A stretch of 53,743 nt of DNA from Limnohabitans sp. (GCA_017986605.1 JAGNVG010000001.1:3115-56857); one strand, 5' to 3'; counted from the stretch's first letter, positions 1 through 53,743 are shown. Notes: generated from the sequence alone by a model not told the origin. Numbers and translations: made by a program.

Positions 1-1532
1 ACTTGTGCGCTGCTGAGGGTGCTGATTTGAGCGGTGGTCAGCGCTTTGACCTGGGTGGTGGTCAGGGCCTGCAGGTCGTCGCTGGCCATGTTGTTGAGCT
101 GATCGGAGGTCAGGGCGGCCACTTGGGTGGTGGTCAACGCCTTGACCTGATCGCTCGTCAGACCGATGATTTGTTCGGTGCTCAACTTGGAGACCAATGC
201 GGTTGACAGCTTGCTCAGCTGTGCCGTGGTCAGTGCGGCAATTTCGGTTGTTTCTATCGCGACCAACTGGTCGCTGCCCAAAGCGTTGAGGGCATCGGTG
301 GAAATGGCCTTGATTTGTGTGCTGGACAGTGCTGCGATCGCATCGGTTGCGAGTTTGCCAGCCTGAGTGGCAGTCAAAGCGCCCACTTGCTGTGTCTGCA
401 GGAGTTGAATCTGGTCGCTGCTGAGGTTGCTGATCTGCGAGCTGGTGAGCGCTTTGACCTGTGTGGTGGTCAGAGCCTGCAGATCATCGCTGGCCAGTTT
501 GTTGATTTGTTCTGTTGTCAAGGCGACCACTTGCGAGGTCGTCAAAGCTTGCGCTTGTGCTGTACTCAATGTGTTGAGTTGATCGGTGCTCAAGCTGTTG
601 ATTTGATCGGAGGTCAAGGCCCTGATTTGCGCGGTGCTGAGTGCCTGCAGGTCATTGCTGGCCATGTTGTTCAGTTGATCGCTCGACAAGGCGGCTATTT
701 GGGCCGTTGACAGTGTCCTGATTTGTTCTGTGCTGAGCGCAACGATTTGGTCTGTGCTGAGTTTGCCCAGTTGTTGGCCAGATATTTTGCTGATCTGCGC
801 GGTGGTCAGTGCCGTCATGTTTTCGGTTTCAAAGACGGCCAGTTGGTCGGTGGTCAAGGCATTCAGTGCGACCGATGACAAGGCTTTGGCTTGTCCTGTG
901 GTCAAGGCCACCACTGCATCAGTTGACAATCCTGCGACTTGCAGATTGCTCAGGGCGGCCACATCGGTGGTTTCCAAGGTCGCCATTTGCAATGAGCTGA
1001 GGCTGTTGAGTTGTTCGGTGGTCAGGACCCGGATTTGCAATGTGGTCAGTGCTTTGAGGCTGCCTGTGGACAGACTAGCAAATTGCTCGGTATTGAGTCC
1101 TACCAGTTGACCCGTCGTCAAAGCTTGCACCTGCTGTGTGCTCAAGCCTGCAATGACGTCGGTTTTAAAGCTGTTGAGCTGTAAAGTACTCAGGCTGGCA
1201 ATGTCTTTCGTGTCGAAAAACTCCAAGTGCGAGGTGGTGAAGGTGCTCAGTTGCAAAGTGCTCAGACCTTGCACTTGCGGCGCCGTTAAAAGGGAGCTTT
1301 TGTTTCCATAGACCAGCAGGCCGTCAGAAAAGTTGCTGCTGTCGAATGCGCTGATTTGTCCGCTCGTCAACACCAGCATGTCACGCGATTCAATGGCCCC
1401 AATTTGCGCGCTGCTCAGAGCCGCAATTTGGGCAGTCGATAGCAACTTGACGTCGGCAGTGGACAGATCTCGGATCTGGTTGGTGGTCAGATTCTGGATC
1501 TGGGTGGGTGAAATCGAGCTGATCAACGACAT
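1..1532 (-). CDS. Large Ser/Thr/Gln-rich octapeptide (LTTxQ-type) repeat protein, 3'-truncated by the window edge
   Basis: Manual translation from ATG at 1532 (AAGGA RBS upstream): MSLISSISPTQIQNLTTNQIRDLSTADVKLLSTAQIAALSSAQ...QALTTTQVKALTTAQISTLSSAQ. Open for 510 codons to position 1; absent from the ORF track. Confidence 0.93.
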   Translation of the reverse strand, partial: MSLISSISPTQIQNLTTNQIRDLSTADVKLLSTAQIAALSSAQIGAIESRDMLVLTSGQISAFDSSNFSDGLLVYGNKSSLLTAPQVQGLSTLQLSTFTTSHLEFFDTKDIASLSTLQLNSFKTDVIAGLSTQQVQALTTGQLVGLNTEQFASLSTGSLKALTTLQIRVLTTEQLNSLSSLQMATLETTDVAALSNLQVAGLSTDAVVALTTGQAKALSSVALNALTTDQLAVFETENMTALTTAQISKISGQQLGKLSTDQIVALSTEQIRTLSTAQIAALSSDQLNNMASNDLQALSTAQIRALTSDQINSLSTDQLNTLSTAQAQALTTSQVVALTTEQINKLASDDLQALTTTQVKALTSSQISNLSSDQIQLLQTQQVGALTATQAGKLATDAIAALSSTQIKAISTDALNALGSDQLVAIETTEIAALTTAQLSKLSTALVSKLSTEQIIGLTSDQVKALTTTQVAALTSDQLNNMASDDLQALTTTQVKALTTAQISTLSSAQ

Positions 1533-1632
1533 GACGGTTCCTTTTTTGTACTGGCTCGATACCGAGCAAATACCACGATGACTGTTTCAAACCTGTGCTT
1601 TTTCTTTTTAGAAAAAACTTGGTGACCTCTGT

Positions 1633-1659
1633 GAATCGGTTCGGGATTCCATTACTTGA
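1633..1659 (-). promoter_or_regulatory. sigma28 (FliA)-type promoter of the repeat-protein gene
   Basis: Minus strand TCAAG-taatggaatcccga(14)-ACCGATTC; same spacing as the boxes before flgM, fliD, flaG and fliS. Confidence 0.75.
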
Positions 1660-1770
1660 GGTGTTTTGCCGTTTTTGTGATGGGCCCTGATGTGGCGGCA
1701 GAAGTTGGCCGCATAGACGGTTGATTGCCGTTTTCAGCTGTTTTTTTGCACGCAATCCTTGTTTTGCATT

Positions 1771-1786
1771 AGGTACACTTTTTGCT
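1771..1786 (+). promoter_or_regulatory. Possible sigma54 -24/-12 promoter of the OGT gene
   Basis: AGGTAC-ACTTT-TTGCT (GG-N10-GC); imperfect -24 element. Confidence 0.45.
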
Positions 1787-1871
1787 TTAACCCGTTGGAT
1801 TGACATGCGTCGGCTGTTTGAGGGCAACAGAGTCTTCGAATTCACTGACAAAATTTATAAGGTTTGGATTC

Positions 1872-4577
1872 ATGAACGCAGGAATTGACACGGCCGGTCT
1901 GGCCACTCCCCAGGACGCTCCGACATCGGAAGCTGCGGATCTGATTGCGGCGATGAGTCAGGGCAGGATGACCCAGTTGGACCTGATGGGGCATATCCAA
2001 CACTTGGAAAGCCTGGGCGAGCTGCGGGCGGCGGCCAATCTGTATGCGCTTTGGATCAACCATGCCAATGCCAAAGACAAGCACTTTGCCTTGTTCAATT
2101 ACGGCGGCATGCTGCAAAACCTGCAGCGCCCGCAAGAAGCCCTCGCTGCGTATGCGGCCTGCATTGCGCTGAAGGAGGACTTTCCTCAGGCCTATATCAA
2201 TAAGGGGTTGTTGTTTGAAAAGTTGGGCCAAGATGCCCATGCCCTGCAAACATGGTTGAGTTTGGTCAGCCGGCGCTATATGGCCAAACCGCCCACAGAC
2301 GAATTTTTGACCATGGCCCTCAATCACATGGGGCGTTTGCAGGAAAAACTCAAGAATTACGCGCAGGCCGAACAGGCACTGGAAGAAAGCTTGAGCATCA
2401 ATCCGGCGCAGCCCGGCGTTATTCAGCATTGGATGCACATTCGGCAAAAAGCTTGCCAATGGCCGATTTACAAAAGCTTGCCAGGCATTAGCCTGTCTGA
2501 GATGAAACGGTACACCTCACCGTTGGCGATGCTGGCGTTGACGGAAGATCCGGCCGAACAACTGCTCAACTCGCAGTCGTTTGTGGCGCGGACTTATTCC
2601 TTCCGTGAGGAGCGCTTGTCAGAAGGTCGTACTTACCAACACCAGCGCTTGCGAGTGGGCTATGTCTCTGGGGATTTCCGTGAGCACGCTGTGGGCTTTT
2701 TATTGCCTTCTATGCTGGATGGCCATGGTCAGTCCTATGAATTGTTTGCTTATGACTACACACCCGAAGAGCGCACACCTTTGCGCGAGCACCTGAAAGG
2801 GCAATTCGACCATTTCAGATCCATCAAGGATTTATCGGATCGACAGGCCGCCGAGCTCGTCTTGAGCGATGAAATTGACATCCTGATCGATTTGCATGGC
2901 CTGAGTTCAGGGGCGAGACCGGGCATTTTTGCTTTACACCCGGCCCCCAAGCAAGGCACCTATTTGGGTTTCATGGGCCCTACAGGCATGCCGTGGTTCG
3001 ATTTTGTGATCGCAGATCGACAAGTCTTGCCTGATGAGCTGGCCGTCTATTTCACCGAGAAGCCGCTCCATGTGGAGGGCAGTTATTTGCCCATGGTCTC
3101 TTATGCCGACCATGCGCCCGTGGTCACGCGTGAACAGTTGGGTTTGTCCTCTGAGGCTTTTGTGATGGGTGCCTTCGGCAACACTTACAAAATCACCCCG
3201 GAAATGTTCGCAACCTGGATGCGGCTCTTGAAGCGCATTCCCGATGCATTGCTGTGGCTGGTGGATGACAATGAGTCCAGCACCCAAAACCTCAAGGCCC
3301 AGGCCTTGGCGCATGGGGTGTCCTCTGACCGTCTGGTGTTTTCTTCCCGCACAGCGCACCCTGAGTTTTGTGCTCGCCTGAAGTTGGCTGATGTTTACTT
3401 GGACACCTACCCCTACAACTGTGGCTCGACCAGCAACGATGTGATCCATGCCGGGGTGCCGCTGGTGACTTTGTATGGCAAAACCATGGTTTCCCGGATG
3501 GGTTTGAGTTTGTTGTCTGCCTTGAATTCAGCCAGCAATGCCACGCGCAGTTATGCCGAATACGAAGACAAGGTGTTGGAGCTGTCGATTAAAAAGAAGG
3601 CGGGGAAATTGCCTGTGGCACTGCCGCGTGGTGAGCCTCTGCGCATTGGTCAGGCACTGGCCAACTGGAGTCAAGCGTCTGGCAGTGTTGATAGCGTCCC
3701 AGTGCCTGAGGTCACCATTCGTCCACGTGTGCAGTTGTTCCAGATTTGTTACACCGAAGAAACGCTGCAAAACGTTCCTGCCGATTTTGGTGTGCTCGAT
3801 AATTTAGCCAATGAGCGACCTGATTGGCGTGAGTTCTGGCCCATGCGCAATTACCTCATGAACCATGCGCTCGAGGACGATGTGTTTTATGGGTTCTTTT
3901 CCCCTCGCTTTTCCTACAAAACTGCGCTTGATTTCGAGAAAATAAGCGAGTTTGCCCTTCAGTACGGGTCAGACAACGATGTTTTGATTTTCAGTCCGTT
4001 CTGGGACCTCAACAGCTTTTTCTTGAATTCATTCGAGCAAGGTGAATTTTTCCACCCTGGCTTGATGGCTTGTTCGCAGCAGTTCATGCAGGCTGTGGGT
4101 CAGGATTTGCGTTTGTCAGAGTTGGTCATGCACGGTGAAAACACCGCATTTTGTAATTACTTCATTGCCAAAAAGAAATTTTGGCTGCATTGGCTGGAGT
4201 TGGGTGAAAAGCTCTTCCAAAGCGCTGAAGCCAAGGGGACGGTACTGGCCAATGCACTCAACCAAAGCACGATTTACAGTCACGATTTATTGCCACAAAA
4301 AATATTTGTTCAAGAGCGCTTGGTCAATATGCTGTTGGCGGGACCCCAATTCAAGTCGAAGTCTTGGAGCATGTTTGGGTTGCCTTGCTCCGTCACGCCA
4401 TTGAGCCAGTACCAATCGCAGGCTGCGGTGGCCAATGCATTGAAAATGGCTTATGCCAGGACGGGCGATAACTTGTACCTCAACGAATTCCACCAGTTGC
4501 GAGACAAGGTCTGGAAAGACAGTGGCATTGGCGAGCTGGCCAAGGCCCGAGATCGGGTTTTGCGTGGTGAAGCCTAA
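1872..4577 (+). CDS. TPR + GT41 (SPINDLY/O-GlcNAc transferase-like) glycosyltransferase with an extra C-terminal domain
   Basis: TPR helices; RLRVGYVSGDFREHAVG, DEIDILIDLHG and DVYLDTYPYNCGST motifs. Start placed at ATG 1872 (MNAGID). Confidence 0.9.
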   Translation: MNAGIDTAGLATPQDAPTSEAADLIAAMSQGRMTQLDLMGHIQHLESLGELRAAANLYALWINHANAKDKHFALFNYGGMLQNLQRPQEALAAYAACIALKEDFPQAYINKGLLFEKLGQDAHALQTWLSLVSRRYMAKPPTDEFLTMALNHMGRLQEKLKNYAQAEQALEESLSINPAQPGVIQHWMHIRQKACQWPIYKSLPGISLSEMKRYTSPLAMLALTEDPAEQLLNSQSFVARTYSFREERLSEGRTYQHQRLRVGYVSGDFREHAVGFLLPSMLDGHGQSYELFAYDYTPEERTPLREHLKGQFDHFRSIKDLSDRQAAELVLSDEIDILIDLHGLSSGARPGIFALHPAPKQGTYLGFMGPTGMPWFDFVIADRQVLPDELAVYFTEKPLHVEGSYLPMVSYADHAPVVTREQLGLSSEAFVMGAFGNTYKITPEMFATWMRLLKRIPDALLWLVDDNESSTQNLKAQALAHGVSSDRLVFSSRTAHPEFCARLKLADVYLDTYPYNCGSTSNDVIHAGVPLVTLYGKTMVSRMGLSLLSALNSASNATRSYAEYEDKVLELSIKKKAGKLPVALPRGEPLRIGQALANWSQASGSVDSVPVPEVTIRPRVQLFQICYTEETLQNVPADFGVLDNLANERPDWREFWPMRNYLMNHALEDDVFYGFFSPRFSYKTALDFEKISEFALQYGSDNDVLIFSPFWDLNSFFLNSFEQGEFFHPGLMACSQQFMQAVGQDLRLSELVMHGENTAFCNYFIAKKKFWLHWLELGEKLFQSAEAKGTVLANALNQSTIYSHDLLPQKIFVQERLVNMLLAGPQFKSKSWSMFGLPCSVTPLSQYQSQAAVANALKMAYARTGDNLYLNEFHQLRDKVWKDSGIGELAKARDRVLRGEA

Positions 4578-4621
4578 TTTTCAAATTGAAAATTGATTAA
4601 AAATATCTGAGAGGTAATGAG

Positions 4622-5359
4622 ATGATGAATTTGAGTTTTGAAGAGATTCACAAAGCCAAAACGGGTAAAGTGAGTGACAAATGGGAGTCGTACCTTCGTC
4701 ACTATGACAGTTTGTTCGCCATGTATCGTGATCAAAATATTTCACTTTTGGAAATCGGGATACAAAATGGTGGATCGTTGGATACTTATTGCGAATATTT
4801 TAAGAATGCCCAAATATTGATTGGATGTGATATCAATGTTAATTGCAGCAAACTGTATTATGAAGACGATAAAGTGAAGGTGGTGGTGGGTGATGCGAAC
4901 TCAGATGCCACGTTCAGAGAAATCGCGAACCTTCAAAAGGTGTTTGATATCGTGATTGACGATGGGTCGCATGTTTCCATGGATATCATCAACTCATTCA
5001 TTCGGTATTTTCCTCTGGTTTCACCTGGTGGTGTTTATGTCATTGAGGATACTCACACCCTGTACAGCCCAAATTTTGGGGGTGGTCTTTTGAATGAGTT
5101 CTCTGCCTACAACTTCTTCAAAAAACTCATCGATATCATCAATTTCCAATGGTGGCGTGATCATTTCAAGATGGAAGATTATCTGTCTACTTTCTTTTTG
5201 CGTGGGATTCCTGAGTTTATTCAGCAAGGTTGGGTCGAATCGATCGAATTCAAAAACTCGGTGATCACGGTGAAGAAGTCCACGCAACCAGGGCATGACA
5301 AATTGGGCCCCAGGATCATCCGAGGCACGCAGGCGTTGGTGGTGGATTTGCCAAGGTAA
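4622..5359 (+). CDS. Class I SAM-dependent methyltransferase (sugar O-methyltransferase-like)
   Basis: LLEIGIQNGGSL, DIVIDDGSH and GGVYVIED motifs; visibly AT-rich. Confidence 0.85.
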   Translation: MMNLSFEEIHKAKTGKVSDKWESYLRHYDSLFAMYRDQNISLLEIGIQNGGSLDTYCEYFKNAQILIGCDINVNCSKLYYEDDKVKVVVGDANSDATFREIANLQKVFDIVIDDGSHVSMDIINSFIRYFPLVSPGGVYVIEDTHTLYSPNFGGGLLNEFSAYNFFKKLIDIINFQWWRDHFKMEDYLSTFFLRGIPEFIQQGWVESIEFKNSVITVKKSTQPGHDKLGPRIIRGTQALVVDLPR

Positions 5360-5403
5360 GTTTCATGCATGGATGGCTGTGCGTGAGTCGTGCAATATCA
5401 ATT

Positions 5404-5440
5404 GGCGGTTTTTTGACGATCACTTGGCCTGCAAATTGCT
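5404..5440 (+). promoter_or_regulatory. sigma54 promoter of fliB with an adjacent FleQ-box-like site
   Basis: TGGCCT-GCAAA-TTGCT at 5425-5440; GGCGGTTTTTTGAC at 5404-5417. Confidence 0.6.
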
Positions 5441-5471
5441 TCCAACTCCTCATTGACTCCAGAGGTAGACC

Positions 5472-6710
5472 ATGAGCACTATTCACCTGACCAAGACCGT
5501 CCAATCGGTTCAGCCCCGTTATGTCGGTCGTTTTTCATGCACCGGCTCAGCCTGCGAGGACAGCTGCTGTTCGGGCTGGACGGTACACATCGATAAAAAA
5601 ACCTTCAATGCCTATCGGCAAGCCAAGCAGCCATTGCTCATGGAGCGTATGTCCACGCAGGTCAAAAGGATCAGGAGCTTGGCCAGTGAGACGAAGTACG
5701 CCCGCATTGAGATGCAGCCTGAAACCCTGGATTGTCCTTTTCTGGAAGAAAAGCTGTGCAGCGTGCAGCGTGAGTTGGGTGAAGACAAGTTGTCAGATAC
5801 CTGTGCCACTTATCCCCGTAAGAGCCGTGTATTGGGGGGGCAGCACCAGCAAGCTTTGACATTGTCCTGTCCAGAGGCTGCCAGATTGGCGCTTTTGGCT
5901 CCGGATGCTTTGGATTTTGTGGAAGTCTCAGGCAAGGTGCGTGTTGAATCCGTTGTTCAAATCCGCAGCAAGCAAGGCTTAACGCCAGAAACCATGGAGT
6001 CGGTCAGCCTTTTTTGCTTGAAACTGATGAAGGCCGACAGTTTGTCACTGTGGCAAAAATTGGCTGCGCTGGGGGTGTTCACCGAACAATTGACAGCGAT
6101 CCTGAAGCAGGGCGGTCACGCTGGCGTTTCGGCGTTGCTGAAAGACTTCGACACCATCGTTTCGTCTGGCGCCATCGTCGATGCCCTGTCGGCCATGTTG
6201 CCGGACTACGTGATTCAGGCCACCACCTTCTCCGGCTTGTGGCAACTGAAAAAAGGTCGAAGAAACTCAACGGTTCAAGCGTCAGTTCAGACCCTGGTGG
6301 CCAGAGGTTTGGGCGCAGACCCTGTGACAAATCTGGTGACGCAGCAGCAACTGATTGACAACTACAGAGCCGGTGTACAGCGCTTGCCAGAGGCATTAAA
6401 TGACGCCCCGTTCATGTTGGAAAACTTTCTCTTGAATGAAATGTTCAGCGAAGGATTTCCATTTTCCGAGGCCAGCCCTTACGATCATTTCCTGAAGCTG
6501 GTGACGCAATTTGGCTTGCTTCGCTTCATGTTGGCGGTCCAATGCAATGAGCCCGAGCGTCTTCCCGACCTCGAGCAAATGGTTCGCACCGTTCAGGTGT
6601 TCAGCCGGAAATACCAACACGACGCAGACTTTGCCAAGCGCGTGAATGGCGCCTTGAAGAATGCCGGTTGGGATTCATTGGACAAAATCTATCGGTTTCT
6701 GAGGACCTGA
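5472..6710 (+). CDS. fliB: Flagellin lysine-N-methylase
   Basis: FSCTGSACEDSCCSGW, CPFL...LCSVQ, CATYPR and LSCPEAARL Cys motifs; adjacent to the flagellins. Confidence 0.9.
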   Translation: MSTIHLTKTVQSVQPRYVGRFSCTGSACEDSCCSGWTVHIDKKTFNAYRQAKQPLLMERMSTQVKRIRSLASETKYARIEMQPETLDCPFLEEKLCSVQRELGEDKLSDTCATYPRKSRVLGGQHQQALTLSCPEAARLALLAPDALDFVEVSGKVRVESVVQIRSKQGLTPETMESVSLFCLKLMKADSLSLWQKLAALGVFTEQLTAILKQGGHAGVSALLKDFDTIVSSGAIVDALSAMLPDYVIQATTFSGLWQLKKGRRNSTVQASVQTLVARGLGADPVTNLVTQQQLIDNYRAGVQRLPEALNDAPFMLENFLLNEMFSEGFPFSEASPYDHFLKLVTQFGLLRFMLAVQCNEPERLPDLEQMVRTVQVFSRKYQHDADFAKRVNGALKNAGWDSLDKIYRFLRT

Positions 6711-6748
6711 TGGCTCAGAAAAAACGGCTGGTGCCCATGCAACGACAC

Positions 6749-6773
6749 CACGCCGAAAGGGCATTTCGGCGTG
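6749..6773. terminator. Hairpin between convergent fliB and flagellin 2
   Basis: CACGCCGAAA-gggca-TTTCGGCGTG inverted repeat. Confidence 0.5.
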
Positions 6774-6774
6774 T

Positions 6775-7611
6775 TCAGCTGAGCAAGGCCAGCACGTAAT
6801 AAGGCTGTTGGTTGGCCTGCGACAACATCGCTGTTCCCGCTTCGTTCAAAATCATGCTTCGAGCCAACTCTGCGGTGGCTTGGGCGTAATCGGTGTCCAT
6901 GATCCGGCTGCGCGAGGCACTGGTGTGCATTGACACATTGCTGGCATTGTCGGCTGCGTAGGTGAGGCGGCTCATCATGGCACCCCATTGACTGCGCTCG
7001 CTATCGATCTGCACCATGGCCTTGTCGATCAGGTCAATGGATGCCGTGGCTTTGCTTCGTGTATCAATGGCCGCTGAATTGCCCAATGCAGCTGCTACGT
7101 CGTTGCTGTTCAGTTCCGCTAGGGGCAGGGCGATGGAGTCGCTGCTGCTGGCACCCACATGAAACTTCACCACGCCCGCCGTTCCAGCTTCACCTTTGAG
7201 AAGCTTCATGCCGTTCCAGCTGGTGTTGGTCACTGTATTGGCCGCTTGTTCCTGGAGCTGTAAAAACTCTGCTTGCAGTGCATCACGTTCGTCTTGTCCG
7301 TTGGTGTCGTTGGCGGATTGAATGGCCAATTCGCGCATGCGAATCAACATGTCGGTCATCTCGCTGGTTGCACCATCGGCTGTTTGCAGCATCGAAATAC
7401 CATCGTTGGCATTGCGCACAGCCATGTCCAGACTGCGAATTTGAGCCGTCATCTTGTTGCCAATAGCCAGACCCGCCGCATCGTCGGAGACAGAGTTGAT
7501 GCGCTGGCCTGTCGCCAGTTGAGCCATTGACTTGTCCATGGACCGCTGATTGACGACCAGCGCTTGCTGGACGGCAAGGGACTTGACGTTGGTGTTGACA
7601 AAGGCGCTCAT
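6775..7611 (-). CDS. fliC: Flagellin 2 (278 aa)
   Basis: RINSVSDDAAGLAI and SRSRIMDTDYA flagellin termini. Confidence 0.93.
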   Translation of the reverse strand: MSAFVNTNVKSLAVQQALVVNQRSMDKSMAQLATGQRINSVSDDAAGLAIGNKMTAQIRSLDMAVRNANDGISMLQTADGATSEMTDMLIRMRELAIQSANDTNGQDERDALQAEFLQLQEQAANTVTNTSWNGMKLLKGEAGTAGVVKFHVGASSSDSIALPLAELNSNDVAAALGNSAAIDTRSKATASIDLIDKAMVQIDSERSQWGAMMSRLTYAADNASNVSMHTSASRSRIMDTDYAQATAELARSMILNEAGTAMLSQANQQPYYVLALLS

Positions 7612-7716
7612 GGGCAGGCTCCTGGTAAAGGCGGGGTGGCCTTGTGGCGCGTGGGATGAAGCTTATTTTTCATGGTGGCGTGAACACAAGGTGATCTTGC
7701 TTGAGTTGCAGCTTCA

Positions 7717-7747
7717 CGACAAAAAGCCCGAATGGGCTTTTTGGTCG
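7717..7747. terminator. Bidirectional intrinsic terminator downstream of flagellin 1
   Basis: AAAAAGCCC-gaat-GGGCTTTTT. Confidence 0.8.
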
Positions 7748-7768
7748 TTGGGCTCTGCAACGCGTCCA

Positions 7769-8617
7769 TTAACGCAGCAAAGACATCACAGACTGCGGCG
7801 CTTGGTTGGCTTGTGCCAACATGGCTGTCGCAGCTTGCGAGATGATTTGTGTGCGGGCCAATTCTGTTGTCGTCGCGGCGTAATCGGTGTCTTGAATTCG
7901 ACTGCGTGAGGCCGCGGTGTTTTGGGACACGTTCGCCAAGTTGTCAGCAGCGTAGTTCAAGCGGTTGATCGTTGCACCGTAGGTCGAGCGCTCGGCATCA
8001 ACCAATTTCAATGCGCCGTCGATGGAGTCAATGGCTTTGGTGGCATCGGCTTGGGTCTTGACATCCAGGGCATCGATTTTGAGCGACTTGCTGTCCATGC
8101 CTTGTGTGCCGAAATCAATCTCGATCGCTGCAGAAGAGCCAGTGTTGGCGCTGACGTGCAATTGAGCGACGCCTTTTGTGCCCACTTCGCTGTCTGCGGT
8201 GGCTTTGAACACTTGCATGCCGTTCCACTGCGTGTTGTCAGCGATGCGTGTGATTTCAGATGACAGCGCGTCGACTTCGGACTGCAAAGCCGTACGGTCG
8301 TCGGTTGTGTTGGTGTCGGTGGCAGCCTGCACAGACAATTCACGCATGCGTTGCAGCATGTTGGTGATTTCTTTGGTGGCACCGTCGGCTGTCTGAATCA
8401 ACGAAATACCGTCGTTGGCGTTGCGAACCGCTTGATCGAGGCCGCGAACCTGGGCCGTCATTTTGTTGCTGATGGCCAGGCCTGCAGCGTCGTCGGCAGC
8501 GCCGTTGATGCGGCTGCCGGTGGACAGACGCTCCATGGCTTTGTTCAGGTTGCGGTTGTTCACGGTCAAAGCGTTTTGGGCGATGGTGGACTTGATGTTG
8601 GTGTTGATAACGGACAT
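7769..8617 (-). CDS. fliC: Flagellin 1 (282 aa, probable major flagellin)
   Basis: MSVINTNI...RINGAADDAAGLAI...SRIQDTDYA...QSVMSLLR; strong AAGGAG RBS. Confidence 0.97.
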   Translation of the reverse strand: MSVINTNIKSTIAQNALTVNNRNLNKAMERLSTGSRINGAADDAAGLAISNKMTAQVRGLDQAVRNANDGISLIQTADGATKEITNMLQRMRELSVQAATDTNTTDDRTALQSEVDALSSEITRIADNTQWNGMQVFKATADSEVGTKGVAQLHVSANTGSSAAIEIDFGTQGMDSKSLKIDALDVKTQADATKAIDSIDGALKLVDAERSTYGATINRLNYAADNLANVSQNTAASRSRIQDTDYAATTTELARTQIISQAATAMLAQANQAPQSVMSLLR

Positions 8618-8724
8618 GGTCTTACTCCTTGGCGAGATTTATTTCAAAAGGTTGGCAGGAACCCGAATGGAGTAGGACCTGCCTGTTTTCACAGAAAATC
8701 TGATTTGAATCTCTGTTACTGAAT

Positions 8725-8751
8725 GATTCGGAAGTTGTCGAAAAAGCTTTA
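8725..8751 (-). promoter_or_regulatory. sigma28 promoter of fliC1
   Basis: TAAAG-N14-TCCGAATC. Confidence 0.75.
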
Positions 8752-8777
8752 GGGCTTGATGCGTTTTTTTTAGGTCT

Positions 8778-9149
8778 TCAAGATTTTTCGTCCTTGAACA
8801 GGCCTTTCATGTTTTCCAGGTTGTTGGCAACGCGCAAAGCCACTTCACTGGGGATCTGGCGGACCACTTCACCGTTTTCACTGTTCTTCACCGTGACGAC
8901 AATTTTGTTGGATACGTCGTCCACGCTGAAGCTCAGATCACGCTTGCTGTGCGTCATTTTTTTGTTCAGTTGTTCCGTGGCTTCTTCCAAAGCCCGACGG
9001 GCTTCCCGAGGGTCGGGTTTGTTTTCGACGGCGGGCTTGACGTCGACAGGTGGCTGTGGGCGGGCTTGTCCTTCGACCGAGCGCGCAGCGGGAATGGCCA
9101 CTGGTGTGGCTGCTGCGCGGGCTGCGCTGGTTTGGATATCGTTGCTCAT
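8778..9149 (-). CDS. flaG: Flagellar protein FlaG
   Basis: LSFSVD...VVRQIPSE motif; lies between fliD and fliC. Confidence 0.9.
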   Translation of the reverse strand: MSNDIQTSAARAAATPVAIPAARSVEGQARPQPPVDVKPAVENKPDPREARRALEEATEQLNKKMTHSKRDLSFSVDDVSNKIVVTVKNSENGEVVRQIPSEVALRVANNLENMKGLFKDEKS

Positions 9150-9236
9150 GGTGTTGTCCTTGATCTCATCCCCGCTGACAGAACTGGCGTAAGGAGAACC
9201 GTCTGGCGGCTCACCAAATGGGGATGTCGTGATGGA

Positions 9237-9263
9237 GATTCGGACGCTTAGAGCGAAACTTGA
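9237..9263 (-). promoter_or_regulatory. sigma28 promoter of flaG
   Basis: TCAAG-N14-TCCGAATC. Confidence 0.7.
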
Positions 9264-9339
9264 GCCGTTTTTTGCAAAAACGGCAAAAAATGGCCGAAAA
9301 CTGAATTGAGCCCGCTCAAGCAGGCTGCCGAGGGCGTTT

Positions 9340-10740
9340 TCAGCCCGTGTAAGCTTTCATCATGCCTTCAAAGGTGCCTTTGAGGCCCTCGCGCATGCTG
9401 TTGCTGTTGCCCACGATGCTTTCCATGATGCTGAATTGGTTGGTGTAGCGGGTCATGAGCTTTTCCATGCGCTCTTCCAACACGGTCAATTCTTTTTTGT
9501 ATTTCGCAATTTGCGTGGTGGCATTTTGACTTTGGGTGTCGATCAGGCCCGTCGACAACAGCATTTTTTCGAGTTTGTTGATGGCTCCGCCCGCCAAACC
9601 GGCTGGCGCGGTGCTGTAAACGCTTTTGTTGTTGGTGCCTGCGCTGAACATGGTGGCCACTTCGCCAAAGTTGTTTTGCAAGGCTTTGTCCAGTTTCCCC
9701 TCATCCAGTGTGAGTTTGCCGTAGCGGTCGATACTCAGACCGACATCGCGACCTGCTTTGATGGTGCTGCCGGGTGTGGTGGAGTTGGCTGTGACCATTT
9801 CCCGCACCTGGTTGCGGACACTTTGGAGCAGGTTGTCGCCCGCTAAGGCGCCGCCAAATTCTTCCACTTCGCTCGCACTGTCACCCAAAATGTTCAGGGT
9901 TTCCGCAAAGTCGTTGTAGGCGGTGACCAAGCCTTGGATATTGCCCTTGATGCTGGTGGTGTCGCGGTTCAGGTCCAGTCGGGCGGCACCTGTGCTGGTG
10001 GCATACAGGTCCAGGGTCACCCCATCAATGACGTCACTGATGGTGTTGCTGCTGCGTGTCACAGGCAAACCGTTGACCTTGAAGCTGGCATCTGTGGCGG
10101 TTTGCAATGGGGTTGCAAACGAAAGGCCTGACACGGCCGCGCCATGGCCGTCATCGCTGGCCATGCTGAAACTTTGGGCTGCCCCCGTCTCACCGGTCAG
10201 CACCACATTGAAGCCGTTACCGGTGTTGATGAGTTGAGCGCTCACGCCCAATTTGGCGCCGTTGATGGCGCTGACCAAGCCCGCTGGTGTGGGTGTGGGG
10301 ACGTTGATCGGGTCTTTGACTACCCCGCCCACGGTGAGATTCAGACTGAACGGCGTCCCGCCATTGAGTGCTGTGTCCCTCGCGGCGAAGGTGTTGCTGG
10401 CAGTGCGCTGGGCCAGCGCAGTTTGCAGCACTTCAATGCTGTAACTGCCTGCTTCTGCTGAACTGCCGGCCGTGACCCCAAATGCGCTGGGTTGGGTGTT
10501 GCTGGGCTGCAGGGAGCTGAAATCACTGGCGTCGTTGAGTTTGCCGAAGGCTGTTTTGAGGGTTGAAAGGGCAAACTTGATGGCGCTGTAACCCGAAATG
10601 CGGGCTTCAGTTTGGGTGATTTTGGCGTCGATTCGCTCTTTTTTGGGCGTTTTTTCCGCGTCCACCAGACTTTGGGCCAGCGCCTTGACATCAATACCGG
10701 AGCCGGCACCGAGGGTGTTGACAATGCTACTGGTGGCCAT
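9340..10740 (-). CDS. fliD: Filament cap protein
   Basis: LGAGSGID, RSSNTISDVIDGVTL and FSIMES motifs. Confidence 0.95.
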   Translation of the reverse strand: MATSSIVNTLGAGSGIDVKALAQSLVDAEKTPKKERIDAKITQTEARISGYSAIKFALSTLKTAFGKLNDASDFSSLQPSNTQPSAFGVTAGSSAEAGSYSIEVLQTALAQRTASNTFAARDTALNGGTPFSLNLTVGGVVKDPINVPTPTPAGLVSAINGAKLGVSAQLINTGNGFNVVLTGETGAAQSFSMASDDGHGAAVSGLSFATPLQTATDASFKVNGLPVTRSSNTISDVIDGVTLDLYATSTGAARLDLNRDTTSIKGNIQGLVTAYNDFAETLNILGDSASEVEEFGGALAGDNLLQSVRNQVREMVTANSTTPGSTIKAGRDVGLSIDRYGKLTLDEGKLDKALQNNFGEVATMFSAGTNNKSVYSTAPAGLAGGAINKLEKMLLSTGLIDTQSQNATTQIAKYKKELTVLEERMEKLMTRYTNQFSIMESIVGNSNSMREGLKGTFEGMMKAYTG

Positions 10741-10783
10741 GGGGTGGATTCGCTGGTGGGGTGTTCGAAAGGGTTCAGGTCAT

Positions 10784-10810
10784 GTGTCGGCACGAAGCAC
10801 TGAAACTTGA
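10784..10810 (-). promoter_or_regulatory. sigma28 promoter of fliD
   Basis: TCAAG-N14-GCCGACAC. Confidence 0.75.
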
Positions 10811-10825
10811 ATTGATGCGCTGTCT

Positions 10826-11740
10826 TCAGCCTCGGATGTAGTCAAAAAGTGACAGTCCTGAAATTTTGGAGAAGCTGCCCATGGCGGCTTCCAGTGCCAT
10901 CATTTCTTTGTTCACCCGGGTAACGGCCTCAGCGTAGTCCAGGTCCTCAATTTCAGACAGCGTTGACTTCATGCGCAATTGGGTTTCTTCGAGGACGTCT
11001 TTTTGAGTCGAAATCACTTGCTGGTCGGAGCCATTTTTAGCCTGTGACAGAGTCAGGGTGTTGTGCATTTGGGTCACGTCAGCGATGCCCCTTTGGATGC
11101 CCGTGGTCTGGTTCTTATCGGTGGCGTCAATCATCTGATCGAGCGCATCAAAAAAACCAACGGCTTCTCCGTTGCCGCGCACCACCCGGCTGAACACATC
11201 GGTGCCGGCTCGACTGAATTGCACGGTGCGCTCCACCCCGGCTGGAATGCTGGTTTGGGTTTGGTCGCCTTGGTATTGCACTTGACCCGTCCCATTTTCT
11301 GCAAAGGCGGGTGTGTTGACCCGTGTGCCAGAGAACAGGTAGTTGCCGCTGTCGTCTTGTGTGTTGCCCAGGCTGAGCAACTGGTCCCGCAAGGCTTTCA
11401 TCTCAACACCGATGGCTTTGCGATCATCTGGGCCCAGTGTGTCGTTGGCGGCTTGAATCGCCAATTCTTTGAGACGGATCAGCAGGTCATTGGAGGCGCT
11501 GAGTGCATTTTCTTCTGCACCAAAACGCCGAATGGCCACATCCAGTGTGCGCATATGACTGTCTTGGCGTTGCACTTCACCCTTCAGTCGCTGGATGGCA
11601 GCGGCTTGGTCGGGTGCAGCGCTGGGCGAGAGGATTTGTTTGCCTACGGCCAGTTGCGCCTGCGTGGTGGCCAGTTTGTTTTGGGTGCTGCTCATGCGAT
11701 CGGTCGCACGGTCAAACAGGAAAGAGGTGGAGATTTTCAT
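10826..11740 (-). CDS. flgL: Hook-associated protein 3
   Basis: MKIST, GNYLFSG and IEDLDYAEA motifs. Confidence 0.95.
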   Translation of the reverse strand: MKISTSFLFDRATDRMSSTQNKLATTQAQLAVGKQILSPSAAPDQAAAIQRLKGEVQRQDSHMRTLDVAIRRFGAEENALSASNDLLIRLKELAIQAANDTLGPDDRKAIGVEMKALRDQLLSLGNTQDDSGNYLFSGTRVNTPAFAENGTGQVQYQGDQTQTSIPAGVERTVQFSRAGTDVFSRVVRGNGEAVGFFDALDQMIDATDKNQTTGIQRGIADVTQMHNTLTLSQAKNGSDQQVISTQKDVLEETQLRMKSTLSEIEDLDYAEAVTRVNKEMMALEAAMGSFSKISGLSLFDYIRG

Positions 11741-11757
11741 GAGAACGCTTTCGAGGT

Positions 11758-14253
11758 TCAGCGGATCTGCAAGATGCTGTCAAACAAAGCCATGGCGGTT
11801 TGCATGACTTTGGCGTTGGCTTGATAGGCTTGTTGAAAGCGGACCAGAGCAGAGGCTTCCTCATCCAGACTCACACCTGAAATACCGTCGCGTGCTTCTT
11901 GGGCTTGCTCGTACACCACCGTCAGTGCTTGTTCTGCGATGGCGGCTTGCCGTGCCACATTACCGACTTGGTTGACGCTCTCAATATAGGCCTCTGTCAT
12001 GGTGAGGCCTCCGGGCATGAGCGGTGATTTTTCGAGATTGCCCAGCAGCAGCATGGCTTCGTTGTTGCCAATGCCGTTGCGGTTACCGTCGATGGTGAAT
12101 TTGTCGCCCGCCTTGGGCAAGGTCGAGAAATCCAGCGTCAAGCCACGGTATTGCACACTGGGCGGGGGCATACCGGGCGTGGCAACCATGCTCCGCTCGG
12201 CGAGCACGGTTTGACTGTTGACGTCGCGAATCACATAGTCCGTGTCAGTGATGAACGCGACTTCCAGCGGGGCGTTGCGCAGCGCCTGCTTCATGTTGTT
12301 GTCCAGGCCGCCATATTGCGCCGTCACACTGGCTTGGGTGGGCTGTCCGCTCGTGTCGGTGACAAAAACCAGCAAGTCATCAGGTGATGCACCCTGGATG
12401 TACAGGCTGGTTGAAAAGCCAAGCTGCTGCAAATCAGAGGGACTGCCGCTGGCACCCATGCCCAAACGGATATCTCCTGTGCTGGCTGTGGCCGATGTGC
12501 GTGTGAGCACGATCTGGCTTTGTGCATCCAGGCTCGCTTGCAGGCCCATGGCGTTTTGCTGCGTCGGTGCATTGACCCAAGCAACAAAGTCTGCAGCTGT
12601 CGCCAGTCCATCGGGAATGGCCACGCCATTGAGTGTGAAAGTCCCCGTCGACGTGGGCAGCAACAAGGAGGCATCGAGCTTGAGTTGGGCAGGCTGGGCA
12701 ATGGCATCCAGACGCTCTCCGGTCAGGACGTTGAATTGCTGCTCCAGCACCACTTCGGCCTTGACCCCCACAAAGATGTCCATGTCCATGTAGGTGGAGG
12801 CACCGCTTTGATTCAGGTAGGCGTCGCTGTAACGTGCACCAGGCTCTGCGCCATTGCTCGAGCGCAGCAACAGCCCTTGGTCGACCTCGTTCAGTGAGGT
12901 ACCAACCAAATGGCGTCCGTCGCGGGTCATGACTTGTAAGTTTTGTTGCGCACTGGCGGTGGATAAGGTGATCTTGAGGTCACGCATGCCTTGTGGAATC
13001 AGCCCCACCTCGGCAAAGCTTTGGCCAAATCCGATGGGCAGCGTTTCGGTGGCGATGGCGGGCGACAGGGCGCTGGCCAGTGACCCCAGCAAACCGTCCG
13101 GGCCAGCGAAATCGGGCTCTGTGTAACCAATTCTCGCTTGGGCGGTGCCTTTGTTCAACGGATCGTCAATCACTCTGAACTGACCTGCCGCTGCCACGCG
13201 GCTGGCGTCTTGGATGATCATGCGCATCCCACTGGCCGTGTCATCTGCACCAGAGGCAAAGCCAAACAGGTCGCCCCCGAGTAAACCTTCTGCGTCGATG
13301 CCAGTGCGGTGTACGGCGTTGATTTCATCCACCACCACACGCGACAAGTTGTTGAGCGAATCGGCAGCAGGGGCCAGTACTTGCTCGCGAAAATTGAGCA
13401 CACCGCCGAGTTTGCCGTTGGTGATGGGGGGCAACGCCAGTTGCAGACCGGTGACGGGGTTGGTCGGCGGGTAGCGGTAGTTCAGCTGCAGGTCACCATT
13501 GGACGCGGCACTGACCATGATGTCTCGTGACTCGTCTTTGTTGACCAAGAAACCTTGACTGCTGGTGTCACCCAGCGTGACCAAGACTTCACCGTTTTGT
13601 GAAAAACTGGTTTTGATGGTCGTCAACTCGGACATTTTTCTCAGCAACAGGTCGCGTTGGTCGAGCAACTCGGAGGGTTGCTTGTTGACGTCGGTGTGCT
13701 TGCCCAGTTGTTTGTTGATCAGGGCCAGTTGTTTGGTCAGCGCGTTGACTTGACCCACATCGGTTTCAACCGACTGGCGGGTTTCGTTGTCCAGCAATTC
13801 GAATTGGCTGGCCAACTGCCGAAAACGGGCCGCCAGACCATCGGCATCGCGCAAAAAGCTGGTGCGAGAGATGGTGGAGGCGGGGTCGCTCGCGAGGTCG
13901 CGGGCCGACTCATAGAACCGGTTCATGGCCGTGGTCAGACCGATGCTTTCATCACCCATCACGTCAATCAGACGGTTGACGTAAGAGAGCAGGGGTTTTT
14001 GACTGGCCAAGTCACTGTTGCTGTTGCGCAAATTGGATTCGACAAAAGCGTCGTATTGGCGCTGAACCGCATCAAATCGTGCCCCGGTACCGAGGTAACT
14101 GCCGCCCATTTGCCGCGGCAGGTTGGCCGCCAGTGAAACATCTTGACGGGTGTAGCCGTCGGTGTTGACGTTGGCGATGTTGTTGGAGACGGTGGCCAGA
14201 GCACGTTGGTATGCGTTAACGCCCGAGCTGCCAATGCTGAGCAAGTCACTCAT
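11758..14253 (-). CDS. flgK: Hook-associated protein 1 (enlarged, 831 aa)
   Basis: NNIANVNTDGYTRQ and SGVSLDEEA...QQAYQANAK motifs. Confidence 0.95.
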   Translation of the reverse strand: MSDLLSIGSSGVNAYQRALATVSNNIANVNTDGYTRQDVSLAANLPRQMGGSYLGTGARFDAVQRQYDAFVESNLRNSNSDLASQKPLLSYVNRLIDVMGDESIGLTTAMNRFYESARDLASDPASTISRTSFLRDADGLAARFRQLASQFELLDNETRQSVETDVGQVNALTKQLALINKQLGKHTDVNKQPSELLDQRDLLLRKMSELTTIKTSFSQNGEVLVTLGDTSSQGFLVNKDESRDIMVSAASNGDLQLNYRYPPTNPVTGLQLALPPITNGKLGGVLNFREQVLAPAADSLNNLSRVVVDEINAVHRTGIDAEGLLGGDLFGFASGADDTASGMRMIIQDASRVAAAGQFRVIDDPLNKGTAQARIGYTEPDFAGPDGLLGSLASALSPAIATETLPIGFGQSFAEVGLIPQGMRDLKITLSTASAQQNLQVMTRDGRHLVGTSLNEVDQGLLLRSSNGAEPGARYSDAYLNQSGASTYMDMDIFVGVKAEVVLEQQFNVLTGERLDAIAQPAQLKLDASLLLPTSTGTFTLNGVAIPDGLATAADFVAWVNAPTQQNAMGLQASLDAQSQIVLTRTSATASTGDIRLGMGASGSPSDLQQLGFSTSLYIQGASPDDLLVFVTDTSGQPTQASVTAQYGGLDNNMKQALRNAPLEVAFITDTDYVIRDVNSQTVLAERSMVATPGMPPPSVQYRGLTLDFSTLPKAGDKFTIDGNRNGIGNNEAMLLLGNLEKSPLMPGGLTMTEAYIESVNQVGNVARQAAIAEQALTVVYEQAQEARDGISGVSLDEEASALVRFQQAYQANAKVMQTAMALFDSILQIR

Positions 14254-14726
14254 GGCTTATCTCCTGGTGTGACCTGGTCGAGCTTATAGCCGGAGATGCG
14301 CTCAATTTCGTAGGCTTTGATGGCTTCCGGCTTGAGTGACATGGCTTCGCGCGCAGGGTTCAAAGGCAAGGCCTTGGCGTCGGTTTTGTGCAATTGAAGT
14401 GCATCCTGTGTGCTCATGCCTTGCGCCAGTTTCATTTGGCGCTCCATCATGTTGGCCAGACCCATGCCACCGCGTTTGACCATTTGCAAGGACACTTCCT
14501 TGTCCATCAGGTCTTGGTACATGTCCATATTGCCACCGTCAACGAGATCGCTTTTTTCAATGGACTCTCGCATGGTTTTCATCATCTGTTGGATGAAATA
14601 GGCTTCAAATTGCTCAGAAGTCTGGCGAATGGCTTTGGACGGATCTTGCGCTGCCTCACCCTTCAGGCGCGTGAGCGCATTGAAGTCCAGGTAAGTGCTG
14701 GAGGTGTTGGTGGACAGGTCGCTCAT
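14250..14726 (-). CDS. flgJ: Rod-cap FlgJ, rod-binding domain only (no muramidase)
   Basis: QFEAYFIQQMMKTMR and GGMGLA motifs; 158 aa. Confidence 0.88.
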   Translation of the reverse strand: MSDLSTNTSSTYLDFNALTRLKGEAAQDPSKAIRQTSEQFEAYFIQQMMKTMRESIEKSDLVDGGNMDMYQDLMDKEVSLQMVKRGGMGLANMMERQMKLAQGMSTQDALQLHKTDAKALPLNPAREAMSLKPEAIKAYEIERISGYKLDQVTPGDKP

Positions 14727-14737
14727 GTCGGGGCTCT

Positions 14738-15862
14738 TTAGATGACGATCAGCTCGGCGCGCAAGCTGCCTGAGCTTTTGAGGGCTTCGAGGATGGCAAT
14801 CAGGGCCGAAGGCGTGGCGCCCACTTGGTTCACGGCATCGACCACTTGGCGCAAATCCACGCCGGGTTGGAACAGGAACATTGGGTTTTTAGGCTCTGAC
14901 ACAGCGATGTCCACGTTTTGAACAGCCGCTGTTTGGCCTTTTGAAAAAGCATTGGGCTGGGATACTTCATTGGTCGCCGAGATCGCCACTGAAATCGTAC
15001 CGTGCGCCACAGCGGCGGCCGTGACGCGCACATTGCGGCTGATGACCACAGTGCCCGTGCGTGAGTTGACCACCACGCGAGCGGGTGGATCGCCGGGTAC
15101 CACATCCAGGTTTTCAACCATGCTCATGAAGGCCACCCGTTGCGACATGTCGCTGGGCGCCTTGATGGCAAACGACATCCCATCCAAGGCCATGGCCGTG
15201 CCTTGGCCAAAACTTTTGTTGACCGCGTTGACGATCGCTGTGGTGGTCGTGAAGTCCGACTCACGCACGTTCATGACCACATGGTCGGATTTTTCAAAGG
15301 GCGTATCGACAGTACGTTCGACGGTAGCACCACCCGGAATGCGAGCTGATGTGGGAACGCCAATGCTGACTTTGGAGCCGGCCGCACTGGTTTCGACGCC
15401 TGTGGCGGTCAGCGCACCTTGTGCCAAGCTGTAAATTTCGCCGTCAACCCCGCGCAAACTGGTGAGCAGCAAGTTGCCACCGCGCAGGCTGCTGGCTTTA
15501 CCAATGGCCGAGACGTTGATGTCAATTTTTTGTCCGGGCTTGGCAAAGCCGGGTAACTCAGCGGTCACCATCACGGCGGCCACGTTCTTGATATCGATCT
15601 TGCCGCTGGTGGCGTTTTGCTCAAAGTCCGACAGGGGTCCGTCAATGCCCACACCCAAGCGGGCCAACATCGACTTCATGCTTTGGGCTGTGAAGGACAC
15701 ATCGGCGCCGTCGCCAGTGCCCTGTAAACCGACCACCAGACCGTAACCGATCAGTTGGTTGGCACGGCCTGCAGCCACCGAGGCCAAGTCTTTGACCCGG
15801 TCAGCCCAGGCGGAGCCTGAGAGGCTCAGCAACAAAAGCAAGGTGAGGAGGGGGGATTTCAT
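14738..15862 (-). CDS. flgI: P-ring protein
   Basis: NQLIGYGLVVGLQGTGD and KNVAAVMVTAELP; start at MKSPLL. Confidence 0.96.
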   Translation of the reverse strand: MKSPLLTLLLLLSLSGSAWADRVKDLASVAAGRANQLIGYGLVVGLQGTGDGADVSFTAQSMKSMLARLGVGIDGPLSDFEQNATSGKIDIKNVAAVMVTAELPGFAKPGQKIDINVSAIGKASSLRGGNLLLTSLRGVDGEIYSLAQGALTATGVETSAAGSKVSIGVPTSARIPGGATVERTVDTPFEKSDHVVMNVRESDFTTTTAIVNAVNKSFGQGTAMALDGMSFAIKAPSDMSQRVAFMSMVENLDVVPGDPPARVVVNSRTGTVVISRNVRVTAAAVAHGTISVAISATNEVSQPNAFSKGQTAAVQNVDIAVSEPKNPMFLFQPGVDLRQVVDAVNQVGATPSALIAILEALKSSGSLRAELIVI

Positions 15863-15885
15863 GGTATTTCCAGTGCTCCGTTGCA

Positions 15886-16620
15886 TCAGAAGGGCCAGAA
15901 CTTCATGAGCACATTGGTGCCCCAGCCGGCTTTTGCGGCATTGGCCATGTCCCCTGTGCCGCGGTAGGCGATCTGGGCATTGGCCAAGCGACGCGATTGA
16001 ACGGTGTTGTTGGGAGAAATGTCTTCGGGTCGGATGATGCCGCTGACTTGGATGATCTCGGCGCCTTCGGTCAAGGCGAGTTGTTTTTCGCCGCGCACCA
16101 TCAAGTTGCCATTGGCCAGGACCTCGACCACTGTGACCGAGACGTCGCCGATCAGGCTGGCTTTTTGATCGGCTTCACCGCCGCCTGAGCTTTCGATGTT
16201 GGCTTTGCTCAAATCCACGCCGCCCATGATCCCGTTCAGGGTGGTCCCAAGGATTTTGGTGGGCAGGTGCATGCCTTGAACACGGGCGTTCAATCCGTTG
16301 GGATTGCCTGCAGCAGAGGGAATCACATCGTTTTTGGCACCGCGTTTGACGCTGCCGCTTTGTGTGCGACCGGCTTGCGTGGATTCATTGAGCAAGATGG
16401 TGATCACATCGCCGACGTTGTAGGCACGCACGCGGCCAAACCAGTTGTCACTTTGACGGCCGTTGTAGATGGCGCCTGTGGCCATCTTGGGTTTTTCGAT
16501 GGCAACCGGCAGGACGGGCGCAAATTGTGGCGAGTGAGCCATGGGGGCATTGGTTGAAGCGCAACCGCTGAGCGCCAGCACGAGGCCCAGGACACAAGAA
16601 AGGGAGACAGATGTGTTCAT
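15886..16620 (-). CDS. flgH: L-ring lipoprotein
   Basis: LSGC lipobox; GDVITI and GIIRPEDI motifs. Confidence 0.96.
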   Translation of the reverse strand: MNTSVSLSCVLGLVLALSGCASTNAPMAHSPQFAPVLPVAIEKPKMATGAIYNGRQSDNWFGRVRAYNVGDVITILLNESTQAGRTQSGSVKRGAKNDVIPSAAGNPNGLNARVQGMHLPTKILGTTLNGIMGGVDLSKANIESSGGGEADQKASLIGDVSVTVVEVLANGNLMVRGEKQLALTEGAEIIQVSGIIRPEDISPNNTVQSRRLANAQIAYRGTGDMANAAKAGWGTNVLMKFWPF

Positions 16621-16630
16621 GGTGCGTGGC

Positions 16631-17416
16631 TTACATGTTGTTGTTCAGGAAGCGCAGCATGCCGTCGACTGCCGAGATGGCTTTGGAGTTGATTTCGTAG
16701 GCGCGCTGGGTTTCGATCATGTTGACCATTTCTTCCACCACGTTCACGTTGGACGCTTCCAATGAGCCTTGCATGAGTTGACCTGCGCCGGCTACGCCGG
16801 GCTGGCCTACTTGTGGTGCCCCGCTGGCCGTGGTTTCTTTCATCAGGTTCTGGCCAATAGATTGCAAACCTGCGGGGTTGGCGAATCGCGCGATCTGAAT
16901 CTGACCAATGACTTGAGTGCCACCACCGGCCGCCGCTTCCACAGACACAGTGCCGTCTTGACCCACAGTAATGCTGGCTACGTTGGGCGGGATGGTGATG
17001 GGGGGCTGGAGGGCGGCACCGTTGGCGGTGACCAATTGGCCTGTGGCAGACAATTTGAATCCGCCATCGCGGCTGTAGGCGGTGGTGCCATCGGACTGGG
17101 CAATCTGGAAAAAGCCTTCACCTTGCACGGCCAGATCGAGTGCGTTTTTGGTGGTCACCAAGCTGCCCTGGGTGTGTGTCTTTTCAGTCGACACGATGCG
17201 CACACCGGTACCCAGCATCAGGCCCGTTGGGGCCTGTGCGTCGGCTCCGACCTGCGCGCCGGGTTGGCGCAGGTTTTGGTAAAGCATGTCTTCGAACGAC
17301 GCTCGGTCGCGCTTGAAACCGGTGGTGTTGACGTTGGCCAAGTTGTTCGAGATGACCGACATGCGCGTTTGTTGCGCGTCCAGGCCGGTTTTGGCAATCC
17401 ACATTGATGCATCCAT
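16631..17416 (-). CDS. flgG: Distal rod protein
   Basis: NNLANVNTTGFK and LEASNVNVVEEM motifs. Confidence 0.97.
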   Translation of the reverse strand: MDASMWIAKTGLDAQQTRMSVISNNLANVNTTGFKRDRASFEDMLYQNLRQPGAQVGADAQAPTGLMLGTGVRIVSTEKTHTQGSLVTTKNALDLAVQGEGFFQIAQSDGTTAYSRDGGFKLSATGQLVTANGAALQPPITIPPNVASITVGQDGTVSVEAAAGGGTQVIGQIQIARFANPAGLQSIGQNLMKETTASGAPQVGQPGVAGAGQLMQGSLEASNVNVVEEMVNMIETQRAYEINSKAISAVDGMLRFLNNNM

Positions 17417-17435
17417 GGGGGGCTCCTGTCAGTGT

Positions 17436-18197
17436 TTAGGCGGTTTTCATCATGGAGGCACCCGACTCGTCGAGCGACTTGGTTTCCTTGATGATGCGAA
17501 TTTGGGTTTCGAAGCTGCGCGATTGGTCAATCAGCCGGGTCATGGCCTCAATGGCGCTGACATTGCTGCCTTCGAGGGCTTGTGGGATCAGCCGGGGAAC
17601 GGTGTTGCCTGCCGGAATATCGGCACCATCGGCTTGTCCGTCCAGTTTGAACAAGCCATCCTGGCGGCGGCCGAGTTTCACATCGGCTGCATCACGCAAA
17701 CGCAAGCGGTCGATGAAGACGGAAGGAGCCGCACCTGCTTGTGTCGGGTCTTGGGCATAAACCGATCCATCGGTGTTGATGGCCACCATCATGCCCGGGG
17801 GCACCGCAATCGGGCCGCCATCGCCCAGCACCAAATGGCCTGAGCCGTTTTCGAGCTGACCTTGTGGGTTGACTTTCAAGTCTCCGCGACGCGTGAAGGC
17901 CAAATCTCCATTGGGAGCTTGCACCGCCAGCACCGCTTTTTCCGCCATGGCGATGTCCATCGGGCGACCTGTGGCCATGATCGGGCCAGCTTCAAGCCGG
18001 ATCAGATCGCGCGCGACAGCCTGAGCCTGAAAGCGTGAGTCAAAGCCCGGGCCTTCCACCTTGATCGATTGCAAAGCCACGTCATAACTGCTTTTGAAGC
18101 CCACTGTGGACACGTTGGCCAGTTCATTGACCAGCACCTGCCGGGCAGTGGCCTGCTCCTTGATGGTGGCATTGGAGGTGAAAACAAGGCGGTCCAT
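17436..18197 (-). CDS. flgF: Proximal rod protein
   Basis: MDRLVF, LANVSTVGFK and LEGSNV motifs. Confidence 0.93.
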   Translation of the reverse strand: MDRLVFTSNATIKEQATARQVLVNELANVSTVGFKSSYDVALQSIKVEGPGFDSRFQAQAVARDLIRLEAGPIMATGRPMDIAMAEKAVLAVQAPNGDLAFTRRGDLKVNPQGQLENGSGHLVLGDGGPIAVPPGMMVAINTDGSVYAQDPTQAGAAPSVFIDRLRLRDAADVKLGRRQDGLFKLDGQADGADIPAGNTVPRLIPQALEGSNVSAIEAMTRLIDQSRSFETQIRIIKETKSLDESGASMMKTA

Positions 18198-18238
18198 GGT
18201 GTTTTTCTCAGGGGTTCAGTCGTGCAGGGTTCAGTGCA

Positions 18239-20638
18239 TCAAGAACGGATGTTGATGATGGCGCTGGTCATGGTGCTGCTGGTCTCGATCGCTTTGGCGT
18301 TGGCTTGGAAGTTACGTTGGGCTGTGATCAAGTCCACCAGCTCCTGTGTCAAATCCACGTTGGCGCGTTCTGTTGCACCAGCACGAATCGTGCCGAAACC
18401 AGCGGAGCCGGCTTCACCAACCTTGGCAACACCTGAGGTGGCTGAGGCCAGGTAACTGGCGTCACCCACCTGACGCAGGCCAGAGGGGCTGGAGAAGTTG
18501 GCCAACACGATCTTGCCCAGTGAGTTTTGCGAGCCGTTGGAATAAGTGGCATTGACCAGTCCGTCCACGCCGATGTCCAGGCCCATCAGTTCACCCTCGG
18601 GGGCACCGTCTTGCGCTTGCGAGAGCACAGCAAAGGAGCTGGAGTACTGGGTGGATTGGGTGAAGTCGATCGACATGGTCAACGCACCCTTGCCGCCTTG
18701 CAAGAAGGCCGTTTCAAAGCCCATGGGCTTGATGGGGGAGATGGGCTTACCCGTCAGGTCAAAGGTCAACTCGCCGCGGTCCAGGAACACGGGCCACCAG
18801 TCGTTTTTGGTGTTCAGGTCTGAAATGTCTTCGGTTTGCTTGCCGTTGCGCACATATTGCAGGGCGCCGTTGTCGGCGTATTGGGCCAGCTTGATCCATT
18901 GTGTGGTTTGGCCAAAACGCATTTCAGTGTTGGCCAAGCCCCAGTCAGGGTGGCCAGTGACTTGGATGGAGGCCGCGTCACCGGTGGTGCCGGTGCTGAA
19001 TACCATTTGTTTAGCTTTAGCATCCCATTTCACATCGACGCCTGCGACTTCCCGTTTGCTGACAGGATCCACGATCGAGTTGATCTTTTCCTTCAGCTTG
19101 GCAGCCAGTGTTTCCATCGAGTAGTTGCCCGTGTCAACGCTGATTTTGGTGCTGATGCCATCGACCGACACCGTGAAGTCGTTGTTGGCCTCCACCACGG
19201 CCACGTTGCCGGAGGTGTTGATGGTCAGGGTCTCACTGGACAGTGTGGCGGGGTAGCTGGGTTTACCGCGCTGGGCGGTGTCCAAGGCACTGGGTGTTTG
19301 CACCAGACCTGCCCCCGTGCTGTCCACGGTGATCCCCAATATATTGTTTGCCAGGGTTTGCTCGTCCGTGGCTGTGGCCGTGCTCGTCGTGGTTTCCAAT
19401 CGGATGCTGGATGCATCACCCGTCGTACCGGAGTTGAAGGTGTAGCGACCTGAGTCAGGGTTGAACTCCACGGTGATGCCATAGCGGGCATTGACAACGG
19501 CATCGACTTCCGGGGTGGTCGGGTTATCGGGGGTCTCGGCGAGCTTGCCCATGCTGTTGTTGATCTGGATTTGTAAATTTCGCGCCAGAACAGCGGGGTC
19601 CACATCGGCCGAGGTCAGTGTGTAGCTGATGTTGGTCAGAGGCGAATCGTCCACTGACAGCTTGAATGCCATTTCATTGCCTGCTTTGAAATCGGTCGCC
19701 GTGGCGGTGGGACTGGTTCTGTAAAAGCCCGAGTTGGCGTCGTAGAAAGTGCTGTTGATGGAATCAGCCACAGCAGGCGCTGGTGTTGAGTTGCGCACAT
19801 CGGTCAATTGGTCCAAGGTGTACATGCCCACCGTGCCGCTGGGCGGGGTCACTGTCGGATCTGATTTGGGACGAATGTCGCCGTATTTGTTGACGAACAG
19901 TTCTGAGCCCGTGGCATTAGAGGCTTGCTGCAAACCTGGCTTGACCTGGGTGTCGCCCACAAAGAACTGGGTTTGCCACTTGGAGAAGGGGCTGCCAGGG
20001 CTGGCGTTTTGGGTCTTGGTGTAGTACACCGTGGCCAGATAACCGTTGCCGCCGCTGTCGTACACGGTCAAAGCGGTGCTTTTGTTGTAGGTGGCAGGGT
20101 TGCTGCGGTCAAAGTCGGCCAGGATCACGGGGGAGTCGGCTGGCAGATTCAAGCCCAGCTGGATCTTGGTCGTTTCTTTGGCTTCGCCTGACGTTTTAGG
20201 TGGAATCACCAAAGGGGCCAGACGTTCCAGATCAGCCTTACCGGAGGAGTCCACGGAGGCTGCCAGCAGGCGTTGGCCTGTGGAGTTGACCACGTTGTTT
20301 TGGTCGTTCAGTGTGAAGGAGCCGTTGCGGGTGTAGATGTCTTGCAGACCATCGGGTGTTTTGAGCGGGAAGAAGCCGTCACCTGTGATGGCCAGGTCGA
20401 GCGAGTTGCCCGATGTCGAGATGTTGCCTTGGCTGAATTCCTGGCTCACTTGCTTGAGCGAAACACCTTGACCGATGTTGCTGGATGACTTTTGCAGTGG
20501 TGAAGTCGAGAAGATGTCGCCAAAGTCAGCCCGCGAGCGCTTGAAGCCTGAAGTGCCCACGTTGGCGATGTTGTTGGAGGTGACGGCCAACTGGGCTGTG
20601 GCTGAGTTCAGTCCGGTGAGCGAGGTGTAAAAGGACAT
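18239..20638 (-). CDS. flgE: Hook protein (enlarged, 799 aa)
   Basis: NNIANVGTSGFK and ANVDLTQELVDLITAQRNFQANAK motifs. Confidence 0.95.
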   Translation of the reverse strand: MSFYTSLTGLNSATAQLAVTSNNIANVGTSGFKRSRADFGDIFSTSPLQKSSSNIGQGVSLKQVSQEFSQGNISTSGNSLDLAITGDGFFPLKTPDGLQDIYTRNGSFTLNDQNNVVNSTGQRLLAASVDSSGKADLERLAPLVIPPKTSGEAKETTKIQLGLNLPADSPVILADFDRSNPATYNKSTALTVYDSGGNGYLATVYYTKTQNASPGSPFSKWQTQFFVGDTQVKPGLQQASNATGSELFVNKYGDIRPKSDPTVTPPSGTVGMYTLDQLTDVRNSTPAPAVADSINSTFYDANSGFYRTSPTATATDFKAGNEMAFKLSVDDSPLTNISYTLTSADVDPAVLARNLQIQINNSMGKLAETPDNPTTPEVDAVVNARYGITVEFNPDSGRYTFNSGTTGDASSIRLETTTSTATATDEQTLANNILGITVDSTGAGLVQTPSALDTAQRGKPSYPATLSSETLTINTSGNVAVVEANNDFTVSVDGISTKISVDTGNYSMETLAAKLKEKINSIVDPVSKREVAGVDVKWDAKAKQMVFSTGTTGDAASIQVTGHPDWGLANTEMRFGQTTQWIKLAQYADNGALQYVRNGKQTEDISDLNTKNDWWPVFLDRGELTFDLTGKPISPIKPMGFETAFLQGGKGALTMSIDFTQSTQYSSSFAVLSQAQDGAPEGELMGLDIGVDGLVNATYSNGSQNSLGKIVLANFSSPSGLRQVGDASYLASATSGVAKVGEAGSAGFGTIRAGATERANVDLTQELVDLITAQRNFQANAKAIETSSTMTSAIINIRS

Positions 20639-20703
20639 GCTGAAGGTCTCCTGAAATGCGGGGTGTGTGAGGTACTTGGAAGCTTGCTGGTATCGGGTGT
20701 GGT

Positions 20704-21396
20704 TTAAATGCCGACGCGTTTGACGTCGCTGAGCAGCAAAGTTTTGCCGCCATCGACTTCCACACTGACGCTGCCGTCAGACGGGTTCGTCGAAATGGCG
20801 CGAACGGTGGACAGTGTGCTGACTGGGACCGGTGTGGTCTGGCCATTCACCACGGCCACAGCGCTCATGCGGTACAAGCCAGTCGGCACGGGGTTGTCGG
20901 CCGCGTCTTTGCCGTTCCATGTGACGGGGGTGGTGCCTGGCACTTGCGGCCCTGCAATCAGTTCTTGTACCAGTCGTCCTTGACTGTCGTGAACATTGAT
21001 CTGCACACCACTGGCTCCCATGGGCAAATCGATGCTGGCATCCATGCTGCTGCCAGATGTCAACAGGGTGGCGGCGTCGTTGATGGCCACTTTCTTGCCG
21101 ATCAGCGAGGCACTGTTGAGCATGCGTTCGCCCGACATGGAGGTGACGAAACCATCCAAGGATGTTTGCATATTGGTCAAGGCTTCCAGCTGTGAAAACT
21201 GAGCCAACTGGGCCACAAAAGCCTCGTTCTTGACAGGCTCCAATGGGTTCTGGTTTTGCAATTGCGCGGTGAAGAGCGTCAGGAAGTCCTGCTTGCCCAT
21301 GTCTTCGCTGGTTTTGGACTTGGCCTTGTCTTTCACGTCTTCGTAGCGGGTGACGTTCTGGAGCAGGCTGGAGGAGGTGACTGTATCGGTGGCCAT
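20704..21396 (-). CDS. flgD: Hook cap/scaffold protein
   Basis: FLTLFTAQLQNQNPLEP motif; start at MATDTV. Confidence 0.94.
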   Translation of the reverse strand: MATDTVTSSSLLQNVTRYEDVKDKAKSKTSEDMGKQDFLTLFTAQLQNQNPLEPVKNEAFVAQLAQFSQLEALTNMQTSLDGFVTSMSGERMLNSASLIGKKVAINDAATLLTSGSSMDASIDLPMGASGVQINVHDSQGRLVQELIAGPQVPGTTPVTWNGKDAADNPVPTGLYRMSAVAVVNGQTTPVPVSTLSTVRAISTNPSDGSVSVEVDGGKTLLLSDVKRVGI

Positions 21397-21410
21397 GGCG
21401 GTCTTTCGGA

Positions 21411-21842
21411 TCAAGCTTTGGAGATGTCCAGCGTGCGCATCATCAATTGACGCGCCGTGTTGATCACTTCAACGTTGTTTTGGTATGAGCGGGCTGCGGC
21501 CATCATTTCCACCATTTCGGTGACTTCGCTCACGTTGGATTGGTAGACATAGCCTTGCTCGTCTGCCAGTGGGTTTTTGGGGTCGGACACGCGACGAGGG
21601 GGGGCTGTGTCATCGGCCATGCGATCGATCTTGACGCCCCCTACATAGGCGGCACCGGCGTTGGTCATTTGCTCATCGACCAGTGCCTTGAAGACGGGCC
21701 GCTTGGCACGAAAAGCGTCTTTTTCTGCACCTGCAACCGTGCCTGCGTTGGCCAGGTTCGAGGCGGTGGCGTTCATCCGGGTGAGCTGTGCGTTCAGCGC
21801 TGTACCGGCAATGCCAAAAATATTGTCCATGCTCATGTTCAA
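21411..21842 (-). CDS. flgC: Proximal rod protein
   Basis: ASNLANA, PLADEQGYV and RSYQNNVEV motifs. Confidence 0.96.
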   Translation of the reverse strand: MNMSMDNIFGIAGTALNAQLTRMNATASNLANAGTVAGAEKDAFRAKRPVFKALVDEQMTNAGAAYVGGVKIDRMADDTAPPRRVSDPKNPLADEQGYVYQSNVSEVTEMVEMMAAARSYQNNVEVINTARQLMMRTLDISKA

Positions 21843-22228
21843 TCCCCTCGCAACGCTTTGCGGATGCCGCTGACCCGGTTTTCCAGGAAGTTCAATGTCG
21901 CTTGGTAATCCGCTGCAGCTTTACCGTACTGGGCTTGCTCCACGCTCATCTCTACCGTGTTGCCGTCAAACGAGGTGTTGAACGGTGTGCGGTAACGCAT
22001 ACCATCGGGGCTGAGTTCTTCGCCTGCACCAAAGTGACCGGTCCGGGTGACTGTCATGGCGGTGTCTTGTTGTTGTGCTGCGCCCAAGACGGCCTTGAAG
22101 TCGATGTCACGGGCTTTGTAGTGCGGTGTGTCGGCGTTCGCAATGTTTTGCGCCAACACTTCGAGGCGGCGGCTTTTGACTTGCAAAGCTTGTTCATGCA
22201 CGCCAAGTGCTTGGGTTAACAAATTCAT
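21839..22228 (-). CDS. flgB: Proximal rod protein
   Basis: NIANADTPHYKARD and DGNTVE motifs; ATG 22228 with AGGAG RBS. Confidence 0.95.
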   Translation of the reverse strand: MNLLTQALGVHEQALQVKSRRLEVLAQNIANADTPHYKARDIDFKAVLGAAQQQDTAMTVTRTGHFGAGEELSPDGMRYRTPFNTSFDGNTVEMSVEQAQYGKAAADYQATLNFLENRVSGIRKALRGD

Positions 22229-22271
22229 CTGGACTCCTGGGCTACTGTCTTGGATTCGATGTTCACGGGCC

Positions 22272-22285
22272 GTCAATCTTTTGAC
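22272..22285. promoter_or_regulatory. FleQ-box-like palindrome in the flgB leader
   Basis: GTCAA-TCTT-TTGAC, matching the GTC-N8-GAC shape of Pseudomonas FleQ sites. Confidence 0.55.
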
Positions 22286-22322
22286 GTTGTTCACTCAAGT
22301 TGAGTGAACTCGTGTCGATACC

Positions 22323-22338
22323 AGCAAAAGCTGTGCCA
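22323..22338 (-). promoter_or_regulatory. sigma54 promoter of the flgB-L operon
   Basis: TGGCAC-AGCTT-TTGCT, near consensus. Confidence 0.85.
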
Positions 22339-22449
22339 ACTTTTTCTGTCACCTTTTGAGGGGCTCTTCAAGGCGCAATACAGGTGCTTTTCAAGGCCGG
22401 TGGCAACTTTTCGTCACTGGCGGCAAATGCTTGCCGGAGCTTGCCGTTT

Positions 22450-23598
22450 TCAGCGCAGCGTGGTGGCGGTGCTATTGGCCACTTGGCTATACCAGCGGTT
22501 GCCGGCCACTTTGGGCGTACTCGGCTCGAGCATGGTTTGGGTCAATGCGTGCAGCCCCGACAAAATCGAGTTGCGGGTAATGGGGCCCTGTGTGTCGCCA
22601 CCGACATGCAAAATTTTCGCTTGCGGTCCTGCAATGGGCAGCGGCGCATCGGGACGCGTTTCACGCCGTGCAGCGGGGGTCAAGATGGTCAGATAAAGGT
22701 CATCGAGGCCAACTTTGGGGCCTTTGGTATTCAGTCCGGATTGCGCGAAGTATTTGTCGACCAAATCCATTTGCTGCAACAGGCCCATGCCCAAAATGGC
22801 TTTGGGGTTGTTTTTCATGCCCACAACGGCCGCGCCTCTGTTGGGACCATCGCAAAATTGAATGATGCCATGGCAACTGCCGTTGGTGGCCTGAGGGTTC
22901 ATCCCGCCACTTTCGATGAGACTCAGCCGCGCGAAATCATCCGGTGCAAAGTTGTAGCGCTGGGCCAAAGTCAGAATTTTTTGCCTGACTTCGGGGACGT
23001 GTTCGGATGGCACAAAGCCTTTCTGGACGGCCCGCGCGAGCGTGCGATCGAGGATGGGATGCTGTGAATTGATGTGGCTGTTCGCGAGAGCTGTCGGTTC
23101 TGAAGCGGTGGTCGGTGCGATCAGGCTGCGTTGTGCCAGCATTTCGGCGGCGGTCGCACTCACGCCGCTGACTTTGAGCCCCTGAAGCGACTGCATAGCT
23201 GCACTGGAACTGATCTCCAGGGGGCCCGTTGCGCTCGCACGGGCCAACGGCGGTAAGTTCAAGCTTGAAAAGTCGATTTTTTGTCCCGTCACGATCAAGT
23301 CGGGGTTGGCGACTTGATTTTGTTTGGCGATCTGATGGGCCAGCGTATAGGCTTGATTTTCAGAAATGGCGGTGCCGTTTTGCCGGTAATGGGCTTTGAC
23401 CAAGCCGATCAGGGTGTCCCCGTTCTCAACTTGTACGGTGTTTCCAGTCTGCCGCATCTCCGCCCAAGTTTTCTGGAATGCCTGACCTGCACTGGCGTTG
23501 GGCGCACTGCTGCCTGCCGCGGACGGCATCCCTGGCAGCGCAGTCGGTAGCACAAGGCCAGCGCTTGGAGGGGGGGCGGGAAGTGGCGTCAATTGCAT
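22450..23598 (-). CDS. LysM domain + lysozyme-like/lytic transglycosylase protein
   Basis: LysM VENGDTL...NPDLIVTGQKI; SLT-like IESGG...GIIQF. Confidence 0.75.
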   Translation of the reverse strand: MQLTPLPAPPPSAGLVLPTALPGMPSAAGSSAPNASAGQAFQKTWAEMRQTGNTVQVENGDTLIGLVKAHYRQNGTAISENQAYTLAHQIAKQNQVANPDLIVTGQKIDFSSLNLPPLARASATGPLEISSSAAMQSLQGLKVSGVSATAAEMLAQRSLIAPTTASEPTALANSHINSQHPILDRTLARAVQKGFVPSEHVPEVRQKILTLAQRYNFAPDDFARLSLIESGGMNPQATNGSCHGIIQFCDGPNRGAAVVGMKNNPKAILGMGLLQQMDLVDKYFAQSGLNTKGPKVGLDDLYLTILTPAARRETRPDAPLPIAGPQAKILHVGGDTQGPITRNSILSGLHALTQTMLEPSTPKVAGNRWYSQVANSTATTLR

Positions 23599-23680
23599 CT
23601 GTACAGGCGTTCAGGTCGGGTTGGTCTCATTTTTGCTTTGCTGTGTGGAAGTCCATCAAACTGTCAAAACTTCTACACTT

Positions 23681-24478
23681 ATGAAACAAACCATGCAAAT
23701 GCTGTGCCGACTGTTGGATCAGTTGGTTGCCAGGGGCCTTCTGCTGGGTTTGGTGGTGTGTTTGTTCAGCGCGACAAGCCAAGCCGCAAGGCCCTCCAAA
23801 TCTGTGGCACGAGCGGACTCACCTCAGGACCTGCTCGGCACCGCTGTGAAGAATTGGGTCGCGCAATCGAGGAAAGTGGCGTCAGATCAAGTCACGATGG
23901 CGCCTGTGGATGCCCGAGTCAAGGTTCGCGGTTGCGATAAGCCCTTGTCGATGGACCAACCATTTGCCAGTTCTGATTCTGTGCGGGTACGCTGCAGCCA
24001 GCCCGTTTGGCAGCTCTATGTCCGAGTCAGTGTCTCAGGTGCGCACACCGAGTCCATGGCACAGTCCAGAAGCGACAAGCCCACCATGCCGGATAAACGT
24101 TGGGTTTTGGTGGCGAGTGCGCCGCTGCAAAGGGGCATGTCGCTCAATGAAACTCATGTTCAGCGCGTTCAGGTCGATACTGTAGGTGTGCCATTGAATG
24201 TGCTGGAGCAAGCGTCCGAGGTCATGCATGCCGAACTGGTTCGGGATGTGCGTCCGGGGACGCCGTTGCGTAGCCAAGACATTCGGCCGACTGTCCTGGT
24301 CAAGCGAGGGCAAATGGTTTTGCTTTCGGTGGGGCAGCCACAGGGCTTCCAAATTTCAGCGCGAGTGGAGGCGATGCAGGATGGCCGTTTTGGAGAGCAG
24401 ATCAAACTCAAGAACCGAGACTCCGGAAGAGAGTTGAGCGGTCGTGTTCAAGGTCCCAATCAAGTCATCGGTTTGTGA
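23681..24478 (+). CDS. flgA: P-ring assembly chaperone
   Basis: Signal peptide, VRVRCSQPVWQLYV, SAF domain and LVKRGQMV...DGRFGEQIKLKN; start uncertain. Confidence 0.9.
   Translation: MKQTMQMLCRLLDQLVARGLLLGLVVCLFSATSQAARPSKSVARADSPQDLLGTAVKNWVAQSRKVASDQVTMAPVDARVKVRGCDKPLSMDQPFASSDSVRVRCSQPVWQLYVRVSVSGAHTESMAQSRSDKPTMPDKRWVLVASAPLQRGMSLNETHVQRVQVDTVGVPLNVLEQASEVMHAELVRDVRPGTPLRSQDIRPTVLVKRGQMVLLSVGQPQGFQISARVEAMQDGRFGEQIKLKNRDSGRELSGRVQGPNQVIGL
23694..23709 (-). promoter_or_regulatory. sigma54 promoter of the LysM-SLT gene
   Basis: CGGCAC-AGCAT-TTGCA on the minus strand; FleQ-box-like GTCAAAACTTCTAC at 23663-23676. Confidence 0.6.
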
Positions 24479-24546
24479 TGGCTTGACTGCCAATGACCAT
24501 GATTTGTTTTGCATTGTGAAATAATGGGAAAAATGATTTATTTTTC

Positions 24547-24573
24547 TCAAGTTCTAAAATCTCATGCCGATTC
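24547..24573 (+). promoter_or_regulatory. sigma28 promoter of flgMN
   Basis: TCAAG-N14-GCCGATTC. Confidence 0.85.
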
Positions 24574-24627
24574 ATTATTCGAGCAGGGTCTCAGCTCAAT
24601 GTCCAGAGACCAGAAAAGAGAACCATC

Positions 24628-24930
24628 ATGACTGATTCCATCTCACATTTCGGCCGCAAAGCCCAAATTGAATCTGCCAGCCGTCAGGCGGTAGGCAAGG
24701 GTGAGCCACGTATTTTTTCGTCAGTTTCCCAAGAAGCCGGGCGATCGGCGGCACCTGCGACCGATGAACTGCGACTGAGCCATGTCGCTCAAAAAGCCAT
24801 GCAAGAGCCTGAATTTGACCGCGCCAAAGTGGAAGCCATCAAGACCGCCATCCAGCAAGGTCAGTACCCTCTGGACTCGCGCCGTATCGCTGAGAACTTC
24901 ATCGCGATCGAAAAAATGATCAAAGGCTGA
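24628..24930 (+). CDS. flgM: Anti-sigma28 factor
   Basis: FDRAKVEAIKTAIQQGQY...RIAE motif. Confidence 0.92.
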   Translation: MTDSISHFGRKAQIESASRQAVGKGEPRIFSSVSQEAGRSAAPATDELRLSHVAQKAMQEPEFDRAKVEAIKTAIQQGQYPLDSRRIAENFIAIEKMIKG

Positions 24931-24937
24931 ACTTCCG

Positions 24938-25369
24938 ATGACCGAGTTGATCCGACCTGACGATGCGTCTCCTTCTTTGGAGGAGGCCTTGCTGGCTGCT
25001 CCAGAAGCGGTCGCACGTCTGTCTGAGATCCTCGCGCAGGAGTTTGAAGCGCTGAAATCTCGCGATCTGACGGCTTTTGAGTTGGCTCAGGACGAAAAAA
25101 ACACCTTGCTCCAAGGCTTGGTCGCACTGGCTGAATGGGCCGCAGTTCAAACCCCCACCCCCGTCATTTGGCAACAGCAGCAAGACGCCCTGCAGCAGTG
25201 CAAACAAGATCATTTGCGCAATATCCAGCTGTTGCAGCGGCAACTGGAGGCTGTCAAAGGCACCCTGCAAGCCTTGCAGGGGGAATCTTATGCCCCAGCC
25301 GTGGATTTGTATGACCGTATGGGGCAGCTGGCGCGCCGCTCGGGCGCTTCGGGCTATCAGCTGGCCTGA
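24938..25369 (+). CDS. flgN: FlgN-like export chaperone
   Basis: Follows flgM; helical, L..EFEAL...EK..LL, C...H.RN..LL and C-terminal YDRMG. Confidence 0.7.
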   Translation: MTELIRPDDASPSLEEALLAAPEAVARLSEILAQEFEALKSRDLTAFELAQDEKNTLLQGLVALAEWAAVQTPTPVIWQQQQDALQQCKQDHLRNIQLLQRQLEAVKGTLQALQGESYAPAVDLYDRMGQLARRSGASGYQLA

Positions 25370-25436
25370 GTGGCGCTCTGTTCACTCCACAGCGGGGCGC
25401 CGTCATCCCCAAGAGCAGAACGGGCATCCGATTTTT

Positions 25437-25718
25437 TCAGCCTGATTTTTTCTCATCCCCTGGGCGCATGCCCTTGAGCCAGTAAACCCAAGACAAAATC
25501 ACCGCCACCGCCGTGTACATCTCCGGCGGAATTTCGGCTTCCAGGTCCACGCGGCTGAGCAAGGCCAGCAACTGTGGGTCCTGTGCGACATAGACCCCGT
25601 GTTTCAAAGCTTCTTCGATGATTTTTTGGGCCAGGTCGTCTTGACCTTTCGCGCTGATGACGGGGGTTTGGCGCATCCCATATTCCAGCGCAATGGCTTC
25701 TTTGAGTACGGATTTCAT
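25437..25718 (-). CDS. Stand-alone FlhB C-terminal-like (EscU/YscU family) protein
   Basis: AIALEY..P...AKG..LAQKII; EIPPEMYTAVAVIL. Confidence 0.88.
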   Translation of the reverse strand: MKSVLKEAIALEYGMRQTPVISAKGQDDLAQKIIEEALKHGVYVAQDPQLLALLSRVDLEAEIPPEMYTAVAVILSWVYWLKGMRPGDEKKSG

Positions 25719-26821
25719 GTCTGCACGTCCAGCAAGCTGCCCATCTCAGGCGTGGCATAGGGCATGGGGGCTTGCGGCCCTTGGCCGTGGATGATTTGCA
25801 AGCGCTTCATATGCAGCCCTGCACTGTCCAGCTCTTGCGCCAGATTGGAAGCCAGCGCTTGGGCCCTGGTCACCACATCTTCGCGTTCGGCCCACATCAC
25901 CATGTCGACTTCGGTTTCATCACTGATGCGGCTTTGCAGCCAGACTTCTCCCAAATCCCGGTTGCGTGTGTGCAGATGGATGACCAGTGGGGCTTTGCCA
26001 TGTCCCGGCTGAGCTCTGCCTCGAACCAGCCGCAGGGCGACAGGCTCGGCATCGGCAAAAGGCAGCATCATGGAGAACACCCATTCACGGCCATTCAGAC
26101 TTTCGTTGGCCAGCAGTTGCCGCGACTCAATGTCGTCCAGGCTGTCGCTCAGCAGGCCCTCTTGGTCAGCGCTGGGGCTGTTGCGCAGCAGTTGCCGCAA
26201 CACGCTTTTCAGATCCACGAGGCCGCTGCCCAGGCCTTGGTTTAACAGGTTTTCCGTCATGAAGCCGCTTTGGCGCATGACCAGCTGCAGTTTTTCTGGG
26301 GTGAGTTGCGCCATGCTGGGGCGCAACTTGAGCCATTGCTGCAAAGCGCCCAAACCGGGCGCTGACGTGTTCAGCCCCTGGAGCATGCTTTCCAACATGC
26401 CTGGCCGCAGCAATTGTCCTAAGGCCTGCATGTCAGGGGGTCTGAAGCCGAGTTGATCGGTTCTGCCAGGGAGCGAAGCCGTCGCCGTGTTACCGGAGGG
26501 CTGCACGGGCACTGTTTGCAGGGGGCGCAGCAAGATGCTGCCATTGGCCAGCACTTGCACCTTGAACAAAGCGCTGTCACCGGAGGCCATGCGCAAAGTG
26601 GCGGGCAGATCTTTGGGCAGATCAAGAACAGTGCCGCTTTGCTTGCCTTGTAAATGCAGGCGCAAAGCGTCCAGTTTGGACTCCACGGTGCCTTGCACCA
26701 CCTGACCATCGCGCAAACCCAGCTCGGCAGCGGTTTTTTCGATGACCAGCGGCAGCTTGCCCTCCAGATAAATGGTGGGTGTTTTGGGGCTGAGGTGGGC
26801 GGTTTCAGCCCCTGTGATCAT
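25715..26821 (-). CDS. Second FliK-like protein (C-terminal hook-length-control domain)
   Basis: C-terminal LGEVWL...L.QELDSAGL...LLDVQT; coupled to the FlhB-C gene. Confidence 0.65.
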   Translation of the reverse strand: MITGAETAHLSPKTPTIYLEGKLPLVIEKTAAELGLRDGQVVQGTVESKLDALRLHLQGKQSGTVLDLPKDLPATLRMASGDSALFKVQVLANGSILLRPLQTVPVQPSGNTATASLPGRTDQLGFRPPDMQALGQLLRPGMLESMLQGLNTSAPGLGALQQWLKLRPSMAQLTPEKLQLVMRQSGFMTENLLNQGLGSGLVDLKSVLRQLLRNSPSADQEGLLSDSLDDIESRQLLANESLNGREWVFSMMLPFADAEPVALRLVRGRAQPGHGKAPLVIHLHTRNRDLGEVWLQSRISDETEVDMVMWAEREDVVTRAQALASNLAQELDSAGLHMKRLQIIHGQGPQAPMPYATPEMGSLLDVQT

Positions 26822-26842
26822 ACGAACCGGCCTGCGCTGGAT

Positions 26843-27412
26843 TCAAGGAAAGCGAACCCAACGACGCTTGTCGGGTCCGGCTGGCACATCGCTCGAATCG
26901 GTGTGTTCGGCAGGGGCCTGAAACAAGGCGGCCGTTTGGGGGTATTGCAACAAAATTTGTTGTCGCAAAGACTCGACTGAGGGTAAAACCAAGACTGTGC
27001 CAGGTTTGACGGGATAGGTTCGACCCTTGGGAAAAATGCGCGGATTGGCTTTGGCCAATGCTTGGCGCAGGAACTCTTCATTCAGGATCAAACCTGGCAA
27101 GCCGCGCCGCATTACCGCGTCGATGCTCTCGCCTTTTTGAACAGTGATGTGGTTGCGGGAGTGTCCACCATCGGTCGAGTTCGTCCTCCCCTGACCGTGT
27201 GACTCGCTCAACGGTGCGCTCAAAACCTTCAACGCAGCGGCGGCTGATGCGGAGGTCTCTGCCGCTTGTGTTGAGGGTGTGCCGTACACCGCTGCGGCTG
27301 CAAACAACAGTCCGTGAAGCAGTTTGAGAGGTATGCCAAAACCCATGCTGCTCAGGCCGGGCAGGGCGGTGGTGGTGTGTGGTTTCATAAAATTTCCAGC
27401 GTGCCTGATCAA
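26843..27412 (-). CDS. Small secreted protein with a FimV-type LysM domain
   Basis: Signal-like N-terminus; ITVQKGESI...ALAKANPRIF...VKPGTVLVLP. Confidence 0.6.
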   Translation of the reverse strand: MIRHAGNFMKPHTTTALPGLSSMGFGIPLKLLHGLLFAAAAVYGTPSTQAAETSASAAAALKVLSAPLSESHGQGRTNSTDGGHSRNHITVQKGESIDAVMRRGLPGLILNEEFLRQALAKANPRIFPKGRTYPVKPGTVLVLPSVESLRQQILLQYPQTAALFQAPAEHTDSSDVPAGPDKRRWVRFP

Positions 27413-28671
27413 AGTGGCAAAGCCATCCAGTGCCCTTGTGCTGACAAGGCAGGGCCTGCCAGTTGTTGCAACTCCGTGCGGTCCGAACCGACCTTGATTA
27501 CCTGGGCCAAGGCCAAGTGCTGTGTGGCACCGGGCTCCAACATCTGGCTTGGAATGTGAATGGGGTTCATGAGCAGAACGCGATCACCGGGGCGCAGACC
27601 GCTTTCAAGGCCAGCTTGCAGTTGCAACCCTTGCGTGGCGCTGCGGCGCACATGAAATTGCACAGGTTCACACTCGGAGCGTTTGTCCAGTTGTTGGACC
27701 CACGCTTGCATCTTGTGCTGCAGTTGTTCTTTGAGTCCTTGCACCCAAGCACTGGGGTTTTGGCTGACGGTCAACGGTTCGATCGCGATGACTTGTTCCA
27801 TTTGCCAGCGGGGCTCGATGGGGCCTGTGCTTGAATGCCGCTCGCCCAGCGTGAAGCTAATTGTCCAGCGCCAATCGGCTTCGCTCTGGTTCAGTTGATG
27901 CCAAGCCTTGCGCACATTGAAGCCTTCTTCCGGGGCATAGGGCTTGATGACCAGCTCTGCCGTCCAGCCTGTGGGGCTGTCGATCGGGCCTGTCAATGCC
28001 CGCATGTAACTGTTCTCAGGTGGGGTCGGCTTGATGTGTGTTCGCCACCGTTGCGACGCTTGCATCTTCTGCATCCAAGTCTGGCTGACCACACTCAACA
28101 AGGTCTGGCTGGCGAACTGTTGGGGTCCGGTGAAGGCACCGTCAACGCGTGTTTGGAGCGTCAAGGGCAAGCGCCATGGACGAGGCGGGGCCTTGCACTC
28201 GGTCGCTTTGGTTTGTGCCTCACGCCAGCCCCAGGGCAGCACCTCGGCACTGATTTGTGGCGCAGTGTCTTGTTCGTCTTGAAGATAGGACAAAACGCGG
28301 ACACCCCGGACCTGAGCTTCTGATTGGAAGTGTGCGCTTTCATGGAGTGCGCCCTTGTCATCAATCCATGCGCTGCTGAGCACACGTGTGGGCCGTTCTA
28401 TGGTGGCCTGCAAAATTGCCTGCCGAATCGCGCTCAACTGGGCTTCGTGTTGCTTGGTCGACTGGGTGCGACCCGCTTGTGCCGGTTTGCTCATGCCACC
28501 AGACACGGCCACATCAGCGCTGGGGTTTGAATGTTGAGCGCTTTGTGCCTGCACCATCAAGGTGGCAGCACACCCCACCACAATGGCCAGACATTGGCCC
28601 AGATGCCTGAATGCGACAGGCGCAGCGCGAGTCGGTGCAGTGGGCATGGAGGAAACGACAGAGGTGGACAT
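27409..28671 (-). CDS. flgT: FlgT-like H-ring protein
   Basis: Signal peptide; C-terminal CEP...LQAGLESGLRPGDRV resembles FlgT_C; downstream of the flgP-like gene. Confidence 0.55.
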   Translation of the reverse strand: MSTSVVSSMPTAPTRAAPVAFRHLGQCLAIVVGCAATLMVQAQSAQHSNPSADVAVSGGMSKPAQAGRTQSTKQHEAQLSAIRQAILQATIERPTRVLSSAWIDDKGALHESAHFQSEAQVRGVRVLSYLQDEQDTAPQISAEVLPWGWREAQTKATECKAPPRPWRLPLTLQTRVDGAFTGPQQFASQTLLSVVSQTWMQKMQASQRWRTHIKPTPPENSYMRALTGPIDSPTGWTAELVIKPYAPEEGFNVRKAWHQLNQSEADWRWTISFTLGERHSSTGPIEPRWQMEQVIAIEPLTVSQNPSAWVQGLKEQLQHKMQAWVQQLDKRSECEPVQFHVRRSATQGLQLQAGLESGLRPGDRVLLMNPIHIPSQMLEPGATQHLALAQVIKVGSDRTELQQLAGPALSAQGHWMALPL

Positions 28672-28675
28672 GGTG

Positions 28676-29164
28676 TCAGCGCCGACGTGCGGCCAATTGA
28701 CTCAGGTAAAGGCTTCGCAGGTCCCTGACCACCACTTGGTCGAGCGACAAGGTCGTTTCGTAAGTGTCATCACCCACGGGGGCAATACTGACCAAAACAG
28801 CACCGTAAATCACGCCCTCGACTTTGGCCCTGAATGTGTCACTCATGACCGTCATGTCGGCCACCGTGGTGGTGGCATCCAGTTGCTGACCATAAACCTG
28901 CTCAGTCAATGAGCGGTATGCATCCAATTTGGAGGCCCGAATGGCCAAAAGGCGCTGTTGTGCAGGATTTTTGTGGTTTTGCACGCTGACCACGGCGTAG
29001 CCCGTGGCCACCAAGGTTTCTCGCTTTTCGACCAAGGGCGTGATCATGGATGCGGGCGATGCCGTTGCTGCATTTGCAGAGGGGCCGCCCAGTGGGAGGC
29101 TCTCGCAGCCCGTCAAAGCCACCATGGTGAGCAACGCCAAAGCCAAGGATCGGTTGAATCTCAT
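28676..29164 (-). CDS. flgP: FlgP/LPP20-family lipoprotein
   Basis: LTGC lipobox; LLAIRASKLDAYRSLTEQVYG and VEGVIYGA; start ATG 29164 after GGAG. Confidence 0.85.
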   Translation of the reverse strand: MRFNRSLALALLTMVALTGCESLPLGGPSANAATASPASMITPLVEKRETLVATGYAVVSVQNHKNPAQQRLLAIRASKLDAYRSLTEQVYGQQLDATTTVADMTVMSDTFRAKVEGVIYGAVLVSIAPVGDDTYETTLSLDQVVVRDLRSLYLSQLAARRR

Positions 29165-29232
29165 CTTAAAACTCCAAAAGCAAGCATGGCCCGTCCCCCA
29201 GTGGTCGGCCGAGCTGATTTCTCTTGATGGAT

Positions 29233-29259
29233 GTATCGGCAGCTGAGCCGAAGTCTTGA
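29233..29259 (-). promoter_or_regulatory. sigma28-type promoter of the flgP-flgT operon
   Basis: TCAAG-N14-GCCGATAC. Confidence 0.75.
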
Positions 29260-29496
29260 GCGTGGTACTTGTCAAGCAAAAAACATGGCGGCCCGCCCGT
29301 GGTGTGTCGGAAAGTAGACATTGCCTTTAATTTTGACAGTTTTATCTCTAAAGTTGTCATATTTACTTGCCAAAAGTGATATTTCTGATTTATAAACTGC
29401 TTATTCGCAATTTAATCAACTTTTGATCTGGGCGTCTAGCTTGTGTGCCACGGGCCCCAGACGATCCGATTTACGACAACCATCAGGTCCTTGCAG

Positions 29497-30741
29497 ATGA
29501 AAACGAACGCCAAACCCCTCATCATCGGTGACAGTCAGGCCACACTGTTCCTGCGGGAGTTGATTAAGACCTTGTCGGCCTCTTCTTCAACGGCCCTCAT
29601 CACGGGCGAGAGTGGAACCGGCAAGGAATTGGTGGCCCAGGCGCTGCACATGCAAGGGCCACGAACCAGCGGGCCCTTTGTGCCCATCAACTGTGGCGCG
29701 ATTCCCCGTGATTTGATCGAAAGCGAACTGTTCGGGCACCGCAAGGGAAGTTTTACAGGGGCGGTGGCTGACCGATTGGGGCGCTTTGAGTTGGCGCATG
29801 GCGGGACGCTCTTCCTGGACGAGATTGGTGATTTGCCGATGGACATGCAAGTCAAGCTGCTGCGCGTTTTGCAAGAGCGTTGCATCTTGCCCGTGGGCGC
29901 TTCACGCGAGGTGCCTATCGATGTGCGCGTGGTCGCTGCTACCCACAAGAACCTCGAAGCCGAGGTGGCGGCTGGCCGCTTCCGGGAGGACTTGTATTAC
30001 CGGATCAATGTGCTGCCGGTCACCACAACACCCTTGCGTGAGCGTCCTCTGGATGTGGCCGCCTTGTTGAATTTTTATGCCGAAAAACACGCATTGCCTC
30101 AGGCCAAACCGCTGCGGTTTTCGCCTGAGATGCTCCAGATGCTGCAAGCCTATGCTTGGCCCGGCAATGTGCGCGAATTGTCCAATTTGGTGGATCGTTT
30201 TTCAACGCTGTACCCTTCGCAATCGCTGGACATCCAGACGGTGCCTGCTTGCATGCTGCCTGCGGGGCTGGCCTCCTTGCAGACCGAATGGCTTGCTCGC
30301 CTTGGATTAACTGCCCATGCACTGACCCTTCCACCTTCACTGAGCACTTCAGCGGCAGTCTCTGTGGTGGTGGACATGAGCAACGATGGGCCAAGCACTT
30401 CGCCGTTTTCCGGGGACGACGACCCCATGGCCCATTTGATGTCCAATTCTTTTGGCTCCTTCAGTCAGGCCACGAAAACGCCTGCGGCCGCCCCATTGGC
30501 CGCATCCAATGATGAGATCAACGATGTGGAGCAAGCGATTTTGTTGGCGCAAGGTATTCAGACTTTGCCGCCACAAGGCATGTCTTTGAAACAGCATCTG
30601 GTGGAGGTGGAGCGCAGTTTGATCGAGCAAGCATTGACGCGCACGCAGGGCAATGTCTCCCAGACCGCCAAATTGCTTCAACTCCAGCGCACCACACTCA
30701 TCGAAAAAATCAATAAATACGAATTGCGCAGTGCGGCCTGA
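29497..30741 (+). CDS. fleQ: sigma54-dependent flagellar activator (FleQ/FlrA-like) lacking an N-terminal regulatory domain
   Basis: GESGTGKE, ESELFGHRKGSFTGA, LFLDEIGD, WPGNVREL and HTH LQRTTLIEKINKY. Confidence 0.85.
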   Translation: MKTNAKPLIIGDSQATLFLRELIKTLSASSSTALITGESGTGKELVAQALHMQGPRTSGPFVPINCGAIPRDLIESELFGHRKGSFTGAVADRLGRFELAHGGTLFLDEIGDLPMDMQVKLLRVLQERCILPVGASREVPIDVRVVAATHKNLEAEVAAGRFREDLYYRINVLPVTTTPLRERPLDVAALLNFYAEKHALPQAKPLRFSPEMLQMLQAYAWPGNVRELSNLVDRFSTLYPSQSLDIQTVPACMLPAGLASLQTEWLARLGLTAHALTLPPSLSTSAAVSVVVDMSNDGPSTSPFSGDDDPMAHLMSNSFGSFSQATKTPAAAPLAASNDEINDVEQAILLAQGIQTLPPQGMSLKQHLVEVERSLIEQALTRTQGNVSQTAKLLQLQRTTLIEKINKYELRSAA

Positions 30742-30776
30742 TTGGGCTTTGTGTTGACCGCGTTTTCGGGGGATGC

Positions 30777-31274
30777 TCAGAATGGTGGTTTGATCACTTG
30801 AGCACAAGTGCCCTTGATCAGTTTGACCGTCCGGCCGTCATTCAAGCTCAGGGATTGCACAAAACTGCCTGTCTTGCGATCCACGACAAACTCTTCACCT
30901 GTGATCATCACGCCAAAGCGCTGGAACATGGCGGGGCGATTGACTTTCAGGCGCGTCCCCATCACGCTGAGCGTGCCTGCTCGACTCTCCGAGATCGCGA
31001 TCTTGCCCTGATACCAGCCGGAATTTTTCTCAAAATCGATTTGTGCCATCGTGATGCGGGACGGCTCATTCTCCTTAATCCCGAGCGCCAATTGACCATC
31101 CAAGTCCAATTCAAGTTCGCAAATCAAGTCGATCGCGCCTTTGTTGCCTCCTGGCATGCTGGCGGTTTCCAAATCGGGTGAGGACGGACTGTCGCCCATC
31201 ATGTGCACGAGGCCCCAGACCCCGCCCATCACCAACACACCGATGGCGATACCGATTGAAGTATTTTTGATCAT
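30777..31274 (-). CDS. Hypothetical single-pass membrane protein downstream of motB
   Basis: Start MIKNTSIG; N-terminal TM helix, beta-rich domain with two Cys. Confidence 0.7.
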   Translation of the reverse strand: MIKNTSIGIAIGVLVMGGVWGLVHMMGDSPSSPDLETASMPGGNKGAIDLICELELDLDGQLALGIKENEPSRITMAQIDFEKNSGWYQGKIAISESRAGTLSVMGTRLKVNRPAMFQRFGVMITGEEFVVDRKTGSFVQSLSLNDGRTVKLIKGTCAQVIKPPF

Positions 31275-31355
31275 GGTTGAACCTTTTACAGGACGTTGTG
31301 TGGCGTGATGGAGCTTGGGATCACCGCGCAAAGCACAAGTGTCGTTGCGCAAACA

Positions 31356-32372
31356 TCATTGGTTGAGCACCGTGATACTGACCCGACGGTTTCGAGGGTC
31401 GGCAGGGTTGCCCGGCACGTTGGGGTTGGTGTCTGCCACCCCTTCGATGCGGGAAAAACGGTTGGCACTGATGCCTTGGCTTTGCATGAATTGACGGGTG
31501 GCATCCGCACGCTCGGTCGACAAGGACCAGTTGTTGCGCATGCTTTCCGGCGGAAATCCTGTGCTGTCGGTGTGGCCGCGAATGGCCAATTTGTTGGGCA
31601 AAGGCTTGAGCGATTTGGTCACCTCGGACATCAAGGCGGCCGCCTTCGCGCCCATTTCTGCGCCACCCGAGCCGTACATCGCAAAGTCGGCCTTGTCGAT
31701 CACTTCAATGCGCAGGCCTTCCTTGTCGCGGGTGATGTTGACTTGGTCCTTGATTTTTTCAAACTGCTTGCTTTCCGACAATTTTTGCTTGATCTCTTTT
31801 TCAAGTTTGTCGAAATTTTCTTTGTCCTGTTTCTGGCCAGGTGTGCCGCTGCCGCCACCTTGGCCAGGTGAGCCAGAACCCGAGTCCTTGCCGGGATCTT
31901 GTTCGGAAGGACCGTCTTTGTTGTTCTCTTCCTTTGACGAGCCAAAGCTTTCTGCTGGGCCACCTTGTGCCTGGGGTGTCAAGCGCTCCAGCATGGCTGT
32001 TTGTTTGGCTGTAAACGGAAAACCGTCGGTATCGATGATGGATTTGCCCCCGAACAAACCGTTGGAGCCAGCCAATTCACCGAAAGCGATCTGGCTGTGG
32101 GAGGCGGGTCTGAAGTAGTCGGCCACACTTTTGCGTTTGTCTTCATTACTGGCGCCCAAGAGCCACATCAACAAGAAAAACGCCATCATGGCCGTCATCA
32201 TGTCGGCCAAAGCGATTTTCCAAGCTCCACCGTGAGCACCTGCGTGACCATCGTCGGCAATGATCTTCTTGACGACGATGATGGGCCGCAAGGCCTCTGC
32301 AGCAGCTGCTGCTGCTTCTGCGGCCGCAACCTCTTCTGGCGTTCCTGCTGCGGGTTTGTCGGCCTCTGCCAT
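31356..32372 (-). CDS. motB: Stator protein MotB
   Basis: WKIALADMMTAMMAFFLLMWL; OmpA domain GHTD...NRRV. Confidence 0.96.
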   Translation of the reverse strand: MAEADKPAAGTPEEVAAAEAAAAAAEALRPIIVVKKIIADDGHAGAHGGAWKIALADMMTAMMAFFLLMWLLGASNEDKRKSVADYFRPASHSQIAFGELAGSNGLFGGKSIIDTDGFPFTAKQTAMLERLTPQAQGGPAESFGSSKEENNKDGPSEQDPGKDSGSGSPGQGGGSGTPGQKQDKENFDKLEKEIKQKLSESKQFEKIKDQVNITRDKEGLRIEVIDKADFAMYGSGGAEMGAKAAALMSEVTKSLKPLPNKLAIRGHTDSTGFPPESMRNNWSLSTERADATRQFMQSQGISANRFSRIEGVADTNPNVPGNPADPRNRRVSITVLNQ

Positions 32373-33235
32373 CAGGAGCCTCGCATGCCGTCAAAGACCT
32401 CGGAGAAGCTGGGCTGACTGTGGTGCGCAATACAGGCTCTGGCCGATTCAATGATCAAAGGTTGTGGATGGCCTTTCAGGTTGCAGACGATCATTTCCCG
32501 AATCACGTCGAATGCCTGTGCATCCTCGTTGATGATTTGGGTCAGGCGACCTGAAAAGGGTTCAAACATACCGTAAGCCAAGAACACCCCCATCAAGGTG
32601 CCGACCAGCGCAGAACCAATCAGGGCACCCAGGACCGGGGGGGGTTGGTCAATCGCGCCCATGGTCTTCACCACACCGAGCACGCAGGCCACAATACCCA
32701 GCGCGGGCAAACCGCCCGCAATACCTGCCAAGGCAGCCGGGGCCAGCAGAGCTTCATGGTGGTGGACTTTGATGGCTTTTTTCATCAGGTCATCAAGGGC
32801 ATCGGCATCCAAGTTGCCTTGAGAAATCACCATCAGGCGCAAAGGATCACAAATCATTTGGACGATCGAGTGGTCTTTGGCCAATTTGGGAAACTCACCA
32901 AAAATCGGGCTGGAGTCAGGATTTTCCACGTGGGATTCCAGGGCCACCACACCTTCTTTTTTCATCACGCTTTGAAGTTTGCCAATCAGCAGCATCAAGG
33001 CCAGGTAGTCTTCCTGATGCCATTTAGGGCCTTTGATGCATTGCCCAATACCTGCCATGGCCGCCTTGAAAATGGGGAAACTGTTGGCGACCAAAGAGGC
33101 CCCAATCGCCGAGCCACCAATGATGATGAATTCAAAAGGCGCGGCTTTGATGATGGGCGCCATTTTTCCGCCGGCGATGATGTAACCACCAAACACCGCT
33201 CCGAACACAACCGCTAAACCGACAAAGAAAAACAT
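32372..33235 (-). CDS. motA: Stator protein MotA
   Basis: EGVVALESHVE, LPALGIVACVLG and GSALVGTLMGVFLAYG motifs. Confidence 0.96.
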   Translation of the reverse strand: MFFFVGLAVVFGAVFGGYIIAGGKMAPIIKAAPFEFIIIGGSAIGASLVANSFPIFKAAMAGIGQCIKGPKWHQEDYLALMLLIGKLQSVMKKEGVVALESHVENPDSSPIFGEFPKLAKDHSIVQMICDPLRLMVISQGNLDADALDDLMKKAIKVHHHEALLAPAALAGIAGGLPALGIVACVLGVVKTMGAIDQPPPVLGALIGSALVGTLMGVFLAYGMFEPFSGRLTQIINEDAQAFDVIREMIVCNLKGHPQPLIIESARACIAHHSQPSFSEVFDGMRGS

Positions 33236-33250
33236 GGTGACCCTTTAAAT

Positions 33251-33433
33251 CTAGACAATGCACCAGATACCGATGCACCAACCCAGTGTCCATTGAAAAA
33301 CGAAGTCCATCAAATTGCCCACCACGAGGATGGGTAAACCCAGATACACGGCACCCCATGCCCAACCAGAAGCCGTCAAGCGGGCTTTGGGGATGTCATG
33401 GCCCAGGATGGTCAGATCTTTGGGTGATGGCAT
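33251..33433 (-). CDS. 60-aa membrane microprotein, first gene of the motAB operon
   Basis: Hydrophobic, Trp-rich; lies between a sigma28 box and motA, 15 bp from motA. Confidence 0.7.
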   Translation of the reverse strand: MPSPKDLTILGHDIPKARLTASGWAWGAVYLGLPILVVGNLMDFVFQWTLGWCIGIWCIV

Positions 33434-33461
33434 GATCCGTATTTTCCAATAACACCTGTAT

Positions 33462-33488
33462 TCATCGGTATCAAATCGCGTATCTTGA
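33462..33488 (-). promoter_or_regulatory. sigma28 promoter of the orf60-motAB operon
   Basis: TCAAG-N14-ACCGATGA. Confidence 0.7.
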
Positions 33489-33521
33489 GGTGAATTTCAA
33501 AATTTTGTCTATTATGACGAT

Positions 33522-34448
33522 ATGAATCTGAGATGGGAGCATTTGCCGCAGGCCGAGTGGGAAGAATTTCACGCGAGGCAGCACGGCGCCTTGCAACAAG
33601 CCTGGGCCTACGGCGAGGCCTTAACGTCCCTGGATGTGACCATGCTGAGGGCCATGGTTTGGGTTGATGGCACCTTGGTGGCCATTGCCCAGTTCATGTG
33701 CAGGCGCATGCTCGGCTACATCTCGTTGGCTTCGTGTTCGAGAGGGCCTGTTTTTCATCCGGATCTCAGTCCAGTTCAACGGGCTGAAATTTACAAACGC
33801 TTGCGACAATCCATCCCTTTGTCGCGCTTGAAGGTGTTGTTGTTTTCGCCTGATCGGCCCTCTGAAGAGGTGGATGGTGCCGAAACCCGTGGTATGTCCC
33901 GTGTGATGACGGGCTATTCCACCGTTTTGCTCGATTTGACAGCACCACTGCCAAGCTTGAAGGCCGGTTTAGAGGGCAAATGGCGCAACCGCTTGAGTAA
34001 GGCTTTGTCCAATGACAAGCTTCGTGTCCATGTGCAGCCCAGTCTCAAGCGTTGTGAGTGGCTGCTCGGCAAAGAGTTGGATCAACGAGAGGCCAAAAAA
34101 TTCCATGGTTTGCCCACCACGTTTGTGCAAGCCTACATCGCCGCTGCCGCGGATCACCGTCAGGCCTTTGTGGTGGCGTATGCTGAACTGGGCAAGAACT
34201 CCGTGGGCGGTATGCTTTTCCTGATCCATGGCCGAGTCGCCAGTTACCATATGGGCTGGGCCGATGAAGCAGGGCGAGAGCTCAACGCCCATAATTTGCT
34301 GTTGTGGGAGTCCTTGGCTTATTTGCAGGGGCTGGGTATTGAGGTCCTCGATCTGGGCGGCGTCAATACCCATGATTTACCCGGTATTTCGCGCTTCAAA
34401 TTGGGTACAGGCGGTCGGGCTGTCACCCTCGCGGGGACTTATTTTTGA
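33522..34448 (+). CDS. FemAB-like/GNAT acyltransferase
   Basis: LQQAWAYG, LEGKWRNRL, AHNLLLWE, LDLGG and FKLGTGG motifs. Confidence 0.85.
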   Translation: MNLRWEHLPQAEWEEFHARQHGALQQAWAYGEALTSLDVTMLRAMVWVDGTLVAIAQFMCRRMLGYISLASCSRGPVFHPDLSPVQRAEIYKRLRQSIPLSRLKVLLFSPDRPSEEVDGAETRGMSRVMTGYSTVLLDLTAPLPSLKAGLEGKWRNRLSKALSNDKLRVHVQPSLKRCEWLLGKELDQREAKKFHGLPTTFVQAYIAAAADHRQAFVVAYAELGKNSVGGMLFLIHGRVASYHMGWADEAGRELNAHNLLLWESLAYLQGLGIEVLDLGGVNTHDLPGISRFKLGTGGRAVTLAGTYF

Positions 34449-34456
34449 GAACAAAC

Positions 34457-34867
34457 ATGACTTTGCCTGGGTTTTCAATGCGTGCTTTCGTTTTGTGTGG
34501 CCTGTACAGCCTCGCCTTGCTCGGTGGCTTGACCCCTGTGTCCGCCTTCGCATGGACCCGCATTGGTGAAACAGCGGAGGTCACGCTGTATGTCAACCGC
34601 AACTCCATCGAAAAAGACGATACCGTTCGTCGGGTTTGGGAGATGCAGGACTTGAAAACTCCGGACGCTGAAGGCGTTCGCTCCAGACGCTACCTCAACG
34701 AATACGACTGCAATTACAAGATGCACCGCATCGGGCAAATGACCAGTTTTGCAGGCCCCAAAATGACGGGCCAAAAAATAAGCACGGTCGACGATATGGG
34801 CTACTGGCGAAAAATTCCGCCGAATGGCGTTTTTGTGCTGACCTACATTGCGGTGTGCATCGAGTGA
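34457..34867 (+). CDS. Secreted surface-adhesin E-like protein
   Basis: Signal peptide; WT....YV..SI...RVW...EYDC pattern. Confidence 0.65.
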   Translation: MTLPGFSMRAFVLCGLYSLALLGGLTPVSAFAWTRIGETAEVTLYVNRNSIEKDDTVRRVWEMQDLKTPDAEGVRSRRYLNEYDCNYKMHRIGQMTSFAGPKMTGQKISTVDDMGYWRKIPPNGVFVLTYIAVCIE

Positions 34868-34904
34868 GCAGGCAGCCCACCCGATGCTAAAAAGGTTTGA
34901 ATGA

Positions 34905-35897
34905 TCAGGGTTTCGCGCTTGCGGGCGCGTTGCTACCGGGTGTTGTGCTCACCGCTGGGGCTTCGCCTGGCTTAGGTGCAGCATACCGAGGAAACTGCAC
35001 AGCCCGCTCGCGTGAAGCGTTGCTGTTGTTCTTCTGCACGGTCTCCAAATAGCGCTCTTTTTGCAGCGTCACCAAGGCCTCCACATCGCGTTTCAAACTG
35101 TCGACATTACCGACGGCGGATTTGAGTGACTTCACCTCATTGCCCAAGGATTGAACTGCGTTGGCTTGGCTTTGAAGCTTCGAATTGATGCCCTGCACCT
35201 GCCGCATCACCGAGTCGCTGCTGGCGGCCACTTGCTTGGCTGTTTCGCTGGGAACTTTTTGAACCAGACTTTCAGACTGCTTGAGCGAAGCGTCAATCCG
35301 TCCTTCGATCTGGCCTTGCGATTTGGTCAAGGCCTCTTGTTGTGAGGCCAGCTCTTTCACGCTTTTGTTGACGCCTTCCAAGGACTCCATGCCTGAGTTG
35401 AGTTCAACCACACGCTTGCCTACCGCCAGCAGCATGGCGTCAAGTTGATTGATTCGACTGACCAAGCGAACGCCCATGATCAGAAAGAAAATCAGGCTGA
35501 CGATCAACACACCGCTGATGATGGCCAGCAAGAGACGGGCTTTTTTGTGGCCCGCGTCTGTGAGTTCTTTGAAGTCGGCCGTTGTTTGCCGCAACTGGCT
35601 GCTGACGTTGGCGGCCGCCTCGGCCGATTGGGTGGCCAAGTCGGCTGAATCCAATACCACTTGGGCCAAGGATTGGTATTGCTGATAGGCGCGTTGGTCT
35701 ACGGTAATTCCCGCATGTTGTGGCGGTTTGGGCAGGGTCGGCGCCACAACAGGTGCAGCTGGCGCCTCAACATGTGCAACGGCTGTCTCTGGTGCAGCAG
35801 TGGGTGCTGCACTGGCTTCGGCCGATACGGTGTCGCTGTGTGTGGCTGGTGGCGTCTCTTGCGGTTCTGTCGCGGGCGTGAAGGTTTTTTCGCTCAT
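34905..35897 (-). CDS. Hypothetical bitopic membrane protein with a long coiled coil and Pro-rich ends
   Basis: TM LLLAIISGVLIVSLIFFLIMGV followed by heptad repeats; overlaps the upstream ORF by 4 nt. Confidence 0.8.
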   Translation of the reverse strand: MSEKTFTPATEPQETPPATHSDTVSAEASAAPTAAPETAVAHVEAPAAPVVAPTLPKPPQHAGITVDQRAYQQYQSLAQVVLDSADLATQSAEAAANVSSQLRQTTADFKELTDAGHKKARLLLAIISGVLIVSLIFFLIMGVRLVSRINQLDAMLLAVGKRVVELNSGMESLEGVNKSVKELASQQEALTKSQGQIEGRIDASLKQSESLVQKVPSETAKQVAASSDSVMRQVQGINSKLQSQANAVQSLGNEVKSLKSAVGNVDSLKRDVEALVTLQKERYLETVQKNNSNASRERAVQFPRYAAPKPGEAPAVSTTPGSNAPASAKP

Positions 35898-36352
35898 GGT
35901 TTCTTTCCTCGGGCTTGGAATGGGGTTTTCAGTTTTCGGATTTGCTCATCCAAAAGTGAATTGCGTGTTCTCAGTTGAGCCAACCGGTTTTTTACCGGAC
36001 TGTTTTGCTCCCACAAGTCAGCTTCATCCAACACAGGGGGCACAGGCGCGAGCGGTGTTGGAGGAAGCTCCGGAAGTGGTTTGACTGCTTCATTGCTTGG
36101 GGCAGCTTGTGTGGTCTTCAGTCGTACTTTGGCGCGAGGCTTGGCAGGAGCACGTTTGGCGGGTTTGACCGGTGCCACTTGGGTTTCAGCGGGAGGCGGC
36201 ACGCTGACTTTGGTTGCGGGTTTCGGTTTGGGTTTTTCTGCGGGTTCTTTAGGTGCAGCCACTTTGCGGGACTTGTGTTCAGCCACATTGGAGCCTGCCT
36301 GCATCTTGACGGCGTGCGGTGAGTCGTTGCGCAGGACGGTGTTCTTTGTCAT
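35894..36352 (-). CDS. Hypothetical Pro/Lys-rich protein with a C-terminal coiled coil
   Basis: GAGG RBS, operon position, LAQLRTRNSLLDEQIRKL. Confidence 0.7.
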   Translation of the reverse strand: MTKNTVLRNDSPHAVKMQAGSNVAEHKSRKVAAPKEPAEKPKPKPATKVSVPPPAETQVAPVKPAKRAPAKPRAKVRLKTTQAAPSNEAVKPLPELPPTPLAPVPPVLDEADLWEQNSPVKNRLAQLRTRNSLLDEQIRKLKTPFQARGKKP

Positions 36353-36369
36353 AGGTGTGATTTCCTCGT

Positions 36370-37725
36370 TCAGGTCGGGCTTTTCAGCAGGGCCTGCAGG
36401 CCGCGTGTGGGACGAACCCAGCTTCTGGGGATGCCAGGGCGCTTGGAGGCCTCGTAACCTTGACTCAACTCATTGAAGGGGCCCGAGACGAGCACGAAGT
36501 GAGCCAGTTTTTCACCAGGGTGATATGCCGCGATGATCTTGGCATCCTTAATGGCAGGGTGTTTGCGCTGGATGTCCAGAACTTTTTCATAACTGCTGGC
36601 TGTGCCGTGCTGCAACAAGAAGCTGCTGGGGTCCAACTGTTTGAGCCAGGCCTGCGCTTGCAAGGTGGCCTCGGGTGCCTCGATCGCGGTTTCAGGTGGG
36701 GTCACGGCCATGGCGGCTTGGGTGCGAGGGGCCACTTCAGGTTGAGCTGGCGCGTTGCTGGCCGGCAATGTGGGCGGCAGTTGCGGGCTTTTGAGTGGGG
36801 CTGCTGTCATGGGTTTGCCTGACTTCAGGCCAAACGCTTCGGGTTGAATCCACAGCATCATCAGGACGGACATCAGCAATGCAAAGGCGATGCCCAGTGT
36901 CAGCTTGATGTTCTGCCGCACCCAGTCCATGGTTTGACGCAGGCGAAGTCCCTTGATGGACTGTATCCAGGATGCGCCGCGCTGTTGAAATGCGTGGATT
37001 TTGTTTTGGAAGGGCGTGGCCTTGGCTGGGGCGGATGCGGCTGCGGCTACGGCTACGGCTGCGGCCGCAATCTCTGTGGACGGCTGGATTGCCGCATGAA
37101 AAGGCATGTCCAACTCGGGACGTTGCTGGCGCTGGATACGCTGGATCAATTGCTGGACAGCATTGAAGTTGCCCTCCTGCCGGGCTTGTTCAAGAGCGGC
37201 TTGGGCTTGTTCTTCGGTGGGGGCCTCAATATCCCAACGCAGGATTTTTCGGCCGAAGGCTGACAGGGGCGATTTGGCCGCATGGGCACTGCCCGCCATC
37301 AGCAAGATGGCCCGAATATTCGCACCCGGAAAATTCTGAATCAAGCGAGCGAGCAGCTGGATCTCACCGTCAGGCAAACTTTGGGCATCGTGCACAAGCC
37401 AGATTTGCGCCTGGTTCACGTTGGACGAGGCTTTGACGGCTTGGTTGAGTGATTGGTTGGCCAGTACCTCATTGAATCGGCCGAGCAAGGAGTCTGTATT
37501 GGAGGGGAAATAGACTTCGATGCGGTGATCCGGTGCTTGTTGGCGCAAACGGTTCAGCAATAAATTGACATAGTGGTCGAGTAACGCCTCGAATGGACAG
37601 TACAGCGCCAGGCTCAGGCCTTCGTGTGCCACGGCGTTGGCACAACCGTCGATGCGCATGCGGTCGGCCGCTCGGAATACGTAATGGTTCAATGCGTCGG
37701 TCTCTGGGTGGATCTGGATGTTCAT
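36370..37725 (-). CDS. DamX/ExeA-like protein: degenerate AAA domain, TM helix, SPOR-like C-terminus
   Basis: WLVHDAQSL Walker-B-like motif; TM; FLLQHG...FVLVSGPF...SWVRP..LQ; overlaps flhB by 4 nt. Confidence 0.65.
   Translation of the reverse strand: MNIQIHPETDALNHYVFRAADRMRIDGCANAVAHEGLSLALYCPFEALLDHYVNLLLNRLRQQAPDHRIEVYFPSNTDSLLGRFNEVLANQSLNQAVKASSNVNQAQIWLVHDAQSLPDGEIQLLARLIQNFPGANIRAILLMAGSAHAAKSPLSAFGRKILRWDIEAPTEEQAQAALEQARQEGNFNAVQQLIQRIQRQQRPELDMPFHAAIQPSTEIAAAAVAVAAAASAPAKATPFQNKIHAFQQRGASWIQSIKGLRLRQTMDWVRQNIKLTLGIAFALLMSVLMMLWIQPEAFGLKSGKPMTAAPLKSPQLPPTLPASNAPAQPEVAPRTQAAMAVTPPETAIEAPEATLQAQAWLKQLDPSSFLLQHGTASSYEKVLDIQRKHPAIKDAKIIAAYHPGEKLAHFVLVSGPFNELSQGYEASKRPGIPRSWVRPTRGLQALLKSPT
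37031..37066. repeat. In-frame hexamer tandem repeat (RCGGCT-like, about 6 units)
   Basis: gcggat gcggct gcggct acggct acggct gcggcc, encoding the Ala/Val run. Confidence 0.7.
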
Positions 37726-38885
37726 GCGCGTGCTCCCGCTTTCTCAATGCGACTGCCGTCAGGGTTGAACAGCATGCTGGGCGGAACTTTGACTCGGGGT
37801 TTGGCTTGTGGTGGGTTCATCGGCGATGCCGCCTCCAGGCTGAAGACATAAGCAATGACCTGGGCCACAGCGTGATAAAGGTCTTCGGGCACTTGTTGTT
37901 CGATTTCGGTGGTGAAGTAAATCGCCCGCGCCAACGGGGCCGCTTCAAAAAGATACACGCCATGGGCCTTGGCTTCTTCGCGGATGAGCGCGGCCATGTG
38001 GTCCGAGCCTTTGGCCACCATGATGGGTGCACCATCGCCGGTGGGGTCGTATTCCAGTGCCACGGCAAAGTGTTCGGGGTTGGTGATCACCACGTCGGCA
38101 TCCTTGATGCGGGCCATCATGCGGGAGTTGGCCATCTCGCGCTGACGCCTGCGAATCTGGGCCTTGACCTCGGGGCTACCCTCCATTTGCTTGTACTCGT
38201 CTTTGACCTCTTGCTTGGTCATGCGCATGCGCTTGTTGAACGAATACTTCTGATAGGGAACATCGATCAGGGCAATCACCGCTAGGCTCAGAGCGACCCA
38301 CAGGGCCGACTTCATGATCATGATGCCGGCCGCAGAAAGGGCAGGCTCCAGACCCATTTGACCCATTTGAATCAGGCCATCCATATTGGACATGAGTGAC
38401 CACCACAGCACGGCTGAGACGATGGTGAACTTGAGGACCGCTTTGCCCAGCTCCACTGCAGCGTGGGCGCCGAAGATGCGCTTGAGGCCACTCATGAGGC
38501 TGAGTTTGGAGCCTTTAGGGGCAACGGCCTGCAGCGAAAAAAGGTAGCCACCCGTCACACCCGACGCCACAATGGCCGCAATGACCGTGAAGACCATGAT
38601 GGGCATGACCGTCACGAAGGCCGACAGCATTTGGTCGCCAAAGTGAGCAGGCAGCAGCATGGGTTTGAGGATGGTGGTGCGGTCAAATACAAAGCCGTTG
38701 GCAAAAATCGTGGCCATGCGGGTCACCAACCAGCCGCCGGTCATCAAAAGCATCATGAACGCACCGATCACGATGACCGCCGCCGGCAACTCGGAGGACC
38801 GCGCAACCTGTCCATCTTCTCGGGCCTTGCTCAGTTTCCTGGCCGTCGGCTCTTCTGTTTTGTCTTGATCGGAGCCCTCAGACAT
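37722..38885 (-). CDS. flhB: Export apparatus switch protein
   Basis: DKTEEPT, EGSPEVK and ITNPEHFAVAL motifs. Confidence 0.97.
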   Translation of the reverse strand: MSEGSDQDKTEEPTARKLSKAREDGQVARSSELPAAVIVIGAFMMLLMTGGWLVTRMATIFANGFVFDRTTILKPMLLPAHFGDQMLSAFVTVMPIMVFTVIAAIVASGVTGGYLFSLQAVAPKGSKLSLMSGLKRIFGAHAAVELGKAVLKFTIVSAVLWWSLMSNMDGLIQMGQMGLEPALSAAGIMIMKSALWVALSLAVIALIDVPYQKYSFNKRMRMTKQEVKDEYKQMEGSPEVKAQIRRRQREMANSRMMARIKDADVVITNPEHFAVALEYDPTGDGAPIMVAKGSDHMAALIREEAKAHGVYLFEAAPLARAIYFTTEIEQQVPEDLYHAVAQVIAYVFSLEAASPMNPPQAKPRVKVPPSMLFNPDGSRIEKAGARA

Positions 38886-39654
38886 GGGGGACCCCCATCA
38901 CGTCACGCACCACGTTGAAGCCCTGTACCCATAACCATTCAATGCGGGCCCCTATGCTTTCCATCGAGATGATCAGGATCAGAAAGCCCGCGATGATCAT
39001 GGCGGGAAAACCCACGGCAAAAATGTTCAGACTGGGCGCTGCGCGTGTGACCACGCCCAAGCCAATGTTGATGAACAACAAGGACACCATGACGGGCAAG
39101 GCCATCAAAACCGCACCCAGGAAGACCATCGAACTCCACTGCAGCACCCGACCGTAGACGTTTTGGTTCAGGATGGAGGTGCCAATGGGTAGGGAGTGAA
39201 AAGATTCCGAGATGATCCCCAGCATGATGGCGTGACCCCCAAAGCCAACAAAGATCAGGGTTGACATGACGATCATCAGTTGGGAGATCACGGGCACGTT
39301 GCCCATATTGGGGTCCAACATGTTGGCCATGGACAGGCCCATGGCTGCAGCAATGCTTTGCCCGCCCACGATCGTGGCTGCGACCACCACTTGAAAGATC
39401 AGACCCATGACCGAGCCGATCATGATCTGATTGAACACCTCGACCAGACCCGGGGCGGTGGATGGGTCCAGTACAGGCCAGCGATGTAACGGGTAAATCA
39501 GCCATGCCAGTACCAGGGCCATCAATATGCGCAAGCGCACGTTGAAGGCATTGATGGAAAAGATGGGGGCCGTGATCATCAGGGCCGAGATGCGCAGCAT
39601 CGGCCACAGAAAGGTGTAGAACCTTTCGACAACGTCGGCTGCTAGGAAGTTCAT
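38878..39654 (-). CDS. fliR: Export gate protein
   Basis: MGLSMANMLDP and RAAPSLNIFAVGFP motifs. Confidence 0.96.
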   Translation of the reverse strand: MNFLAADVVERFYTFLWPMLRISALMITAPIFSINAFNVRLRILMALVLAWLIYPLHRWPVLDPSTAPGLVEVFNQIMIGSVMGLIFQVVVAATIVGGQSIAAAMGLSMANMLDPNMGNVPVISQLMIVMSTLIFVGFGGHAIMLGIISESFHSLPIGTSILNQNVYGRVLQWSSMVFLGAVLMALPVMVSLLFINIGLGVVTRAAPSLNIFAVGFPAMIIAGFLILIISMESIGARIEWLWVQGFNVVRDVMGVPHV

Positions 39655-39672
39655 GCTGAATAGGCGCCCAGT

Positions 39673-39942
39673 TCAGGAGAACAAGGTGGGAATGCGTTGG
39701 AAAATGCTGCGCGTGAAGTCGATCAGGGTGACCAACTGCCAACTGCCAAAAATCAGCAAAGCGAGTGCCATGGCGATCAGTTTGGGGATGAAGCTCAGCG
39801 TTGACTCGTTGATTGACGTGGCTGCTTGGACGATGCCAATGACCAAGCCGACCGCGAGCGCGACGCCCAGCAAAGGTGCCGAAACCAGCACGGCGGTCCA
39901 CAAGGCGTGTCGCGCCAAATCAATGACCATTGCGGTATCCAT
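39673..39942 (-). CDS. fliQ: Export gate protein
   Basis: QAATSINESTLSFIPK motif. Confidence 0.97.
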   Translation of the reverse strand: MDTAMVIDLARHALWTAVLVSAPLLGVALAVGLVIGIVQAATSINESTLSFIPKLIAMALALLIFGSWQLVTLIDFTRSIFQRIPTLFS

Positions 39943-39954
39943 AGATCGGCTCCT

Positions 39955-40707
39955 TCAGGGCATGGCGAAGCTGGCGGCCAGTGAGCCCATGATCAGGCTC
40001 CATCCATCCACCAGCACAAACAGCATCAACTTGAACGGCATCGAAATCATCATGGGCGACAACATCATCATGCCCATGGACATCAGCACACTGGCCACAA
40101 TCAGATCGATCACGACAAAGGGGATGTAAATCAGGAAGCCGATGGTGAAAGCGCTTTTCAGCTCAGAGGTCAGGAAGGCTGGCACCAATGTCATGAACGG
40201 CACGTCCTGAGAGCTGGCGACACCCTTGTTCCTCGCGATTTCAACAAACATGGCGATGTCGTCCTCACGCGTTTGTAAAAGCATGAAGGCCCGGATGGGC
40301 TTTTCTGCTGCGGCCAAGGCTTTGTCAAACGACAAGCCTTGGTTCATATAGGGCAGCAGGGCGTTTTGGTACACGTCGTTCAGAACGGGGGACATGACAA
40401 ACAATGTCAAAAACAAAGACAAGCCGACAATGACCATATTGGGTGGTGTCTGGCCTGTGCCCAAGGCTTGGCGCAAGATCGACATGACGATCACGATCCG
40501 AACGAAAGCGGTCATCATCAGCAGCAAAGATGGCAGCACCGACAAGGTCGTCATCAAGGCCAGCAATTGCAGCGTGATGCTGTATTGCGTGCCTTTGCCG
40601 GTGTTGCTGCTGGTGATGGCCGGCATGTCTGGAGCGGCTTGGGCCAGGATGGGCAGCAAGCCCAGCACCAAGGTCAGGATCAGACCGATGTGGACAGTGC
40701 GTTTCAT
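39955..40707 (-). CDS. fliP: Export gate protein
   Basis: RQALGTGQTPPN and MGMMMLSPMMISMPFK motifs. Confidence 0.97.
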   Translation of the reverse strand: MKRTVHIGLILTLVLGLLPILAQAAPDMPAITSSNTGKGTQYSITLQLLALMTTLSVLPSLLLMMTAFVRIVIVMSILRQALGTGQTPPNMVIVGLSLFLTLFVMSPVLNDVYQNALLPYMNQGLSFDKALAAAEKPIRAFMLLQTREDDIAMFVEIARNKGVASSQDVPFMTLVPAFLTSELKSAFTIGFLIYIPFVVIDLIVASVLMSMGMMMLSPMMISMPFKLMLFVLVDGWSLIMGSLAASFAMP

Positions 40708-41015
40708 GGCGTGGTGTTTTCCGAGGTTGTAGCTTGGGCGTCATGGCTGTCGGGCCATGGGCTTAGGACGGTCATCTGCTGAACCGTGATGCCTACCAAA
40801 ATTTCACGGTCATCGACGCGAATCAGCACGATCTTTTGGCGCGGGCCGACCGATAAGGTCTCGAGCGTTTGCATGCGGTGGGTGTTCTTGCCCAACAGTG
40901 ATGAGCCGTTTTGAAGTTTGCGCAAAGTCCACAACAGGGCCAGCAACAAGCCGATCACAAAAATAAAGCTGAACAGGTATTGCAACCAGTCACCTAACGT
41001 CCATACCGAATTCAT
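40704..41015 (-). CDS. fliO: Export gate chaperone
   Basis: TM plus LSVGPRQKIVLIRV...LVGIT. Confidence 0.9.
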   Translation of the reverse strand: MNSVWTLGDWLQYLFSFIFVIGLLLALLWTLRKLQNGSSLLGKNTHRMQTLETLSVGPRQKIVLIRVDDREILVGITVQQMTVLSPWPDSHDAQATTSENTTP

Positions 41016-41032
41016 GCTCAGACCGCTCTTGT

Positions 41033-41344
41033 TCAGAGATTCTCGAGGCGTTCGGAGGCCGGCACCACGCGCGTCAGGCGGATGCCGTAGCGGTCATTGA
41101 CCAGAACCACCTCGCCTTGGGCTACGACAGTGTTGTTGACCAACAGGTTCAGTGGTTCTCCCGCAATGCGGTCAAGCTCCACCACACTGCCTTGCGTCAA
41201 GCGCATCAGGTCTCGGATTTTGATCACAGCGCGGCCCACCTCAATGGACAAGGTGACCGGAATGTTTTGCAAAACATCGGAATGAATTTGGCCTTTGTCG
41301 CTAGCTTCTTGGCCGGATTCGGCGGTGGGGGTCAGTTCGCTCAT
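41033..41344 (-). CDS. fliN: C-ring protein
   Basis: IPVTLSIEVG and GEVVLVNDRYGIR motifs. Confidence 0.96.
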   Translation of the reverse strand: MSELTPTAESGQEASDKGQIHSDVLQNIPVTLSIEVGRAVIKIRDLMRLTQGSVVELDRIAGEPLNLLVNNTVVAQGEVVLVNDRYGIRLTRVVPASERLENL

Positions 41345-41362
41345 GGCGCTCCTCTTGGGGTA

Positions 41363-42367
41363 TCAGGCTGGGGTGTTCGGGCTGATGGCTTGGACGATTT
41401 TGACGGCCACTTGGCTGCCCATGGCACCCACTTCAACATCATAGACAGGCATGTCTTCAATCATGGCTCTGGCTGAGTCGGACTTTTTGAAGGGCAAAAC
41501 GTCTCCGGGTTGCATGGTTTGCAACTGCTGGAGTGACATGTGAAGTTTGCCCAACAGGATTTGTATTTCCAGATCTGCATCTTTGACGGCATCGGCCAGT
41601 TGGCTGCGCCAAACTTTGTCCGACTCTTCATTGCCGTCTCCGGTTTGCACGCGGCTGCGAAGCAAATCACGGACAGGTTTGAGTGCCACATAGGGGATCA
41701 CCATGTCGATGAAGCCAGCCCCTTGTGCGGTGTTGTCGGATTCAAAGCGGCTGAGCACGACGAGGTCGTTCTCATCTGCAATTTGCGCAAACTGGGGGTT
41801 GATCTCGGAGCTCACATGCTCGAAATCAATGGGGGTTACGGGCGACCAAGCTTCTTTGAATGACCTAAAGAAAACTTGCAAGATGATTTTGATGATGCGT
41901 GTCTCTGTCGGCGTGAACAGTCTGCCGGGTGGCAATTGACCCACTCCGCGTCCAAATCCACCAAAGAAGCTGTCCAAGGAGCTGAAGACCACGGTGGGCT
42001 CAATCACGACCATGGCATAGCCCCGCAATGGGGCCATGCGGATGATGTTGACCGACAAGGGCGCTTTCAAGTCCTTGATGTAGTCGCCAAATCGCACAAT
42101 CTGGGCACGGCTAGGGTTGATGCGTGGGCTCGTACGCAGCACCTCCAGCATGCCCAATCTGAACATCCGAATGAATCGCTCATTGATCATGTCCAGAGAA
42201 GCGACGTTCACGCCCAGGCTGCTGTCTTCCGCCGCCAGATCATGTTTGCGAACTTGGGCGTCCAGGTTGTAGCCTGTGTCGACATCCAGGCTGCCGTCAC
42301 TGATGCCGGCCGACAAGGCGGCCAGTTCATCCGGCGACAGCAAGGGTTGGTTTTCAGCCATGGTCAA
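41363..42367 (-). CDS. fliM: C-ring switch protein
   Basis: LLSPDELAAL, FGGFG, FTPTE and EINPQFAQI motifs. Confidence 0.95.
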   Translation of the reverse strand: MTMAENQPLLSPDELAALSAGISDGSLDVDTGYNLDAQVRKHDLAAEDSSLGVNVASLDMINERFIRMFRLGMLEVLRTSPRINPSRAQIVRFGDYIKDLKAPLSVNIIRMAPLRGYAMVVIEPTVVFSSLDSFFGGFGRGVGQLPPGRLFTPTETRIIKIILQVFFRSFKEAWSPVTPIDFEHVSSEINPQFAQIADENDLVVLSRFESDNTAQGAGFIDMVIPYVALKPVRDLLRSRVQTGDGNEESDKVWRSQLADAVKDADLEIQILLGKLHMSLQQLQTMQPGDVLPFKKSDSARAMIEDMPVYDVEVGAMGSQVAVKIVQAISPNTPA

Positions 42368-42391
42368 AGGTTCTTTTCAAGTCTGCACAAC

Positions 42392-42970
42392 TCACTGCAC
42401 CACAAAGCTGGTGAAGTAAACCTCTTCGATGCCGCCGAAGTCTTCGTACTTTTGCAAGACGCCGTTCATCTCTTCACGGATCTTGGTTGCCAACTCCGTT
42501 CGAAAATCGCTTTTGGCCAAATCGGCTTCGGTCATCTGTCGCATCACGTCCAAGGCAACCGAGCGCAGGGCAAATTCATGCTTTTTGGCATTCTTGAAAA
42601 CCCGTTCGTCGTAGTGCGTCATGATGGCCAAGTTCAGTTGAATCACTTTGCGCGTATTGGTCAGGTTGGAGACCAGAGGCTTTTCCAGTTCCATGTAACT
42701 GTTTTCGAAACGCTGAAGCTCAGGAGACTCCTTGGCCACCTTTTGAGGTGCGGCCTCACTGGCTGCCGTTTTGCTTTCGGCCGCACCTTCTTCCAAGTGC
42801 TTCAGGGCTTCTTCGGCAGCATGGGTGTCTTTTTTGTCAAAAAAACCGGTCACGAACATGGTGCCCACCGCTGTACCGACGATCAGCAAAATGGCCACCA
42901 GTGCGATCACCACAATTTTGATCAGCGGTGATTTTTTCGTGCCTTCAACTTCGATTTCTTCGTCTGCCAT
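42392..42970 (-). CDS. fliL: Basal-body protein FliL
   Basis: N-terminal TM; C-terminal VYFTSFVVQ. Confidence 0.94.
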   Translation of the reverse strand: MADEEIEVEGTKKSPLIKIVVIALVAILLIVGTAVGTMFVTGFFDKKDTHAAEEALKHLEEGAAESKTAASEAAPQKVAKESPELQRFENSYMELEKPLVSNLTNTRKVIQLNLAIMTHYDERVFKNAKKHEFALRSVALDVMRQMTEADLAKSDFRTELATKIREEMNGVLQKYEDFGGIEEVYFTSFVVQ

Positions 42971-42994
42971 GTTGATTCCTTGAATGTTTGCGTG

Positions 42995-44500
42995 TCAAAC
43001 CAACACATCCCAGCCGTCTTGCCCCATTTTCATGCGAGGGGCAGGGACTGTCCGTGTTGCGCCGATGTCCGAGTCGCCGTTACTGGATATTGTTGATTTT
43101 GACATTTTTTGGGGTGTCGACTCTCCGCCACGTTGTCGCGTTTGGCCATCACCCACCTGCATCGAAGCAACATCCATGCCCATTTGTCCCAAAGTGTCTT
43201 TGAGTTTGGCCATACCGTCTTGCAGAAGTTCTCGGGTGGTGGCTTGGGGTGCGGTGAAGACCGCATCCAGTTCACCGCTGCGCATCCGCATTTCGACTTC
43301 GATATGACCCAAAGTGGCTGGCCTGAGTGACAGTTTCAGGTGCCATTGCCCTTTTTCGATTTCGGACAAAATGCGTTGACCCACGGCTTGGCCCATTTTT
43401 TCGGCCAGCTTTTGCACGTCTTCACTGCGCTGACCTGGGCCGGAGGAGGGCGATGATGCATCCGTGTTCAAAGTGTCTGGTTGTGTGGGCATCGGACTGT
43501 CTTGCCGCTGACCTTGCTGCTGTCCAGGGTGCCCTGTTTGAGCGGAAGAAGGCTGTCCCGCTAGGGCAGGGGGCGCTTCCGAAGATCCCGGTATTTCAGT
43601 CTCGCTCAAGGTCTCTGCCAGGCTTTCCAAGAGCTCTGAACTGGCGATTTCCGACAGGTCCAGCTCGCTTTCTGCAAGCCCCGAGTGATTGGGCAGGGTT
43701 TCTTTTTGGGCAGTCACAGTTTGTGTGTTGCGCAGCATCCAGAGCGCGGTGGGTGCGGCGGGCGCCATCTGGTTGATTTGCACCTTTGCCACATCAGACA
43801 GATCCTTTTGTTCTGGGGCAGACACACGGGCACTTTCGGTCGGTTGCGCTATGGCCCACAGCGCTGCCGCGGCGAAAGCATTGTTCAGAGGCTGCGTGTC
43901 GGACTTGGTTTGTGCACCTGTTTTCATGGGAATGCCGGCTAAGTTGACGTTTTCATCCGCTGCTTGCGCGACAGGGGTCGCTGTGGTTATGTTGGATGAT
44001 ACTTCTAAAGTATTCAATTTAAGGCCATGAGGTAACGTGCTGTCCAGGATGGGCAAGATCGCGACCTCTGGAGGGGGCGTTTCGGCATTGCTCCCAGGGA
44101 TAGGCTGTGTCGTCAGACTGGCGGGGTTGCCCATAAGCCATTGGACAGCTGTCTCATCGAGTCCTTGAGACCTGGCAAAAGCTTCCAAGCTTTGATCATC
44201 GGGCAAAGTGGTTTCTGAGGTGATGACATTCAAATGGGGTCCCAAGTGGATGGCTTTCAAGAAGTCGCCTCCAAGTGAGCTGTCAGAACCCAGCGTCACG
44301 GGCAATGGGAGCGCGGTGTCGGCCACCACTTGCCTGGTCAAGCTTTGCGCCAATTCCGTCGGCAGGTTCTTCACATCGGACATCACCTGTCCGAATTCTG
44401 GTGCCCCGTTGGTTACGGCGCGGTCATTTTTGAGCTCTAAAGCGTCTTTTTTGGGGCTGATGGCTGCGCGAATTTGTGGTTCAGTCAATGCAATGGTCAT
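42995..44500 (-). CDS. fliK: Hook-length control protein
   Basis: LSLRPATLGHIEV...LKDTLGQMG; start MTIALT at 44500. Confidence 0.88.
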   Translation of the reverse strand: MTIALTEPQIRAAISPKKDALELKNDRAVTNGAPEFGQVMSDVKNLPTELAQSLTRQVVADTALPLPVTLGSDSSLGGDFLKAIHLGPHLNVITSETTLPDDQSLEAFARSQGLDETAVQWLMGNPASLTTQPIPGSNAETPPPEVAILPILDSTLPHGLKLNTLEVSSNITTATPVAQAADENVNLAGIPMKTGAQTKSDTQPLNNAFAAAALWAIAQPTESARVSAPEQKDLSDVAKVQINQMAPAAPTALWMLRNTQTVTAQKETLPNHSGLAESELDLSEIASSELLESLAETLSETEIPGSSEAPPALAGQPSSAQTGHPGQQQGQRQDSPMPTQPDTLNTDASSPSSGPGQRSEDVQKLAEKMGQAVGQRILSEIEKGQWHLKLSLRPATLGHIEVEMRMRSGELDAVFTAPQATTRELLQDGMAKLKDTLGQMGMDVASMQVGDGQTRQRGGESTPQKMSKSTISSNGDSDIGATRTVPAPRMKMGQDGWDVLV

Positions 44501-44592
44501 GGTGTTGCGCTTGTGAGGTAAGTTTGGCGGGCTCAAAGTGAGGTGATCCCAGCGGCCATTTATTGCCGTTGGAGTCAGATATCTCCCTAGCG

Positions 44593-44608
44593 AGCAAGTT
44601 GCGCACCA
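44593..44608 (-). promoter_or_regulatory. sigma54 promoter of the fliK-flhB operon
   Basis: TGGTGC-GCAAC-TTGCT on the minus strand. Confidence 0.65.
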
Positions 44609-44658
44609 GCTTTCAAGTGAGCGCAGCCCCAAGTCCTATCGCAAGGTGTCAAAGTGCA

Positions 44659-44674
44659 TGGCATGCACCTTGCT
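44659..44674 (+). promoter_or_regulatory. sigma54 promoter of the flhA operon
   Basis: TGGCAT-GCACC-TTGCT. Confidence 0.75.
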
Positions 44675-44734
44675 TAATGGTGTTGAAATATTTACACCCC
44701 AGTCCTTTTCCACTGTGCCAGCCACGTTCAGCCC

Positions 44735-46852
44735 ATGACCACATTGACCCTGTCAGCGATCCGACAGAACTTCTCCCGCTTCGATTTGGCGGGTTTGGGT
44801 TTGCCCGCTTTGGTCTTGCTGATCATGGCGATGTTGGTGGTGCCACTGCCAGCTTTGTTGCTGGATATTCTTTTCACGTTCAACATCATGATTGGCTTGG
44901 TGGTCATCATGATTGCCATTGGTACACGCAAGCCTTTGGAGTTTTCATCCTTTCCCTCGGTTTTGCTGTTTGCGACCATGTTGCGCCTTGCATTGAACGT
45001 GGCCTCTACCCGTGTGGTGTTGGTCAAGGGGCACGAAGGTCCCGAAGCCGCGGGTAAAGTGATTGCCGCTTTCGGTGAGTTCGTCATCGGCGGCAACTAT
45101 GTCGTCGGTTTCATCATCTTCGTGATTTTGATGATCGTGAACTTTTTTGTGGTGACCAAAGGTGCGGGTCGCGTCTCTGAGGTCAATGCACGATTCACAC
45201 TGGACGCCATGCCTGGCAAGCAAATGTCCATTGATGCTGACTTGAATGCCGGCGTGATCGATCAGGAAACCGCCAAAAAACGCCGTGAAGAGTTGGCGCA
45301 GGAATCCGACTTCTTCGGCTCCATGGACGGTGCTTCCAAGTTCGTAAGTGGCGACGCCATGGCCGGTTTGTTGATTTTGATTATCAACATTGTGGGTGGC
45401 TTGGCCATTGGCATCGGTCAGCACAACTTGTCCGTCGGCGATGCGAGCCGTATTTATGTCTTGTTGACAATTGGTGACGGCCTGGTCGCTCAGATTCCTT
45501 CTTTGTTCTTGTCGCTGGCCACCGCCATCATCGTGACCCGGGTGACCACATCCGAGTCGATGACCGAGCAGGCGACAACCCAATTCTCGAACGTGCCGGC
45601 TTTGTTCATTTCGGCCGCCATTTTGACCGTTCTGGGCCTGGTGCCTGGCATGCCACATCTGGTCTTTTTGACATTGGCGGGAGCCACCGCTGGCATTGCC
45701 TTCATGGTCATGCGCAAACAAATGCAGCTGGAAGAAACCGCTGCCGCACCTGCTGCACCCACCTCCGATGCCCCCAAAGAGCTGGATTGGGACGATGTCG
45801 AGCAAGTTGATTTGATCGGTTTGGAAATTGGTTATGGCCTGATCCCCTTGGTCAACGTTGAATCGGGTGGTCAGTTGATGACACGCGTGAAAGGCGTGCG
45901 TAAAAAGCTGTCAGCTGAATTGGGCTTTTTGGTGCAGCCAGTGCGCATCCGTGACGCGCTCAATTTGGAGCCCGACGCTTATCACATTGTTTTGAATGGC
46001 GTGGTGCGTGGTCGTGGCGAAGTCAAGGTGGGGCGTGAGTTGGCGATCAACCCCGGCAAGGTTTACGGCAAAGTCGAGGGCCAGCCCACCAAGGAGCCTG
46101 CTTTCGGCCTCGAAGCTGTTTGGATCGAACCGGCTTGGCGCGATCAAGCCCGGGCTTTGGGTTACACCGTGGTGGACCCGAGCACAGCCATTGCGACCCA
46201 CATGAACAAGGTCTTGCGCGACAACTCCTCTGAGCTGATGAGCCACGACGAGGCACAAAAATTGTTGGACAAATTGGCCGCCAAATCCCCCAAGTTGGTG
46301 GAGGAGCTGGTGCCTGGCAAGTTGTCTTTGGGGGTGGTGACCCGGACCTTGCAAAACTTACTTCAAGAGTCTGTGCCCATCCGTGACATGCGCACTGTTG
46401 TCGAAGCCTTGACCGAAGTCTGCGGTCGCACGCAAGACCCGGATCAACTGACCCAACTGATCCGCCCCAAGCTGGGACGCATGATCGTCCAAAGCCTGAC
46501 TGAAAACCGCGACACCTTGTCGGTCTTGACCTTGGACCCACAGCTGGAGCAATTGCTGCACAACGTACTCCAGCAAAACACCAACTCAGCCGGTATGGTG
46601 CTGGAGCCCAGTTTGGCTGAAAGCCTGTTTACTGCCTTGCGTGAAAGCGCCCGCACCACGGAAGAGCAGGGCCTGCCTGCCGTGCTGGTGGTCTCGCCCG
46701 CGATCCGGCCTTGGATGTCGCGTGCCGTTCGCTACCGTGTGAATGACCTGACAGTGCTGTCCTACAGCGAAATACCCGATGACCAGGCTGTGAAGGTGAT
46801 CAACACCGTGCAAGCCGACCCACGCAACAACCCTTCTGTTAGCAAAGCCTGA
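44735..46852 (+). CDS. flhA: Export apparatus protein
   Basis: RFTLDAMPGKQMSIDADL and GSMDGASKF motifs. Confidence 0.98.
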   Translation: MTTLTLSAIRQNFSRFDLAGLGLPALVLLIMAMLVVPLPALLLDILFTFNIMIGLVVIMIAIGTRKPLEFSSFPSVLLFATMLRLALNVASTRVVLVKGHEGPEAAGKVIAAFGEFVIGGNYVVGFIIFVILMIVNFFVVTKGAGRVSEVNARFTLDAMPGKQMSIDADLNAGVIDQETAKKRREELAQESDFFGSMDGASKFVSGDAMAGLLILIINIVGGLAIGIGQHNLSVGDASRIYVLLTIGDGLVAQIPSLFLSLATAIIVTRVTTSESMTEQATTQFSNVPALFISAAILTVLGLVPGMPHLVFLTLAGATAGIAFMVMRKQMQLEETAAAPAAPTSDAPKELDWDDVEQVDLIGLEIGYGLIPLVNVESGGQLMTRVKGVRKKLSAELGFLVQPVRIRDALNLEPDAYHIVLNGVVRGRGEVKVGRELAINPGKVYGKVEGQPTKEPAFGLEAVWIEPAWRDQARALGYTVVDPSTAIATHMNKVLRDNSSELMSHDEAQKLLDKLAAKSPKLVEELVPGKLSLGVVTRTLQNLLQESVPIRDMRTVVEALTEVCGRTQDPDQLTQLIRPKLGRMIVQSLTENRDTLSVLTLDPQLEQLLHNVLQQNTNSAGMVLEPSLAESLFTALRESARTTEEQGLPAVLVVSPAIRPWMSRAVRYRVNDLTVLSYSEIPDDQAVKVINTVQADPRNNPSVSKA

Positions 46853-46858
46853 TAAATC

Positions 46859-48331
46859 ATGGAACTCAAACGCATCATTGCCCGCGACAGCCGATCCGCG
46901 AATGAAAAAGCCATCCAGTTGTATGGCCCCGATGTCCTGATCATTTCGAGCCAGAGGGTGGATCAGCAAACTGAATTGATCGTGGCTGTCGATGTCGGCA
47001 GCGAAGCAGGGCCGTCTGATGTGATGGTGCATCAAGCTCAGCCCGTTGCGAATGCCGACAAGGGTTCTGAAGATTTGTCCTTCAAGGCTGACAAAGACCA
47101 GTCCCTGCCGTTTGCAGAAGTGTTTCAGAACGCCAATGTGCAGGCGGCTGTGGTGCGCGAGCAAGAGGACGTGAGCAGCGAGAATTTTCAGACTGCCCAA
47201 GCCGGCTTGCTGGCGCGTGGCGTGGTCGCTGAGCTGGCAGTCCAGAGTCATGGCACAGCGTCAGAGAGTGCTTTTGTTCAGGCGGCCCAAATGGCCCAGT
47301 ATGAGCAACAGCGTAGCCAGGAAATCGTCGCCATGTTGCGCGAAGAGATGTCGGCTTTGCGCAGGGAGTTTGCGCTGTCTCGTCAGATGCAGCCTTGGCA
47401 ACAAACATTGGGCTTGTCGCCCGATATTCAGAAATTGACCATGGCGATGCAAGAAGTGGGCATGCCTGTGGCCCTGCGCAGTTTGCTGACCGACAGCATT
47501 CAAGGGCTTCAGACCTTGGGCGAGGCTTGGCCCGTGGTGCAAAGCTTGTTGGCCGATGCCATCAGCCGCCCAGCGGTGAAGATTCCCGACGCAGGTATGC
47601 ACGCTTTGTGCGGTCCTTCAGGCGCCGGAAAAACCTCCATGTTGGGACGTTTGGCGCTGGCTGCAGCCCAAACACACGGAGCGGAAAAGCAGGTCATGAT
47701 CAGCTACGGCGATCAGCGCCCAGGGGCTTGGTCACAATTGCAGTTGCTGGCTTCGCAAGCGGGGGCATCCTGTTTCAGGGCCACTGATTTGGGCATGCTG
47801 CAGACCTTGCTGGATGATTTGCATGGCAAGACCGTTTGGATTGACACGCCTGGAACCGACTTTTCGGCCCATGCCCAACAGCTCATGCAATCCTTTTCAG
47901 GCTTGGGCATTCACGCCGTGCTGCCCGTTGATGCTACAGTGACCAGTGTGCAAAAAACCCTCCAAAATTCAGATATCCGCTGGGCATCCCTGATGTTGAC
48001 CAAAGTGGATGAAGCAGCCTACCCATGGCCCTTGATCAAAGGGCTGTGTGACCAGCCTTTGAGCGTTTCGTGCATGGCTGAAGACAGCCGGATCCATGTG
48101 GCCCCTCTGGCTTTCGGAGTTGAGCGTTTGGTCGGTCTGGCCATGACGCCTTTGCAGGCATTGTTGCCTGAAATTGAGCATCTCCCGGTCGCAACGAAGC
48201 CCGCTAAAGCGGTGCGCAAACCCCGAGTCAAAAAAGTGGTCGATATGGCCTTTGAAGTTCAACCCAAACCCCGTGCCGTTAAACCACGGGCTGTGACGGC
48301 CAAGTCGTCTGCCAAGGCCGCCCATGGATAA
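46859..48331 (+). CDS. flhF: SRP-family GTPase FlhF (divergent)
   Basis: [12 protein letters not shown] and TKVDE; lies between flhA and flhG. Confidence 0.88.
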
Positions 48332-49148
48332 GAAAAGTTTCCCTCAGGTCATTGGCGTGGCCAGCGGCAAAGGTGGCGCAGGCAAAACGACTGTGTCCAT
48401 CAATTTGGCGGTGGCTTTGGCCATGCGTGGCCACAAAGTGATGTTGCTGGATGCTGACTTGGGTATGGCCAATGCGCAAATCGCGCTGGGGGCACATGCC
48501 CCGTACAACATCAGCCATGTGCTCAATGGCAGCAAAACTCTGCAAGAAGTTTTGATCACCACAGCGCAAGGGGTGCGTTTGGTGCCAGGCGCATCTGGCT
48601 TGCGTGACATCGCAGCGCTGGACTCGACACAGATTGCCACCATGATCCACGCGTTTGACACCCTAGACGAACCTGTGGATTACTTGGTGGTGGATGTGGC
48701 AGCCGGCATCGCCCCTGCTGTGCTGGCGTTCATGGCCGCTTGCCAGCGACGTTTCGTGGTGGTGTGCGATCAGCCCTCATCGATTGCCGACGCCTATGGC
48801 CTGATCAAGGTCATGTCGACCGAACAGTCGCTGGACGAGATTTATTTGATCCCGAATATGGTGGGCAGCGCCCATGAAGGCCGGCAGCTTTACCGTCGTC
48901 TGAACGATGTCTGCACCCGGTTTCTGGGCGTCTCCATCCGTTACTTACATGCCATCGAGGGCGATGAGTTGGTTCTGCAAGCCTTGCGAAAGTACCAGTC
49001 AGTTCTGGATTACGCTCCGGGCAGTGCCGCTGCCCGTGATTTCAGAGGTCTGGCAGAGGCGGTGATTCAATTGCCGCCGGTCCAGTCGGCCTCTGGTCGC
49101 ATGCAGTTTTTCATGGAGCGCATGCTTCGCGTTCCGGTAGGCGGGTAA
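48324..49148 (+). CDS. flhG: MinD-like ATPase FlhG/FleN
   Basis: [17 protein letters not shown] and [10 protein letters not shown] motifs. Confidence 0.93.
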
Positions 49149-49152
49149 GTGC

Positions 49153-49863
49153 ATGAGCAGCAATGTTTCCTTGTACGAAGAAGTCGGTAACCGACACGAA
49201 TCGTTGATCCTGACGCACATGCCCATGGTCAAACGTGTGGCGGTGCACCTGAAAGCGCGACTTCCGCCTTTCATGGAGCTGGACGAATTGGTTCAGGTGG
49301 GCATGGTCGGCTTGATCGAAGCCGCACGGTCCTTTGACCCTACCAAAGGGTTTGAGTTTGAGCATTTCGCACTCAGTCGGGTGCGCGGCGCCATCTTGGA
49401 CGAAGTCCGCAGGCAGTCTTTCTTGCCTCGCTCAGCAGTCGCATTCAACAAAAACGAGAACGAAGCGGTGCACGTGTTGGCCGCAGAGTTGGGTCGTGCA
49501 CCGACCCAGGTCGAGTTGGCCCAGTTCATGGGCAAGGAAATCGAAGAGTTCCACAAAGAGCGGGGGCAGGCCAAACGCTTTGAAACCTTTTCGATGGAGG
49601 TCGTCAATGACGAGGTCATGAGCATGCCTGGTGACAGTGCGATGCAGCCCGAAGTCATGGTGGAGGAAGCGGAGTTCATGGAGGCCGTGGTGCAAGCCAT
49701 CGACCAATTACCCGAGCGCGAACGCATGGTCATGTCTCTTTATTACGTTGAAGAGCTCAATCTCAAGGAGATTGGCGAGGTTTTGGGTGTCAGTGAATCC
49801 AGGGTGAGTCAAATTCTTTCTGCAGTGGTGAAGAAATTGCGGCAAAATCTGCAAATGTCTTGA
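49153..49863 (+). CDS. fliA: RNA polymerase sigma28
   Basis: RVRGAILDEVR and LNLKEIGEVLGVSESRVSQ motifs. Confidence 0.96.
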   Translation: MSSNVSLYEEVGNRHESLILTHMPMVKRVAVHLKARLPPFMELDELVQVGMVGLIEAARSFDPTKGFEFEHFALSRVRGAILDEVRRQSFLPRSAVAFNKNENEAVHVLAAELGRAPTQVELAQFMGKEIEEFHKERGQAKRFETFSMEVVNDEVMSMPGDSAMQPEVMVEEAEFMEAVVQAIDQLPERERMVMSLYYVEELNLKEIGEVLGVSESRVSQILSAVVKKLRQNLQMS

Positions 49864-49881
49864 ATTCGACAAAATCACCTG

Positions 49882-50442
49882 ATGCTCAATATTTTTTACC
49901 GGAACAGCCCTGTAGATGACATGCGACGAGCTGTCGCAGCCTATGAGAAAGTGACGTCTCTCGATTCCGATTCGCGCGACGCGCGCAGCTTTCGTATGCG
50001 CATGGGCATGATTTGCCGAGCCCATCTGGACAAGACGTTTGTGGCGGGAGCAGAACAAACAGCGGCATGGCAGGAGTTGGTCCGTATGGCGCTCGTGGCC
50101 AGCAAACCGGTGCCGGAAGCCCCGACGGCCTCTAAATTTCAAAAAATTCGGGCCGGCGAATCTGACATTTACGCTTATTTACCAGAAGAGTACGTGACCG
50201 AGGCCTTTGCATTAGGCGCACGCTACCAAAAAACGGATTTGTCAGCAGCCAAAGCCATTGAGGCCATGCAGGCCTTGGCCAACCAGATCAGTTATTACGA
50301 ACTGCGCCTGGAGGAACCCTTTCAGGTGCTGGGTTTTCTGCGCGATGAACTCGCAGCTGAAGAGGCGGCTTTACAAGCGGCGGCCGACCAATTGGCCCAG
50401 AATACTGAGGGTTCTATGCCTGTGAGTTCTTCAGCCCTTTGA
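49882..50442 (+). CDS. Hypothetical cytoplasmic protein
   Basis: 18 bp after fliA; 186-aa ORF overlapping the next gene. Confidence 0.75.
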   Translation: MLNIFYRNSPVDDMRRAVAAYEKVTSLDSDSRDARSFRMRMGMICRAHLDKTFVAGAEQTAAWQELVRMALVASKPVPEAPTASKFQKIRAGESDIYAYLPEEYVTEAFALGARYQKTDLSAAKAIEAMQALANQISYYELRLEEPFQVLGFLRDELAAEEAALQAAADQLAQNTEGSMPVSSSAL

Positions 50443-51083
50443 TGACCATGGAAGCTTTGGTCAATGCCCTGATTGCCATCGGTTTGTTGGTGATTTTGAT
50501 CCTGGTCATCTATCTGATTGACCGGGTCAATGCGATCGAAAAAGAAACCCGAAAAGTGATGACGTCCATCAATGAAAAGTCGGTAATTGCAGCGACACCA
50601 TTCATGGGCTTGTCCTCCAAAAAGCTGTGGGATGCAATGACCGGGCGGGCTGCGGAGGGGATGGATGCAGAGGCCATGGCCGATTTGCGCAGCCAATACC
50701 CCGTGGTCTTGTCCAAGCACATGGAGGCGCTCTACAAGGAGGGCTTCAAGGATGGCCAGAGGGGGTTGTCTGGGGAACCCAAGAACACCAAGCAAATTTC
50801 AACATCCAAGGGGATGGTGGAGTCTTGGATTCCGTCAGCACAGGCCAACGCCTTGTACCAATGTGGCTTGAATGCATCACAAACTCCAGAGTCGGAGTGG
50901 GGGCCTATTCGCGCCTCGATGGATGAAGCTGGACAATTTTTATTGAGCAAAACCCAGCAGGACGCCAGCAGTCCTTTATCGGATTGGTTGATGCCTCAGA
51001 GTGGCTTGAATGGCGTCATAACCGCTGCGTCTGGAGATCATCCTGTAGCCCCCCAGCCTCCCTTGGGTGACACGGTTGCTTGA
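50439..51083 (+). CDS. Hypothetical protein with an N-terminal TM anchor
   Basis: ALIAIGLLVILILVIYLI followed by a soluble domain. Confidence 0.8.
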   Translation: MMTMEALVNALIAIGLLVILILVIYLIDRVNAIEKETRKVMTSINEKSVIAATPFMGLSSKKLWDAMTGRAAEGMDAEAMADLRSQYPVVLSKHMEALYKEGFKDGQRGLSGEPKNTKQISTSKGMVESWIPSAQANALYQCGLNASQTPESEWGPIRASMDEAGQFLLSKTQQDASSPLSDWLMPQSGLNGVITAASGDHPVAPQPPLGDTVA

Positions 51084-51134
51084 TCAACCGGCCCGATGGG
51101 CTGAAAGAAAGTGTCCTGATCGACTCGATCGGAC

Positions 51135-51161
51135 TCAAGTTTCCCGCACTACCGCCGATTC
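51135..51161 (+). promoter_or_regulatory. sigma28 promoter of fliS
   Basis: TCAAG-N14-GCCGATTC. Confidence 0.85.
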
Positions 51162-51194
51162 CTCTGTTACTGAAGTAGTAAAGGGGTTTTTTCC

Positions 51195-51617
51195 ATGCGT
51201 GCATATTCCAAGTTTGCTGAAAGTTACGGTTCTGTTCAAGTTGTGACTGGCGTAGCTACGGCTGACAACATCCAATTGATTCAGATGTTGTTTGATGGTT
51301 TGCTGGAGAGTCTGGCCACTGCATCTGGTCATATTCAGAACAACGTCATTGAGGAAAAATCCAAAGCCTTGGCCCGTGCAGGTCGTATCGTGGTGGGTTT
51401 GCAAGGTGCGCTCGATTTCGAGCGTGGTGGTGAATTGGCTCAAAATCTCAACGAGTTGTATGCCTACATCACTCGCCGACTCTTTCATGTCAATGCACAC
51501 AATGATTTGACCGCGCTTGAAGAAGTCAAAACCCTGATCAAGGACATCTCGCAAGCTTGGCAGGCATTGCCTGGCTTGTTGGCAGACTCCAGCCGCAGGA
51601 CGCATTACGCCAATTGA
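51195..51617 (+). CDS. fliS: Flagellin chaperone
   Basis: LIQMLFDG and LDFERGGELAQNLNELY motifs. Confidence 0.95.
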   Translation: MRAYSKFAESYGSVQVVTGVATADNIQLIQMLFDGLLESLATASGHIQNNVIEEKSKALARAGRIVVGLQGALDFERGGELAQNLNELYAYITRRLFHVNAHNDLTALEEVKTLIKDISQAWQALPGLLADSSRRTHYAN

Positions 51618-51642
51618 TTGACTTGACTCGGGTGAGGCCGAT

Positions 51643-51719
51643 TGGTCTGCCCGACAGGGATCGAACCTGTGACCCACAGCTTAGAAGGCTGTTGCTCTAT
51701 CCAACTGAGCTACGGGCAG
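51643..51719 (-). tRNA. tRNA-Arg (anticodon TCT)
   Basis: CTGCCCGTAGCTCAG...ACAGC-CTTCTAA-GCTGT...GGTTCGATCCC...GGGCAGACCA, 77 nt. Confidence 0.97.
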
Positions 51720-51741
51720 AAGTGGCAAGATCTTCAGAAAC

Positions 51742-51766
51742 ACAAAAGGCCCTCGCGGGCCTTTGT
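51742..51766. terminator. Hairpin between the tRNA genes
   Basis: AAAAGGCCC-tcgc-GGGCCTTT. Confidence 0.5.
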
Positions 51767-51823
51767 TGTTTGTGCGTCTGTCACCAGACTCTGGAAATTT
51801 TCTGAAAAACTAACATCAGAAAA

Positions 51824-51900
51824 TGGTCGGAGCGGCGGGATTCGAACTCGCGACCCTCTGCTCCCAAAGCAGATGCGCTACCAGGCTGCGCTACGCTCCG
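51824..51900 (-). tRNA. tRNA-Pro (anticodon TGG)
   Basis: CGGAGCGTAGCGCAG...TCTGC-TTTGGGA-GCAGA...GTTCGAATC...CTCCGACCA, 77 nt. Confidence 0.97.
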
Positions 51901-51966
51901 ACAAGCCGTATTCTAACCCTCAAATTGGCAGTTCTTGGGCTGAAGTGCAAAAAAGTCCGCAGCGGT

Positions 51967-52659
51967 TCAGCGCTTTTTGTATTGGCTGTCATCGAACAGG
52001 GCTTGTCGTGCTTTGTCGTCCAGCAGAGGCTTGCGCGCATCGGCCAGCACCTGCACCGCTTTTTGCACTGCTTTGCGCTCGCTGATGCGGTCAAACCAGG
52101 CCTTGAGGTGCGGGTAGTCGGCCCAGTCGATGCCTTGGTTTTGCCAGCTGCGCAGCCAGGGAAAGATCGCCATGTCGGCGATCGAATAGGTTTTACCTGC
52201 GATCCAAGGCTGGCTTTGCAGTTGCTTGTCCATCACGCCATACAGGCGCTTGGCCTCGTTGGTGTAACGGTTGATGCCGTACTCGATCTTTTCAGGCGCA
52301 TAGATGCGAAAGTGGTGCGCCTGGCCCAGCATGGGGCCCACACCGCTCATCTGGAACATCAGCCACTGCAGCACCTCGTATTTGGCGCGATCGCTCTTAG
52401 GCATGAACTTGCCTTCTTTGGCCGCCAGGTAAATCAGCATTGCACCCGACTCGAAGATCGAGATCGGGTTGCCATCCGGCCCGTCCGAATCGACCAAGGC
52501 GGGGATTTTGTTGTTGGGGCTGATCTTCAGGAATTCGGACTGAAACTGGTCACCGGTGCCGATATTGACGGCATGCACCCGGTAGGGCAGTTTGCATTCC
52601 TCCAGCATGATGTGGATTTTGTGACCATTGGGGGTGGGCCAAGTGTAGAGATCGATCAT
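51967..52659 (-). CDS. Glutathione S-transferase (YfcG/YghU-like)
   Basis: MIDLYTWPTPNGHK, ISPNNKIPA and FESGA motifs. Confidence 0.93.
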   Translation of the reverse strand: MIDLYTWPTPNGHKIHIMLEECKLPYRVHAVNIGTGDQFQSEFLKISPNNKIPALVDSDGPDGNPISIFESGAMLIYLAAKEGKFMPKSDRAKYEVLQWLMFQMSGVGPMLGQAHHFRIYAPEKIEYGINRYTNEAKRLYGVMDKQLQSQPWIAGKTYSIADMAIFPWLRSWQNQGIDWADYPHLKAWFDRISERKAVQKAVQVLADARKPLLDDKARQALFDDSQYKKR

Positions 52660-52702
52660 GGGTGCACGCCTTTCAGTGTCAATTGAAAGAAACAAGGAGC
52701 GC

Positions 52703-52745
52703 AAAAAAACGGCCTGCCACAGATGTGTGGTGCAGGCCGTTTTGC
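52703..52745 (-). terminator. Intrinsic terminator after the acyl-CoA dehydrogenase
   Basis: AAAACGGCCTGC...GCAGGCCGTTTT stem with a T-run on the minus strand. Confidence 0.7.
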
Positions 52746-52753
52746 GGTGAGCT

Positions 52754-52780
52754 TCAGCTATCAGCTATCAGCTATCAGCT
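52754..52780. repeat. Heptamer tandem repeat (TCAGCTA) x ~4
   Basis: tcagcta tcagcta tcagcta tcagct, overlapping the stop codon. Confidence 0.85.
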
Positions 52781-53743
52781 GCCGCGGGTGATGGGCATGT
52801 CCACTTCACCGGGCATCGCTAGGTGTTTGGCCAGCTCCAGCTTGGCCAGCGAGTTGCGGTGCACCTCGTCCGGACCGTCGGCCAAGCGCAGCGTGCGCTG
52901 ATGGGCGTAGGCATAGGCCAGTGGGAAGTCTTGTGACACGCCGCCACCGCCGTGGGCCTGGATGGCCCAATCGATGATCTGGCAGGCCATCTGTGGGGCC
53001 ACGATCTTGATCATGGCGATCTCGGCCTTGGCGACTTTGTTGCCCACGGTGTCCATCATGTGTGCGGCTTTGAGCGTCAGCAGGCGGGCCTGCTCGATCA
53101 TGCAACGCGACTCGGCGATGCGCTCTTGCCACACGGTCTGGCGTGCCACTTCGCGGCCAAAGGCCACGCGGCTGTTGAGGCGTTTGCACATGAGTTCAAG
53201 GGCACGCTCGGCGCAGCCAATGGTGCGCATGCAGTGGTGAATGCGGCCAGGGCCAAGGCGACCTTGGGCGATTTCAAAGCCGCGGCCTTCGCCCAGCAGC
53301 AAGTTGCTGGCAGGCACGCGCACGTTTTTGAGGACCACTTCCATGTGGCCGTGTGGGGCGTCGTCGTAGCCAAACACCGACAGGGCGCGCACCACGGTGA
53401 CGCCAGGGGTGTTGGCAGGCACCACGATCATGGACTGCTGCTCATGGCGGCCCGCATCGGGGTTGGTTTTTCCCATGACGATGTACACCGCGCAGCGTGG
53501 GTCACCTGCGCCGGACGACCACCACTTGCGGCCATTGATCACGTAGTCGTCGCCATCGCGGCGGATTTCGCATTCGATGTTGGTGGCATCCGACGAGGCC
53601 ACATCGGGCTCGGTCATCAGGAAGGCCGAGCGGATCTCGCCGCGCAGCAAAGGCTCCAGCCATTCGTCCTTGAGTTCTTCGCTGGCGTAGCGCTCCAGCG
53701 TTTCCATGTTGCCTGTGTCGGGTGCTGAGCAGTTGAAGATTTC
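52775..53743 (-). CDS. Acyl-CoA dehydrogenase (5'-truncated by the window edge)
   Basis: [36 protein letters not shown] and [11 protein letters not shown] motifs. Confidence 0.95.

What the first reader, a model, noticed from the sequence alone, without database searches (positions are those of the whole stretch)
1..4577. Candidate new system: sigma28-controlled giant octapeptide-repeat protein with a divergent O-glycosyltransferase, inside a flagellar island
Seen: a minus-strand ORF missing from the track (ATG 1532, >510 aa, no stop in the window), built mostly of L-[TS]-[TS]-x-Q-[IVL]-x-x octads, rich in Ser/Thr, with no Sec/Tat signal. Its promoter (1633-1659) has the same TCAAG-N14-xCCGA form as fliD, flaG, flgM and fliS, so it appears to be a late flagellar gene. 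A TPR-GT41 enzyme is encoded divergently. Known: GT41/OGT enzymes glycosylate Ser/Thr in the cytoplasm, and some late flagellar-regulon proteins without signal peptides leave through the flagellar T3SS (e.g. Campylobacter FspA). Inference: this is a flagellum-exported, glycosylated solenoid or fibre (filament coat, adhesin or anti-grazer/phage shield), not an unrelated neighbour.
Basis: partly seen in the sequence, partly recalled or inferred. Interest (0 to 1): 0.88.

Follow-up and report, generated by a model that had tools for sequence, protein, structure and literature searches.

The report
Flagellar-regulon giant glycoprotein rod cassette
Two giant genes made only of an 8-residue repeat sit inside this freshwater bacterium's flagellum gene cluster, behind a late-flagellar-type promoter and beside a sugar-transferase gene; they likely encode sugar-coated rods that are likely exported through the flagellum, an undescribed partner system of bacterial motility.

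Summary
Observation confirmed and extended. The ORF is real. It belongs to the catalogued but unstudied Pfam ALTTAQ repeat family, has no C-terminal domain, and is followed by a second copy. Both lie inside one flagellar cluster of a Limnohabitans-like genome. The predicted fold is a rod of tiny helices (alpha-helical screw).

The sigma28-type box is well supported: 7 sites against 0.57 by chance, and it stands before 18 of 25 metagenomic repeat genes against 4 of 63 neighbouring transferase genes. Close GT41 relatives travel with the repeat gene (21 of 25 long loci). The surplus Ser/Thr position is specific to GT41-linked repeats.

Tail-less cassettes sit in flagellar clusters in several separate lineages, and one complete genome with them has no type I secretion adaptor. 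Against this, other members, some tail-less, sit beside type I secretion genes, and this genome has three such systems elsewhere. Export and glycosylation are inferred, not shown.

No paper was found in the searched library. This scan noted the family, and once the flagellar link, on other DNA. Verdict: a new variant of the glycosylated giant surface protein theme.

The parts
1..1532 (-). ALTTAQ-repeat protein P1, N-terminal 510 aa. It continues beyond the window; about 1,000 aa are sequenced around a scaffold gap and there is no C-terminal domain. A tandem paralogue P2 lies just outside the window.
   Evidence: AF2 model
1538..1543 (-). Shine-Dalgarno-like AAGGAA before ATG 1532
   Evidence: sequence
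1633..1659 (-). sigma28 (FliA)-type promoter, TCAAG-N14-ACCGATTC, about 100 nt before the start
   Evidence: conserved with a diverged spacer in relatives
1872..4577 (+). TPR-GT41 glycosyltransferase (901 aa), divergent. His272 and Lys440 align with His218 and Lys388 of XcOGT. The extra C-terminal ~300 aa are unassigned.
   Evidence: C-terminal part no hit
4622..5359 (+). Methyltransferase-24-like gene (below Pfam cut-off), a likely glycan-tailoring neighbour
5472..6710 (+). FliB flagellin lysine-N-methylase
   Evidence: NF038110, E 4e-71
6775..8617 (-). Two flagellin genes (278 and 282 aa), the rival GT41 substrates; fliC1 has a TAAAG-type sigma28 box
9240..9263 (-). sigma28-type box before flaG (reference site)
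10787..10810 (-). sigma28-type box before fliD (reference site)
24547..24570 (+). sigma28-type box before flgM (reference site)
44735..46852 (+). [quoted passage not shown]
   Evidence: (FHIPEP)
49153..49863 (+). fliA-like sigma factor (proposed activator)
   Evidence: sigma70 regions 2-4, after flhF/fleN-like genes
51135..51158 (+). sigma28-type box before fliS (reference site)

Best explanation
The locus is a cassette of two repeat-only ALTTAQ genes and a divergent GT41 gene inside the flagellar cluster; the repeat proteins are likely made with the flagellins under FliA, likely O-glycosylated by the GT41 in the cytoplasm, and likely exported through the flagellar type III system to form predicted helical-screw rods on or around the swimming cell. 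Shown: gene layout, promoter motif, family membership and co-occurrence. Predicted: the fold. Inferred: FliA dependence (about 0.9), GT41 acting on the repeats (about 0.7) and the flagellar route (about 0.5). The likely acceptor is the second Thr/Ser of L-T-T, the first helix residue; the first Thr/Ser is a structural helix cap. The final role is the weakest step. The most likely one is a glycan-dense, mucin-like brush that shields or lubricates the filament or cell surface during the motile phase.
For: Promoter. PWM score >=10 bits before 18 of 25 metagenomic repeat genes against 4 of 63 GT41 genes of the same locus set; at >=14 bits, 10 of 25 against 0 of 63. Pairing: among 39 genomes (this one, 36 congeners, 2 reached through loci) the GT41 orthologue (>=58% identity) is in 7, all with an adjacent repeat gene, while 25 of 36 congeners have flagellins. 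Of 80 metagenome loci fetched by GT41 similarity, 60 are >=50% identical. Of these, 33 show a repeat gene, 27 flagellar genes and 0 type I secretion genes; among the 25 of >=10 kb the counts are 21, 18 and 0. Of 28 visible C-termini, 27 end within 57 aa of the last repeat. Acceptor site: Ser/Thr at the first helix position is 95% here, median 72% and 80% in the two GT41-linked sets, but 15-24% (Pro/Ala instead) in calpain-, FHA- and G8-fused ALTTAQ stalks, whose helix-cap Ser/Thr stays at 66-91%. Route: repeat-only cassettes occupy at least five different slots of flagellar clusters. Their GT41s do not form one clade (p-AU 6.5e-64; 5 changes between flagellar and type-I-linked states). Complete genome G059 has two repeat-only genes, GT41 and one FlhA, but no type I HlyD over the cut-off (best 52.7 against 208.65 bits), no VipB and no VirB4. 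P0001 fuses ALTTAQ repeats to hook FlgE and FlgD domains. Many family members carry extracellular domains. Fold: AF2 pLDDT 92.7 with one short helix per 8 aa; best PDB sequence match is HeliScrew4, 9ZEM, E 4.6e-14.
Against: Repeat-only proteins also sit beside HlyB/HlyD in Cereibacter sphaeroides plasmid A, Niveispirillum, Pseudoroseomonas and G352, so type I systems probably can export tail-less forms. This genome has three type I adaptors over the cut-off, and 13 of 15 flagellar-class genomes tested have at least one. Sigma28 boxes also precede type-I-linked members (G136, G174, a Pseudomonas plasmid), so the promoter does not identify the route. N-termini of the two classes look alike. The paralogue P2 of this genome has no strong box of its own (9.8 bits, within P1). 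GT41 genes stand beside flagellins with no repeat gene in view in G015 and G035 (about 30% identical, outside the clade) and in L162 and L166 (59% over the core, about 9-10 kb seen downstream). G031 and G719 have the repeat gene but no GT41 orthologue was found (incomplete assemblies). The GT41 query alignment was built mostly (9 of 10) from repeat-linked enzymes, and kin are not independent.
Confidence: 0.42

Rival explanations
1. It is the same FliA-controlled, GT41-glycosylated rod, but exported by a type I secretion system encoded elsewhere, using a cryptic C-terminal signal. The flagellar location reflects only shared regulation and co-transfer.
For: Tailed members end in an RTX-protein-like 'PLVLDLDG' domain (type recalled) and lie beside HlyB/HlyD. 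Tail-less members lie beside type I genes in four lineages. In G136 and G313 the GT41 lies beside a more distant HlyB, so no single HlyB clade is required. This genome has three type I systems.
Against: 0 of 60 close GT41 loci show type I genes. Complete G059 has no type I adaptor over the cut-off. This genome's type I loci have their own adjacent RTX-type substrates and no GT41. The HlyB clade linked to ALTTAQ genes in G010, G144, G332, G174 and G207 (67-74% identical to the G010 query) was not found in any flagellar-class genome among the 28 searched.
Confidence: 0.27
2. The GT41 is a flagellin glycosyltransferase (as proposed for Burkholderia FlmQ). The repeat genes are passengers in the variable glycosylation slot and are not its substrate.
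For: The cassette shares a slot that holds glycosylation genes in congeners without the repeat gene (G015, G018, G035). FliB and a methyltransferase are adjacent. L162, L166 and L169 have close GT41s beside a flagellin with no repeat gene in view. PMC4462625 passages call flmQ a predicted flagellin glycosyltransferase; that it is GT41-like is recalled, not tested.
Against: GT41 accompanies ALTTAQ genes also where no flagellar gene is near. 23 of 24 rows in the window enzyme's clade are repeat-linked, though rows were mostly chosen that way. The flagellin-adjacent G015/G035 enzymes fall outside that clade. The surplus Ser/Thr tracks GT41 linkage. The enzyme could still modify both substrates.
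Confidence: 0.14
3. The repeat-only proteins are not exported. They lost the tail and the transporter, and act in the cytoplasm or at the pole as a scaffold, a spacer or a sink that tunes glycosylation or export.
For: No signal peptide, no tail, and in G059 no type I system. No direct evidence of export.
Against: The family is otherwise fused to extracellular domains. Length varies from 708 to more than 2,400 aa among relatives, as for surface stalks. The genes are kept and duplicated in a small genome.
Confidence: 0.12

Closest known systems
Pfam PF20080 ALTTAQ repeat family (automatic names seen: 'heme utilization protein', 'ICE nucleation protein', hypothetical)
   Same: Sequence member, 335.9 bits against a cut-off of 26.4; same octad.
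   Different: No function was found for it in the searched papers. This subclass is repeat-only, GT41-paired, has a sigma28-type promoter and lies inside flagellar clusters.
Alpha-helical screw: designed HeliScrew4 (PDB 9ZEM) and the phage CDHS-1 receptor-binding protein (7QLR)
   Same: 8-residue helix repeat; phmmer E 4.6e-14 to 9ZEM; 7QLR at Z 7.0, rmsd 9.7, 254 aligned. The preprint's passages describe Ser/Thr/Asp/Asn helix caps and name 7QLR as the only natural example.
   Different: Natural and more than 120 repeats long; Thr/Ser replaces the Pro that the designs favour at the first helix position. The structural-search scores are middling and do not prove the fold class.
HMW1/HMW1C of Haemophilus (giant adhesin with its own cytoplasmic GT41-type enzyme)
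   Same: Large exoprotein with a neighbouring, dedicated cytoplasmic glycosyltransferase (PMC3012730, search listing and start of abstract only).
   Different: HMW1 uses two-partner secretion and is N-glycosylated at Asn. This protein has no visible signal peptide, has a helical fold, and its enzyme is XcOGT/OGT-like.
Campylobacter FspA/Fed/Cia proteins exported by the flagellar type III system
   Same: Non-flagellar proteins co-expressed with flagellin and secreted through the flagellum (PMC8306008, passages).
   Different: Those are unrelated host-interaction proteins, small by recall. Here a 70-250 kDa repeat protein with its own glycosyltransferase would be the cargo; export is untested.
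Flagellin glycosylation islands (Burkholderia FlmQ; Synechococcus Ogt acting on pilin)
   Same: Glycosyltransferase and methyltransferase genes beside flagellins, or acting on an appendage subunit (PMC4462625 passages; 10.1101/2021.07.06.449578 start of abstract).
   Different: This GT41 clade follows the repeat gene, also away from flagellin genes.

Membership tests
Pfam PF20080 ALTTAQ repeat | HMM score above the gathering cut-off, multiple tandem hits | tested here: met
   335.9 bits against 26.4, 17 stretches
Alpha-helical screw fold | One short helix per 8 residues, hydrophobic core, Ser/Thr helix caps | tested here: met
   AF2 pLDDT 92.7, helices every 8 aa; octad logo; 9ZEM match. Prediction only.
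Alpha-helical screw fold | Close structural superposition on a solved screw | tested here: inconclusive
   7QLR Z 7.0, rmsd 9.7; mesothelin and armadillo rows score similarly
GT41 / OGT-like glycosyltransferases | TPRs plus GT41 catalytic domain with conserved His and Lys | tested here: met
   PF13844 E 1.9e-59; XcOGT E 6.9e-56; His272 and Lys440 aligned and invariant in 10 sequences. Their catalytic roles are recalled.
GT41 / OGT-like glycosyltransferases | Transfers a sugar to Ser/Thr of this substrate; sugar identity | not testable with these tools
   Indirect only
FliA (sigma28) regulon | sigma28 consensus at a conserved distance, shared with flgM/fliD/flaG/fliS | tested here: met
FliA (sigma28) regulon | Transcription depends on fliA | not testable with these tools
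   Only assembled RNA contigs were laid
Flagellar type III export substrates | No Sec/Tat signal, N-terminal export signal, FlhA in the genome | tested here: inconclusive
   No signal by eye; FlhA in 30 of 33 repeat-bearing genomes; N-termini do not differ from type-I-linked members
Flagellar type III export substrates | Secretion lost in flhA mutant | not testable with these tools
   none
Type I (RTX-type) secretion substrates | RTX repeats or C-terminal tail domain and linked HlyB/HlyD genes | tested here: not met
   Protein ends 5 aa after the last repeat motif in the orthologue and equally short here; no type I genes in the cluster. Tail-less members with linked type I genes exist elsewhere, so the route is not excluded.
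Ice nucleation / heme utilization proteins (database labels) | Pfam ice-nucleation or heme-binding domains, beta-helix | tested here: not met
   No such Pfam or NCBIfam hit; the model is all-helical

The most novel reading that the evidence does not exclude
Several proteobacterial lineages independently moved a glycosylated helical-screw giant from type I secretion to the flagellar export gate, dropping its tail and transporter. The 70-250 kDa rods are then laid along or around the flagellar filament as a protein-glycan coat, a new class of flagellar accessory structure that shields the filament from phages or grazers.
Probability: 0.2. Interest if true: 0.88.

Novelty: new variant of a known kind. 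Interest (0 to 1): 0.66.

Why it matters
If right, it adds a large glycoprotein to the late flagellar programme of common freshwater bacteria. It gives a candidate native substrate for a bacterial OGT-like enzyme. It supplies a natural, very long example of a fold that a 2025 preprint found almost absent from the PDB. It would also show repeated switching of one protein family between type I and flagellar secretion. A cultured close relative (Limnohabitans sp. T6-20) and laboratory Cereibacter sphaeroides 2.4.1 (type-I-linked form) make it testable.

Tried and rejected
Literature: 'ALTTAQ' found 0 papers. The accession PF20080 and repeat motifs gave 7 listings whose titles are unrelated, so I took them as string coincidences and did not open them. 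Searches on GT41 + flagell, ice nucleation + CtrA, Limnohabitans + flagell + glycosyl and heme utilization protein + FliA showed nothing on this system in their listings. Most subscription papers and all supplements went unseen; regulon tables in supplements may list these genes under wrong names.

Caulobacter: the control genome has a PF20080 hit. Papers name two 'ice nucleation' genes (CCNA_02815, CCNA_01542; passages), but I could not tie either to the hit.

Searches with no result: no phage match; the Atlas gave no result. The GT41 C-terminal domain has no family hit, no likeness to the DUF4422 neighbour, and its single-sequence model was useless (pLDDT 34.7).

Promoters in Alphaproteobacteria: no sigma28 match in the 8 plasmid loci and only weak CtrA-like matches in 2, so FliA control is not family-wide.

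RNA: contigs from 4 RNA libraries (3 studies) cover the repeat gene and GT41. Contigs cannot show strand, start or level, and DNA carry-over is not excluded, so this was not used as evidence.

Rejected readings: the 'absence of the linked HlyB clade' test is weakened because G136 and G313 pair GT41 with another HlyB. A beta-solenoid was rejected. L090, a 3-kb contig in a Bacteroidota bin without FlhA, resembles the Limnohabitans genes (59-77%) and was treated as probably mis-binned; this was not tested. No complex prediction was run.
Full report
Observation. The window is contig C161:3115-56857 of an 81%-complete, 2.33-Mb genome. The minus-strand ORF from ATG 1532 is open to the window edge. 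Beyond it the contig has a 100-N gap, then about 490 more repeat residues and a stop with no other domain. A second repeat gene follows and runs onto contig C96 through a 275-nt overlap. The closest named orthologue is in Limnohabitans sp. T6-20 (90%), where the two proteins are 1,476 and 708 aa and the gene order is the same: flagellins, fliB, methyltransferase, GT41, then divergently P1, P2, two small TPR genes, a third flagellin and a FleQ-like gene; C96 continues with fliF-J. The repeat is Pfam PF20080 ALTTAQ, consensus A-L-[TS]-[TS]-x-Q-[IVL]-x.

Fold. AlphaFold2 on a 30-sequence alignment gave pLDDT 92.7 with a five- to six-residue helix every eight residues. The best PDB sequence match is the designed HeliScrew4. 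A preprint (10.64898/2025.12.04.691947; passages read) defines this alpha-helical screw, gives Ser/Thr as helix caps and Pro at the first helix position, and names 7QLR as the only natural example. Structure searches gave only middling matches (7QLR Z 7.0, rmsd 9.7; mesothelin; armadillo repeats). I took the term 'helical screw' from earlier scan notes and then tested it.

Promoter. The motif occurs 7 times in the window against 0.57 expected, each before a plausible late gene. A matrix trained on seven other window sites scores the repeat gene's box at 16.8 bits. It finds boxes 60-105 nt before the start in most congeners and in G261 and G245. It finds weaker variants in Nitrosomonas (8-10 bits) and in G059, whose box resembles its own flagellin promoter by eye (41 starts tested). 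In metagenome loci 18 of 25 repeat genes against 4 of 63 GT41 genes pass 10 bits. Boxes also precede several type-I-linked members, and none was found in 8 alphaproteobacterial plasmid loci. FliA control is therefore likely here but does not name the export route.

Distribution. PF20080 matched 14 of 61 relatives, 13 of 301 genomes of the order and 18 of 401 of the phylum (I fetched 2 of the 14 new ones), and 61 plasmid records (10 read). Two main layouts emerged. In the flagellar class the protein is repeat-only and lies among flagellar genes with an adjacent or nearby GT41. It sits in different slots: between flagellins (this genome), between fliD and flaG (G020), after fliJ (G261, G031), between flhB and fliK/fliI (Nitrosomonas, pieced from separate contigs), between fliA and flgM (G245), beside export genes (Rhodovastum) and beside flagellins (Pseudorhizobium). 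In the type I class the gene lies beside HlyB/HlyD, usually with a tail of about 290 aa, and again with a GT41. Four type-I-linked cases are tail-less. Four loci had neither neighbour type in view (Rhizobium CCGE532, Shinella, Thioclava, G709). Low-density repeats fused into other giant proteins (G007, G013, G018, G023, G025) had no GT41 or flagellar genes in the fetched flanks.

Which substrate for the GT41. The enzyme is XcOGT/OGT-like with the conserved His and Lys. Among 39 genomes the orthologue is found in 7, all beside a repeat gene, though 25 of 36 congeners have flagellins; two incomplete genomes have the repeat gene without a found orthologue. Fetching 80 of 563 confirmed metagenome loci by GT41 similarity, 21 of 25 long loci with >=50% identity hold a repeat gene, 18 hold flagellar genes and none holds type I genes; four lack a visible repeat gene, two of them beside a flagellin. 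The query was built mostly from repeat-linked enzymes and the loci are kin, so these counts overstate independence. Congeners G015 and G035 have a distant GT41 beside flagellins without a repeat gene, outside the window enzyme's clade. The first helix position is Ser/Thr in 95% of octads here and in a median 72-80% of GT41-linked proteins, but 15-24% in calpain-, FHA- and G8-fused ALTTAQ stalks, which keep the cap Ser/Thr. The genomic context of those fused proteins is unknown. The 18 loci without a GT41 in the fetched flank were mixed (median 80%); three of those genomes proved to have a close GT41 beside the repeat genes or a HlyB. This fits the repeat protein being the acceptor but does not show it.

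Which route. For the flagellum: GT41s of the flagellar class are not one clade (38 rows; p-AU 6.5e-64 with the long-branch G245 row left out of the tested group; 5 changes), with Nitrosomonas and Rhodovastum nested among type-I-linked enzymes. This fits repeated moves into flagellar clusters; the direction is not proven without a root. Complete G059 has the cassette inside a 70-kb flagellar and glycosylation island with no type I adaptor, VipB or VirB4 found and one FlhA. One database protein fuses ALTTAQ repeats to FlgE and FlgD domains (single contig). Export of non-flagellar proteins by the flagellum is documented in Campylobacter (PMC8306008 passages). Against: tail-less type-I-linked members exist; 13 of 15 flagellar-class genomes tested, this one included, have some type I adaptor, though here beside their own RTX-type genes; and N-termini do not separate the classes. 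I put the flagellar route at about even odds.

Verdict. The feature is real, the family is catalogued, and the system (FliA-type promoter, dedicated GT41, flagellar residence, possible switch of secretion route) was not found in the searched library (listings only unless stated). This scan had noted the family in 7 other genomes, once with the flagellar promoter and once arguing against a flagellar role. It is a new variant of the 'giant surface protein plus its own glycosyltransferase' kind.

Noticed in passing
P0001 (2,492 aa, database protein): ALTTAQ repeats (about 1-880) fused to a hook FlgE middle region (31-37% to the window's FlgE 130-300 and 486-678) and a FlgD Ig domain; known from one 8-kb contig.
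   Followed up: partly
L139:5529-14452 (G026): In a congener without ALTTAQ genes, the slot after fliC holds a different 2,069-aa protein with DLNxDG-type repeats, no Pfam hit, no visible signal peptide and a sigma28-like box, followed by an M10 peptidase. Possibly a slot for other late-flagellar giant cargo.
   Followed up: partly
L002:14115-14591 and L002:15055-15567 (contig C96): Two small TPR_14 proteins (158 and 170 aa); homologues sit directly beside flagellin genes in many related clusters, with or without ALTTAQ genes. Possibly flagellin chaperones or modifiers.
   Followed up: no
window 3660-4577: The GT41 has an extra C-terminal domain of about 300 aa with no family hit; it is missing in three orthologues of about 596 aa.
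   Followed up: partly
window 9340-51617 and contig C96: The flagellar cluster is of the polar type: FleQ-like sigma54 activators, sigma54-like boxes before flgB and flhA, flhF/fleN-like genes, flaG and an LPP20 lipoprotein. FlgE (799 aa) and FlgK (831 aa) are long. GC is 44-56% over window 1-12000 against 58.5% for the genome.
   Followed up: no
L027:3-6768 (G010): A congener has motB, hlyB, hlyD and a type-I-class ALTTAQ gene in one strand, linking even the type I form to a motility gene.
   Followed up: no
L123:15001-22292 and L128:8997-14084: In two plasmid records the repeat gene is broken into several frames, probably by sequencing or assembly errors in the repeats.
   Followed up: no
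phylum search, family f97 (G352-G456): One family holds many long, divergent ALTTAQ-like ORFs per genome (12 genomes with matches).
   Followed up: no
window 22450-23598: 382-aa ORF between flgB and flgA with no Pfam or NCBIfam hit; by eye LysM-like at the front and lytic-transglycosylase-like behind (recalled motifs, untested).
   Followed up: no
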